This document shows positions 1-64,000 of a DNA stretch of 64,000 bases, piece after piece. This stretch comes from Giardia intestinalis (Eukaryota): NCBI GenBank assembly GCA_000002435.2, contig CM018792.1; one strand, 5' to 3'. Position numbers and translations under genes: made by a program. Each line of letters opens with the position of its first letter. The stretch's first letter is position 1. Below the pieces are notes generated by a model that was given only the letters and a program-made list of their open reading frames with translations, had not been told where the DNA came from and made no database searches.

Positions 1-10568: not shown

Positions 10569-10622
10569 AGACGTTTGTCAGTAGAGCCATTTGCGCATTT
10601 ATCTGCTAATGCTGGATGCTTC

Positions 10623-10629
10623 AGTAAAT
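10623..10629 (+). promoter_or_regulatory. Giardia-type polyadenylation signal AGTAAAT (AGTRAAY).
   Basis: Exact AGTRAAY match about 55 nt after the stop of the 10134-10568 gene. Confidence 0.45.
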
Positions 10630-10804
10630 TTACTGTAACTCCCCCGTTCTGCGCCGTGGGGCACGCCTCTCCCGCTTTCGCCGCTGCAACTCCGCATACT
10701 CCTCCTCGGAGAGAATGATCACAAACTCCTGGCCTCTCTGCTGAGATGGCTGCGTAGGGGGCATTCAAATCTCAACCTTTTATAGTTTACATACACCTCA
10801 ACCC

Positions 10805-13800
10805 TCAATCAAAGATTTCTAGAAGAGACGGGGCCATGCTCTTGTCTGGGCGATCGCGGAACCATTCTGTCATCTGCTGTTTGACGCTCGTGAGCTTTTC
10901 ACGAATTGTGCTCGGGATGTTCCCGCCTGCCTCCTCGTACTCTCTCAGCCGGTCCTCCAGGGACTTAACGTATGCGGCATCGCGCCCGTCGCCCTGGCCA
11001 TTCTTAAGCGCATCATCCTTGCGGAGCAGCTCCGCTTGGAGGCGGTCCATCTGCTCGAGCATGGCCTTGAACTCAACTTCCTTGGCATCAGGTGGCAGGC
11101 TATTGAAGTCAAGGCACTGCTTAAGGCGCATACACTCAGCTTTGAGAATGGCGTAGAGGGAGGGATCCACCTCATCCAAGTCCCGCAGATACGCCTTTGC
11201 AGTTTGCTCTGGGGATAGCGCTGCGCACAGGCCCATAATGGTTTGCTCACTATCTTTCAGGCTCGCCTCCATCGACCTGACCTCTCCCGTCTGGGACATG
11301 CTTTGCTCGCGCATGCCAGTCATCTCGTTCTCGTTGTAGAAGCGTGCATCCTTAAGAGACATTAGCTCCTTGTCTTTGGCAGTGTTGGCTCGCTCAAGAG
11401 CTTCATTAGATTTGTTGAGCTGGGAGATTATTGCCAGTAGCTCCTGGATCTGCATATCTTTGTCCAAAACGTCCTCCAGCGCTCCTTCGTCGGCTCGTGA
11501 CCTGTAGTGATGCAATAGCTTGAGCCTTTCCAGTTCTTTCTTGGCTACTTCGAAATCCTTCTTCAGTGCTGCCAGCTCGGCCGGATCTGCGCCAGCTCCA
11601 TCGCCAGAAACGCCCTCGCCAGGCGCATTAATCGTTTCGTCACGAGACATGCTCTTGATTGTTGCCAACAGCTTCTCGCACTCCTTCTCTTTGCTCTCCA
11701 TCGTGCTCTGAAGGTCCTTGACCTGCTTGCTTGTGGAAGTGTTGGCCTTCTCTAGGCTGCTAATGGTGTCATTTGCTCGCTCCAAGGCAGCGCGAAGGTT
11801 GGCAATTTCGTTTGCGGCATCGGTGGACATGACAGGCTGCATGGGCGGAGACATCGGGCCTACAACCGACCGCATTGGCGATTTGGCAGCCAACTTCGGT
11901 GAAAGGCTCATGCAGAGAGATGAAACGGTTCTTTCCTGATAGATAAGCGCGTCATTCAGCTCATCGATCTCGCGGTCCTTTGCCATGTTGGCCTCTCTCA
12001 GGGCCGCCATTGCCTGGGATTGCTGGGCTAGCGTCTCCGTGAGGGTCTTTATCTCTGCATCCTTATCGTTCATGCTGTGATATCTAGCATATGCGGCCTC
12101 CACCGACGCCAGACGCCTTTGTGCTTCTGCTAGGCTTGCCCGAAGTTGCTGCAATTCTGCATCCTTGCGCTCCAGCTCCTCCGAGACATTCTTTCCTGCA
12201 TTTCCAGCTGCCCTAAGAGCGTTGCTCACGCTTTCTGCATCGCGCACCCTACTCATAAGATTGTCGATTTCCTCCTTGAGTTTTCTGTTCTGCTCCAGGA
12301 GCTCGAGTTGCGTCCCCAGAGCAGTGCTATCGCGAGCCGCATCGGAGACTACGCTAGGAGACCTTGTGCGCAGATCCTCCTCTAGTTGACGAATCTTCTC
12401 CTCTCTGCTCTTCAATTGAGATTGCAGGTCGTCAGCATCTGCTAATTGACCCTTGAGCGTTTCCACTTCTTTTTCCTTTTCTACTAATTTGTCTGTGAGG
12501 GAATCGACAGTATCTCGCAAGACCTGTAGGTTGTACTCATGTGCGGTGTCGACGTTATCGTGCTGGTTATTTCGAAGCCTGTGTAGCTCGTCCTTTGCGC
12601 TGGCAAGGTCCGACCTAATGTTATTTAACTCCTCTTGCTTTCTGAGCAGCTCGTTCTCCTTCTCTGCATAGCTAGACTCGAAGATCCTCATCCTGGCCTG
12701 AGCTTCTTCAAGGAGAGGTCTGATAGTCGCAACCTCCTTCTCCTTGAGATCCAGGCGCTCGCGCAAGCGTGCAATTTCATCGGCATCAGACATCGAGCGA
12801 AGCTTGCTGAGCTCTTCCTGGTCACCGGCAGCATCAGCCTTAGTCTTCAGGAGCTTGTCAAGAGCTTCGCCGTGATACTGACGAAGTTCATCAATCGCAC
12901 GCTCAAGGTTACTGATATCCACGTACGACGCGCCACCGACAAATTGGGCACACAGTTCGTTCTCCATGACCCTGATCTTCTGGGCCGCCTCGTTTGTCAG
13001 CGTAGTAAGATTATCAATGGTGCTCTGCGCATTAGAAATCTTGTATTCCAGCTCCTGAATGCGAGCGTTCTTCTCCATAATCTCCCGCTTAAGCTCTTCG
13101 ATCTCCCGGTCTCGCTCCTCCAAGAGCTGCTCGAGCTCCTTGAGCCTTCTCTCTAACTCACGTGCGTCAATGAGATCCTTTTCTGAGGCAGTAAGCTGCT
13201 CACGGAGTGCCATCAGCTCACGCTCAACTTCCTCTGGGATCAAAGGCCTTGCCTCAAGAGTCTTGATCCGCTGCTGCGCCTCTTTAAGCATAGTAAAGAC
13301 CGCCGGGTCGACGTTTGGTCGTGCATTCAACTGTTCCGTAAGATCCTCAATCTCTCTGTTGAGCTTGTCGCACAGATTCCTGCTATTCTGCATTACCTCC
13401 TCCACATACTTACGGGCCTCGGACTCTCCCGTTCGGGCTTGGTCGACTCCCTTCATAAGCGCCTGAACCTGGGCTTCTAGCTCCTCCCGAGCCTTTGTGA
13501 GCTCTTCTAGGCACTCCTTCTGCTGCTGCGAGGCCATTTCTGAGATCCGATGCTCATCTTCCATGCAGATGATGGACGTGCGAAGCTTAGTAAATGAGTC
13601 TTCCTGGACACGAATGGCATCCAGAAGCCTGTCGATGGTAAGGTCCTTTTCGAGAAGCTCTTTATCGCGCTTCTCAGCCGTGTCCGTGAGCTCCTTGAAG
13701 TCACGCATGAGGTCGCTGTGGGCCTGCTCCCCGGTAGCCTGGAGCTCCTGAAGAGTCTGAAGCTCACGATTGAGCTCGTCAATCTTAATGTCCTTCTCTG

Positions 13801-15832
13801 TCAATTGCTGGCGGTAAGGATCGAGCTCAGAATTGTGGATATGTGTGCTCTTCAAGTCAGTATACTCCTTCTCGAGTCGCTTGATGCGATAGCGGGCTTC
13901 ATCCAGTTGAGGGGAGAGCGTGTTTATCTGCATGATCTTGTCCTCTATCTCAGCCTCCTTCATTCTCAGCTGCTTGCTAAGATCTTCGTACTCGTCCTGA
14001 AGGTTGCTTAGTTGCTCGCGAAGCTGCTCCTTGCCTTGCTGTTCCTGCAAAAGTTTCTGCTCTAGATCGCGTAGCTTACCGTCGCTAGCTTTGAGCTTCG
14101 AGGTGAGAGCGTTGAGATCTTCCTCCTTCTGCGTATTGTCTGCGTTGAGTGTACGGATCCTCTCCTCGAGGTTAGCACCGGCGGCAGCAGTCGTCTCATT
14201 CGAAAGCGTGGCATAAAAATTCTCAAAGTAGCGGATGCGCGCGTTGGCATCCACAGCAGCTGACTTAGCCCGGTCAAGCTCCTCATTGAGAAACATAATC
14301 TGGCTCATGTTCTCGCGAATTCTGTCCTCTTTTTCTTTCAGCTCCCAGTTATTTTTGTTAACGAGGTCGTCAATCTCTCTTGTCTTTTCATTGACCTGCT
14401 CCTGAAGTTGCTTGATTCTCTCTCGGCTGGCATCATCAACGGCTGCACCAGCTGCCCGCTCCTGGGACGCTACAAGGTGCTCCAGATAGCGGAGCCGGGC
14501 CTTCTCATCCTCGCCGGTCGGCCTCCTGTCCAGCTCCTCCGACAGCTGCCTGACCTTCTCAGCCTTGTCTGAGAGTTGGCGCTGCATGTCCCGGAGCCTT
14601 TCCTGATAGTCCGATTCACTCTTGGTCAGCTCAGCTATCCGACCGAGAAGTTCCTTGCGTGCCCGTTCAAAGTCTTCGTTATTCTCGCTAGCAGGTGACT
14701 CTGCAATAAGTCGCTCAATCAACTTGATTCGCTCCTTGGCCTCACGGAGCTCCTCGCTTGTATCTATGGGCCCTGCGGCCGATCTCTTAAAGACAGCATT
14801 GTCGCCGCCCTCCTTTTCCAACTGTCGCTGGAGCTCATCAATTGTGTTGGCAAGGTCAGCAATTTTGCGCCGCAACGCTGGTCGCTCGACCTCCGTGCAT
14901 GTCTGCACCTGCTCACGCAACTTCTTGATCTCTGCATTGAGCGCATCGATTTCAGGCTGATATTTTTCATCGCCCGAGAGCTTCCCGCTTCCTAGACTAT
15001 CGCGAAGCTTATTAATTGTGCGCTCCTTCACGGCAAGAATCTTTATCATGCGACTCAGCGCGGAAGTCTTGTCATTTAGAGACTTTTTAAGTTCGATTAC
15101 CTCATCGTCTGCGGCCTGCCCCGCATCCTGGAGCTTGTTCACCTCCCCACTAAGGCTCGTGGCTGTCAAGCGAAGCCCGTCAAGTCCAGCCATCGCACTC
15201 TCCTTAGCGCTGATGAGGTTTGTAACAGAGTCATGACGAGAGGCTACAGATTTAATAAGGTTGTCGTTAACTGTCTGGATGCTTTTCAGCTTCTCGCGCA
15301 TCTCCTCCGGGCTCAGGGTACTGATGTCGGCGTCAGAGTGAACACGATTGCTCTGCGAAAGCAGGCTGTCTGCTTCAAGGAGCTTTGCGCCCTGAATCTG
15401 TGCACGTGCAACCAGATCTCGCATGTTTTCCTCGTGGAGAAGACGCAAATTCTCGATGCTCTCTTTAAGATGCGCGATCTCGGCGTCCTTTTCTCTTACC
15501 GTTGCAGTTAGTGTTTCGGCCGCAACCAACTCTGTGTCCATGGACCGGTCGCAGTACGGACAACGGTTACCCTTGCCCACGCCTTTCCTCTGTGCTGCGT
15601 TGCGCAAGGTAGGCGATGCTGGACAAAGCTCATCGGGGTCAATTCCCTGCTCTGATATCTTCTGCTTAAAAATCCTGCAGCTAGAGTCCGTCTCAGTGTA
15701 CAAATCACGGAGCGCTTTGCACTGCTCCTTGGTGTCTTTGAGCTCGTTGCAGACGCGTAGAAGCTTTTCGCGGAGCTCCGGGGCTGCAAGCTTATCGATT
15801 CCGACTAGGTAATCGTCCATGCCTCCGGACAT
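10805..15832 (-). CDS. Giant coiled-coil protein (1675 aa), probably cytoskeletal or flagellar. It has an N-terminal CxxC zinc-knuckle-like motif (CPYCDRS).
   Basis: Almost the whole ORF is heptad-like E/K/L/Q-rich sequence (ELKKSLNDKTSALSRMIKIL..., LEERIRTLNADNTQKEEDLNALTSKLK...). The ATG at 15832 is preceded by a strongly AT-rich tract (tttttttaaaaacaaaaATG on the coding strand). Confidence 0.7.
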   Translation of the reverse strand: MSGGMDDYLVGIDKLAAPELREKLLRVCNELKDTKEQCKALRDLYTETDSSCRIFKQKISEQGIDPDELCPASPTLRNAAQRKGVGKGNRCPYCDRSMDTELVAAETLTATVREKDAEIAHLKESIENLRLLHEENMRDLVARAQIQGAKLLEADSLLSQSNRVHSDADISTLSPEEMREKLKSIQTVNDNLIKSVASRHDSVTNLISAKESAMAGLDGLRLTATSLSGEVNKLQDAGQAADDEVIELKKSLNDKTSALSRMIKILAVKERTINKLRDSLGSGKLSGDEKYQPEIDALNAEIKKLREQVQTCTEVERPALRRKIADLANTIDELQRQLEKEGGDNAVFKRSAAGPIDTSEELREAKERIKLIERLIAESPASENNEDFERARKELLGRIAELTKSESDYQERLRDMQRQLSDKAEKVRQLSEELDRRPTGEDEKARLRYLEHLVASQERAAGAAVDDASRERIKQLQEQVNEKTREIDDLVNKNNWELKEKEDRIRENMSQIMFLNEELDRAKSAAVDANARIRYFENFYATLSNETTAAAGANLEERIRTLNADNTQKEEDLNALTSKLKASDGKLRDLEQKLLQEQQGKEQLREQLSNLQDEYEDLSKQLRMKEAEIEDKIMQINTLSPQLDEARYRIKRLEKEYTDLKSTHIHNSELDPYRQQLTEKDIKIDELNRELQTLQELQATGEQAHSDLMRDFKELTDTAEKRDKELLEKDLTIDRLLDAIRVQEDSFTKLRTSIICMEDEHRISEMASQQQKECLEELTKAREELEAQVQALMKGVDQARTGESEARKYVEEVMQNSRNLCDKLNREIEDLTEQLNARPNVDPAVFTMLKEAQQRIKTLEARPLIPEEVERELMALREQLTASEKDLIDARELERRLKELEQLLEERDREIEELKREIMEKNARIQELEYKISNAQSTIDNLTTLTNEAAQKIRVMENELCAQFVGGASYVDISNLERAIDELRQYHGEALDKLLKTKADAAGDQEELSKLRSMSDADEIARLRERLDLKEKEVATIRPLLEEAQARMRIFESSYAEKENELLRKQEELNNIRSDLASAKDELHRLRNNQHDNVDTAHEYNLQVLRDTVDSLTDKLVEKEKEVETLKGQLADADDLQSQLKSREEKIRQLEEDLRTRSPSVVSDAARDSTALGTQLELLEQNRKLKEEIDNLMSRVRDAESVSNALRAAGNAGKNVSEELERKDAELQQLRASLAEAQRRLASVEAAYARYHSMNDKDAEIKTLTETLAQQSQAMAALREANMAKDREIDELNDALIYQERTVSSLCMSLSPKLAAKSPMRSVVGPMSPPMQPVMSTDAANEIANLRAALERANDTISSLEKANTSTSKQVKDLQSTMESKEKECEKLLATIKSMSRDETINAPGEGVSGDGAGADPAELAALKKDFEVAKKELERLKLLHHYRSRADEGALEDVLDKDMQIQELLAIISQLNKSNEALERANTAKDKELMSLKDARFYNENEMTGMREQSMSQTGEVRSMEASLKDSEQTIMGLCAALSPEQTAKAYLRDLDEVDPSLYAILKAECMRLKQCLDFNSLPPDAKEVEFKAMLEQMDRLQAELLRKDDALKNGQGDGRDAAYVKSLEDRLREYEEAGGNIPSTIREKLTSVKQQMTEWFRDRPDKSMAPSLLEIFD

Positions 15833-15900
15833 TTTTGTTTTTAAAAAAAGGCGGTATTTGGATTAAAAAACCGAAAAACGGACCAAATTCTGGGCTCAAA
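15833..15900 (-). promoter_or_regulatory. AT-rich initiator/promoter region for the coiled-coil gene.
   Basis: Sequence ttttgtttttaaaaaaaggcggtatttggattaaaaaaccgaaaaacgg, immediately 5' of the ATG on the coding strand. Confidence 0.5.
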
Positions 15901-15988
15901 AATTTGAAAAGTTCCCAAAATTTGCGGACGAGCCCAAAGCCAGCACATAAAGTGTACAGGAAAGTAAGTTTACCTTTGCTTGCTGCCG

Positions 15989-17005
15989 TCACTTGCCCAT
16001 GTTGGCCATGAGCCTCTTGTAGATGTCCTGCTGCTTACGCGCCTCGAGGGCAATTTGGGCGTCGCACTTCTTTAGATCGTTCTCGAACTCCTGTACCTTG
16101 TCGTTCTGGCCGGCGGCCTTTGCAATGTCAAGGCCCATGTCTATATATTTCCTGGCCTCCGCGCTGCGGCCAGCCCCCATCGCACCGCGCCCCACTCTCT
16201 GGCAGAGCTTGAGACGCAGCTCGACGTTCTTCGACGCCCTCTCTTCCTTCTCTTCGAGAATCTTCATGCCTTCGCGTGCGTGGGAGCAGCAATCAGCATA
16301 GTCCTTCATGCGCAGATTGCAGAGTGCCCAATTCCCAAAGAGGGTTGCACGGAGGACACACCTCTCCTCCTCCACCTCTGGAGTGCTGTCAATGAAGTAC
16401 TCCAGGAGCTGCGTGCCCTTGTCGTACTTGGCAGCTGCCTTTTTGTACTTTCCGCTCTTGAAAAGAGCATTCCCTGCCTCCTGACGAACCTTTGCAGCAG
16501 CAAGCTTCTCCTCGTTGGTATGAGGATACTCGTGGTCCTTTTCGACCACATCCAAAAGCTCTATTTCAAACTGTAGAGTAGCGTCTGCAGGAATAGATCC
16601 GGAACCCTTGCTCCCGTAGGCATAATCCGAAGCGATGGTGAAGAGAGATTTTTCTCCAACCCGCATACCACACACGCCCTCGTCCCAGCCGCGTATAACA
16701 GACATATTTCCTATGTCGAAGTTGAAGGGCTGGCCTCGTGTAACAGACGAGTCGAAAACGGTCCCGTTCAGCAACTTACCGGTGTAGTGGACATATACGG
16801 TAGCGTCTGATTGCGGGCAGACCTCTGCGTCTTCTGGGCCCGCGACAAGTACCTGCTTCAGGATTGCACCATTTCCCTTGACGTCGATGGTCTCAGGGCT
16901 CTCCTTGAACTTGTTATATATCTCCCGCTCCTCATCGCTGCAAAAGGTCGGCATAAAGACCTCGGTCACTTCTCCAGCCGGCTCTGGGGCACTGTTATCG
17001 AACAT
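15989..17005 (-). CDS. FKBP-type peptidyl-prolyl cis-trans isomerase with C-terminal TPR repeats (FKBP38/52-like).
   Basis: VHYTGKLLNGTVFDSS...RGQPFNFDIGNMSVIRGWDEGVCGMRVGEKSLFTIASDYAYGSKG...ATLQFEIELL is a canonical FKBP fold. It is followed by TPR-like helices (AGNALFKSGKYKKAAAKYDKG...). Confidence 0.9.
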   Translation of the reverse strand: MFDNSAPEPAGEVTEVFMPTFCSDEEREIYNKFKESPETIDVKGNGAILKQVLVAGPEDAEVCPQSDATVYVHYTGKLLNGTVFDSSVTRGQPFNFDIGNMSVIRGWDEGVCGMRVGEKSLFTIASDYAYGSKGSGSIPADATLQFEIELLDVVEKDHEYPHTNEEKLAAAKVRQEAGNALFKSGKYKKAAAKYDKGTQLLEYFIDSTPEVEEERCVLRATLFGNWALCNLRMKDYADCCSHAREGMKILEEKEERASKNVELRLKLCQRVGRGAMGAGRSAEARKYIDMGLDIAKAAGQNDKVQEFENDLKKCDAQIALEARKQQDIYKRLMANMGK

Positions 17006-17068
17006 TTACTTTTTTGGAGAGGATCAATTTGATTCAATTCCACTGAATCAATTAATCACTGAATTACT

Positions 17069-19633
17069 TTACCGAAGTTTAGCCAGGATCCTCCGCACGG
17101 TCTCTGTTCGAGCATATGCCTCGCACTTCCTGCCCTTCTTGTCTGTGAGGTTGCGCTCCAGCGGAGCCAGAATCCGGATGCACTCTATGTGACCAGACTG
17201 GACAGCTATCATTAGAGCCGTTATTCCATCTTTTTCCCGTTTCTGTCTGATCTGCCTCTTGTCTTTAGAGAGGATTTGCACTATTTCTGGCTTGTTTTTC
17301 AACGCTGCACTCATTAATGCGGTCCAGCCCCCGGGCTTGTGGACGTCTCCTTCTTTTGAAAGCAAGATAGACACACACTCCTTGTGGCCCTCTTGTGCTG
17401 CTGACATCAGGGCTGTAAAGCCATCCTTTCTTTGTATTCGTGCCTCAAGCGGTGCTAGGACTTTGCATATGTCTGCGTATCCAGACAAGGCTGCCATTAT
17501 AAGTGCAGTGGATCCCTTGCCATCCTGACACCCCATCCCTATCCTTTGCTCTGCTAGAACCCTTACGCAGCTCAGAGATCTACTTAACGCTGCAATCATG
17601 AGGCATGTCCTGTTGTCTATGGAGCCTCCGATAAGCTTGCTCTCAGCTTCACGTTGTGACATGCAGAGGATGGAGAGGGCTGCCGCAGAGTCGTTGCTTG
17701 CCGCAATCATGGAAGCAGTCATTCCGTCGGCGTTACGGATACCTTCTTCCAGCTCCACTAGCTTTCTGCAGCCGTCCGCATCATTGCTGTATGCTGCTAG
17801 CATGAGTGCAGTAGCTCCGTTGTGCCATGAGTCCTCTTCACTTTCAGCTGCGATAGTTTTTCTGGCCTGGCTGTGCTTCAGCAGATCGATGACCTCATAC
17901 TGTTTATGTTCTACGGCACACATTAATGGTGTGTAGCCCATATTTAGGGTAAGATGTCCCTCGTAGTCAATAAGGAGTTTGGCTGCTTCTGTGTGCCCAT
18001 TTGTTATCGCAGACATCAGAGCAGACCAGCCCTTATCAGTCACGAGTCCTGCCTCCTTCTCTTTGCGTAGGAGCTCTACACACTTAGAGTGCCCATATTG
18101 CGCAGCGAACATGAGCGCGGTCTGCCCTTTGGGGTCTCGAAGGCCGCACTCCTTCGTTGTGATCAAAAGCTTAACTGCAGATACTAATCCCAAAGCCGCG
18201 GCTCTATGGAGAGCGGTGTATCCTGAGCTGTCTCTCATCCCCGCTTCATACTGAATTAGACTGTTGGCTATGTGGAGTTGGTGGAATTCGCACGCAAGCA
18301 TTAAAGCCGTGGTCCCATTTTTAGGATTGCTTAGATCATCGAGTTGGATTACTGATTTAGCCTCATACTTCATCAGAACATCAGCAGCAGAACTGTGTCC
18401 ACGCACGGTTGCTTCCATGAGTGCAGTGAAGCCGTCACGCTTCTTAAGCTTTGCTTCGTGTGGTGCTAGCAGCTTACATGCTTCTGTCTGACCATTGCGA
18501 GCGGCGAGGATCAGGGCTGTGGCACCATTCAATGAGTCTCCAGTAATCATCCTCATGCCGAACTCGTGGGGAATAAGGATCTTCAGAACCTCTATATTGC
18601 CGAGAACGGCGGCCGCCATGAGTGCAGTGGCCCCGTCGTAGTTAGTCAAGCGCTTCTGTTTGTCCACCAACGCACGGACGTACTCCACATTGTTCATATT
18701 GGCAGATAGTATGAGCTGCGTTGATCCTAAGGCGTTTCTGAACACTCTTTCGTTCTCTCTGGAGCCCGATTTAACCATGAAACCAAATATAAACGGATGA
18801 GCCAGGACCTCATCTAGGTACGGCCGTGAGTTATTGCAAGGATTAGTGAGCCACGTGAGCACGCGTACAAGGTCTTTAGAATACGCGTTTTCCTTTATAA
18901 TACTCTTTAACATGTATGCAGTGTCATACTCTCCTTTGACAGCCTTGCACTTAGAACCTGCAAAGCATAGCTCGCAACATAAGCGACCGACATTGTAGGC
19001 AAGCATTTTGAGCGGAGACACGTTTAGGCGTGCACGGTCTTCTCCGCTGTGTCGACTGTGTAACACTTCTGGACAGAGGTATGCCATAGTAAATGCCGAA
19101 TGTCGTTGAGCAGCAAGCTTGACTGCGAAGGCTGAATAGTCCACTAATGCACGCCCCTTGCTGCTTAGTCTAATGCAGAGAGGGTCCAACCCAGTTGATG
19201 GTAGGTTGCTTGCTAGTGCGTCTGTGAAGTCGGTTTTGCGGTTCGTTGAATATACGTAAAGAATAGCGTTAATTAGCTCAACCAATATTGTTATGATCAC
19301 CTCCTCTTCCAGATTCACTTGGAGAAAACATAGCTCCTCACTGTATTCATAGAGAGATTGCCCTGCTCCCCTAGATATAAGAAATATACACTCTTGTTCG
19401 TCATCTACAAATGCCTCCAGTAAGGGTGTTATGCTTTCATGATCTAAGCGGTGGGCTTGCCTCGCCAAATCCCGAATGAGAGCATACCGCCCACGGCCAA
19501 CATCTGCCTCGCTGACGATTCGACACGTGGCAGACAGATCAAGATTTCTATCTCTTACCAAGTAGCTTATCCCATAAATATCACTGTTCAGATATCTTAC
19601 AGCTTCATATGCGGGGGGCAAGTAGAGTGTCAT
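17069..19633 (-). CDS. NEK-family kinase-like protein with a long ankyrin-repeat C-terminus. Likely catalytically inactive.
   Basis: The N-terminal approximately 300 aa form a kinase-like fold but lack the GxGxxG, VAIK-Lys and HRD/DFG consensus motifs. After that come more than 15 ankyrin repeats (TALMLAA..GH.E.VKLL pattern). This architecture is typical of the expanded Giardia NEK family. Confidence 0.75.
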   Translation of the reverse strand: MTLYLPPAYEAVRYLNSDIYGISYLVRDRNLDLSATCRIVSEADVGRGRYALIRDLARQAHRLDHESITPLLEAFVDDEQECIFLISRGAGQSLYEYSEELCFLQVNLEEEVIITILVELINAILYVYSTNRKTDFTDALASNLPSTGLDPLCIRLSSKGRALVDYSAFAVKLAAQRHSAFTMAYLCPEVLHSRHSGEDRARLNVSPLKMLAYNVGRLCCELCFAGSKCKAVKGEYDTAYMLKSIIKENAYSKDLVRVLTWLTNPCNNSRPYLDEVLAHPFIFGFMVKSGSRENERVFRNALGSTQLILSANMNNVEYVRALVDKQKRLTNYDGATALMAAAVLGNIEVLKILIPHEFGMRMITGDSLNGATALILAARNGQTEACKLLAPHEAKLKKRDGFTALMEATVRGHSSAADVLMKYEAKSVIQLDDLSNPKNGTTALMLACEFHQLHIANSLIQYEAGMRDSSGYTALHRAAALGLVSAVKLLITTKECGLRDPKGQTALMFAAQYGHSKCVELLRKEKEAGLVTDKGWSALMSAITNGHTEAAKLLIDYEGHLTLNMGYTPLMCAVEHKQYEVIDLLKHSQARKTIAAESEEDSWHNGATALMLAAYSNDADGCRKLVELEEGIRNADGMTASMIAASNDSAAALSILCMSQREAESKLIGGSIDNRTCLMIAALSRSLSCVRVLAEQRIGMGCQDGKGSTALIMAALSGYADICKVLAPLEARIQRKDGFTALMSAAQEGHKECVSILLSKEGDVHKPGGWTALMSAALKNKPEIVQILSKDKRQIRQKREKDGITALMIAVQSGHIECIRILAPLERNLTDKKGRKCEAYARTETVRRILAKLR

Positions 19634-19694
19634 AGATGCAGCCGACCCCGAGTTTTTCGGAACTGATAGAAGTGCCAGTGGCGAGAGTTTACAG

Positions 19695-22600
19695 CTAGTG
19701 ATCGCTCTTTTCGGCTGTTAGGTCTATATCTTCCAGTTCGAGGGCTTTATTGACAACAGTGAGACCTGCTTCAGCAGCATGCGCGGCGTACAGATCAGCG
19801 GCCAAGTAATTTTCGGGGTCTATGCCTTCATTGCACATATCCTTAATAATACTAACTATTCTTGCTTTCTCTCCTCTGACCCCGTGGAACTCAGCCAACA
19901 GCCCCATGATATCCCCTGGCTTAACATAGCAGTTCTCCATTTTCCGCACTGCAGTCAGAAGCTTTGAGGAATTTGTTGTGAGCGTTTCAGAACTATCATG
20001 CGCTTGGGACGTGTCTCGGGCAAAGTCACACAGCTGTAAAAATGCATGTATTAACTTTCCATTCTGCTCATATGCTTGGAGGGTCTTCTTGAGAGAGGCT
20101 ACTTTGGCTGCCCTGGCTGTTGCAACCTTTTCGCTCTCTTTACTAGAAGCGTTTTGCTCAACGTAGTCGATTGCTACCTTTTGTCTATTCATGGCCTCGA
20201 TGATCGCCTGCTTAGCCTTTACATAATCATGGTATTCTGAGATTTCTTCCGCGGCACAGTTAGCAAAGAACTTCGCGATATTCTCTAGAGAGTTTGCTTT
20301 CTCATAAAAACTTATAATCGCCTTCATGTAGGTTGGATTGGACCGCCAGTCTAGTGTCTGAAGAAAATTTGACGCAGCAATATAGACCTGCTTTTGTCGC
20401 GCCATGTTTGCAAACTTAATCACCTTCATCGGATCACCTTGCTTTATCAGTGAATTTATGGCTAGCGTGTGATTTTGAGCGAGAATGAACTTTTTGACAG
20501 CTGATTGATAAAGGCCCGCTTTGTGCAGGAGCTTCCCAAGCGTCTCAGTGACTCTGACCGCCTCTTCATCGTGTTCTATACTAGCGGGTGTGAGAATGTC
20601 TGCTATCCGCTCTGAGATTTGGATCTTGCCATCTAGTATGGCCTGTAGCGCATCTTGGTATGCAGAAGCCTTTGCCAAAGCAATAACGGCTGTGCGAATA
20701 AAGCTGTTATAGTCGTTCAGCGAATAGTCTTCCGGAGACACGTCCAAGAGCGCCCTACCGGCACGCAGCAGTAAGTCTGAACTGATCCCTTGAAGTACAT
20801 CACCTGTGCCCTGAGTCGTGGTGCTCTGTTCTTGGAGAACCACGTCATCATCTAGCTCACGATCAAGAGACTTTGAGGGCTCGGATAATATATCAGCTAA
20901 AAGATTAGAGAGTTCTTTCATGCGGTTACTTTTAATGCAGAGCTCCAGGCTTTGAGCTCCAAGCCCCGCAGATTTGTATAGAACCAGCGCGTGTTCTATA
21001 GTCGCCTGGAGCTCATCACAAAAGTCCTCCGAGACGTTGTCTCTTCCTTTTTCGCTAATGGTGATCAGTCCACTCTTGTACTTATTAGAAAAGTAAGTTG
21101 CAGCCACTAGGCTGAGTCTCTGACTCTGTGAGGTAGTACCTATGTTGTAAATAAGCTCATCATCCTCACACTTGAGTGCACAGGCCAAGGCGTGTGTGAA
21201 TGCGCTACACCGCTTGTAAAGTCTAGCTGCCTCTAGCCACAAGGTCTGCTGATCAAGCTCGTCCTTCATTTTGCCAGGTATATCCGACTTCACATCTCTA
21301 CTTTTGGCCTCGGATTCTATCATGCGTGCGGCCACGTATAGAAACTGAGGATCGGTCCCCTTCTTAGCTAGAGTCAGGCATGCAGCAACCCCCTTTTTCT
21401 TATACTCGTCGTTGAGGAATTGAACGCTCTCATTTTGCTGCAAAAGCTGTTGTGGATTTGCGTTTAGGCTGTCTATCTCCCCCTGCGCGGCCACAGGTGC
21501 CTTGTAGACTTCTGAGTAACAAATCTTTGAGCTCTCGAGGTCGTTGAGGTGGATCAATCTATTAGCAAGAGATAAGATAGATGACTTTTTAGCCAGAGAC
21601 GTCAATCCTCCGGTCTGTTGCAGAGAACTATGCGCCCCGTCGCTCATCAGATACCTTATTGATAGCCCTATGTCATTCATCACCCCAGATAACAGAAGAG
21701 GTTTCCCTTGCAATCTATCTAAACCCTGGGCAGAGGCCCCAAGAGCAATGCTTAGCAGGGCCAAAAGCAACTCATCCTGCGGAGCAAGTTTGGTTTTCAA
21801 CTGATCCTGGCCTGTGTCAGCTGCATCCGAACGCTTGCGATTTGTAACTAGGCGCATCAGAAGGGACAATATGGGAGACTTGAGGTGCGTCGTGCATGTC
21901 TTTAGAAGATCAACATAGCCATTCTGGATGCACAGTGTCGCTAAGGAGCGCCAAACGTGAAGGTTCTCACTAACCAATACGTGGGAATACGCCTCTGCAA
22001 GCTGACCGTTACTACTGCAAATGGTGAATTTGTTAAGTGCATACGTCGCAGTGCACGATTGCTGAAAGCCAGTTTTCTTACTGCTTCCCAGAGCTGTTAA
22101 GTTCTTGATTGTTAAACGGTCAGAATTAATGGAGACAAAGTTAGAAGTGCGTGGTTTTTCCGACTTTCCACTACGCTCAGAAAAAACGAAAGCTGGAGAT
22201 AAAAGGGTCAACATGGTCGAGGACAATGGTTGCATAAGTGTCTCTAACTTTGAATTGACATAGGGAGCAAAGACACCTTGTATTGAAAGGAAGATTTTGT
22301 CGTTAAAGTCAAGCCAGCTCCCTTTAATGCGGTCATTCATGGAAATAGTGGTCTCAGCAAGTGATTGGACTAGCAATGGGACCTTAGCCCGCTGCTCAGA
22401 GGAGATGTATATGCTTTGGAGTAGAGAGATCTGGTCCTCATATTTCTCTTGCTGAAAGACAAGATCGGCATTTCTTTGGGATCCTTTCTCTTTAGAGTCC
22501 AACCAGCTGAGATAAGCGGAGAGATTCTTGGAGCTTAGCGCCCGCTTTGTGAAAGTGCCTGTTTTTAGTGCGAAAAGCATGCTCGAGCCGACAAAGAGGA

Positions 22601-25484
22601 GATTCAGGGAGGTCGATAGCACTAGCTCGAGACCAATATTTCCAAAGCAATCAGGTATGGCATTAGTGACGGTGTACGGTGCCATGTCAAAGATGCGCGA
22701 CTTGAGGACAGCAGAGCCTCCATCGGATCCAGTCGTAGGCCGGCTCCCAACCTTCTCAGTGGGCTGTGAAGGCGTAGCTGTCAACCCCGCACTTATCATC
22801 TCCCCAAGTATCTTTGTGTCTATTGACAATGCAACTACGTATGGCAGCAAACATGGAAGGCCTGTGACCACATTGTACCCCTTAAACACTACAGTGAATA
22901 GCACGTGGTGAGCGTTATCTAGAGTGATCGTCGCATTACATGACTGCACACAGATAGTGTCCAGGGGAATGAGAGTAGGCAAGGTTGTATACACTGAGAT
23001 AACGTTTTGTTCTTTCCTCTCCTGCTTTATGCGATCATGTAGCTGTTGGTTAATTTGCATCGTGTTCTCCACTAGCAGTAAATCCTTGATCTTTTCCTCC
23101 CTGGTCTGACGCTGGGGACTCTCTTCTGCCTCTACCGCAGGTGAACCGGTATCAGGAGTAGATAGATGGATATCATCCAGGTCTTCTTCTTCTAGGTAGG
23201 CACAGTATATGTTTGTATTAAACATCAACTGCCCTATATCCGTTATCTTCACTACTGAATTAAAGGTCTTACAATCGGTGTAGAAAAGAGATAAATTGTT
23301 ATTGATCATAAAAAGGTGCTGGTTAACGAGAGTCATGCGTGCAATACGTTCGACAGTGGCTCCGTGAGTTGGGTCATCACTAAGGACCAGTGATCCTGCC
23401 TTGCTCCCCGTAATACTATACTTGACTATCTCAACCTTGAGATAATCCGACTCCAGATCCGCACGAGAGTTTTGGGAAGCAAGGATGTACCTCCCATAAA
23501 GAACACAGTCGGCGACATAGGTGTATCGCTCATCCAGTTTAAAGGACCCCGCCAGGTGAGGCACCTTTCCAATGGCAACCTCAAAAACGGTAAACACGTT
23601 ATCCCCAAAAGCCAAGACAAATCCAGATAAATTGTCTGAAGAAACTGATGTAAGAGGATTTGTCAGAATAGAAATCTTTTTAATAGGATGCTTTATTTCC
23701 AGAGTATGCTCTTGCAAGAGATTGGCGTTTGTGTTGACACTGACCTTAATTATTCTAGCTCCTATTAAGACTGCGCTGATGAAGCTGTTCCTGCTGTCAG
23801 TGAACTTTTGATCCAAAAACTTCATGTGTGTCAAACCCTCTCCGGTTAAATCCTGAGCCATGATGGCGCTGTTAGTGTTATTGGCATAGGCTACCTGCAT
23901 ATCCTTCGGTTCAAAAGAGAATAGCAATAGAGAGACGAACTTACCTCTGGACGAGATAATTTCTGCACTAAACGAATCAATGGTTGCGTCATCCACACCC
24001 TCTGGAGTGGAAGCTGTTTCTGGGGAGAATCCAGGCGGCAAGTTGATCGGCTTGCCACCCTCGTCGTGAAAGATAGGAAGCATCTTGTTAGAGACGACGT
24101 TCCTATTAGTAATGGAGTAGTTTGTTATCATGGTCTGTGAGAAGCTATTGTCCCCTACAACGATCTGACTCATGTAGATATTCGCATAGCTGCATCTAGG
24201 GTTTTCTGCGTGAAGGAAGTGTTGCTCAGTTACGATAAACTCATCGCTTCCAGGGCGTATTCTAGGACCAGAACTTGGACCATTAGAATCCTGTACCCTT
24301 GCAAATCTCATATCGTTGGCATGAAGATAATGATCAGAGGCAGCAAGAATATGCATCCCTTCATTACCGTTAGAGTCACAAGAGCCTGTGCTGCGGTGGC
24401 AAGATACAACTGCATAGCCATTCTTGCCCCGCAAGGGTATCAGTATGCCATAGTCCCTGATCACTGCCAATCCACCGTTGACGCCGACAAAGTTTTCAAT
24501 GTGATCCTCCAGGTCAATGTATGCAACTTCCTGAGTCAGCAAACTGAGGACACGGAGCTGGCCATCGGAGGGGGCCATATATGCAATCTTAGTGGCGGGA
24601 AGCTGAACAATCCCATTCTCTCTTTTATACTCTATCTTATATTTTGCTAGAATATCTTTATATGCGCCGACAGCAAGGGTTTTGAAGCCAAACAGAAACA
24701 TATCGCCAGATGTAGAAATAGCACAGCAGGTGTCGCTACAGCTCCAGTAATATAACTTATAGAGTAGGGCATGTCCAGCTGACAGATTCACCGTCCCTAT
24801 ATGTCGAATAACTCCGTTGTCTGTAAGGACTGCTACATCCCCCTTAGACCACATAACAATGAACTCACATAACCCGACTCCAGCGTAGTTGGAAACATCA
24901 ATGGGGTGATCGCTGTGCTCCTGGTCAATACTATATATTATATTGTCAGTGCAACACGTGCGTTCAACAATATCAACTACATGACCTGATTTTCTAGTTT
25001 TTGTAATAGACTCGAAGGAGTAGGTGTCTGTCGAGAACTTGTAGAGGATAACTTGGCCGGAGACATCACAGGTGACCAATATTCGACCGTGTGAAAGCCA
25101 TTTGATGAGACAAAGCTCCTCCTGGTGAAGTTCCGTCTTATAGCTGGGGTCAGAATCAGTCGGAAACCAGATAGAAAATGAGGCATCTTTAAATCCGACA
25201 ACCACTAAATTCTCTACAAAGGGATGGCAAGCAAGTGCAGTAATAGGAACCTGAACTTGTCCTTCATCTGTGGTAATCACTTTCCTAAGAATATCCACTG
25301 GAAGCTGATTTGCCATAGATGTCTTGGAAGCCAGAACAAGTGCATTGTTATCGTTAGGGTATAGGACTGCCAAAGAGCCGTCTGACAGCAAAGCAAAGAC
25401 GGTCTGAGAACTTACTTGAGTATAAAGTTGGACAACACAGAGTGTTGGATCTTCAAGAATGACATCAATTGTAATTTGAATCAT
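19695..25484 (-). CDS. IFT140: Intraflagellar-transport complex A subunit, IFT140-like (WD40 propellers plus TPR solenoid), 1929 aa.
   Basis: The N-terminal half is WD40-like. The C-terminal segment LIKQGDPMKVIKFANMARQKQVYIAASNFLQTLDWRSNPTYMKAIISFYEKANSLENIAKFFANCAAEEISEYHDYVKAKQAIIEA closely resembles the IFT140 block ...[38 protein letters not shown]...EIDEYQNYDKAHGALTEA, which I recalled from memory. Another IFT-A paralog cannot be excluded. Confidence 0.55.
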   Translation of the reverse strand: MIQITIDVILEDPTLCVVQLYTQVSSQTVFALLSDGSLAVLYPNDNNALVLASKTSMANQLPVDILRKVITTDEGQVQVPITALACHPFVENLVVVGFKDASFSIWFPTDSDPSYKTELHQEELCLIKWLSHGRILVTCDVSGQVILYKFSTDTYSFESITKTRKSGHVVDIVERTCCTDNIIYSIDQEHSDHPIDVSNYAGVGLCEFIVMWSKGDVAVLTDNGVIRHIGTVNLSAGHALLYKLYYWSCSDTCCAISTSGDMFLFGFKTLAVGAYKDILAKYKIEYKRENGIVQLPATKIAYMAPSDGQLRVLSLLTQEVAYIDLEDHIENFVGVNGGLAVIRDYGILIPLRGKNGYAVVSCHRSTGSCDSNGNEGMHILAASDHYLHANDMRFARVQDSNGPSSGPRIRPGSDEFIVTEQHFLHAENPRCSYANIYMSQIVVGDNSFSQTMITNYSITNRNVVSNKMLPIFHDEGGKPINLPPGFSPETASTPEGVDDATIDSFSAEIISSRGKFVSLLLFSFEPKDMQVAYANNTNSAIMAQDLTGEGLTHMKFLDQKFTDSRNSFISAVLIGARIIKVSVNTNANLLQEHTLEIKHPIKKISILTNPLTSVSSDNLSGFVLAFGDNVFTVFEVAIGKVPHLAGSFKLDERYTYVADCVLYGRYILASQNSRADLESDYLKVEIVKYSITGSKAGSLVLSDDPTHGATVERIARMTLVNQHLFMINNNLSLFYTDCKTFNSVVKITDIGQLMFNTNIYCAYLEEEDLDDIHLSTPDTGSPAVEAEESPQRQTREEKIKDLLLVENTMQINQQLHDRIKQERKEQNVISVYTTLPTLIPLDTICVQSCNATITLDNAHHVLFTVVFKGYNVVTGLPCLLPYVVALSIDTKILGEMISAGLTATPSQPTEKVGSRPTTGSDGGSAVLKSRIFDMAPYTVTNAIPDCFGNIGLELVLSTSLNLLFVGSSMLFALKTGTFTKRALSSKNLSAYLSWLDSKEKGSQRNADLVFQQEKYEDQISLLQSIYISSEQRAKVPLLVQSLAETTISMNDRIKGSWLDFNDKIFLSIQGVFAPYVNSKLETLMQPLSSTMLTLLSPAFVFSERSGKSEKPRTSNFVSINSDRLTIKNLTALGSSKKTGFQQSCTATYALNKFTICSSNGQLAEAYSHVLVSENLHVWRSLATLCIQNGYVDLLKTCTTHLKSPILSLLMRLVTNRKRSDAADTGQDQLKTKLAPQDELLLALLSIALGASAQGLDRLQGKPLLLSGVMNDIGLSIRYLMSDGAHSSLQQTGGLTSLAKKSSILSLANRLIHLNDLESSKICYSEVYKAPVAAQGEIDSLNANPQQLLQQNESVQFLNDEYKKKGVAACLTLAKKGTDPQFLYVAARMIESEAKSRDVKSDIPGKMKDELDQQTLWLEAARLYKRCSAFTHALACALKCEDDELIYNIGTTSQSQRLSLVAATYFSNKYKSGLITISEKGRDNVSEDFCDELQATIEHALVLYKSAGLGAQSLELCIKSNRMKELSNLLADILSEPSKSLDRELDDDVVLQEQSTTTQGTGDVLQGISSDLLLRAGRALLDVSPEDYSLNDYNSFIRTAVIALAKASAYQDALQAILDGKIQISERIADILTPASIEHDEEAVRVTETLGKLLHKAGLYQSAVKKFILAQNHTLAINSLIKQGDPMKVIKFANMARQKQVYIAASNFLQTLDWRSNPTYMKAIISFYEKANSLENIAKFFANCAAEEISEYHDYVKAKQAIIEAMNRQKVAIDYVEQNASSKESEKVATARAAKVASLKKTLQAYEQNGKLIHAFLQLCDFARDTSQAHDSSETLTTNSSKLLTAVRKMENCYVKPGDIMGLLAEFHGVRGEKARIVSIIKDMCNEGIDPENYLAADLYAAHAAEAGLTVVNKALELEDIDLTAEKSDH

Positions 25485-25987
25485 TGGTCGAGATGGTCTA
25501 TGATGTTTTTAATTTCTACAATTTGACAATGCAATTGGAGTCCTTGTAGCTATTTAGTGACTTTAGTGACAAATACTGAGGCTTTATGACAAGATAGAGG
25601 CCGCCAAAATCGTCAAGCATAAGCCTACCTCAACACTCTCAGTTGCTACATTGAATTCCCCATGGAAAATTGATAGGTTATAGCCATATCACCTTATCTG
25701 CTACTATAATAGTTGATGTATACTCAAATTTTTGCTAGATTAAAAGTACCGGGCTATTGATAACAACCTTCGCAATTGGTTAAGCTGATTTATTTACAAA
25801 GAATTCCTGATTTCCTCATTTCAACAGCCTTTAGTAAATTTGCGTGCTTTGCGATACCAGAGCAATTACTCCCAGATTACTCATTGTCATGGACTGCATG
25901 TCTGGGTTTGCGGCTTTAAATGCACAGTTTGAATGGATAAACTTAAAGGACAACTTATGCCTTTGAATTAATTTGGTGGAGATACCT

Positions 25988-28900
25988 ATGCTCCCAGTGC
26001 TCCGGCTGTATCTCAAGACGGCCAGGGCCCATCTTTATCTCTACATCTGCATGATTGTCATGCCGGTCGTTGTGATGGCCGCTGTCGCCCTCTTCTTCTC
26101 GTTCGAGGATAGACTGCAAAGCCCTAGCAGCGGCCTAGGCGAAGGGACTCTCCCGCGCCTCCCGTTGTGCAGGGACCTGCCTGGTTGCACGAGCCAGACC
26201 GTGTACCTTGCATTCTCCCCCGACACGATCGAAGCGCGCCGGGTCGTTGACAGACTCGCCCAACAGAACGGATTAGAGTCGGAGCGGATTGTTGCTGTAA
26301 AGGACCGCGCAACAATGCAGAGGCTTGTGGCCGGGAAGAATCTCGGCCCGAGCTTTGTCGATGACGTGATTGCGGCCAACCTGGGAGAGACGGTGCGGAG
26401 GCACCTCCTAGGCGCCGATGGCTCCCTCGCTTCGATCCTCACCCCGCGGGGGGTCCTTGCAGACAGGGGCGTCGTTGCAGAGATGCTTGACACAGCGTAT
26501 GGGCTTGATGACAGAACCCTGGATGCGTTCGATGACGAGTGGGCCGCGAGCATGGGACCGGCCGACAGCGTCTTCCTCGCGCTCGACCTAAACATCTCAA
26601 ACCGGGAAGCGTCAGACATCCCGCAGGCCGTCCAGTACTCGCTCTGGTACAGCCAGGAGATGATGACCTGGTACGCTGTCAAACACCCTAGTCCACGGAC
26701 AAGGTCCTCAACGCCTAACTCGTACGCCATGTCGTATGTGTGGAGCCCGGTGTCCTTCAGCATTTTCGAGGCGATTCACAACGCCCTGACGGGGACCTTT
26801 ATTGGCAAAACCATTTCGTACAGCCTGGGAGAGTATCCGTCGCAAGGCTCTACCACCACCCTTGCCGGGATGCAGGCGTACATGATTCTCCAGCTTTCTA
26901 TCTTCCTCGAGTGCATCCTGACCCTCATCTTCGCAGCGCATTTCCGCGGGCCCTTTCAGACCACGCTCCGCCGATTGGGTGTCTCGGAGTTCTGCATGTA
27001 CGGGCTCACGTTCGGCACACTTTTGATCGCCAACCTCTTGGCATACGGACTTCTCTTCGGTGCTGGCTCGCTCTTCAAGCTGTTCCCCTTCTCGAACTAC
27101 ACCCCTTCTCTTAACGCCCTTGTCAGCATCACCTTCGCCCTCATCACCACCGCCTCCGTGCTGCTCCTGCACATGTTCTTCTACAACACGTCGGTGGCAA
27201 TTGCCTTTGGGACGGTGGCCCTGATTCTGCTCGTGGCGTTCCCCTTCCTGATCCTCCTCGAGCAACCAGACTACCCCACGATCTGGACACAATTTGCTAT
27301 TCCAACCTGGCTGACAAAGGTCTTCTACGTCCTGTTTCCCCCCTTGGGGCTCGTCGCCATCTGCGACATGATGATAACGTTGAGACCGGAGCGTATGTCG
27401 ACTCTCCTTGTTGGACAGAGCGCCAGCATGTACGGCCTTGAGCTCCTGTTTAATGACATAGATGGATATCATTCAAAGCACTTTTCGTGTCTAGGTACAA
27501 TGGTTGCTAGTATATCTGAGTGTACTTTTCAGCTTCCTTACCTTGGATCTCTTGTCGTCATGTCCCTGATCCAGAGCACCCTAGCTCTTCCGCTGCTAAC
27601 TCTGGTTCTCCTCTTCTGCAAGCACGAGCCGGGCTCGCAAGGACTTCCCCTCGGCTTCCTCTGTAGCCGCAAGTTCTACCGTACAAGGTGCCCCAAGGAC
27701 AATCCAGAGTTCCCCTTTCTGTCTGTCTCAGGGCTTCGGAAGACATACCGTAAGGCAAAGAGATGCACGGTCGTCAAGGAGGAGGCGCTGTGCGGGCTGG
27801 ACTTGCACCTTGAGCAGGGAGAGGTCACGGGCCTCGTCGCGACAAGCGGCGGGGGAAAGTCCACAGCCCTGGGGATCATGGCTGGCGAACTGGCGCCCTC
27901 CGGCGGGCAGTGCGCAGGGCTCGGGCACGATCTCCTCTGTCCGTACACCGCACGGTCCCTGCGGGGGTTCATCTCGCTCTGTCCCCAGGAGTGGAACAAC
28001 CTCTGGATCAACCTCACCGTTAGGGAGAACGTTCTTCTGTGCGCAGAGATCCGGGCCAGGGTCACGGGCCGCCTCGGCGAGCTCCAGCACAGAAGCGGGT
28101 CTCTCGACGGATACGTCGACGAACTCCTGAAGCGCCTCGGGTTGCACGACCACGCGCACAAGCAGGCGTCTGCCCTGTCTGGGGGGATGCTTCGTCGCCT
28201 GGCCCTTGCAAACGCAACGGCGGGAGGTCCGCGGCTGATACTTCTCGACGAGATTACGGTGGGCGTGGATCCGATCCTGAAGCGCCAGATCTGGGCGTAC
28301 GTTCGCGCACTGGTCACAGAGGGCGCCGCAGCAGTCCTGTCCTCCCACGACGCCAACGAGATAGCAGAGCTAGCCACTCGCGTTGTCGTGCTCAAGGCCG
28401 GTCGGACGCAGGCCGATGCCCCTGTCGTGCAACTCCTTGAGGAGCATGGAGACTACGTGGTTTCAGTGACATCGGAAAGCCGCGACGCCATTTCACGAGT
28501 AGCGCTGCTGCTCTCGACGGAGCTAGGGACTCTGCTCGGAGTTGGCGCTAAAGAGCTAAGTGTTACAATGGACCCACGGCGCGCCAGCATATCCATCCCT
28601 GCAACACTAGTCCCAGATGCACATACTCTGACGAGTCTGATACAGCACTGCCGCGCCTTCGAGAAACGAGAGGGCGTCCAGGTTGCCGTCTCACGGGCCC
28701 GGCTGGAGGATGTCTTTGAGCACCTGCTGGATGGCGAAGACGACGCGCAGCCGGAGCCTCTGCGCTCAGTAACTCTGGACGAGGACAGAAAGCCCTCCGT
28801 GACGCGCCACCTGCTGCTCCTCTTCCTCTCCCTGGACCTTCAAGAGCACTGCAGAAGCTTTGTTTCCATACTTGCTGCACTGACCGCCCTGTTTGTGCTA

Positions 28901-31900
28901 ATTTGGATGGGGGTCCATTATACTCTTACTAGCGTCAAAAGTGCTATTGAGTTGGTAGAGGCAGCGCAACTTACTGAGTGGTCTCTGTCGTGCCTTGCTG
29001 ACTGCATCAACGCCAATCCCGGTGCAGACCCTTTGTTGACAGACGCCAATGTCACAACTGAAAACGTAAGCGAGTTTTTGAAGGCCAACCCAGGAATCGA
29101 TGCCCTTCAGGTCATGGAGCGCTGCCTGGTGAAGCGTCCTCGGCGACTCTTCGAGCCAATGCTTCAGTATCCAGACGGATTCTCCGCTTGTCTTAGCTAC
29201 ATGAATCACTTGGGCCTTGACACATATCGCTACGATTACTTGACCGTTGGAGATCGTCAGACAGGATCCCTGGGAACCAACGAGACGCAGTTCAATTGGT
29301 ACTACATTGGCGTAGTAGGTGACGCCTCGAAGGTCGAGACCTCAGACAGCGTATCATTGAGTCTGTCTTTGGACGACCCCCTTATAGCAAGCTCTCCAAC
29401 GGGAGGGCTTGACTATTATGTCGCAAACGAACCCCAGCAGATCTCTTTCTCTCCCCAGAACTTTGGGGATGTGTGGAGGAGGGGCGTGGAGGCAGGCCTC
29501 AGACACCCCTTGGACTCCGATGACCTGTTCTCGCTTGTGGCCCCCCGCATGACTGTACCTCAGTATCTTCGCAGTGACACATCTCCGCCCCCGAAGGATA
29601 CAGAGAATCGCACACTTCTGCTTGAGGAGACAATTCTTCGCCAACCCACGGCAAGTGACTTCTTCGAGGGGATTACGTCCACAATTGGCAGCACATTTAC
29701 CAAGCCAGACTGCTTCGATTCACAGCCGGCTGTACAAGCACGTGTGGTTCGCAGGGTGTTCAGAAGCATCCCTGCGGTTATCTTTCAACCAGGCCAGCAC
29801 GAGGCAGGCAGTGCGTTGCTTCTTAAGATGTATGCTATGCTTCCTCCTCTCGGGCCACAAGGCAAGGCCTATCGTGATTGGGTCATTACCTTTACTCCAT
29901 CGAAAGAGCGGGTCGATACGCCAGCATCTACCTCGAAATATTTCATCCCCACTTTATTTCAATATCTGTACAAATATGCTAACGGTGCCATTGATATCAC
30001 GAAAACCGATCGTGTCAGGTTCACATTCACGACGATTGGGGCGGATGCGATGGCCAAGATGACCGGCGCTCTCTTCCGTCAGCACCTCATAGAGTCTCTT
30101 CGGGACACGCTCGGCGTAGAGGAGGCGTGGCGCCAAGGGACAGAATTCACCTATGACGGGTCCGTGATGAGTATCCCTAGACGATATCTGAACAGAGATC
30201 TCATATTCGAAACTCCGGGGGCAGCTCTGCAATCGATGGAGATAATGAGTGACTACTACTTAGTGTTCCTCTTGTTGCTAGGAAGCGTTATTGTAGCTGG
30301 CCGCGCTGCCCGGGAGTTTCAGCAGCGCACCGTGACCCTTCTTCACCTCCACGGGGCCTCTGAAATGCGCGTTGTCATGGTTCTTATCCTGTACTTCAGC
30401 ATCTGGACCATCATCCCCACAATACTGATTGCAGCGGCCTTGACAGCACTCTTTAAGGACGCCTTCTTCATCCACGGTCCTGCAGTGGCCGCTGTCGCAT
30501 ATACCTGCCTGGGAATGATAGCTCTTTCCAGCGTGTTCAATGCAGTCCTAGTGGCCGTGCTCCTTCGCTCTCAGCAGAACGCCATGCTGACCGTGGTTCT
30601 CCAGATCCTCATCGCTGTCTTTGTCTCCGGCTCTCTCAGGGCCGAGGGAGCAGTGGCCGCCGTCCTGGGCCTTCTGGCTCCTGGTGTGGGGTACATGCCC
30701 GTGCTGCGAAACGCCATAGGACTTAGCCGCATTAGCTGGGGATCCCTTGCCCTCTCGTTTCTGATATCGCTGCTAGAGGTCTTTGCCTCGCTTGGCGTGC
30801 TGCTGCTCAGGAAGATTCGGGTCCGCCAGAGGATCAAAGACAGGACCCCTGACGGATCAGATTCAGAGGAGTCTGGACTGCTGAGCGGGCTGTCAGAAAC
30901 AACTTCCATGACCAGCCTCAATTTGGAGAGGAAGGATGCACCTCCCAGACACCCTGACAACCACCTCAGCGTGCAGGGGATCTCGCACAGCTATCGCAAG
31001 GGCGCCCACGCGCTCGACAACGCCTCGTTTTCGGTGCCGGCGGGGAGCATCTTCGCCCTGCTCGGCGCCAACGGGGCCGGGAAGTCTACGATGATGCACG
31101 CCCTGACCGGAGTCCTGAGGCCGACTGCTGGAAGCGCTCTCTGCGTGCGTAACGAGGCCGACAGCAGATGGGTTGACCTCTTCCGGCGGGTCCACCACAG
31201 CCGGTACATCACAGTTGTTCCCCAGCACGACCTTTACTGGCCGCAGCTCACGGTCCGCGACCACGTGAAGATCATCCGAGGGCTCACGCCCAGGGCACTT
31301 CGGCCAAACATCAAGTCGACGGACCACGTGCTCCGCCTGGTGGGGCTGGCCGAGCACGCCGACAAGAGGGCCAGTGCGCTCTCGGGCGGGATGCGGCGGC
31401 GCCTCACGCTCGCGATGGTCCTAGTCTCGTCTCCCTCGCTCATTTGCCTCGACGAGGCGACGACGGGCTTCTCGGGGCGCCTGAGGAAGCGGGTCTGGGA
31501 CGCCATTCTTGCCAGCAAGGGCGCCAACAAGACGCTCATCGTCACGAGCCACGACATGGCCGAGGTGGAGGCCCTGGCAGACACATGCTGCGTCCTCCGG
31601 AAGGGCCGGGTCATCGCCAGCGGGTCTGTCGATGATCTCTGTGCACAGAGTCGCGTGGCCTACACGCTCACTGTCGCGTGCGGATCATTGAAGGCATTCG
31701 ACACCTACCTTGCTGGCCCCCACAAGTGCGCCTGTGAATTCTCTGGTGGGCTGCTTGCAGACGCCGAAGTCAACAGCGTTGCACGGCTAGTCAAGTACAG
31801 GATCCCTCAAGGTGTGGACCTCGAGACGGCCATCTCCTCTCTGTCCTCGGTCGGGTGCCTAACGCACGCCTGGGCACTGACGCATGCACGCCTGGAAGAG

Positions 31901-31927
31901 GCGTTCATTGATTTAGTAGAACTCTAA
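25988..31927 (+). CDS. ABC transporter, full-size ABCA-like (TMD-NBD-TMD-NBD with a large extracytoplasmic domain).
   Basis: NBD1 has GLVATSGGGKST (Walker A) and LSGGMLRRLALANA...LILLDEITVGVD (signature and Walker B). NBD2 has LLGANGAGKSTMM and LSGGMRRRLTLAM...LICLDEATTGFS. Multi-pass hydrophobic blocks precede each NBD. The track starts at TTG 25973; the first ATG is 25988. Confidence 0.9.
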   Translation: MLPVLRLYLKTARAHLYLYICMIVMPVVVMAAVALFFSFEDRLQSPSSGLGEGTLPRLPLCRDLPGCTSQTVYLAFSPDTIEARRVVDRLAQQNGLESERIVAVKDRATMQRLVAGKNLGPSFVDDVIAANLGETVRRHLLGADGSLASILTPRGVLADRGVVAEMLDTAYGLDDRTLDAFDDEWAASMGPADSVFLALDLNISNREASDIPQAVQYSLWYSQEMMTWYAVKHPSPRTRSSTPNSYAMSYVWSPVSFSIFEAIHNALTGTFIGKTISYSLGEYPSQGSTTTLAGMQAYMILQLSIFLECILTLIFAAHFRGPFQTTLRRLGVSEFCMYGLTFGTLLIANLLAYGLLFGAGSLFKLFPFSNYTPSLNALVSITFALITTASVLLLHMFFYNTSVAIAFGTVALILLVAFPFLILLEQPDYPTIWTQFAIPTWLTKVFYVLFPPLGLVAICDMMITLRPERMSTLLVGQSASMYGLELLFNDIDGYHSKHFSCLGTMVASISECTFQLPYLGSLVVMSLIQSTLALPLLTLVLLFCKHEPGSQGLPLGFLCSRKFYRTRCPKDNPEFPFLSVSGLRKTYRKAKRCTVVKEEALCGLDLHLEQGEVTGLVATSGGGKSTALGIMAGELAPSGGQCAGLGHDLLCPYTARSLRGFISLCPQEWNNLWINLTVRENVLLCAEIRARVTGRLGELQHRSGSLDGYVDELLKRLGLHDHAHKQASALSGGMLRRLALANATAGGPRLILLDEITVGVDPILKRQIWAYVRALVTEGAAAVLSSHDANEIAELATRVVVLKAGRTQADAPVVQLLEEHGDYVVSVTSESRDAISRVALLLSTELGTLLGVGAKELSVTMDPRRASISIPATLVPDAHTLTSLIQHCRAFEKREGVQVAVSRARLEDVFEHLLDGEDDAQPEPLRSVTLDEDRKPSVTRHLLLLFLSLDLQEHCRSFVSILAALTALFVLIWMGVHYTLTSVKSAIELVEAAQLTEWSLSCLADCINANPGADPLLTDANVTTENVSEFLKANPGIDALQVMERCLVKRPRRLFEPMLQYPDGFSACLSYMNHLGLDTYRYDYLTVGDRQTGSLGTNETQFNWYYIGVVGDASKVETSDSVSLSLSLDDPLIASSPTGGLDYYVANEPQQISFSPQNFGDVWRRGVEAGLRHPLDSDDLFSLVAPRMTVPQYLRSDTSPPPKDTENRTLLLEETILRQPTASDFFEGITSTIGSTFTKPDCFDSQPAVQARVVRRVFRSIPAVIFQPGQHEAGSALLLKMYAMLPPLGPQGKAYRDWVITFTPSKERVDTPASTSKYFIPTLFQYLYKYANGAIDITKTDRVRFTFTTIGADAMAKMTGALFRQHLIESLRDTLGVEEAWRQGTEFTYDGSVMSIPRRYLNRDLIFETPGAALQSMEIMSDYYLVFLLLLGSVIVAGRAAREFQQRTVTLLHLHGASEMRVVMVLILYFSIWTIIPTILIAAALTALFKDAFFIHGPAVAAVAYTCLGMIALSSVFNAVLVAVLLRSQQNAMLTVVLQILIAVFVSGSLRAEGAVAAVLGLLAPGVGYMPVLRNAIGLSRISWGSLALSFLISLLEVFASLGVLLLRKIRVRQRIKDRTPDGSDSEESGLLSGLSETTSMTSLNLERKDAPPRHPDNHLSVQGISHSYRKGAHALDNASFSVPAGSIFALLGANGAGKSTMMHALTGVLRPTAGSALCVRNEADSRWVDLFRRVHHSRYITVVPQHDLYWPQLTVRDHVKIIRGLTPRALRPNIKSTDHVLRLVGLAEHADKRASALSGGMRRRLTLAMVLVSSPSLICLDEATTGFSGRLRKRVWDAILASKGANKTLIVTSHDMAEVEALADTCCVLRKGRVIASGSVDDLCAQSRVAYTLTVACGSLKAFDTYLAGPHKCACEFSGGLLADAEVNSVARLVKYRIPQGVDLETAISSLSSVGCLTHAWALTHARLEEAFIDLVEL

Positions 31928-31961
31928 AGAGGCGAGTGCTTGACGTAACTAAAGCTTGACT

Positions 31962-32174
31962 ATGAAAGGTACAAAAATGAAAATCAATATGCAGGTCACA
32001 GACCTGGAGTCACTGGTGGAGACGGCTAATAAGATCAATTATCTTGCACAGTCCCAACAGCGCTATACAAATGAGCTTAAGAATATGACTGCACAGGTTA
32101 ACATGCTCCTTCAACGCATAGATGAGGTTGACGATCGCACTGCCACCGTTACAGCAACTCTTGCGTCGTACTAA
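31962..32174 (+). CDS. Possible small coiled-coil protein (70 aa), unannotated micro-ORF.
   Basis: MKGTKMKINMQVTDLESLVETANKINYLAQSQQRYTNELKNMTAQVNMLLQRIDEVDDR... is amphipathic and helical. The gene fits exactly between the ABC transporter stop (31927) and the convergent SurE stop (32191). There is no homology support. Confidence 0.3.
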   Translation: MKGTKMKINMQVTDLESLVETANKINYLAQSQQRYTNELKNMTAQVNMLLQRIDEVDDRTATVTATLASY

Positions 32175-32190
32175 GTGCTTAGCTGTATAT

Positions 32191-33366
32191 TTACTTCACC
32201 TTTACTACCTCAATCGTTGGCAGGGATCCTGCTAGAATGGTGTGCAGTGGAGCGGCCAAATGGGTATCATTTATACATATTAGTGAACCTAGGTACGATA
32301 TTCTTACTGATATAGATGGGTCAAAGTCCCAGTCAAGCTGTGGACAGGGAAATTCAATCGTGAATGGGAATTGACCGGAGATGGTCGTCGTATACTCGTA
32401 AAGCATTATATAGGGCACGTCCATTCTCCGGGCGTCAACCAGCTTCAGAGATAGCTGTGAGCCATCTGGAATGGAGCACGATGGGTTGTTTGTGCAGACG
32501 ATTGTTCCTTTAAGAGTTGGTGGGCGCTTGGGACCCAGATTTGAAAGAACCCGGAGTACAGAGTCGTATTCATCGGTATGAAATCTGTCCGGATTCAGAG
32601 GAGTTACCGTGACCCAACCCTTCTCCACGGCATCGAAGTCGGCCTCGATAGTGCTGGGGACCCCCCTGTTGGGTAAAGAATCAGGGTCCAGCTCTCCTCG
32701 CATGGTCCAGCTGGAAGACGAGTTTAGAAGATCAATAGGGATACTGTATGCATACTTTACGGAGTAGTACCTGTGCCCTAGTACGGCTGCCTTGCATCCA
32801 AGCACCGGAACATGTGGGGCAGGAATATTTACGTTCCAGACCATGCCTAATCGTGTGTAACGCTGTCTTTTGGAGCCGTTTTGCGCCAAGTAAGATATGT
32901 ATGCATCCAGAGTCGTCTGCACAGGCTCCTTGCAATTGCTGAGCATGCACATCCCCTCTTCATGGTGATGCAGACAGTCTCCAGGCATGCCTCGGGTGTC
33001 CATGGAATAAGAGATAGCATGATATCCCATGTTTGCAGCCTCAAAGCACGCCCCTACTGTTCCTGAGTGGCAAACGTCACTGCCGCAGTTGGCCCCATTA
33101 TTGATCCCGGCAACAACAAGCTCCACATCCGGATGTAGTTGCAGCCCAAGACGCACGCAATCCACTGGGGAGCCCTCGATAACGTATCCGTGGGCCACAC
33201 GGGAAACATTGAGCTCCTTTATGTAGTGCAGACTTTGGCTTTTTCCTGATTGGTCATGAGCCGGCGCTGCAACGATTACTGTATGTCCACTATCTAACAT
33301 TATTTGTCGTAAAGTAGTCAGCCCTATAAAGTTGTGCCCGTCGTCATTGGTGAGGAGTATACGCAT
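32191..33366 (-). CDS. surE: SurE-family 5'/3'-nucleotidase (survival protein E) with a C-terminal extension of about 130 aa.
   Basis: Matches are MRILLTNDDG, AAPAHDQSGKSQSL, GSPVDCVRLGL, VVAGINNGANCGSDVCHSGTVGACFEAA and DFDAVEKGWVTVTPL, which align with E. coli SurE (MRILLSNDDG.., [61 protein letters not shown]). I start at the second ATG (33366), which carries an AT-rich initiator. The track start at 33420 would overlap the upstream gene. Confidence 0.85.
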   Translation of the reverse strand: MRILLTNDDGHNFIGLTTLRQIMLDSGHTVIVAAPAHDQSGKSQSLHYIKELNVSRVAHGYVIEGSPVDCVRLGLQLHPDVELVVAGINNGANCGSDVCHSGTVGACFEAANMGYHAISYSMDTRGMPGDCLHHHEEGMCMLSNCKEPVQTTLDAYISYLAQNGSKRQRYTRLGMVWNVNIPAPHVPVLGCKAAVLGHRYYSVKYAYSIPIDLLNSSSSWTMRGELDPDSLPNRGVPSTIEADFDAVEKGWVTVTPLNPDRFHTDEYDSVLRVLSNLGPKRPPTLKGTIVCTNNPSCSIPDGSQLSLKLVDARRMDVPYIMLYEYTTTISGQFPFTIEFPCPQLDWDFDPSISVRISYLGSLICINDTHLAAPLHTILAGSLPTIEVVKVK

Positions 33367-33412
33367 CCTGCTTTTGTTGAAATGCAAATTTGTGGAGGAA
33401 GAGGGTATCCTC

Positions 33413-35548
33413 TTACACATAATTTACACAGTCGGCTACTTGGGCGCAGTCTAGGAGCATGTGGGGGTCAGGAATCCTCCTGTTCACCCAGCACTCATAC
33501 CTTCGTAAGGCGCTAGCAACTAGCTCAGGAGAAATACTGTATTCGCTGTTCAGCTTGCGAGCATCAAGGGGCTGATTCCTCCTGGAGCTAGCAGAATAAC
33601 TTCCAATAACCTTGTCGATGCAAGACTGTAAAACAGTATAAACCTCAGCAGATATGTCATTTCTCGCAGCCCCAAAGATAGAGTCAGGGATAGTGAGGAG
33701 GGGAATGCATGCGAAGTCATAGGCATGGTGCCTTTGCAAATAGTAAGAGGCTGCTAACGAATAAGGTTGCAGTAAAACTTGTCTTTCATAGAAGTCTTTG
33801 GGTCCGAAGCCCAGCCCGAGCAAGACGGAGACGACAATGAAAATGAGAACCTCGTTATATCGTGAAGCATAATAGCCCATGGTAAGCTTGATAAAAAGGT
33901 CTGACGGCGGGCTCTCGTCATCGGCCTTTGTAAGCTTAAGATACTGCGATTGAGCAAAAGGAGGCATTTGGAACCCGCTGGGACCCGCATTGGCAACATT
34001 CTGTGCAAGCGGATGCGACTTCCGATCCCTGTCCCTCTCTAGTTGGTCGTCTATGAGTTGCCGTTCAAGGGACGTAAGACACGAGATCCCAGCGTAGTGC
34101 TTCATTAATACCACGGTGAGATCATCAGAGAATTCCTTGTGAAGATTGCACTGTTCGCTCAGCCGCTCAGCGAGATGCAGGGAGTCTCCGACGGTCCCAG
34201 GACACAGATGCAGACCTGCCAGGAGACAGTCCAAAACAGTCGTACAGTACATCCTAAGTGAATGTATCTGCCCACTCATGACGCTGAGTAACAAAAGAGG
34301 ATCTATCCCCACCTCTCTGCACTGTGCACGTAGGGTCCTGACGCTTTCCTGCTGGGCACCGTCACCAGACATGGCTATTTCTCGTATAAGTTTTTCGCAG
34401 TGAGTCTGCGTATTGAGCGAGCAACCTTGAACGATTATCAGAGAGAGACTGGGAATATTCAGGAGTTTAAGAATACTTGCGACCTTCTCGTATTTGCCAG
34501 CTATAAGAAGTAGTGCTAACGAAGCATTAATATCCTGTGGAGACAATTCTTGAAAACTGCCCGTGCTAACCTGATCGGCCACCCTGATTGCATCAGCATA
34601 TTTGGTCAGTGATAATGCAGCTCCCGTAAATAATGCCTGCAGCCCATACTTTCTGGACACCACCTCCTTGGTAGAGTTCCGAAGCCCTTTCCGGGATTGT
34701 CCTGATATTTTTTTATTCCTTAGTAAGCGAGTTGATAGAGCCTCACTGTCTTCCAGCCCACCATGCTGGAGAATATCATCAATATATTCTGTCTCTGTAT
34801 ACACGTGAAGTCCCTCAAAGAGAGGAGCACTCGTTGTTTGTGAGATGACTGCTGGGTTGTTTGCGTAGAGACAGCACATCACATTGACAATGAAGTGTGC
34901 CTTGTGATTGGCACCAGCGGGTTGAATAAGGGCCAGGGCCATAAGCAAATAAAACGCCGTCTTCTCTATGTGGGGTTGTAAAGATTGGTTGGCATCCAAC
35001 TCGTGTCTAATGCCAAGGTTAGACAAAGAAAGGTAGCACAAATTAAATAAGTGGGTAGTAGGAGCACGATCTGGGACGCTCGTATCTGTGTAGGAGTAGG
35101 CACACGGCACGCTAGCCTTGTAGAATTCCCTTAACATCAGTAGATAATACGGTAGATCTGCAGCATTGTAAGGTTGCTCAGTAAGAACATTTCGCTCTCT
35201 CAAAGTTATGGATGTCATGTCACATGTATCGATGCGTTCAAGGCGTATGATAGCCTTGTCAGAGCTTGGTTGCATAGCGTTGCCATCTGATGTGAAAGCG
35301 ATTGGAGCTGCAGTGCTAAGCGTAGATAAGATAAGCGCAGAGTTAGTAACTGCACAGGAACCAATGCTACGAGTCTTAGGCAAAGCGAAGGGAAGTGAGA
35401 TGGGAAGACGTGGACACCCATCAGGAATCATGTAGACAGGCTCAGGCTGCTCCTGTTGGAGATTCTCAGCTAACCCCTCCTCAGCTGGTGAGTGCACCTG
35501 GCTGGCGCCTATCTCATATGCTGAAAGAAGGAGAGTCTTACTTAGCAT
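33413..35548 (-). CDS. Hypothetical alpha-helical protein (711 aa).
   Basis: Long ORF whose first ATG at 35548 is preceded by ttttgttttcaacttttggtaATG on the coding strand (the track start is TTG). No domain recognised. Confidence 0.55.
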   Translation of the reverse strand: MLSKTLLLSAYEIGASQVHSPAEEGLAENLQQEQPEPVYMIPDGCPRLPISLPFALPKTRSIGSCAVTNSALILSTLSTAAPIAFTSDGNAMQPSSDKAIIRLERIDTCDMTSITLRERNVLTEQPYNAADLPYYLLMLREFYKASVPCAYSYTDTSVPDRAPTTHLFNLCYLSLSNLGIRHELDANQSLQPHIEKTAFYLLMALALIQPAGANHKAHFIVNVMCCLYANNPAVISQTTSAPLFEGLHVYTETEYIDDILQHGGLEDSEALSTRLLRNKKISGQSRKGLRNSTKEVVSRKYGLQALFTGAALSLTKYADAIRVADQVSTGSFQELSPQDINASLALLLIAGKYEKVASILKLLNIPSLSLIIVQGCSLNTQTHCEKLIREIAMSGDGAQQESVRTLRAQCREVGIDPLLLLSVMSGQIHSLRMYCTTVLDCLLAGLHLCPGTVGDSLHLAERLSEQCNLHKEFSDDLTVVLMKHYAGISCLTSLERQLIDDQLERDRDRKSHPLAQNVANAGPSGFQMPPFAQSQYLKLTKADDESPPSDLFIKLTMGYYASRYNEVLIFIVVSVLLGLGFGPKDFYERQVLLQPYSLAASYYLQRHHAYDFACIPLLTIPDSIFGAARNDISAEVYTVLQSCIDKVIGSYSASSRRNQPLDARKLNSEYSISPELVASALRRYECWVNRRIPDPHMLLDCAQVADCVNYV

Positions 35549-35619
35549 TACCAAAAGTTGAAAACAAAAAGCCTTCTATTTATTGCAATTGCAATCGCAA
35601 TTGCAATTCGTTTTATTTT
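35549..35619. promoter_or_regulatory. 71-bp bidirectional AT-rich promoter region containing a (TTGCAA)n palindromic hexamer array.
   Basis: Sequence taccaaaagttgaaaacaaaaagccttctatttattgcaattgcaatcgcaattgcaattcgttttattttat lies between divergent ATGs at 35548 (-) and 35620 (+). Confidence 0.5.
35583..35606. repeat. Tandem TTGCAA/TCGCAA hexamer, 4 copies (a self-complementary motif).
   Basis: ttgcaa ttgcaa tcgcaa ttgcaa, read directly from the sequence. Confidence 0.8.
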
Positions 35620-36797
35620 ATATGGCCTGGAAGGCGATAGGCATAGCATCCCTTCTTGGGCTCATAGGAAGCAACTTTGTGAGACATGATGATGCAGCGC
35701 AGAGTCACAATAAGAGACCAAATAGCATAGTTGAGACAGGGCCTAGACCCACAATTCCGCAATCTAAAAGTCCGCGAGATCCGCCAAACACCTCACTTCT
35801 ATTAGTCTCCATTTCCAAGAGTATTACAAGTGATACAGCGCAACAAGACAAGGCCATTCATAGGGACGCGATCAACAGTACCCCACTCATGCATGCAGCG
35901 GCTAAGGGAGATCTGACCAAAATAAGCACATACATGCACATGGTCAGCAGACAGGACAACAGAGGAATGACAGCTCTCATGTATGCGGCATATTATGGTC
36001 ATGTAGAGGCTGTCAAACTGCTTGTGTGGGGCGAAGCAAAGATCCACGATAAAAGGGGGAAAACAGCATTAATGTATGCTGCTCAGCAAGGGTTTGGAGA
36101 ATGCGTTCGCGCCTTGCTTCCGTTTGAAAAGGGAATGGTGGACAAGGATAACTGGAACGCATTAATGTATTCGGCCATGTGTAACGACATGCCGTGCCAA
36201 GATCTAATTGATGCAGAGAGTACTTATCTAACGGGAGACAGCGACAGTATCTTGAAGGTTGGGCTTCTATCCAAGCATAACAAGATAGGAAAGAACGAAA
36301 TACAAAGCGCCAATCTCCCTCTAATTGAGGTCAATATACTGGGGATTACACCGCTAATGGAGGCAGCGACAGTTGGGGACATCCAAGGGGTGAAAGCACA
36401 CATTAAGACATATAGGGGACGGAAGGACCGCTACGGCACAACGGCCCTTATGTATGCAGCAATAGGAAACCACGTTGAGTGCGTTCGGTTGCTACGCACA
36501 TCAGAGCGACGAGAGCAGGACCACGAGGGATTCACGGCTCTCATGAGGGCAGCGATATACGGCAACATAGAGTGCATAGAGCTTCTTGCCGCTGATGAAG
36601 GTGGAATGCTTAACAATATTCAATGGAGTGCGATCGCATACCTTATTCAGAACAATTACTTCGAGGGTCTGCAATACCTTCTCCACCTAGAAGGAAATCT
36701 ACACGAAAAGGAAGAGGTGGGCTATTCCATATTTTCACTGCTGGAGCACTCAGCCAATCCACAAGTTCAGATGCTTCTGCAAGCTACTGAGATCTAG
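35620..36797 (+). CDS. Ankyrin-repeat protein (Giardia protein 21.1-like).
   Basis: Repeated TALMYAA..GH.E.V.LL ankyrin units (MTALMYAAYYGHVEAVKLL, KTALMYAAQQGFGECVRALL, TTALMYAAIGNHVECVRLL, FTALMRAAIYGNIECIELL). I start at the first ATG after the AT-rich tract; the track start is TTG 35583. Confidence 0.8.
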
Positions 36798-36976
36798 GCT
36801 TCTACATATCTAAGAGCTGTCGAGAGCCGTATGCAACCAAGCATGAGATCTAAGCGACTGAAAGGGTCTATAGTCTTTTTTCGTGGTCTATTAAACATTT
36901 GGGGGACGATACACGTCTGTAAGAAAGATAACAAGATAGGAAGTTAGCGCAAATGTACATCGACAGAGCGGGCTTC

Positions 36977-39574
36977 TTAGGAACACTTCTTGTGCGACAG
37001 ACCGTCCTCTGAACGGTAGATGATCGGGTACTTTTTCACAGGCCCGCCAGTAGTGTAGCCCAATGGTATTGGCAGGTAGACATCCAATAGATTATAATAA
37101 AGCAGAAGGATCCATTGATAAATGAGTAAGTGATGATCAAACATCTCAGAGTCGAAAATGAGTTCGTTGAATACTTCCGGAGGCGCAGAAAAGATCCGAA
37201 GAACAGAATAATTCTCAACGCCAAGTTCCTTTTGGCGCTTTACGAGATCTTTCAGTGTAGATATCTTATTTCCATAATTGAATGAGATCACGTACTGAAT
37301 GCCGGGGACATATGTATTAATATCTTCGTCTGGACAAGCGTAGTCCATAGTGAACGCCGTATACTCCTGCTTAAGTTCCTTGTCACTCATCTCCTTCAGT
37401 TTCTTCAGTTCTCCAGCAAATATCTTCTTGAGCTTCTGCACTGCATCAGTACTCTCATCTCTGATCTCCGGAGAAGCAACATCTGTTGACTCCGTTACGG
37501 AAAAGTTGGTAACAGCAAAGCTAGTGGCCAACTCCGAACCTGGGACCCAGACTCCCAGTTCCGATTCGGTGATGAATTCATTGTTCGGTAGTACAGATGG
37601 CTCCGATGATGGCGTTGCCGTGCTGCTTTCGGAGAAACTGGTAAAGATATCGGTAATTCGCGAGAATTCTTCTGTGCTTGATGAGTCATCTAGCTTAACT
37701 AAATTACATTCGATTAATCGCTCTGAAACAGCTTCTATAAGCTCTGTCGGGGCCTTCTCAATGAAATCGGCACCAGTGCGCAAGGAATGGCTGTCTCTGA
37801 CTGGGCAGTATTCGGAGATATCTGCAGATAGTGGGTTTGGTGTAGGCGATACTGGAACCTTGGGGTCATATGCCTTGTAAGAAGATCGAGACAGTATAGC
37901 ATCAGAAGGGTTATGTTCGACGGCTCCAATGGACAAATAATCGCCTGTAGATAGAATGTTACGTGGAAGTTTCTCTGTATTGCGATCTGTGCGGGAGCCT
38001 TTTACATGGACCGGGGTGGGTGTTGCAGACTCTGTAGCGGAAGAACCTGGGGCAGCACACTTAGACGAACCATCATTGTCACTGTCAGTGATCAGTATAG
38101 GCGGTTGATCAAGTCCAGAAACAACGCCGCATGTGACGTGTCTGCTCGTTGGTACTGCAAGGCTGATGTTTGACAAGGATGCGGACGAAGCTTTCTTTTT
38201 CTTCTTTTGGTGCCGTGCATCTGCAAATTCTTTGCGCAAATGCCGTCTCTTCGATATCTCCGAAAGTAGTCCGAGCCTCCTGAATGCGAAAAGAAAGCCT
38301 TTGGTGCTAATTCTGGGCCCGAAGTCGCTTTGCATGCAGATATTGATGAAGCCATAGCTAGATAGAAGGTCGCAGAGGGACTTACTACCACATGGCGGCG
38401 AACAAAACCCTATTACCTTTATACGTTGATATGGGATGTGATAGGACCAAAACCACCCCATCAACATGGAAACAGAACCGCCCAGCGAGTGCCCCGTTAA
38501 TGTAAGATAATAGTTAGGGTATTTTTCCAACGTATCTCGTAGTATCTTGTACGTGTCATGGTAGATGTATGCTGCTGCAGCGTAGATTCCTGCATGCCCG
38601 TAGTACTTTGTAAACTCGGTAATGGGCTTGATAAGCAAATCTTTCGATTTCAGCTTCCTCCGAAGCATTTGATATCGGTTCTTCTTCTCTTCTGTCATAC
38701 CAGGTGTGTATAGAGTCATATTATCTATGATTGGACTGTGTAGAGGTGGGTTATGAAAAGCCTTGTCCTTTCCCGACTTCATATGAGATGTTTTGGAGGC
38801 ACGTGTCTTTGTCGCCCTTTTCGTTTTTTTCAGCATCTGGGACTGTACGTACGTTCGGGGTTGAAGGCTTAATATTCCCTCAACGTTTGTTCGCTGTTGG
38901 ACGGCCGTTTCTGTGTCTATGTTGGTAACAAATTTATCGCGAGAAGATGCCTTGACCAAAAGCTCAAACTTCTCTGGCGGGGCTGTGTACTCGGTACTTA
39001 AACAAAAAATATCAGTTACCATGTCCGCCAGCGAATAGCTGCCTCTAATCGCCACAACTATCTCATACCGCCGATGGTCCAAATATATGGCTGCACATGG
39101 CATGAAATAACGTGCTTTAGTAGTGAAATAGAGGGTGTCGAGAGGCGAAACACCCATTGCTGCAGAAAATGTATTCAATTCAAATGTATTCTTTGCGCAC
39201 TTTCCATTGAGTGTGGGGCCGAACCTGCGGTTCCGGTGCTTGTAGTAGCGAGATGCCTGCTTTCTGATTCGGCTGGCGTTCAGAGTAGGAAGCTTAAAGG
39301 GATCGTGGTTCAGGGTGTACCTTGACTCATAAGAGCCGTAAACAGCGAATGCAGCACGACAATAATGTAGTAGTTCTGCTACAAAGTTAGGGTTAGTAAT
39401 AGAGGGGTAGATAGAGGAGGAGCAAAAGTTGGGATAAGGTTGCACCTTGTCACGCTTCATCTTGTTGATGAGAAAGAGCCTATTTGAGTTCGTCTCGGGG
39501 CTTATGTCTTTGAAGTGCTGAATAAGTAGCCTGACGATCCGAATAGCCTCGCCAACAGAGGTGAGGCAATCCAT
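36977..39574 (-). CDS. Class-3 lipase (sn-1 diacylglycerol-lipase-like alpha/beta hydrolase), 865 aa.
   Basis: The nucleophile elbow is LTGHSLGGSVSM, and upstream is VVAIRGSYSLADMVTDI (VVAIRGT..DW-type Lipase_3 motif). The start codon sits 2 nt after the stop codon of the upstream gene. Confidence 0.8.
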   Translation of the reverse strand: MDCLTSVGEAIRIVRLLIQHFKDISPETNSNRLFLINKMKRDKVQPYPNFCSSSIYPSITNPNFVAELLHYCRAAFAVYGSYESRYTLNHDPFKLPTLNASRIRKQASRYYKHRNRRFGPTLNGKCAKNTFELNTFSAAMGVSPLDTLYFTTKARYFMPCAAIYLDHRRYEIVVAIRGSYSLADMVTDIFCLSTEYTAPPEKFELLVKASSRDKFVTNIDTETAVQQRTNVEGILSLQPRTYVQSQMLKKTKRATKTRASKTSHMKSGKDKAFHNPPLHSPIIDNMTLYTPGMTEEKKNRYQMLRRKLKSKDLLIKPITEFTKYYGHAGIYAAAAYIYHDTYKILRDTLEKYPNYYLTLTGHSLGGSVSMLMGWFWSYHIPYQRIKVIGFCSPPCGSKSLCDLLSSYGFINICMQSDFGPRISTKGFLFAFRRLGLLSEISKRRHLRKEFADARHQKKKKKASSASLSNISLAVPTSRHVTCGVVSGLDQPPILITDSDNDGSSKCAAPGSSATESATPTPVHVKGSRTDRNTEKLPRNILSTGDYLSIGAVEHNPSDAILSRSSYKAYDPKVPVSPTPNPLSADISEYCPVRDSHSLRTGADFIEKAPTELIEAVSERLIECNLVKLDDSSSTEEFSRITDIFTSFSESSTATPSSEPSVLPNNEFITESELGVWVPGSELATSFAVTNFSVTESTDVASPEIRDESTDAVQKLKKIFAGELKKLKEMSDKELKQEYTAFTMDYACPDEDINTYVPGIQYVISFNYGNKISTLKDLVKRQKELGVENYSVLRIFSAPPEVFNELIFDSEMFDHHLLIYQWILLLYYNLLDVYLPIPLGYTTGGPVKKYPIIYRSEDGLSHKKCS

Positions 39575-39576
39575 TG

Positions 39577-41313
39577 CTAGTCTATTTTATTGGCCAAAAG
39601 ATTCTTTGAAGATACATCCTCAAAATCAGCGCCCGATACAAATGGGCACATGGTAATGTCTCCTGCATGCACAACACATAGCACCAGGATCTGCGGCGGG
39701 ACATATGCCTGGATGTCCCGTAGGTAGGGAAGTAGTTCTGAACAGGGGATTGGTGCTGGTGTTGCGATACAAAACTTCCTATTCTGAGGCGGAAGCGTCG
39801 ATATCCATAGTAAAAGTTCTCCTAGCGTTGGGGGAGATTTTGCTCCTGAGAGAGTAAAATGCTGAATAGATTTAAAACTATAGAGCGAAAGAACGCCATA
39901 TGCATATTGCGAAATGGCTTCGCTCTTCATTACTTGATACTTGTATATTAACTGGGAGAGAGAAGCCGTCGATTCTTTGAGCGTAGCTATCTGTCTTTCA
40001 CGTAACATATTGAAATACTTTTGTACAGCCTTTCCGGCCGAAGAGGAGCTTAGAGAGCGGGAGAGTATTGAGGAAATATGAATATTTGATAGCTCAAGGC
40101 GCAGGAGGACAAGATGAAGAGCGGCCTCAGCGTCCTCTATGCTACTATGCCCTGCTTCTGCATTAGTCTGTATGTCCTTTAGCAGATAACGTCGTGCTAG
40201 ATCCTGAAGGCGAGGCTTCCGGGTCCCGTGCTGGTAAAGCACACAAGTATCAATTACAAGAGGGTAGATCAATCCCAATGCTCGTAGGTCATTCTCGACC
40301 CCGTGACCAACAATGAACGGAAGAGATACACCACTCAGTGCCGACAAGTCTGTCGAGTGTTGTATCTGCTCAGCATATAGAAGTTCGTGCAGCTCGGATG
40401 GCAGAATGAAGCTCAAAATATGATCTCTTATGATATCCTTTGGGTGCTTTGAACTTGCATTTTCTAATATCTGTGCCGTGATCCCAGAATATTGTGTCTT
40501 GTAATCTACTACTTCTGTATCGCTCGGTAGCTCAACATACGCATCATAGACTAGGGAGAATATGCTCGTTACTGGAGTAGTTGTCCTCGTATTGCATTCA
40601 ACAACAGTCACTCTGGCCAAGTCATTCTCACACACTGACGTATGAATCATCTCGCAGTCAATGGCCAAAAGTACTCCGTTCCAATTATCTGCTAAGTTAT
40701 TAATAATGCACTGGGGAGGCAAGTAGAGGAATGGAGTAAATTGCTCCGACTCCAAAAGTAAATCCTTGATGCTGGTTATCCTTTGCATTCTCAAGCACAT
40801 ATCCTCTTCCAGTATGGTTTCAAAATAGTGAGTATTGGATATTTGGGTTCCGCTTGACAGCGAAACCGAGAATGGGTATTGTGCGTTCAGTATGGGAAAC
40901 ACGTCTGGCTTAGTATCATCGGTAAGCTCCAACTTTAAGAGAAGGACTCCCTTGCAGGAAAACTCGTTGTATAGTTCGAATGCCGTCTTATTTCTAGCAA
41001 GATGCCTAAAGGACACGCACCGCAAGATGGTTTCGCGCACAGCTGCGGGGCTCTTACTCTCACCTCGACCAATAGAGAACTGCGACAGCGGTCTGAGGAC
41101 ATTAGTTTCTTTGTTGTCCTCCGTTCCCTGTCTAGTGGTGGGTCCGCTAAGGCCTTGGACACGTTTGAGAAGACCCTCAAGTCGTGCACGCTTAGACTGA
41201 GAAAGCCGCGCCAAACATGCCTGCAGCTCTGCTACCTGTGCATCGGTGAGTTTTTTCTTTTCTGCGACGCGTATCAACCGTTTTGCCTGCTTGCATGCTA
41301 ACTCTGGGTTCAT
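39577..41313 (-). CDS. DEDDh-family 3'-5' exoribonuclease (REX/RNase-T-like). Alternative in-frame ATGs lie at 41370 and 41469.
   Basis: LAIDCEMI...ARVTVV (Exo I), IVGHGVENDLRAL (Exo II) and HSSIEDAEAAL (Exo III, with the DEDDh His). I chose the ATG at 41313 because it follows a 20-bp AT-rich spacer (aagtaaattgctgctacattATG). The longer alternatives would overlap the DHHC gene. Confidence 0.75.
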   Translation of the reverse strand: MNPELACKQAKRLIRVAEKKKLTDAQVAELQACLARLSQSKRARLEGLLKRVQGLSGPTTRQGTEDNKETNVLRPLSQFSIGRGESKSPAAVRETILRCVSFRHLARNKTAFELYNEFSCKGVLLLKLELTDDTKPDVFPILNAQYPFSVSLSSGTQISNTHYFETILEEDMCLRMQRITSIKDLLLESEQFTPFLYLPPQCIINNLADNWNGVLLAIDCEMIHTSVCENDLARVTVVECNTRTTTPVTSIFSLVYDAYVELPSDTEVVDYKTQYSGITAQILENASSKHPKDIIRDHILSFILPSELHELLYAEQIQHSTDLSALSGVSLPFIVGHGVENDLRALGLIYPLVIDTCVLYQHGTRKPRLQDLARRYLLKDIQTNAEAGHSSIEDAEAALHLVLLRLELSNIHISSILSRSLSSSSAGKAVQKYFNMLRERQIATLKESTASLSQLIYKYQVMKSEAISQYAYGVLSLYSFKSIQHFTLSGAKSPPTLGELLLWISTLPPQNRKFCIATPAPIPCSELLPYLRDIQAYVPPQILVLCVVHAGDITMCPFVSGADFEDVSSKNLLANKID

Positions 41314-41325
41314 AATGTAGCAGCA

Positions 41326-41332
41326 ATTTACT
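41326..41332 (-). promoter_or_regulatory. AGTAAAT polyadenylation signal, immediately 3' of the DHHC gene stop.
   Basis: The minus strand reads TAAAAGTAAATTG. This gives an exact AGTRAAY match whose sequence also forms the AT-rich initiator of the downstream exonuclease gene. Confidence 0.5.
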
Positions 41333-41333
41333 T

Positions 41334-42305
41334 TTATAATTGGCTTGTTCCGCAGAGAACTATGGTCCATGCCCAGGCCTGTTGTTCTGCCTGGTCCGGT
41401 GAAAGATAGTAAAGGACGGGCATGTGGCTTCCAAATATAAGCCGACGGAGCCCCGTATGTTTCAGCCATTTCATCCTATCTTTAATAGAACTGTTTATGT
41501 CCTCTACAAGATTGCTGAGAAATTGATCTGCATCCGCAGACTTACTACCATTTATCCCCTTTCCAGACTGTTGATTACGAAGAGTATACAGTCTAGGAGA
41601 TTTGTCTCGGAAAACGTCGTAAAGAGTCCAGCCGCACATGCCTCCAGTGAACGCCCCTCCAAAGAAGGAGCCCAGAAGGCAAGCACCAGCGATAGCCAGC
41701 TCATTAATATTGTTGGCGTGAACCAGGGCGAGAATAGCCAGAGAAAAACACCATACAGAATGGATGCAGAGAACCAACAAAGACACAACGAAAGGCAGCA
41801 TGTTTCGGAGACCGATAGGCAGCCCGACCCACGGACAATAATGATCCAAGGCAACAATGCATTCATCTGTTTCTTCACAATGGTCAGTTTCTGGAGGGAG
41901 CGTTAGGTTGCAGACAGCGCATGTAGATGTCTCAAACACAATTCCAGCGGCTTGGAAAATCACTCCTGTCCGTGCACGCATGGGCGCTTCCGTGCCACTC
42001 TCTGCCTCATCTGACCGGCAGCCACGAGGAAGTCGGCCCGGATCGATAAAAATCAGGCGAAGCCATAGTAGAATCGACAGACCATATGTGAGACTGGTTA
42101 TAGTGTAGCTTATCCACGGGTGTATTGCTCGGGACGTTACTGGGAGGACGTATGCGAACTCTGCCATTGAAAACCCTGTAATTAGCAGTCCAGACAGAAG
42201 CGTACGTCGTAGAGCACGCGGTGATATTGTAACTGCGGGCGGGCCGGGTCGATTGTCACAAAAGGCCCCTCTCTCACGAAGCATTTTACTACCATTCTTT
42301 AACAT
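41334..42305 (-). CDS. zDHHC-type protein S-acyltransferase with a DHYC variant active site.
   Basis: CAVCNLTLPPETDHCEETDECIVALDHYCPWVG matches the Cx2Cx9HCx2Cx4DH(H/Y)CxW zinc-finger. It is flanked by hydrophobic TM segments. Confidence 0.85.
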   Translation of the reverse strand: MLKNGSKMLRERGAFCDNRPGPPAVTISPRALRRTLLSGLLITGFSMAEFAYVLPVTSRAIHPWISYTITSLTYGLSILLWLRLIFIDPGRLPRGCRSDEAESGTEAPMRARTGVIFQAAGIVFETSTCAVCNLTLPPETDHCEETDECIVALDHYCPWVGLPIGLRNMLPFVVSLLVLCIHSVWCFSLAILALVHANNINELAIAGACLLGSFFGGAFTGGMCGWTLYDVFRDKSPRLYTLRNQQSGKGINGSKSADADQFLSNLVEDINSSIKDRMKWLKHTGLRRLIFGSHMPVLYYLSPDQAEQQAWAWTIVLCGTSQL

Positions 42306-42330
42306 TTAATGGGTGGTAAGTAGGCAGTCG

Positions 42331-42816
42331 TTAGAGCCTATCTGGAACCAAGGTAAGTGTTCCGTCCTTTGAAATGCAATAGTGCCGATTCTTAAATCTA
42401 GGTTCGCAATGAACTTGCTGTACATTAGGAACTACGCAGCATTCTCTAAGGTCCTTAGCGGAAACATTTTGACGGAGAAAGGCTTGCGAGTATGAGCGTA
42501 TGGCTCTTACCGAAGCCGGACGAGCTGCATAGGGAATAGCCTCTATTTCAGCCAGCAAACACTCTTCAAGATCTTCCAGAAGACGTATGGCCGTAATTCT
42601 ATGGCCCCTTCGCAGTTCACTTGTAAGCCTTTGCACATCATAGTCCTTGATATCAGCTGGTTTCAGGCTGCCGCTGAGTGCACCATTGTCAGTGAGAACA
42701 GTTGTCGGCAAGCTCAGCACATCCTTTTCCGTCTTTGCTAGTCGGCATATCCGTGCAATCAAGCGTACATGCCCCTGGTCCGCATAGATCTCGTCGTAGA
42801 AGTGAGAACCAAACAT
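42331..42816 (-). CDS. Hypothetical protein (161 aa).
   Basis: The ATG at 42816 has an AT-rich initiator (gaattaaagtcttttgATG). The track start at 42819 is TTG. No domain recognised. Confidence 0.5.
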   Translation of the reverse strand: MFGSHFYDEIYADQGHVRLIARICRLAKTEKDVLSLPTTVLTDNGALSGSLKPADIKDYDVQRLTSELRRGHRITAIRLLEDLEECLLAEIEAIPYAARPASVRAIRSYSQAFLRQNVSAKDLRECCVVPNVQQVHCEPRFKNRHYCISKDGTLTLVPDRL

Positions 42817-42845
42817 CAAAAGACTTTAATTCACATGCTCTAGGG

Positions 42846-43328
42846 TCACAAGTCGTCTATTTCGTCGCTGTCAATGCTGTCTTCTTTGTCGTCAGCCTCC
42901 ACGTTGTCACTATCGGCCTTTCCAGTTCGCTGGGCGTCCTTTTGGTCGACTCTAAACACCTCTACCTCCCTATCCAAGATTTCATCCAAGTCTACAGTTA
43001 TCTCGCCATACTTTTTCAGCTCCTTGACCTCATCAGGCTGATACTTGTGCACAATGTCTGCATCTGTCTCTGTACTAAACTCCCTGAGAGACACCAAAAC
43101 CAAGTCTCCAGCATGCATCATCACTCTGCGCTTCTTAAGAGCCCCACGCAGGTGGCATCGGCGGCGGATCCCATCGAGACAATAGATCGTGTAGTATCCG
43201 CATCCCAGAACCTTAGTGCAGACGCCGTAGACCTCGCTTTCGCCTTTATAAACGAGGTCGCGCGCAAGGCTGTCGGTGTTAGCCTTCTTCTTGTAGGATT
43301 TTCCACCTGTCTTCGGCTTGGCAGGCAT
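42846..43328 (-). CDS. eIF1A: Translation initiation factor eIF1A.
   Basis: VYKGESEVYGVCTKVLGCGYYTIYCLDGIRRRCHLRGALKKRRVMMHAGDLVLVSLREF aligns with the eIF1A OB-fold (..[53 protein letters not shown]). The tail is acidic DSDEIDDL. Confidence 0.9.
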   Translation of the reverse strand: MPAKPKTGGKSYKKKANTDSLARDLVYKGESEVYGVCTKVLGCGYYTIYCLDGIRRRCHLRGALKKRRVMMHAGDLVLVSLREFSTETDADIVHKYQPDEVKELKKYGEITVDLDEILDREVEVFRVDQKDAQRTGKADSDNVEADDKEDSIDSDEIDDL

Positions 43329-43377
43329 TTATTTCAAAAAAGAAGGCACATAGATCTTTAAATCAATTGGTTGCCGA
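43329..43377. promoter_or_regulatory. 49-bp bidirectional AT-rich promoter between eIF1A and Naa10.
   Basis: Sequence ttatttcaaaaaagaaggcacatagatctttaaatcaattggttgccgaATG. Confidence 0.45.
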
Positions 43378-44022
43378 ATGTTTTCTATCCGCAGAGCCAC
43401 GTGCGGAGACTTTCTGGAGATCCAGAAATGTAACCTTACATGCCTCCCAGAAAACTACCCGATAAAGTACTTCCTTCAGCACCATCTCAAGTGGCCCCAA
43501 TTGACCTACGTCTGTAGCGTTGCCGGAAAAGTTGTCGGGTACGTCATGGGTAAGATTGATGACGAAGATAACCCAAAGCAGGCTCACGGGCACATAACTT
43601 CTGTGGCGGTGCACCGCGATTACCGTGGAATGGGGATCGCAGAGGCACTAATGCAGCAGGTCCTCCAAGAGATGCGGACGACATATGGTCTTCCATCATG
43701 CAAGCTCAATGTGCGCGTCTCAAACGCGGGTGCTCAGCATGTCTATAAAGACATGTTGGGCTTTGAGCTGGAGCGGCTCGACGAGGGGTACTTCCAAGAT
43801 AAAGAAGACTCCCAGTTTCTCAATTGTGACTTTACGAAGCCCGAGGTGCTCGCTAAGTTACGGCCTATCATTGGGTGTCTGGATGAACTAGACGATTCAG
43901 AGGAGGATATCTCCATTTCGATCAACGGAAAGCCGGTTATTACCAAAGAGTCGTGCAAGATCCAAATAAAGAACCTGTTACAGGATGACCAGCCCTTGTC
44001 CTCGGCAGTTGAGGAGATGTGA
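43378..44022 (+). CDS. NAA10: N-alpha-acetyltransferase, NatA catalytic subunit (Naa10/ARD1-like GNAT).
   Basis: CNLTCLPENYPIKYFLQHHLKWPQLTYV...HGHITSVAVHRDYRGMGIAEALM..KLNVRVSNAGAQHVY closely parallels human NAA10 ([66 protein letters not shown]). Confidence 0.9.
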   Translation: MFSIRRATCGDFLEIQKCNLTCLPENYPIKYFLQHHLKWPQLTYVCSVAGKVVGYVMGKIDDEDNPKQAHGHITSVAVHRDYRGMGIAEALMQQVLQEMRTTYGLPSCKLNVRVSNAGAQHVYKDMLGFELERLDEGYFQDKEDSQFLNCDFTKPEVLAKLRPIIGCLDELDDSEEDISISINGKPVITKESCKIQIKNLLQDDQPLSSAVEEM

Positions 44023-44047
44023 CTTACTAGTCGGAGCTTGGTTGTAA

Positions 44048-44054
44048 ATTCACT
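44048..44054 (-). promoter_or_regulatory. AGTGAAT polyadenylation signal overlapping the TAA stop of the phosphomutase gene.
   Basis: The minus strand reads TAAGTGAATTT. The last A of the stop codon plus GTGAAT gives an AGTRAAY match. Confidence 0.5.
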
Positions 44055-46021
44055 TAAGGCTCCTTGTCATTGACCAGAACCATAAAGGCGTCGAGAAACT
44101 CCTTCGCCGTTTCTGCCGCCTGCTTAAACGTGTCTCCCACGCATTCAACATAGCACTTCACCTTCGGCTCGGTTCCTGAGGGGCGCAGGGTGCAGACAAT
44201 GTTATTGCTGCACCACATGGTGAGCATGGGAGTCTTGCTAAGTGGGAGATTAGGCTTGTTATCAATAGCTGAAGAACGTGTATCCCAGCCTGGCAGCTGA
44301 AGGTCTCTGACGTTCTTAACAGTGAAGCGGCCCACCGTTGTAATGTATCGATTTCCAGAACCGTTAGTAGCCACAAACGAGCCTTGCGCTCTGGGGTCAG
44401 AGATGAGCCTCGCGAAGAGACCGGCAACATCTTGCATGCTGGCAACCGATATGTTGCTGCAGGCCCAGGTGTATGACCCGTAACGGTCAGCAATTTGAAG
44501 AGAGTAATCCCAGAGAAGCATGTTCTCCTTGTCGTACTCTCCCTGATGCTCGTAGAGGTCTATGAGGAGCTCTGTTAGGACGCCTGCTGTGGCTATTCCG
44601 TCCTTATCGGTAACGACGCCGCCCACCGAATAACCTATACTTTCCTCATATGTGAAGCATGGTATGAGGCCACGACTACGTGCACTCTCGCTGAGGGTCC
44701 CGAGCCACTTGAACCCGGTAAGACACTCTTCGTAAACCACGTCCTTGTAGAAGCGACTCATAGCTTCAAGTGCCTTACTGGACACAGTGCTGTTGCTAAT
44801 GTAAAATTGCTGGCCGGGTGTGTAGCCACGCTCCTTGAGGACCTTAATCGTCAGCGGGTTATTGTGAAAGTTCTCCAAGCACCAGTTTGCGAGAATAAGG
44901 CCGATATCATTGCCGTGATAAATCTTCCACCTCTCGTCTAGCGTCGTTGCGTGCGGCTTGACCAGCTCGGCCACCGCAATGCGGTCTGCATCGGGATCTG
45001 TAGCAAGGATGACCTTGATGGGTGCCTGGTCATCTGCAATAGCAAGATTGTGACTGTTCATCTCCTCTGCACGTTGACACAGACGCACCATGTTGTGCCG
45101 CTCCTCTGGATTAGGCTTTGACTCCCCGCCGAAAAGAGGATCTGGCATGCACTCATCCTCGAAGAAGTAAAAACGAGAAAATATCGCATCCTTGGAGAAA
45201 CCGAATAGGCGCTCAAGTGTGTTGATGAGGGGGTCATAACCAACGCCCCACATGGCAGAATAACCTATGCGGAATGTCACCTTAGTATTGCGATTGTACT
45301 GACGGTAGAAGAACTTCATTATCTTCGCTTCCTCGCGATAAGCGTTCATAACTTCACTATCCTCCGTGATCATCGTGAGGAGCCCAGACCTAAGACCCTC
45401 CTTCAAGACATCTCCTGGTACTGCTGTCTCCTCCCAGGGAACCTCGACGTGCTTGCCACCAGAGAGACTGAGCTCATATATGCCTGCGTCATGTGGATCT
45501 ATAATCTGGATCCCGTGCCCAACGCCGTAGACCTTATAACCGTTATCCTTGCTAGGGTTGTGAGATGCCGTGACCATGACACCACATGCACACTTGTAGT
45601 ACTTATTGAGATAGCTCACATAGGGCGTCGGCGCAAATCCATCAAATAAATACACAGGGACATCCCTGGAGAGGAAAGTCGCAGCAGTTATCTCAGCGAA
45701 ATCCTTAGAGTGGAAGCGGGCGTCATATCCAAGCCCAACACCGCGCTTTTTCAACTCTGAGTCCCCATAAATGCGGAGACAATAATAATACATGGCCTGG
45801 GCTGTCTGCGTGACAACGAGCTCGTTGAGCTTTGTAAACCCGGCCCCGTAGGAAGCCCTCAATCCCGCCGTTCCGAATTGTACTCTATTTTCGGGATTAA
45901 AATCCCTGCAGATGCGTTCGTACTCTCCAGAGGCCAGAAGTTTGGATGCCTCCTCACGCGTCTCATTCCAGCGGTCGAGCTGAAGCCACTTGTCGATAAG
46001 ATCTCTTGCTCTCTCCTCCAT
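44054..46021 (-). CDS. Alpha-D-phosphohexomutase, PGM2 family (phosphoglucomutase/phosphopentomutase).
   Basis: GTAGLRASYGAGFTKLNELVV..GVGLGYDARFHS..DVPVYLF..PTPYVSY..GVMVTASHNPSKDNGYKVYG matches the PGM2 active-site region (GTAGLR.., TASHNxxEDNGYKVY). Confidence 0.85.
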   Translation of the reverse strand: MEERARDLIDKWLQLDRWNETREEASKLLASGEYERICRDFNPENRVQFGTAGLRASYGAGFTKLNELVVTQTAQAMYYYCLRIYGDSELKKRGVGLGYDARFHSKDFAEITAATFLSRDVPVYLFDGFAPTPYVSYLNKYYKCACGVMVTASHNPSKDNGYKVYGVGHGIQIIDPHDAGIYELSLSGGKHVEVPWEETAVPGDVLKEGLRSGLLTMITEDSEVMNAYREEAKIMKFFYRQYNRNTKVTFRIGYSAMWGVGYDPLINTLERLFGFSKDAIFSRFYFFEDECMPDPLFGGESKPNPEERHNMVRLCQRAEEMNSHNLAIADDQAPIKVILATDPDADRIAVAELVKPHATTLDERWKIYHGNDIGLILANWCLENFHNNPLTIKVLKERGYTPGQQFYISNSTVSSKALEAMSRFYKDVVYEECLTGFKWLGTLSESARSRGLIPCFTYEESIGYSVGGVVTDKDGIATAGVLTELLIDLYEHQGEYDKENMLLWDYSLQIADRYGSYTWACSNISVASMQDVAGLFARLISDPRAQGSFVATNGSGNRYITTVGRFTVKNVRDLQLPGWDTRSSAIDNKPNLPLSKTPMLTMWCSNNIVCTLRPSGTEPKVKCYVECVGDTFKQAAETAKEFLDAFMVLVNDKEP

Positions 46022-46083
46022 CTACCTACAGTCTGGGCAGGGTTTTTTAAATCTGTGCTCCAGTAATTTTATTTTGAAGGCGT
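46022..46083. promoter_or_regulatory. 62-bp bidirectional AT-rich promoter (phosphomutase <-> dihydrouridine synthase).
   Basis: ctacctacagtctgggcagggttttttaaatctgtgctccagtaattttattttgaaggcgtATG. Confidence 0.45.
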
Positions 46084-47304
46084 ATGGACTACCGTGAATG
46101 GGTCAACAAGGGGGTCCCGCCTTGTAAAAACTGTCCACTCGAGAGTGTACAGGAACTCCCCGCAGACTTTCCTTTTTTCTCTGTCTCGGCCTTCAACGAT
46201 GCAGTCATCCAGCTTCGGTCCAGATTAGCGGAGACGCGATATTTTTCTGCTCCTATGACCCATGCATCTGGGGCCGCCTTTCGCCAGCTAATTCAGGGCC
46301 ATATGGCCGAGGAGAATGAACGGACGAAGTATACCGGCTTCACACAGATGTATACGGCCGATGCGCTGCTTCATAATTCTCCTCTTCGAGATGCCGTGCT
46401 GTCTACTGCAGCTCCAGGGGAGAAGATTATCCTACAGCTCTGTGGAAACAACCCATCTACCTTTCGTGCCGCTGCAGAACTCCTTCACGACTCCCCCATT
46501 GCTTCTCAACTTGTTGCACTGGACATCAACCTAGGCTGTCCCGCCTCGTGTGCTTCAAGCAAGGGCTATGGCTTTTACGTAGCTCAGAATTGGCCTCTTG
46601 TGCATCAGATAATTTCAGAGACGTCGTCAGCACGCCTATTCCCAGTCACTTGCAAGATTCGGCCGCTGAACTCTATAGAAAAGACCATAGATTACATGGT
46701 GCTCCTAGTAATGTCTGGTGCTTCTGGCATCACAATCCATATGCGCCATACGACTCGGCAAGGTAAGCACGCCCAGGCTGTACGACCTGCCTACCAAGAG
46801 TTTGAAGAGCTTGTTCGCGCATTCAGACAACGATTAGACACACTCTTCACTGGCCTGGGTGGATCTGAAACTGCACAAGAGAACCCACATGTCTACCCCG
46901 TTATAATTCTGAATGGCGGCATCAAGAACAGACAAGAAGCAGACCATTTACTAGCCACTTATCCTGCAGACGGCGTCATGCTGGGTGTTGGTCTGCTTAA
47001 GAATCCCGCCTGTCTTTTGAAAAATGCCCCCCAAATACCTGGGAAAAACAGGATTGCATTTTGGGTCAATGAGGCCCTGAAATACCTAGATCTTTGCGAA
47101 AGCTTGTCCCAGGAGAGCATAGGTCAAGAAAACCCACTGAAGGTTACCCCCATGGCAAGCCACAAAGAAATAATTGGGCACACCATGCGGCTTATGCAGA
47201 ATGTGTCTGCAAAACGCTTCAATGAACCGATCAATAGAGCAAAAAGTATCGCAGAGTTGAGGGAGTTTCTCACCAAGGTGTTGTGCGCTCAAGCATCCGA
47301 TTGA
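46084..47304 (+). CDS. tRNA-dihydrouridine synthase (DUS family).
   Basis: SAPMTHASGAAFRQL.., ALDINLGCP (the DxNxGCP DUS signature) and LNGGIKNRQEADHLL (FMN-binding barrel end). The 3' end overlaps the convergent gene by 16 bp. Confidence 0.8.
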   Translation: MDYREWVNKGVPPCKNCPLESVQELPADFPFFSVSAFNDAVIQLRSRLAETRYFSAPMTHASGAAFRQLIQGHMAEENERTKYTGFTQMYTADALLHNSPLRDAVLSTAAPGEKIILQLCGNNPSTFRAAAELLHDSPIASQLVALDINLGCPASCASSKGYGFYVAQNWPLVHQIISETSSARLFPVTCKIRPLNSIEKTIDYMVLLVMSGASGITIHMRHTTRQGKHAQAVRPAYQEFEELVRAFRQRLDTLFTGLGGSETAQENPHVYPVIILNGGIKNRQEADHLLATYPADGVMLGVGLLKNPACLLKNAPQIPGKNRIAFWVNEALKYLDLCESLSQESIGQENPLKVTPMASHKEIIGHTMRLMQNVSAKRFNEPINRAKSIAELREFLTKVLCAQASD

Positions 47305-48296
47305 TTGTATTGGGGTCTATTCCCAAGGGCATCCTTATTCTTGTTGAAACGACTTCCGCCTCGGTTGTTTCTCGTAACGGGTCTAGCAGGACGGATAGGT
47401 TTGTGGTCCTTTAAAAGAGAAATGGAGAATAGCTGCTTATACCGTGCTCGAAGCTGGCACATCAGGACTTCAATGTACTCCGCCAGCGAATCAGGCATGT
47501 CGCCACTGGCATTCTTTGAGGCGCTTTTGAGGGCAGATCTGTCGACTGTGTTGAGTATATATGCATACATTAGCGCGCATTTGTTCTTCATCACGTCTAT
47601 GGCTCGATTGGACCGTTTTGTGGGGTCTGCTGGCAATATGATTTTAATTCCGGGAATCTCTGCATAGATCAGCAAGAAGCGAAAAGTGGCTATGACAGCA
47701 TGTGCCACAGAACACCGTGAGTGGGCGTGGAACAATGTAAAGCATGAGAAGAGCTCTTTTGGTGGGATCCCACTTGTCTTTCTTCCGGGTTCCTCGCTAT
47801 CTTCTAGAAGCAGAAAAAGCGCCCAGAGGGAGGGACAATTATAATAAGCGCACTGTGTGTCCTCCTTCTTGTTTGCATGCATGATGACGGAAGTGGCTGT
47901 AAGAGGTGGAAGGATAGGCATAAGGGCGGCATAGATGCCTGCAAATTCTCCACCATTCCAGCTTTCAGTGACTAAATAATTATACTTGGCAAGCAGATCG
48001 GCTATTCTAATGATGTCCTTCTTTTCTAACTCTTGGTTCACAGAGTCTTTATCAAACGCCTCCACCAGCACCTTTAGTTTTGCCGCAAAGACGGGGGTCA
48101 GCTGGTGAGTAGCATATTGCGGGTGGAGGCTGTGAACCAGTGTGCCTACCGAATCGAGGCCTTGAAGCCCCAGAGCAATCAGGACTGCCGACAATTCCTC
48201 AAGAGCCGCCACTGGCGCAATGGACACGCTCGGGCGACCATCTTCTACTGTCTGTAACGCGGCGATATCACTTTGGACATCTAGGGGCTCTGGCAT
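47289..48296 (-). CDS. Hypothetical protein with an RGG-like basic C-terminus.
   Basis: The ORF track starts at 48326. I prefer the second ATG (MPEPLDV..., 48296) because it, not the first, is preceded by the AT-rich element on the coding strand. No domain recognised. Confidence 0.5.
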   Translation of the reverse strand: MPEPLDVQSDIAALQTVEDGRPSVSIAPVAALEELSAVLIALGLQGLDSVGTLVHSLHPQYATHQLTPVFAAKLKVLVEAFDKDSVNQELEKKDIIRIADLLAKYNYLVTESWNGGEFAGIYAALMPILPPLTATSVIMHANKKEDTQCAYYNCPSLWALFLLLEDSEEPGRKTSGIPPKELFSCFTLFHAHSRCSVAHAVIATFRFLLIYAEIPGIKIILPADPTKRSNRAIDVMKNKCALMYAYILNTVDRSALKSASKNASGDMPDSLAEYIEVLMCQLRARYKQLFSISLLKDHKPIRPARPVTRNNRGGSRFNKNKDALGNRPQYNQSDA

Positions 48297-48324
48297 AGTA
48301 ATTAATAAACTTTTACTTCTGCCC
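48297..48324. promoter_or_regulatory. 28-bp AT-rich element serving divergent starts at 48296 (-) and 48325 (+).
   Basis: catagtaattaataaacttttacttctgccc. Reverse-complemented (ATGGGCAGAAGTAAAAGTTTATTAATTACTATG) it gives an AT-rich initiator before the second minus-strand ATG (48296). Confidence 0.45.
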
Positions 48325-49416
48325 ATGGCTCTTGATCCCTATGGCGATCGGTGGTACAGGGATTTCACCGTACGAATACTCCCAGTTGAGTGGAAGGTTG
48401 CAAAGCAATCCAAGCAGAAGGGATTCGTAGAGCCTTTGGGTGTCGCGGCCCTGTGCTTTACCGAGGTAGCGACTGGAGAGACATTCAAGCTCTTTGAGTT
48501 TACTCTGGTCAGTTACACCAAGAAAGAGATCAACGTCTCTGGAATATCAGACTCTGGCATTCAGATAACCGTATCCATTTTTGCACGATCCCAGAACTAT
48601 AGCCAGCTGCTGGTTCTCCTAGAATGTCTCCAGTCTCGCGACAGTGATGCTTACTCAGCAGAGAGGATTCCTCCCGCGACGCTAGCCACCGACTCAACCC
48701 CAAGCAAATTCTTGAGCCACTACTTGACTAAAGCTGCTGCCGCTCTCGATACCCGGCCCTCTTGTGGTATTCCTGAGATCGAGCGTGACCGCTTTCTTGC
48801 CGTCATGCGACTCATTATTCGCAGGTGCAGTGCAACCAGCAATAAGCCACCAGATACAGCTATTGAGGCCGACGCAGAAGCCGGGGATGTAATGCTACTG
48901 CCTTCTAGAATAGAAGCCCACAGGAGACTGTTGGTTGAGATGGGAATATGCAACGATCTTTCTAATTCAGAGATGTCCCACATGCAGAAGCTGCAGGTTG
49001 GACTGCCTGATGTGGACCGAGAAGAAATACTGCTAGAGCTTGGAAAGGCGTATAAGCCTGCATATTTGCTCCCGAAAACAACGAAAACCAGTCATAGAGA
49101 CGAGCGCTATACTCAGCAATTAGAAGAAGTTATCAGGAATGCAGAGTCTCTTTGTAATGAGATAGACAACCAAGATAATAGTAACGGGACGGCGTGTGAG
49201 GTAGTGCGTAGCAACGCACGCCCCTGCGGCATGATAAACCTTTCAGATATGAGCGCGGTACACAGCGCTCGAGACCGTGACCACGATCCGGTAGGAGACA
49301 GGGCTGCCCTAGGTAGCAACCATGTGCCAGGTTCTGCAAAATTCATTAGGCGGCCAGTTATATCCACATTCAATGCGACAGTTGAAGAGATACCAGACCT
49401 GACTACTCCTCTTTAA
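48325..49416 (+). CDS. Hypothetical protein (363 aa).
   Basis: The first ATG (48325) is preceded by taattaataaacttttac. The track's upstream start at 48220 would overlap the neighbouring gene. The 3' end overlaps the convergent gene by 14 bp. Confidence 0.5.
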   Translation: MALDPYGDRWYRDFTVRILPVEWKVAKQSKQKGFVEPLGVAALCFTEVATGETFKLFEFTLVSYTKKEINVSGISDSGIQITVSIFARSQNYSQLLVLLECLQSRDSDAYSAERIPPATLATDSTPSKFLSHYLTKAAAALDTRPSCGIPEIERDRFLAVMRLIIRRCSATSNKPPDTAIEADAEAGDVMLLPSRIEAHRRLLVEMGICNDLSNSEMSHMQKLQVGLPDVDREEILLELGKAYKPAYLLPKTTKTSHRDERYTQQLEEVIRNAESLCNEIDNQDNSNGTACEVVRSNARPCGMINLSDMSAVHSARDRDHDPVGDRAALGSNHVPGSAKFIRRPVISTFNATVEEIPDLTTPL

Positions 49417-51607
49417 GCATCATAGGCTCCACACAGAGGATGCCCTTAGATATGTACCCTAGCATATCCTTGATAACGGGCCTCTTTAAGAAGTCTGCAA
49501 GGACAGAGCCCGTCACATTATCTTTAGCGACAATCCACACAACAAACTCCCCCAGCTTGTCATAGTAGAGGCGAGCTTCGTCCATGTGGCCTGAATTAGC
49601 ATATAGAGAACCCATTCTAAACATGAGCTCACAGTATTTAAGGCAGCATTGATTTGTCACAGTAGTTTCTATACTGCGTAAGGACATGAATCTATCTATT
49701 TTAATTCCATTAGTTTCTATTCCGTCTGTAAATTGTTCTTCAAGCTGGGCCATTCTCTTGGAATATCGACCGTTAGCATCATAGTTGTTCAGCTGTCCGT
49801 TGTTGATGAACTCTAGGGTGTCCAGGAGGTGCTGCTCTGTGTCTGCGCAAGCGTCTGTGCACACATCCTGAGCAGCGGGAAACTCGACAAGAGAAAGAGG
49901 TGCGTCTCGGGATATTTCAGTCCACCTGCTACAATAGACACCCTTTAGAGCACTGAGTAAGCACGTGCACTCCGAATGCAGCTGATATAAAACGGTTCCG
50001 TCGTCCTCAGAGAACTGCACGCTTTCAGTTGTGCCTTGACTGGATTGAAACAGGCCCTTCGCCTGGGCATAGATTGAGACGGCTTCTGCAGCCTTCAACG
50101 CCACAGTGTACTGCTCAAACATGAAGAATCGGCGAATCAGAAAGGCGTGCACAGAGTAGACAAGCAAGTGCCCGAGGGGCATGCGACCAGATATGGCTAT
50201 CTGGGAGCATCCTAACAACCGAAGGGGATGGATAGTGGTCTCATTAGCAAGCTGATTTAATCGCTTAATTGCAGTAAGTCGTAAATCCTTCACCAGTTGC
50301 GCGAGCTGAATGCTATTGATGACTTCATGGCTTGCAGTTGCCTCGAGAGCCATTACACAGAGATCAATTGCAGTAGAGTGGGAGTCATCCAGCAGGGCAA
50401 CGAAGCTCGCCAGGAGGTCCACAGACTCTGCAGGAGCTAAGTGAGCAGAGATAAGCAGGACGAGGGACGATGCACGAATGACGTCACTACTGATAGGCCC
50501 CGATGTGTTAACTATTCGTTCGTTATTACACAGCTTGAGAGCAAATTGACCGTACCATCCCACAACGGAGCGGAGCTTGGTGATGCACTCTGCTCCACTA
50601 GATGACCGGACGTACATGCCAGGCGTGCCTCGGTTGGCAATAGAGTTCAAGACGGCTATCAAGCTAGCAAGGACGTGCAAGGCAAGGAGACATAGGTTAC
50701 TCAGGGCAATAAAGTCTGCAGGAGAAGCTGCACCGTCACGGATAGAGACACAACGGTTCGAGAGATGTGCAGCCAGACCAAGGAAGTCGCAGGAGGCTAT
50801 TAGACGCTCTTCTTCGGGCAAGTGTCTGAGCAGTTCGGCCAGCTGAGAGTCTGCCTTCTGATTGAGCTGTGGATCTTCACCTCCCTCACAAGCAGCCAAA
50901 ATGAAATTCATGAGTGAGGCCCGGGACTCGGCCCACAGAGCGCTCTCAGGACTCTTGGTCTTACGCATACTTAAGTAATAGGACGGGTTCCCACTTAGTA
51001 GCCCAAAAATTGCACGCTCGTTCATGGGTGTCCGGCTGTCATTGGAGTAAGCCTGTGCCTTCTTCATCCACTCAACAAAGGATAGGTTACCGGCGATCCC
51101 AACATATTTCCGCGACGAGGCTCCGGCAGCGTCGCCTACAAAAACGTGGGATACTATGGCTCCTGCTAACATAGTGGCTTGAAGGCCGTACCCATGCTTC
51201 TCTAGCAAATCTACTGCCTCCTCAGCCTGACCTGCGCGGAGGTACTCAAGAACGTTGTCGTAGATCCCTGCGGTAGGTTCAATGGTAGGAACATATGTTT
51301 GTTCGAGCCACGTGACTATATTTTTGATCAAGCGGGCAGACTTGGAGCGAGTAAGAAAACTGCTTACAAGGGCATGCTGGTCCACTTTCGGAGCAGACCA
51401 ACCAGACCGAGCTCTTATGTCTCCTGTTATGATTTCGCTGGAAGTTGCTGAGGCAGATGACACCACATTCGGATGCTGGCTCGGATACAATAGCACATCC
51501 TCAAAGACAGCATCGACTAGCTGTGTCAGTTGAGGGTCACACTCACGGAGAGCGTCACCGGCATTGCAGTTCCGCCGCAATCGGTGGAGAAAAGCCCCAT
51601 TAAACAT
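49403..51607 (-). CDS. Hypothetical alpha-solenoid protein (734 aa). A weak Nup84/Nup107-like impression, unverified.
   Basis: Long helical ORF whose ATG at 51607 is preceded by a very AT-rich 76-bp tract. A stretch reading ...ERAIFGLLSGNPSYYL... resembles a Nup107-family stretch only by my recollection. Confidence 0.5.
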   Translation of the reverse strand: MFNGAFLHRLRRNCNAGDALRECDPQLTQLVDAVFEDVLLYPSQHPNVVSSASATSSEIITGDIRARSGWSAPKVDQHALVSSFLTRSKSARLIKNIVTWLEQTYVPTIEPTAGIYDNVLEYLRAGQAEEAVDLLEKHGYGLQATMLAGAIVSHVFVGDAAGASSRKYVGIAGNLSFVEWMKKAQAYSNDSRTPMNERAIFGLLSGNPSYYLSMRKTKSPESALWAESRASLMNFILAACEGGEDPQLNQKADSQLAELLRHLPEEERLIASCDFLGLAAHLSNRCVSIRDGAASPADFIALSNLCLLALHVLASLIAVLNSIANRGTPGMYVRSSSGAECITKLRSVVGWYGQFALKLCNNERIVNTSGPISSDVIRASSLVLLISAHLAPAESVDLLASFVALLDDSHSTAIDLCVMALEATASHEVINSIQLAQLVKDLRLTAIKRLNQLANETTIHPLRLLGCSQIAISGRMPLGHLLVYSVHAFLIRRFFMFEQYTVALKAAEAVSIYAQAKGLFQSSQGTTESVQFSEDDGTVLYQLHSECTCLLSALKGVYCSRWTEISRDAPLSLVEFPAAQDVCTDACADTEQHLLDTLEFINNGQLNNYDANGRYSKRMAQLEEQFTDGIETNGIKIDRFMSLRSIETTVTNQCCLKYCELMFRMGSLYANSGHMDEARLYYDKLGEFVVWIVAKDNVTGSVLADFLKRPVIKDMLGYISKGILCVEPMMLKEE

Positions 51608-51683
51608 CTTATATTAAGCGATAAATTTGCCGGATCCGTCAAAGAAATTATAAAATTCAAAATTCAACGAAAAATAGTTCAAA
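51608..51683. promoter_or_regulatory. 76-bp bidirectional AT-rich promoter.
   Basis: cttatattaagcgataaatttgccggatccgtcaaagaaattataaaattcaaaattcaacgaaaaatagttcaaaATG. Confidence 0.45.
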
Positions 51684-53678
51684 ATGTCTTCCTTCTTCTG
51701 GACCATGTTTTACTCCCCAGACCAAGGTAATGAGTTTGAAGAGTACATACAAAACGATAATCTGGAGGCTATTCTTCTCCATGAAAAGCTGCAGAACGAG
51801 CTTCAGCAAACTTCGAATGCCCTTCATGCGTATCTCTCAAAAATTGATACCATTTCCAAGCTCATTGCGTATGCCTACGACCCGGATGAGAGCAAGAAAA
51901 ACCTCTCTTCTGCTGCTAACGACGTCTTCGTTGCCGATATCTCCATACTCCTGGACGCCATCACGTCTAATGTTTCGCTAATGAATAGTCTCTTTATGGC
52001 TCTCAGACCGTACAATGTAGAGCTTGGTCGCTACCTCACCACGGAGGAGCTGGAGGCTACAATGGTAGAGGAGGTCCCAGCTGGGAGCAACAACGGCGTA
52101 GGAACCGGGCAGAAGGGGCTTCCGGCGAAATATCTGCAACGGCGCATACCCCTGCATGTTGCTGAAAACTTCTGCCGCTTGATAATCATGCTCGTCCGCT
52201 CCCCTGTTCGGTTAAAGAAGTTGCAGCAGCACATTCTTTCGAACACATACATTCTCACCCTGTTCTGTCAGGTAATCTGCTCTGCGCCCTCTACAGAGGC
52301 CATTCATTACTTGATAGTCGGAAAGGACAGAGCCAGCGAGTCTGTACACCTTCAGACGGAAATAGTGCTTCAGAGCGGCATAATTCAGTCCATGTTTATG
52401 CTGTTCCTTTCCAATGCCCCCTTCGACTCTCTCATGCACGCATCATTCATTATTTGCTCCCTGTTGGCTAACGGCTGCACAAGCCCCGTGAGAAATCTTA
52501 TTCTGGAGAATCTTCCAGAGCTCGTCAAGAATACGCTCAATCCGCGATCTCATCCTGGCACTGTGCGCACTCTTCTCCAGATCACCGTCTCGGGCTTTCG
52601 TGAGGCGATACGCTTTGGCATACTTTCAGAGAAAGAGGAAGAGAGCCGCTATTACGCCAACGTAGTTGACAATCTGATCAAGGCCTGCATCCCCGGCTTC
52701 ACGGAAATTCTCTCACTTCAGCCCTCTATCTCAAAGCCTCCCCCGGGCTCTCCTCCTCACATGCTATTCCAGGTGCCCCTTGTTACCCAAGAGGCGACCA
52801 ACGCAGGGATGGCGATTCTCTTGAAGCAACACGTTATTAGCGCGCTTGCTGAACTTCTGCGTCTCAGCGAGATCAACAAAGAGTCCATCAAGGAGAAGGA
52901 GGAGCGCACGCTCCAGACCACGTTTAGGCCTGATGTGGCGGTTGAGTTCATTGAGGAGTACTACAAAGCAAAGGCTCGTGGGGATGGCAGCGCTAAGCCC
53001 TTACTCCCCTTCACAATAGGCCTTTCATACATCTTTCAGGATGTCTATACGCATCTGACAGCGACGTGCAAGTACAATTTTACCTCGAATGTCGCCCAGG
53101 TTTGCATGGAGGCCAACAAAGCCATATCTGGTGGCAACGCAGCGATGAAGAAGACTATAGGTATTCAACACACACTGGGACCGGATGGAGAGATTATCTA
53201 TGGGTCGAGTGCGTACCTGACTCTTCTGCTCTTAGAGAGCGGGATCCCGTCTATGGCGATGAGGGAGATGCTAGCGTCTCCCGAGCAGGCCGTTGTCCAC
53301 CACCCTTGCAGTGTTGTGGCCACTCAGGTCCTTGAGTTCCTCGACTTCGCCCCGAAGATCTCGCTCTACCTCTTTGACGCCAAGTTCTTCAGCGATTGCA
53401 AGCAGGCGCTGGTAAATGAGGACTCAATGCCAGATGCGAGTCAGGAGAGGATAACTGCTGCATGTCAAGCAAGGCTTATGAAGCAGACCCGACGAACATC
53501 ACTCGATGCACACGTGGCTGCCATTTTGAGCCAACTGGGGCGTGCAGCCTACGGGTTTAAGGTCGTGGACACAACAATTCCTCCATTCCAAGAGCTCAAG
53601 TCTATCGTGGATAGTAATGCAGATGCCAAGTTCCTAGCGTCTATTCTCGAAGTTAAGGAGTTCTTGAATTTCCATTAA
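51684..53678 (+). CDS. SAPS-domain protein (protein phosphatase 6 regulatory subunit-like).
   Basis: The N-terminal pattern MSSFFWTMFY...LEAILLHEKLQNELQQTSNALHAYLSKIDTISKLIAYAYDPDESK parallels the PP6R N-terminus, which I recalled from memory as MFWKFDL...ILQECKAQNQKLLDFL...LVSLITQDPPLDMEEK. The rest is ARM/HEAT-like. Confidence 0.45.
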   Translation: MSSFFWTMFYSPDQGNEFEEYIQNDNLEAILLHEKLQNELQQTSNALHAYLSKIDTISKLIAYAYDPDESKKNLSSAANDVFVADISILLDAITSNVSLMNSLFMALRPYNVELGRYLTTEELEATMVEEVPAGSNNGVGTGQKGLPAKYLQRRIPLHVAENFCRLIIMLVRSPVRLKKLQQHILSNTYILTLFCQVICSAPSTEAIHYLIVGKDRASESVHLQTEIVLQSGIIQSMFMLFLSNAPFDSLMHASFIICSLLANGCTSPVRNLILENLPELVKNTLNPRSHPGTVRTLLQITVSGFREAIRFGILSEKEEESRYYANVVDNLIKACIPGFTEILSLQPSISKPPPGSPPHMLFQVPLVTQEATNAGMAILLKQHVISALAELLRLSEINKESIKEKEERTLQTTFRPDVAVEFIEEYYKAKARGDGSAKPLLPFTIGLSYIFQDVYTHLTATCKYNFTSNVAQVCMEANKAISGGNAAMKKTIGIQHTLGPDGEIIYGSSAYLTLLLLESGIPSMAMREMLASPEQAVVHHPCSVVATQVLEFLDFAPKISLYLFDAKFFSDCKQALVNEDSMPDASQERITAACQARLMKQTRRTSLDAHVAAILSQLGRAAYGFKVVDTTIPPFQELKSIVDSNADAKFLASILEVKEFLNFH

Positions 53679-53710
53679 ACCCTTTCGGCCTCAGTGTCAC
53701 GTGGCGGCTT

Positions 53711-53717
53711 AGTAAAT
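53711..53717 (+). promoter_or_regulatory. AGTAAAT polyadenylation signal.
   Basis: Exact AGTRAAY match 33 nt after the SAPS-like gene stop. Confidence 0.45.
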
Positions 53718-54406
53718 TACAGATGTACCGAGCTTCTGTTAGAGGCTGGGCTCTTCTTGTTTGTACGGAGTGCTGAGAGGTGGGAGGCTGGTCTAGTGGT
53801 CAGACAAGTCTAGCCAGCAAGTAGAGGTCTTTCCCAGACAATTTCTTGACTGGTTTGACGCCTCTATCCAGACTTCTATCTAAGCTTGCGTTGATGGATG
53901 GGCATCTATCATCGGACCCAAAGGTGTTTGGTTGTATTCCTTCCATGTCAAGCCTATGATTTACAAATCCCAGCCAATCTAGGTAGAAGAGTTCGTGCTT
54001 TCTGTGATACGAGCCTGACTCTATGTTGTAGTTTTGACGGAGTGCATACCGCGTCCGCACATCGCGGCTCACCATCTCAATGCAACTCTAGGGCATACAA
54101 TAGTAGCATATGCGTGTGTTTGCTTTGAGACAAAAATCATGATCTATTGATAGAAGTGTAGCGAGGTGTCCAGCCGGGTAGACGTTTGTCATCAGACACT
54201 GGTTGTCCTGTCCCTTGCCGTTCAACTGCAACGCACAGGGTCTACATGCCACAATTGCCTCATATAGTCAAGGACGCAAAGCTTGCGGCTAGCAATGAGC
54301 GAATGCGTAACATCTGAATAACGTATTATTCTAGGAGCCTTGATGGTTAGAAGCTATGCACTGCTTCAAGATAACACTCCGCCTCCGACGTTGCATACTC
54401 TGATGA

Positions 54407-55021
54407 CTAGGACAAACTTCGGAGCAGCTCGAGCTTGCTCCTCCAAAAGTCACGCTCCCGGGGAGCCGTGAAGACAATGTGTGCCACGCTCTCACCGGCC
54501 CTGAGAGTGAGCTCAGTTTCCTCTGTGCACGAAATGGCCAATATGTCACGCAGAGGTATCGCCCCCTTGAGGGATGTCCGCTCACAATCAACCCATAGTA
54601 GGATATGACCCTCGTCCATGTCTTCATGTACCCAGAAGTGTCGAGGGGCGAGCGTGGAGCCGCTCCCGCGAAAGTATGCGTCAAATCCCAAGCGGACAAG
54701 GATCTGGAATCGCTCCAATGGCTCCACGTTCTCAATAGCTTCCGATGCAGCTTGTGTATGTGTGGTAGCATCCGGAAGTTCTATCTCCGGTGGAACATGC
54801 TCGACTGACTCTGTAGTGCAGGGACCTGGTATCTGGACTTTCATTATCGGCCTCAGGTAGCCATCAAATGTGACCCTCCGTTGAGATCGCGTTTGCTTTG
54901 CACTTCTATGAACGGACCCAGATAGCTTACTTGGCCCCAGGCCCTCGGTTTCCTGGCCGAGGCTAGATGGGAGCTCACAATACCCGCTACTGCTCATAGA
55001 GTCACTCACCGGGTCCCGCAT
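54407..55021 (-). CDS. Hypothetical protein with a PH-domain-like C-terminal half.
   Basis: 204 aa. The C-terminal FWVHEDMDEGHILLWVDCERTSLKGAIPLRDILAISCTEETELTLRAGESVAHIVFTAPRERDFWRSKLELL has the beta-sandwich plus terminal amphipathic helix and conserved Trp pattern of PH domains. Confidence 0.5.
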   Translation of the reverse strand: MRDPVSDSMSSSGYCELPSSLGQETEGLGPSKLSGSVHRSAKQTRSQRRVTFDGYLRPIMKVQIPGPCTTESVEHVPPEIELPDATTHTQAASEAIENVEPLERFQILVRLGFDAYFRGSGSTLAPRHFWVHEDMDEGHILLWVDCERTSLKGAIPLRDILAISCTEETELTLRAGESVAHIVFTAPRERDFWRSKLELLRSLS

Positions 55022-55379
55022 TCAATCTTTCACGTCAAGAATCCTTTTTTGGTTCACAAAGTTACTCTCGGTGTCACCAAGATACGCCTATCAACTATTA
55101 CTCGCGTAAATCAGGTAGAATGAGGAGGTAGCCAGTGCTTCCCTAAGGTCCTTCGTAGTGAATGTGGGTCAAGAGATCTCCACGACAACCCTTCCCTACA
55201 ATCCTGATGCGTAGCACCCCTCCACCTGCAGTATATGTGAACCAGAAGGGCGCAGTGGCCAATCTGACCTTTTCGCTGAGGCAATCTGGACAGACGCTTA
55301 TTGAAAGTAACCAGCCTTCAGACGCAGGACACAAGGCAAGTGTTTGCTTCCTTATACATTCACTTAGCATACTGAAGCA

Positions 55380-55802
55380 CTAGAGATCACTGAGCTCATC
55401 AAAGTTGATGTCCACGTTATCTGTACCTCGTGCCATTCGCTCCTCAAGCAGCCGCCTCCGCCGGGCCTCTTTGGCAGGATCTCGTGTATCGCGTATCGCA
55501 TCTGCTTCGTCGTAGCCGTCCATCAGCTCAACCTTAACCGTCATCTTCGCCTCGGAATCCCCTGTGTCCGCTTCTAGGTACCACTGGTTGTCGCAGCGAG
55601 GACAGAAGCCGTCGGCCTGAGGATCAAATTTCGTCACATCTATGCGAAAGACCTTCTTACACTTTTTGCAGACCAGGATGAGCTCGATGTCCTTCTCTAT
55701 CTCATGGTCCGACTGCTCCCGGTGGCACTCTGCACAATCAAACCATCGCTTACAGCACTTGGCCAGAATCTGTGTCTGGACGTTCTTCACGTGCTTGCAC
55801 AT
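55380..55802 (-). CDS. CHY-type zinc-finger protein (140 aa).
   Basis: CKHVKNVQTQILAKCCKRWFDCAECHREQSDHE matches the CxHx10CCx5CxxCH CHY signature. Further CxxC pairs follow (CKKCKK, CPRCDNQ). Confidence 0.75.
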   Translation of the reverse strand: MCKHVKNVQTQILAKCCKRWFDCAECHREQSDHEIEKDIELILVCKKCKKVFRIDVTKFDPQADGFCPRCDNQWYLEADTGDSEAKMTVKVELMDGYDEADAIRDTRDPAKEARRRRLLEERMARGTDNVDINFDELSDL

Positions 55803-55907
55803 CTATTCAACTTCGGATTTCCTACCGAAAGCCCGATAGTTCATTGCAAAACACCATTGTAAAAGATATTTTACGTGAAAATTGCAGACATAAGCAAAGG
55901 TACTCCA

Positions 55908-56162
55908 ATGCAGACAGACAACGTCCAGGTCCTCGGAGGCGAGCAGATGCAGGACATAGAGGCAGATGACATTCGAATGAAGGTAGCACCAGTGAACGAG
56001 GCACGCCAAGCGCAGCTACCCAACATCCAGATGGCATCTGAGCAGTTGCAGACGTCGATTGGCAAGGTATCAATAGCATATCTTTCTAAGTTTGTGGTCC
56101 CCTACGCAGACGCATATGAAAAGATGCAACCGTGGACGTCCAAAGACATCGCTCTTATGTGA
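55908..56162 (+). CDS. Possible small protein (84 aa from the first ATG).
   Basis: The track ORF starts at GTG 55875, and the first ATG is at 55908 after an A/T-rich tract. No homology support. Confidence 0.3.
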   Translation: MQTDNVQVLGGEQMQDIEADDIRMKVAPVNEARQAQLPNIQMASEQLQTSIGKVSIAYLSKFVVPYADAYEKMQPWTSKDIALM

Positions 56163-56226
56163 ATTTTTGTCTATAAGTTTGTTACCGGCGCAGGTAAGCA
56201 ACCAGCGAGAGCTGAGAATAATTAAA

Positions 56227-57336
56227 ATGGAGACGCTATCATTGGGAATGCACTGGTCACACACCAGCTATGCAGATGATTGCTTTCTGGGCACCATTGA
56301 TGAATCTCTGTTAAGTCCTAAACCTGCACTACATCAACCACTGTATGCGCTGCAGGGACAAGAGGATAGTGATCAGCTTCTGGGTGTCCGCAACTCAAGC
56401 GCTTCCCACAGAATAGCAGATGGGCCGATTGCACAAACTCACAAAAAAATGTCACAGCATCGGCTGCTGCTCTTCCTCCGCTTTCTGGATAGCTTTGTAA
56501 GCGACTTTGTTAGCCAGGCAAATAAGATCGCAGACTATCACAACAACTTGATCTTTCGCAGAATTCGAAAGGACCTCTTTCTATCCCTTAGAGAACACTT
56601 TAACTATCGAATGGCCCCCAACCCATATTCTAGTGACATTGTGTTCACCGCCTTTTTCCTTTTTAACGTGCTCGTGCAGTCAGTTCAAAAGCAAAATTGG
56701 AACCCCATTACGCTTCCAGACCACCTTACCGAGATTTTTAGCCAGCGAGACTCAATGAAAAGACTCATTGTGCTGTGTGTGAAACAGTATCATGAGGTCG
56801 GCCGAACACCCAAAAGTAAGCAGCTGGGTGTGCCCCCGAATCGCTATTACCGTTGTCTGCAACCCTTCTTTAAGAATGATACCTTTATCGTTTCACTTGT
56901 TCATACAATTCAAGATCGCATAACCATGGCCATTCAGACTGTTACACGATACATTGAGCAACGTAAGGCACAGTTCAGCGAGCAGAAACGTGCTACTAGT
57001 CGGCGTGTAGTCAGGAAGGTTTCCAAAGAAAATACTAGAACATCTAGAGACATGTCCAACACAGCAAAGGCTGGAGAGACTGATGCGCCCCCTAGTGTGT
57101 CCAAAAATGTGCGTAGTACTGATGTTCATTCCACAAGTGTTGGCGAGTTTACTCCCTCGGGAACCCAGGAGCTTTCAGAAACCTCCACAAGAATCGAAGA
57201 AGGTTCGTATCCGTTCAACGCATCTCAGGACCAAGTGGATCAGTGGCTAACTGACTATCTTCAGCACACAAATAGCGGGTTCTACGTTGGAGAAGACTTC
57301 AATCTGGATGACCCCTGCTTCCTGCCTATCAATTAA
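56227..57336 (+). CDS. Hypothetical protein (369 aa from METLSLG...).
   Basis: I start at the ATG preceded by gagctgagaataattaaaATG. The track start at 56092 overlaps the upstream ORF. No domain recognised. Confidence 0.5.
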   Translation: METLSLGMHWSHTSYADDCFLGTIDESLLSPKPALHQPLYALQGQEDSDQLLGVRNSSASHRIADGPIAQTHKKMSQHRLLLFLRFLDSFVSDFVSQANKIADYHNNLIFRRIRKDLFLSLREHFNYRMAPNPYSSDIVFTAFFLFNVLVQSVQKQNWNPITLPDHLTEIFSQRDSMKRLIVLCVKQYHEVGRTPKSKQLGVPPNRYYRCLQPFFKNDTFIVSLVHTIQDRITMAIQTVTRYIEQRKAQFSEQKRATSRRVVRKVSKENTRTSRDMSNTAKAGETDAPPSVSKNVRSTDVHSTSVGEFTPSGTQELSETSTRIEEGSYPFNASQDQVDQWLTDYLQHTNSGFYVGEDFNLDDPCFLPIN

Positions 57337-57345
57337 AATTCTTTG

Positions 57346-64000: not shown

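What the first reader, a model, noticed from the sequence alone, without database searches (positions are those of the whole stretch)
32191..33366. Bacterial-type SurE nucleotidase with a C-terminal extension: a candidate lateral gene transfer
The protein matches the SurE stationary-phase survival nucleotidase motif-for-motif (MRILLTNDDG, SGxSxSL, PxDCV, SGINxGxNxGxDVxHSGTVxA, DFxAVExGxVxVTPL). SurE is predominantly prokaryotic and is patchy in eukaryotes. Giardia is known for many bacterium-derived metabolic genes. An extra segment of about 130 aa, (...RFHTDEYDSVLRVLSNLGPK...PCPQLDWDFDPSISV...), has no obvious counterpart in E. coli SurE.
Basis: partly seen in the sequence, partly recalled or inferred. 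Interest (0 to 1): 0.55.

Follow-up and report, generated by a model that had tools for sequence, protein, structure and literature searches.

The report
Giardia SurE phosphatase fused to YbaY-like domain
This is the already annotated Giardia "acid phosphatase SurE" gene; its extra C-terminal tail is a bacterial-type YbaY/YscW (pilotin-like) beta-sandwich domain that a distant Giardia relative still encodes as a separate gene right next to SurE, so it is a modest gene-fusion story and not a new kind of system.

Summary
Window 32191-33366 (minus strand) encodes a 391-aa protein 100% identical to the annotated "Acid phosphatase surE [Giardia duodenalis]". Residues 1-275 are a clear SurE domain (Pfam E 2e-39) and keep the metal-binding residues.

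In a distant, syntenic Giardia-lineage contig (L001), SurE (268 aa) and this domain (130-aa ORF) are separate adjacent genes. The G. intestinalis protein is therefore one side of a fusion/fission pair. Both domains are under purifying selection and the linker is relaxed.

None of 80 bacterial surE loci has such a neighbour, and no other SurE+YscW fusion was seen.

Lateral transfer is plausible: every named close hit is bacterial, and no other eukaryote appears in the best 120. It is not proven. The donor is unresolved, base composition is native, and no eukaryotic SurE could be put in a tree.

Interest is low to moderate.

The parts
32191..33366 (-). Complete CDS of the SurE-YbaY/YscW fusion protein (391 aa plus a TAA stop at 32191-32193)
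   Evidence: ORF list. 100% identical to the annotated G. duodenalis 'Acid phosphatase surE', P0001. Uninterrupted orthologous ORFs of 392-397 aa in three other assemblages.
32542..33366 (-). SurE phosphatase/nucleotidase domain, residues 1-275
   Evidence: Pfam PF01975 E 2e-39. NCBIfam SurE models E 4e-37, but below their equivalog cutoffs. PDB SurE chains match to E 4e-24. dN/dS 0.03-0.07.
33337..33348 (-). N-D-D-G motif (residues 7-10). D8 and D9 are the expected metal ligands, together with S40 and N89.
   Evidence: Invariant in alignment A1 and aligned to the same motif of solved SurE. The ligand roles come from my own knowledge of the published T. maritima and Salmonella SurE structures, not from a test here.
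32929..32997 (-). Cys/His-rich insertion inside the SurE domain (residues 124-146)
   Evidence: Gap in the L001 SurE and in bacterial SurE. 84% conserved within the G. intestinalis complex.
32518..32541 (-). Inter-domain linker (residues ~276-283). The wider window measured was residues 263-283.
   Evidence: Residues 263-283 show 40% identity with indels, against 82% and 70% for the two domains. Their dN/dS is 0.3-0.46. The linker corresponds to the stop codons and spacer between the two ORFs in L001.
32194..32517 (-). YbaY/YscW-type (pilotin-like) beta-sandwich domain, residues 284-391
32189..32195 (-). AGTAAAT, matching the Giardia poly(A) signal consensus AGTRAAY and overlapping the stop codon
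   Evidence: Read from the sequence. The consensus is from my own knowledge. Other genes in the window lack a strict match, so this is weak evidence.
33367..33412 (-). 46-nt intergenic region with an A-rich stretch (caacaaaagcagg) just before the ATG
   Evidence: Sequence. The promoter role is inferred from what is known of short Giardia initiator regions.

Best explanation
The gene encodes a probably cytosolic two-domain protein.

The N-terminal 275 residues are a SurE-family, divalent-metal-dependent phosphatase (5'/3'-nucleotidase or acid phosphatase type). It keeps the catalytic and metal-binding residues D8, D9, S40 and N89, so it most likely dephosphorylates nucleoside monophosphates. 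That would be a sensible activity in a parasite that lives on nucleotide salvage. Activity is inferred, not shown.

The C-terminal ~110 residues are a YbaY/YscW/ExsB-type beta-sandwich. In bacteria this domain is carried by periplasmic lipoproteins, some of which pilot secretins. Here it has no signal peptide or lipobox and there is no secretin, so it must serve as a generic binding or regulatory module attached to the enzyme. This function is inferred.

The architecture arose from two adjacent genes. A distant Giardia-lineage relative keeps SurE and the YbaY-like ORF as neighbours in the same frame, separated by two stop codons and a short spacer. In the G. intestinalis complex they form one ORF joined by a fast-evolving linker. 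I favour fusion in the G. intestinalis lineage, at about 60:40 over fission in the relative.

Both domain families are overwhelmingly bacterial. An ancient bacterial origin by lateral transfer into the Giardia lineage is the likeliest source, but the donor is unresolved.
For: - Identity and annotation.
- SurE domain. Invariant catalytic motifs.
- C-domain is PF09619:
  - Above the curated cutoff in all six sequences.
  - A profile of the Giardia/L001 domain against 1.84 billion representatives gives 24 hits. The ten scanned are all PF09619 proteins, and several are named YbaY lipoprotein.
  - The 24-sequence alignment has invariant D33, D38, P56 and L84.
  - The family profile hits PDB 5wec at E 7.8e-30.
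  - The AF2 model has pLDDT 90.4 and pTM 0.81.
- Split state in L001:
  - SurE of 268 aa stops at 6805-6807.
  - The 130-aa ORF at 6847-7239 is homologous to the C-domain (BLASTP E 8e-14).
  - Five flanking genes are syntenic.
  - The SurE sequences of G. intestinalis and L001 group together in 99/100 NJ bootstraps.
- Fusion conserved and selected:
  - Intact ORFs in four assemblages.
  - dN/dS is 0.03-0.07 (SurE), 0.13-0.27 (C-domain) and 0.3-0.46 (linker).
  - The linker is 40% identical with indels.
- Bacterial affinity: all named near hits are bacterial MAGs and none is a named eukaryote.
Against: - Polarity is not settled. Only two lineages are available. The two L001 ORFs are in the same reading frame. 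That is automatic under fission by a nonsense mutation, but expected only one time in three under independent genes.
- L001 is a single 12-kb contig from one sequencing run of an unidentified organism.
- No enzymatic, expression or localisation data were found.
- The protein scores below every NCBIfam SurE equivalog cutoff, so it is a divergent member.
- The full-length AF2 model was poor (pLDDT 54), so the arrangement of the two domains is unknown.
- For lateral transfer: no stable bacterial sister, native GC3 and codon usage, and no eukaryotic SurE in the tree.
Confidence: 0.7

Rival explanations
1. Fission, not fusion. The common ancestor of the Giardia lineage had the fused SurE-YbaY gene. 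The L001 lineage split it by a nonsense mutation in the linker and recruited an internal ATG.
For: The two L001 ORFs are in the same frame, with only TAA and TGA plus 39 nt between them. This is what a nonsense mutation in a linker would leave behind. The linker is the least constrained part of the protein.
Against: All bacterial SurE seen are stand-alone proteins of ~240-290 aa, and no fused form was found in the best 120 hits of two searches or in 80 loci. A separate state must therefore have existed at some point. The second ATG of the L001 ORF (6886) is preceded by the same A-rich run as every other gene on that contig, which suggests an established independent start. L001 has ~21 more codons between the domains than G. 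intestinalis, which fits a deletion that removed the stops.
Confidence: 0.35
2. The SurE gene was inherited vertically from an ancestral eukaryotic SurE (as found in plants and fungi) and is merely very divergent. There was no lateral transfer.
For: SurE exists in some eukaryotes (own knowledge). Composition and codon usage are fully native. The gene is old within the Giardia lineage. No bacterial sister is supported. Distances are near saturation, 0.69 to L001 against 0.71-0.74 to bacteria.
Against: No named eukaryote other than Giardia appears among the best 120 hits of either search, while every named hit is bacterial. No other diplomonad or metamonad homologue surfaced. The length and architecture of the SurE part match bacterial SurE end to end.
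Confidence: 0.25
3. Operon co-transfer. surE and a ybaY-like gene were neighbours in a bacterial donor, were acquired together, and were later fused.
For: Both families are predominantly bacterial. In L001 the two genes are adjacent, on the same strand and tightly spaced.
Against: None of 80 bacterial surE loci (±6 kb) has a PF09619-family ORF. Two further surE contexts and two YscW-family contexts show no linkage. The closest C-domain relative found is a fungal protein, not a bacterial neighbour of surE.
Confidence: 0.12
4. The tail is a lineage-specific, non-domain extension, either disordered or a read-through artefact. Alternatively, the locus is bacterial contamination.
For: The first AF2 run on the full-length protein gave low confidence for the tail.
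Against: With a proper alignment the tail folds at pLDDT 90. It matches PF09619 by sequence and by fold and is under purifying selection. The gene sits on a 2.76-Mb Giardia chromosome between Giardia genes, and the synteny is conserved in four assemblages.
Confidence: 0.02

Closest known systems
Bacterial SurE 5'/3'-nucleotidase / acid phosphatase (Pfam PF01975; e.g. Xylella 5ksq, Salmonella 2v4n, T. maritima 1j9j)
   Same: Alignment runs from residue 1 to ~275. The NDDG, SGxS, GINxGxNxG and SGTV motifs are present, as is the C-terminal helix.
   Different: 30-35% identity only, and below all NCBIfam equivalog cutoffs. It has a Cys/His-rich internal insertion (residues 124-146) and a fused C-terminal domain not seen in any bacterial SurE examined.
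YbaY / YscW / ExsB family lipoproteins (Pfam PF09619; PDB 5wec Vibrio cholerae alternative T2SS pilotin, 2yjl P. aeruginosa ExsB)
   Same: Sequence family membership and the conserved motifs (L.V.L.D....D, P..F, Y..S.RI, L.FIND). The predicted beta-sandwich fold is the same.
   Different: No signal peptide and no lipobox cysteine. The domain is internal to a probably cytosolic eukaryotic enzyme. Giardia has no secretin to pilot. Identity is only 19-30%.
SurE + adjacent 130-aa YbaY-like ORF in the unidentified Giardia-lineage contig L001 (Logan SRR30592944)
   Same: Positional orthologues. Five flanking genes are syntenic. SurE is 35-37% identical and the C-domain 28% identical.
   Different: Two ORFs, separated by TAA, TGA and a spacer, instead of one. 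The SurE lacks the Cys/His insertion.
Eukaryotic PF09619 proteins (Hyaloraphidium curvatum KAI9007649.1; Adineta steineri CAF1019163.1)
   Same: YbaY-type domains encoded in eukaryotic genomes. The Hyaloraphidium protein is the best non-Giardia hit to the C-domain profile, E 8.7e-12.
   Different: These are stand-alone or tandem-repeat proteins. None is linked to SurE.

Membership tests
SurE (PF01975) | Scores above the Pfam gathering threshold over the whole domain | tested here: met
   135.8 bits against a cutoff of 22.1; profile positions 1-188 of 189.
SurE (PF01975) | N-terminal DD motif and the Ser/Asn metal ligands are conserved | tested here: met
   D8, D9, S40 and N89 are invariant in A1 and aligned to solved SurE. 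The ligand assignment is from published structures, recalled from memory.
SurE (PF01975) | Reaches the NCBIfam/TIGRFAM equivalog cutoff (same function as bacterial SurE) | tested here: not met
   Best score is 127.9 bits against a cutoff of 295. TIGR00087 scores 113.9 against 135.1. It is a divergent member, so functional equivalence is not guaranteed.
SurE (PF01975) | Metal-dependent nucleotidase/phosphatase activity | not testable with these tools
   No biochemical data were found in the paper library.
YscW/YbaY (PF09619) | Scores above the Pfam gathering threshold | tested here: met
   25.2 bits (full protein) and 28.9 bits (domain alone) against a cutoff of 22.6. All 6 lineages match.
YscW/YbaY (PF09619) | Reciprocal search: a profile of the domain retrieves family members | tested here: met
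   24 hits at E<=1e-3. The ten scanned all carry PF09619 at E 1e-11 to 1e-139. PDB 5wec matches at E 7.8e-30.
YscW/YbaY (PF09619) | ExsB/pilotin-type beta-sandwich fold | tested here: met
YscW/YbaY (PF09619) | Lipoprotein signal peptide with a lipobox cysteine | tested here: not met
   The domain begins at residue ~284 of a protein whose N-terminus is the SurE catalytic strand MRILLTNDDG. The L001 ORF has no lipobox.
YscW/YbaY (PF09619) | Pilotin function (binds and targets a secretin) | not testable with these tools
   No secretin is expected in a eukaryote. Most family members (YbaY) have no known function either.
Laterally transferred gene of bacterial origin | Nested within a bacterial clade, with support, to the exclusion of other eukaryotes | tested here: inconclusive
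   NJ tree of 78 sequences. The Giardia-lineage clade gets 99/100, but its sister is unstable (best 25/100). No eukaryotic SurE was available.
Laterally transferred gene of bacterial origin | Absent from related eukaryotes | tested here: inconclusive
   No named eukaryote other than Giardia is in the best 120 hits of two searches.
Laterally transferred gene of bacterial origin | Deviant base composition or codon usage (recent transfer) | tested here: not met
   GC3 is 0.518 against a window mean of 0.529 ± 0.070. Codon distance is typical for the gene's length. Any transfer is ancient.

The most novel reading that the evidence does not exclude
An ancestor of Giardia captured two bacterial genes, a surE and a ybaY/pilotin-like lipoprotein gene, possibly together. 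They were kept side by side and then welded into one protein in the G. intestinalis lineage. On this reading the periplasmic pilotin fold was repurposed as a cytosolic regulatory, oligomerisation or targeting module for a nucleotide phosphatase. That would be the first functional clue for the large, uncharacterised YbaY family: a link to nucleotide or phosphate metabolism.
Probability: 0.15. Interest if true: 0.5.

Novelty: new variant of a known kind. Interest (0 to 1): 0.3.

Why it matters
The SurE gene itself is ordinary and already annotated. Two things are mildly useful.

First, the tail is a bona fide YbaY/YscW domain, and the SurE and YbaY-like genes form a fusion/fission ("Rosetta stone") pair in the Giardia lineage. 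That predicts a functional link between a nucleotide phosphatase and a domain family whose non-pilotin members have no known role.

Second, it is a clean, datable example of domain-architecture change after a probable ancient bacterial acquisition in a parasite that depends on nucleotide salvage.

It does not open a long-standing question. If the enzyme proved important for nucleotide pool control, its bacterial-type architecture could make it a selective drug target, but nothing here shows that it is essential.

Tried and rejected
- **Literature.** Eight full-text searches on Giardia SurE, acid phosphatase surE, LGT and YbaY/YscW found no paper on this gene. Every "sure" hit that was opened was the English word.
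- **Published genome and metabolism papers.** The G. muris genome paper and its partly stored supplement do not mention SurE, and gene-size pairs for the L001 genes were not found there. The diplomonad metabolic reconstruction lists EC 3.1.3.5 as "ancestral" and EC 3.1.3.2 as "ancestral (LGT candidate)". It does so per reaction, not per gene, so these labels cannot be assigned to SurE.
- **Full-length AlphaFold.** With a 6-sequence alignment the model reached only pLDDT 54. It is unusable for domain arrangement.
- **afdb50 fold search.** This library was not available.
- **Word-indexed protein search with the C-domain profile.** It found only the L001 ORF. The exhaustive HMMER search was needed.
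- **Identifying the L001 organism.** Its proteins are singletons from one Logan run and carry no names. It uses the standard genetic code (long ORFs), so it is not a Hexamitinae-type diplomonad. I could not confirm or exclude G. muris.
- **Bacterial operon linkage of surE with a ybaY-like gene.** None was found in 80 loci or in four further contexts.
- **Poly(A)-signal comparison.** I tried it to decide whether the L001 ORFs are separately transcribed. A strict AGTRAAY is missing after most genes, so it is uninformative.
- **Donor inference by NJ bootstrap.** Unresolved.
- **Second copy.** No other SurE or YscW copy exists in the window.

Full report
**1. What is at the coordinates**

The minus strand carries an ORF at 32191..33420. 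Translation from the second ATG (33366, MRILLTNDDG...) gives 391 aa. This product is 100% identical, over its full length, to the database protein "Acid phosphatase surE [Giardia duodenalis]", which sits on a 2.76-Mb contig. The window is therefore a Giardia intestinalis chromosome segment, and the gene is already annotated.

The first ATG (33420) lies within the last codons of the upstream gene, whose stop is at 33413-33415. The 46-nt spacer before 33366 ends in an A-rich run. An AGTAAAT motif overlaps the TAA stop.

**2. The SurE part**

- Pfam PF01975 matches residues 3-202 at E 2e-39.
- Thirteen NCBIfam SurE models match, the best at E 4e-37, but all below their equivalog cutoffs.
- Fifteen distinct solved SurE chains match, the best being 5ksq at E 4e-24. 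The alignments run from residue 1 to ~266-278.
- The NDDG, QSGKS, GINNGANCG and HSGTV motifs are invariant across five G. intestinalis-complex orthologues and one distant relative.

From published SurE structures (my own knowledge), D8, D9, S40 and N89 correspond to the metal ligands. The enzyme therefore looks catalytically competent.

There is one lineage-specific feature: a Cys/His-rich insertion at residues 124-146 that is absent from bacterial SurE and from the distant relative.

**3. The "extension" is a known domain**

The SurE fold, including its C-terminal helix, ends near residue 275-278. The extra part is about 113 aa.

- Pfam finds PF09619 (YscW, "type III secretion system lipoprotein chaperone") at residues 284-369. 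This is above the curated cutoff, and the same holds in all six lineages when the domain is scanned alone.
- I searched 1.84 billion representative proteins with a profile of the Giardia and L001 domains, using exhaustive HMMER. It gave 24 hits at E<=1e-3.
  - All ten hits that I scanned carry PF09619, at E 1e-11 to 1e-139, often in tandem repeats or combined with META or MliC domains.
  - The named ones are "YbaY family lipoprotein" or "uncharacterized lipoprotein YbaY". There is also a fungal protein (Hyaloraphidium curvatum) and a bdelloid rotifer protein (Adineta steineri).
- A 24-sequence alignment shows shared motifs, with invariant D33, D38, P56 and L84.
- The family profile hits PDB 5wec at E 7.8e-30.
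- With this alignment, AlphaFold2 gives an all-beta model at pLDDT 90.4 and pTM 0.81.

Sequence, reciprocal search and fold agree. What the domain lacks is the bacterial context: there is no signal peptide or lipobox, and Giardia has no secretin.

**4. Where the domain came from: an adjacent gene**

The only non-G. intestinalis relative that stands clearly above the bacterial hits is P0006 (268 aa, 35-37% identical, E 8e-38). It lies on a 12.3-kb contig from one Logan-assembled run (L001). That SurE stops where bacterial SurE stops.

- 39 nt downstream, in the same frame and past a second stop (TGA), starts a 130-aa ORF.
- This ORF is homologous to the Giardia C-terminal domain (BLASTP E 8e-14) and also matches PF09619.
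- The flanks are syntenic with the window. The upstream 613-aa gene matches 33413..35554 at E 5e-72. The lipase gene, the 565-aa gene and a small convergent 57-aa gene follow in the same order and orientation.
- The two SurE sequences group together in 99 of 100 NJ bootstraps.
- L001 is very compact and uses the standard genetic code. Its proteins are unnamed singletons. It is a deeply diverging Giardia-lineage organism that I could not identify.

SurE and the YbaY-like domain are therefore two neighbouring genes in one lineage and a single gene in the other.

**5. The fusion is real and maintained**

- In three other assemblages of the G. intestinalis complex (P15 and two Logan assemblies) the ORF is uninterrupted, 392-397 aa, in the same neighbourhood: Ank / 712 aa / SurE fusion / ABC transporter.
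- Identity within the complex is 82% in the SurE core and 70% in the C-domain. Across residues 263-283, which include the linker, it is only 40%, with indels.
- Nei-Gojobori dN/dS is 0.03-0.07 for SurE, 0.13-0.27 for the C-domain and 0.3-0.46 for residues 263-283.
- Both domains are under purifying selection. The linker behaves like a former gene end and spacer.

**6. Polarity**

Bacterial SurE proteins are all stand-alone. No SurE+PF09619 protein appears in the best 120 hits of either search. The separate state must therefore be ancestral at some level, which favours fusion in the G. intestinalis lineage.

Two further points support this.
- The extra ~21 codons between the domains in L001 fit a stop-removing deletion in G. 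intestinalis.
- The A-rich run before the second ATG of the L001 ORF, shared with the other genes on that contig, fits an independent gene.

Against this, the two L001 ORFs are in the same frame. That is what a nonsense-mutation fission would leave. I put fusion against fission at roughly 60:40.

**7. Lateral transfer**

Evidence in favour:
- Both domain families are overwhelmingly bacterial.
- All named close hits are bacterial: Planctomycetota, Clostridia, Desulfobacterota, Spirochaetota, Alphaproteobacteria and others.
- No other diplomonad or named eukaryote appears.

Evidence that is neutral or against:
- Hit scores form a flat plateau (E 1e-37 to 1e-32).
- The NJ sister group is unstable. 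Gut Clostridia appear in 25/100 replicates, Selenomonadales in 22/100, and others make up the rest.
- Distances are near saturation.
- GC3 (0.518 against 0.529 ± 0.070) and codon usage are native.

I could not obtain eukaryotic SurE sequences with these tools. Transfer, if it happened, predates the split between G. intestinalis and the L001 lineage.

Co-transfer of a bacterial surE-ybaY operon finds no support. None of 80 bacterial surE loci (±6 kb) contains a PF09619-family ORF. Four further contexts show no linkage either.

**8. Mechanism**

- Shown: domain identities, conserved catalytic residues, purifying selection, and the fusion/fission relationship.
- Inferred: the protein is a cytosolic, metal-dependent nucleoside-monophosphate / acid phosphatase, and its C-terminal beta-sandwich acts as a binding, assembly or regulatory module.

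In solved SurE structures the C-terminal helix is swapped between subunits (own knowledge). A domain attached right after that helix could sit on the partner subunit and influence oligomerisation. This is speculation. The full-length model was too poor to test it.

**9. Verdict**

The gene is already annotated as SurE, and the precomputed Pfam listing already pairs PF09619 with PF01975 for this protein.

What is new here is the demonstration that the tail is a genuine YbaY/pilotin-fold domain and one half of an adjacent-gene fusion/fission pair in the Giardia lineage. That makes it a new variant of known kinds, of low to moderate interest.

Noticed in passing
window 31989-32174 (+); L001 7281-7454 (-): A 61-aa, coiled-coil-like ORF converges on the SurE gene, its stop lying 16 nt from the SurE stop. 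It is 66% identical over 56 aa to the positional orthologue in the distant L001 contig, far more conserved than its neighbours (28-49%). No Pfam family reaches its cutoff.
   Followed up: partly
L001 (Logan SRR30592944, 12.3-kb contig): A very compact contig (gaps of -10 to 39 nt between genes) from an unidentified, deeply diverging Giardia-lineage organism. It is syntenic with window 31989-41469. All its proteins are unnamed singletons in the 15-billion-protein collection.
   Followed up: partly
window 25973-31927 (+): The 1,984-aa ABC-transporter ORF next to SurE has GC 0.58 and GC3 0.69, the highest in the window (mean GC3 0.53). It is absent from the corresponding position in L001.
   Followed up: no
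window 32929-32997 (-), SurE residues 124-146: A Cys/His-rich insertion (TRGMPGDCLHHHEEGMCMLSNCK) is specific to the G. intestinalis complex. It is 84% conserved there, but the individual Cys residues are not all invariant.
   Followed up: partly
L085 6001-7405 (Hyaloraphidium curvatum); P0140 (Adineta steineri): YbaY/YscW-domain proteins occur sporadically in other eukaryotes. One is an intron-containing gene with two tandem domains in a chytrid-like fungus. Others are in a bdelloid rotifer. The fungal protein is the best non-Giardia match to the Giardia C-domain profile.
   Followed up: partly
window 35583-36797 (+): An ankyrin-repeat gene lies between the lipase gene and the 713-aa gene in all G. 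intestinalis assemblages examined. It is missing at that position in L001. It is a lineage-specific insertion or loss that breaks otherwise conserved synteny.
   Followed up: no
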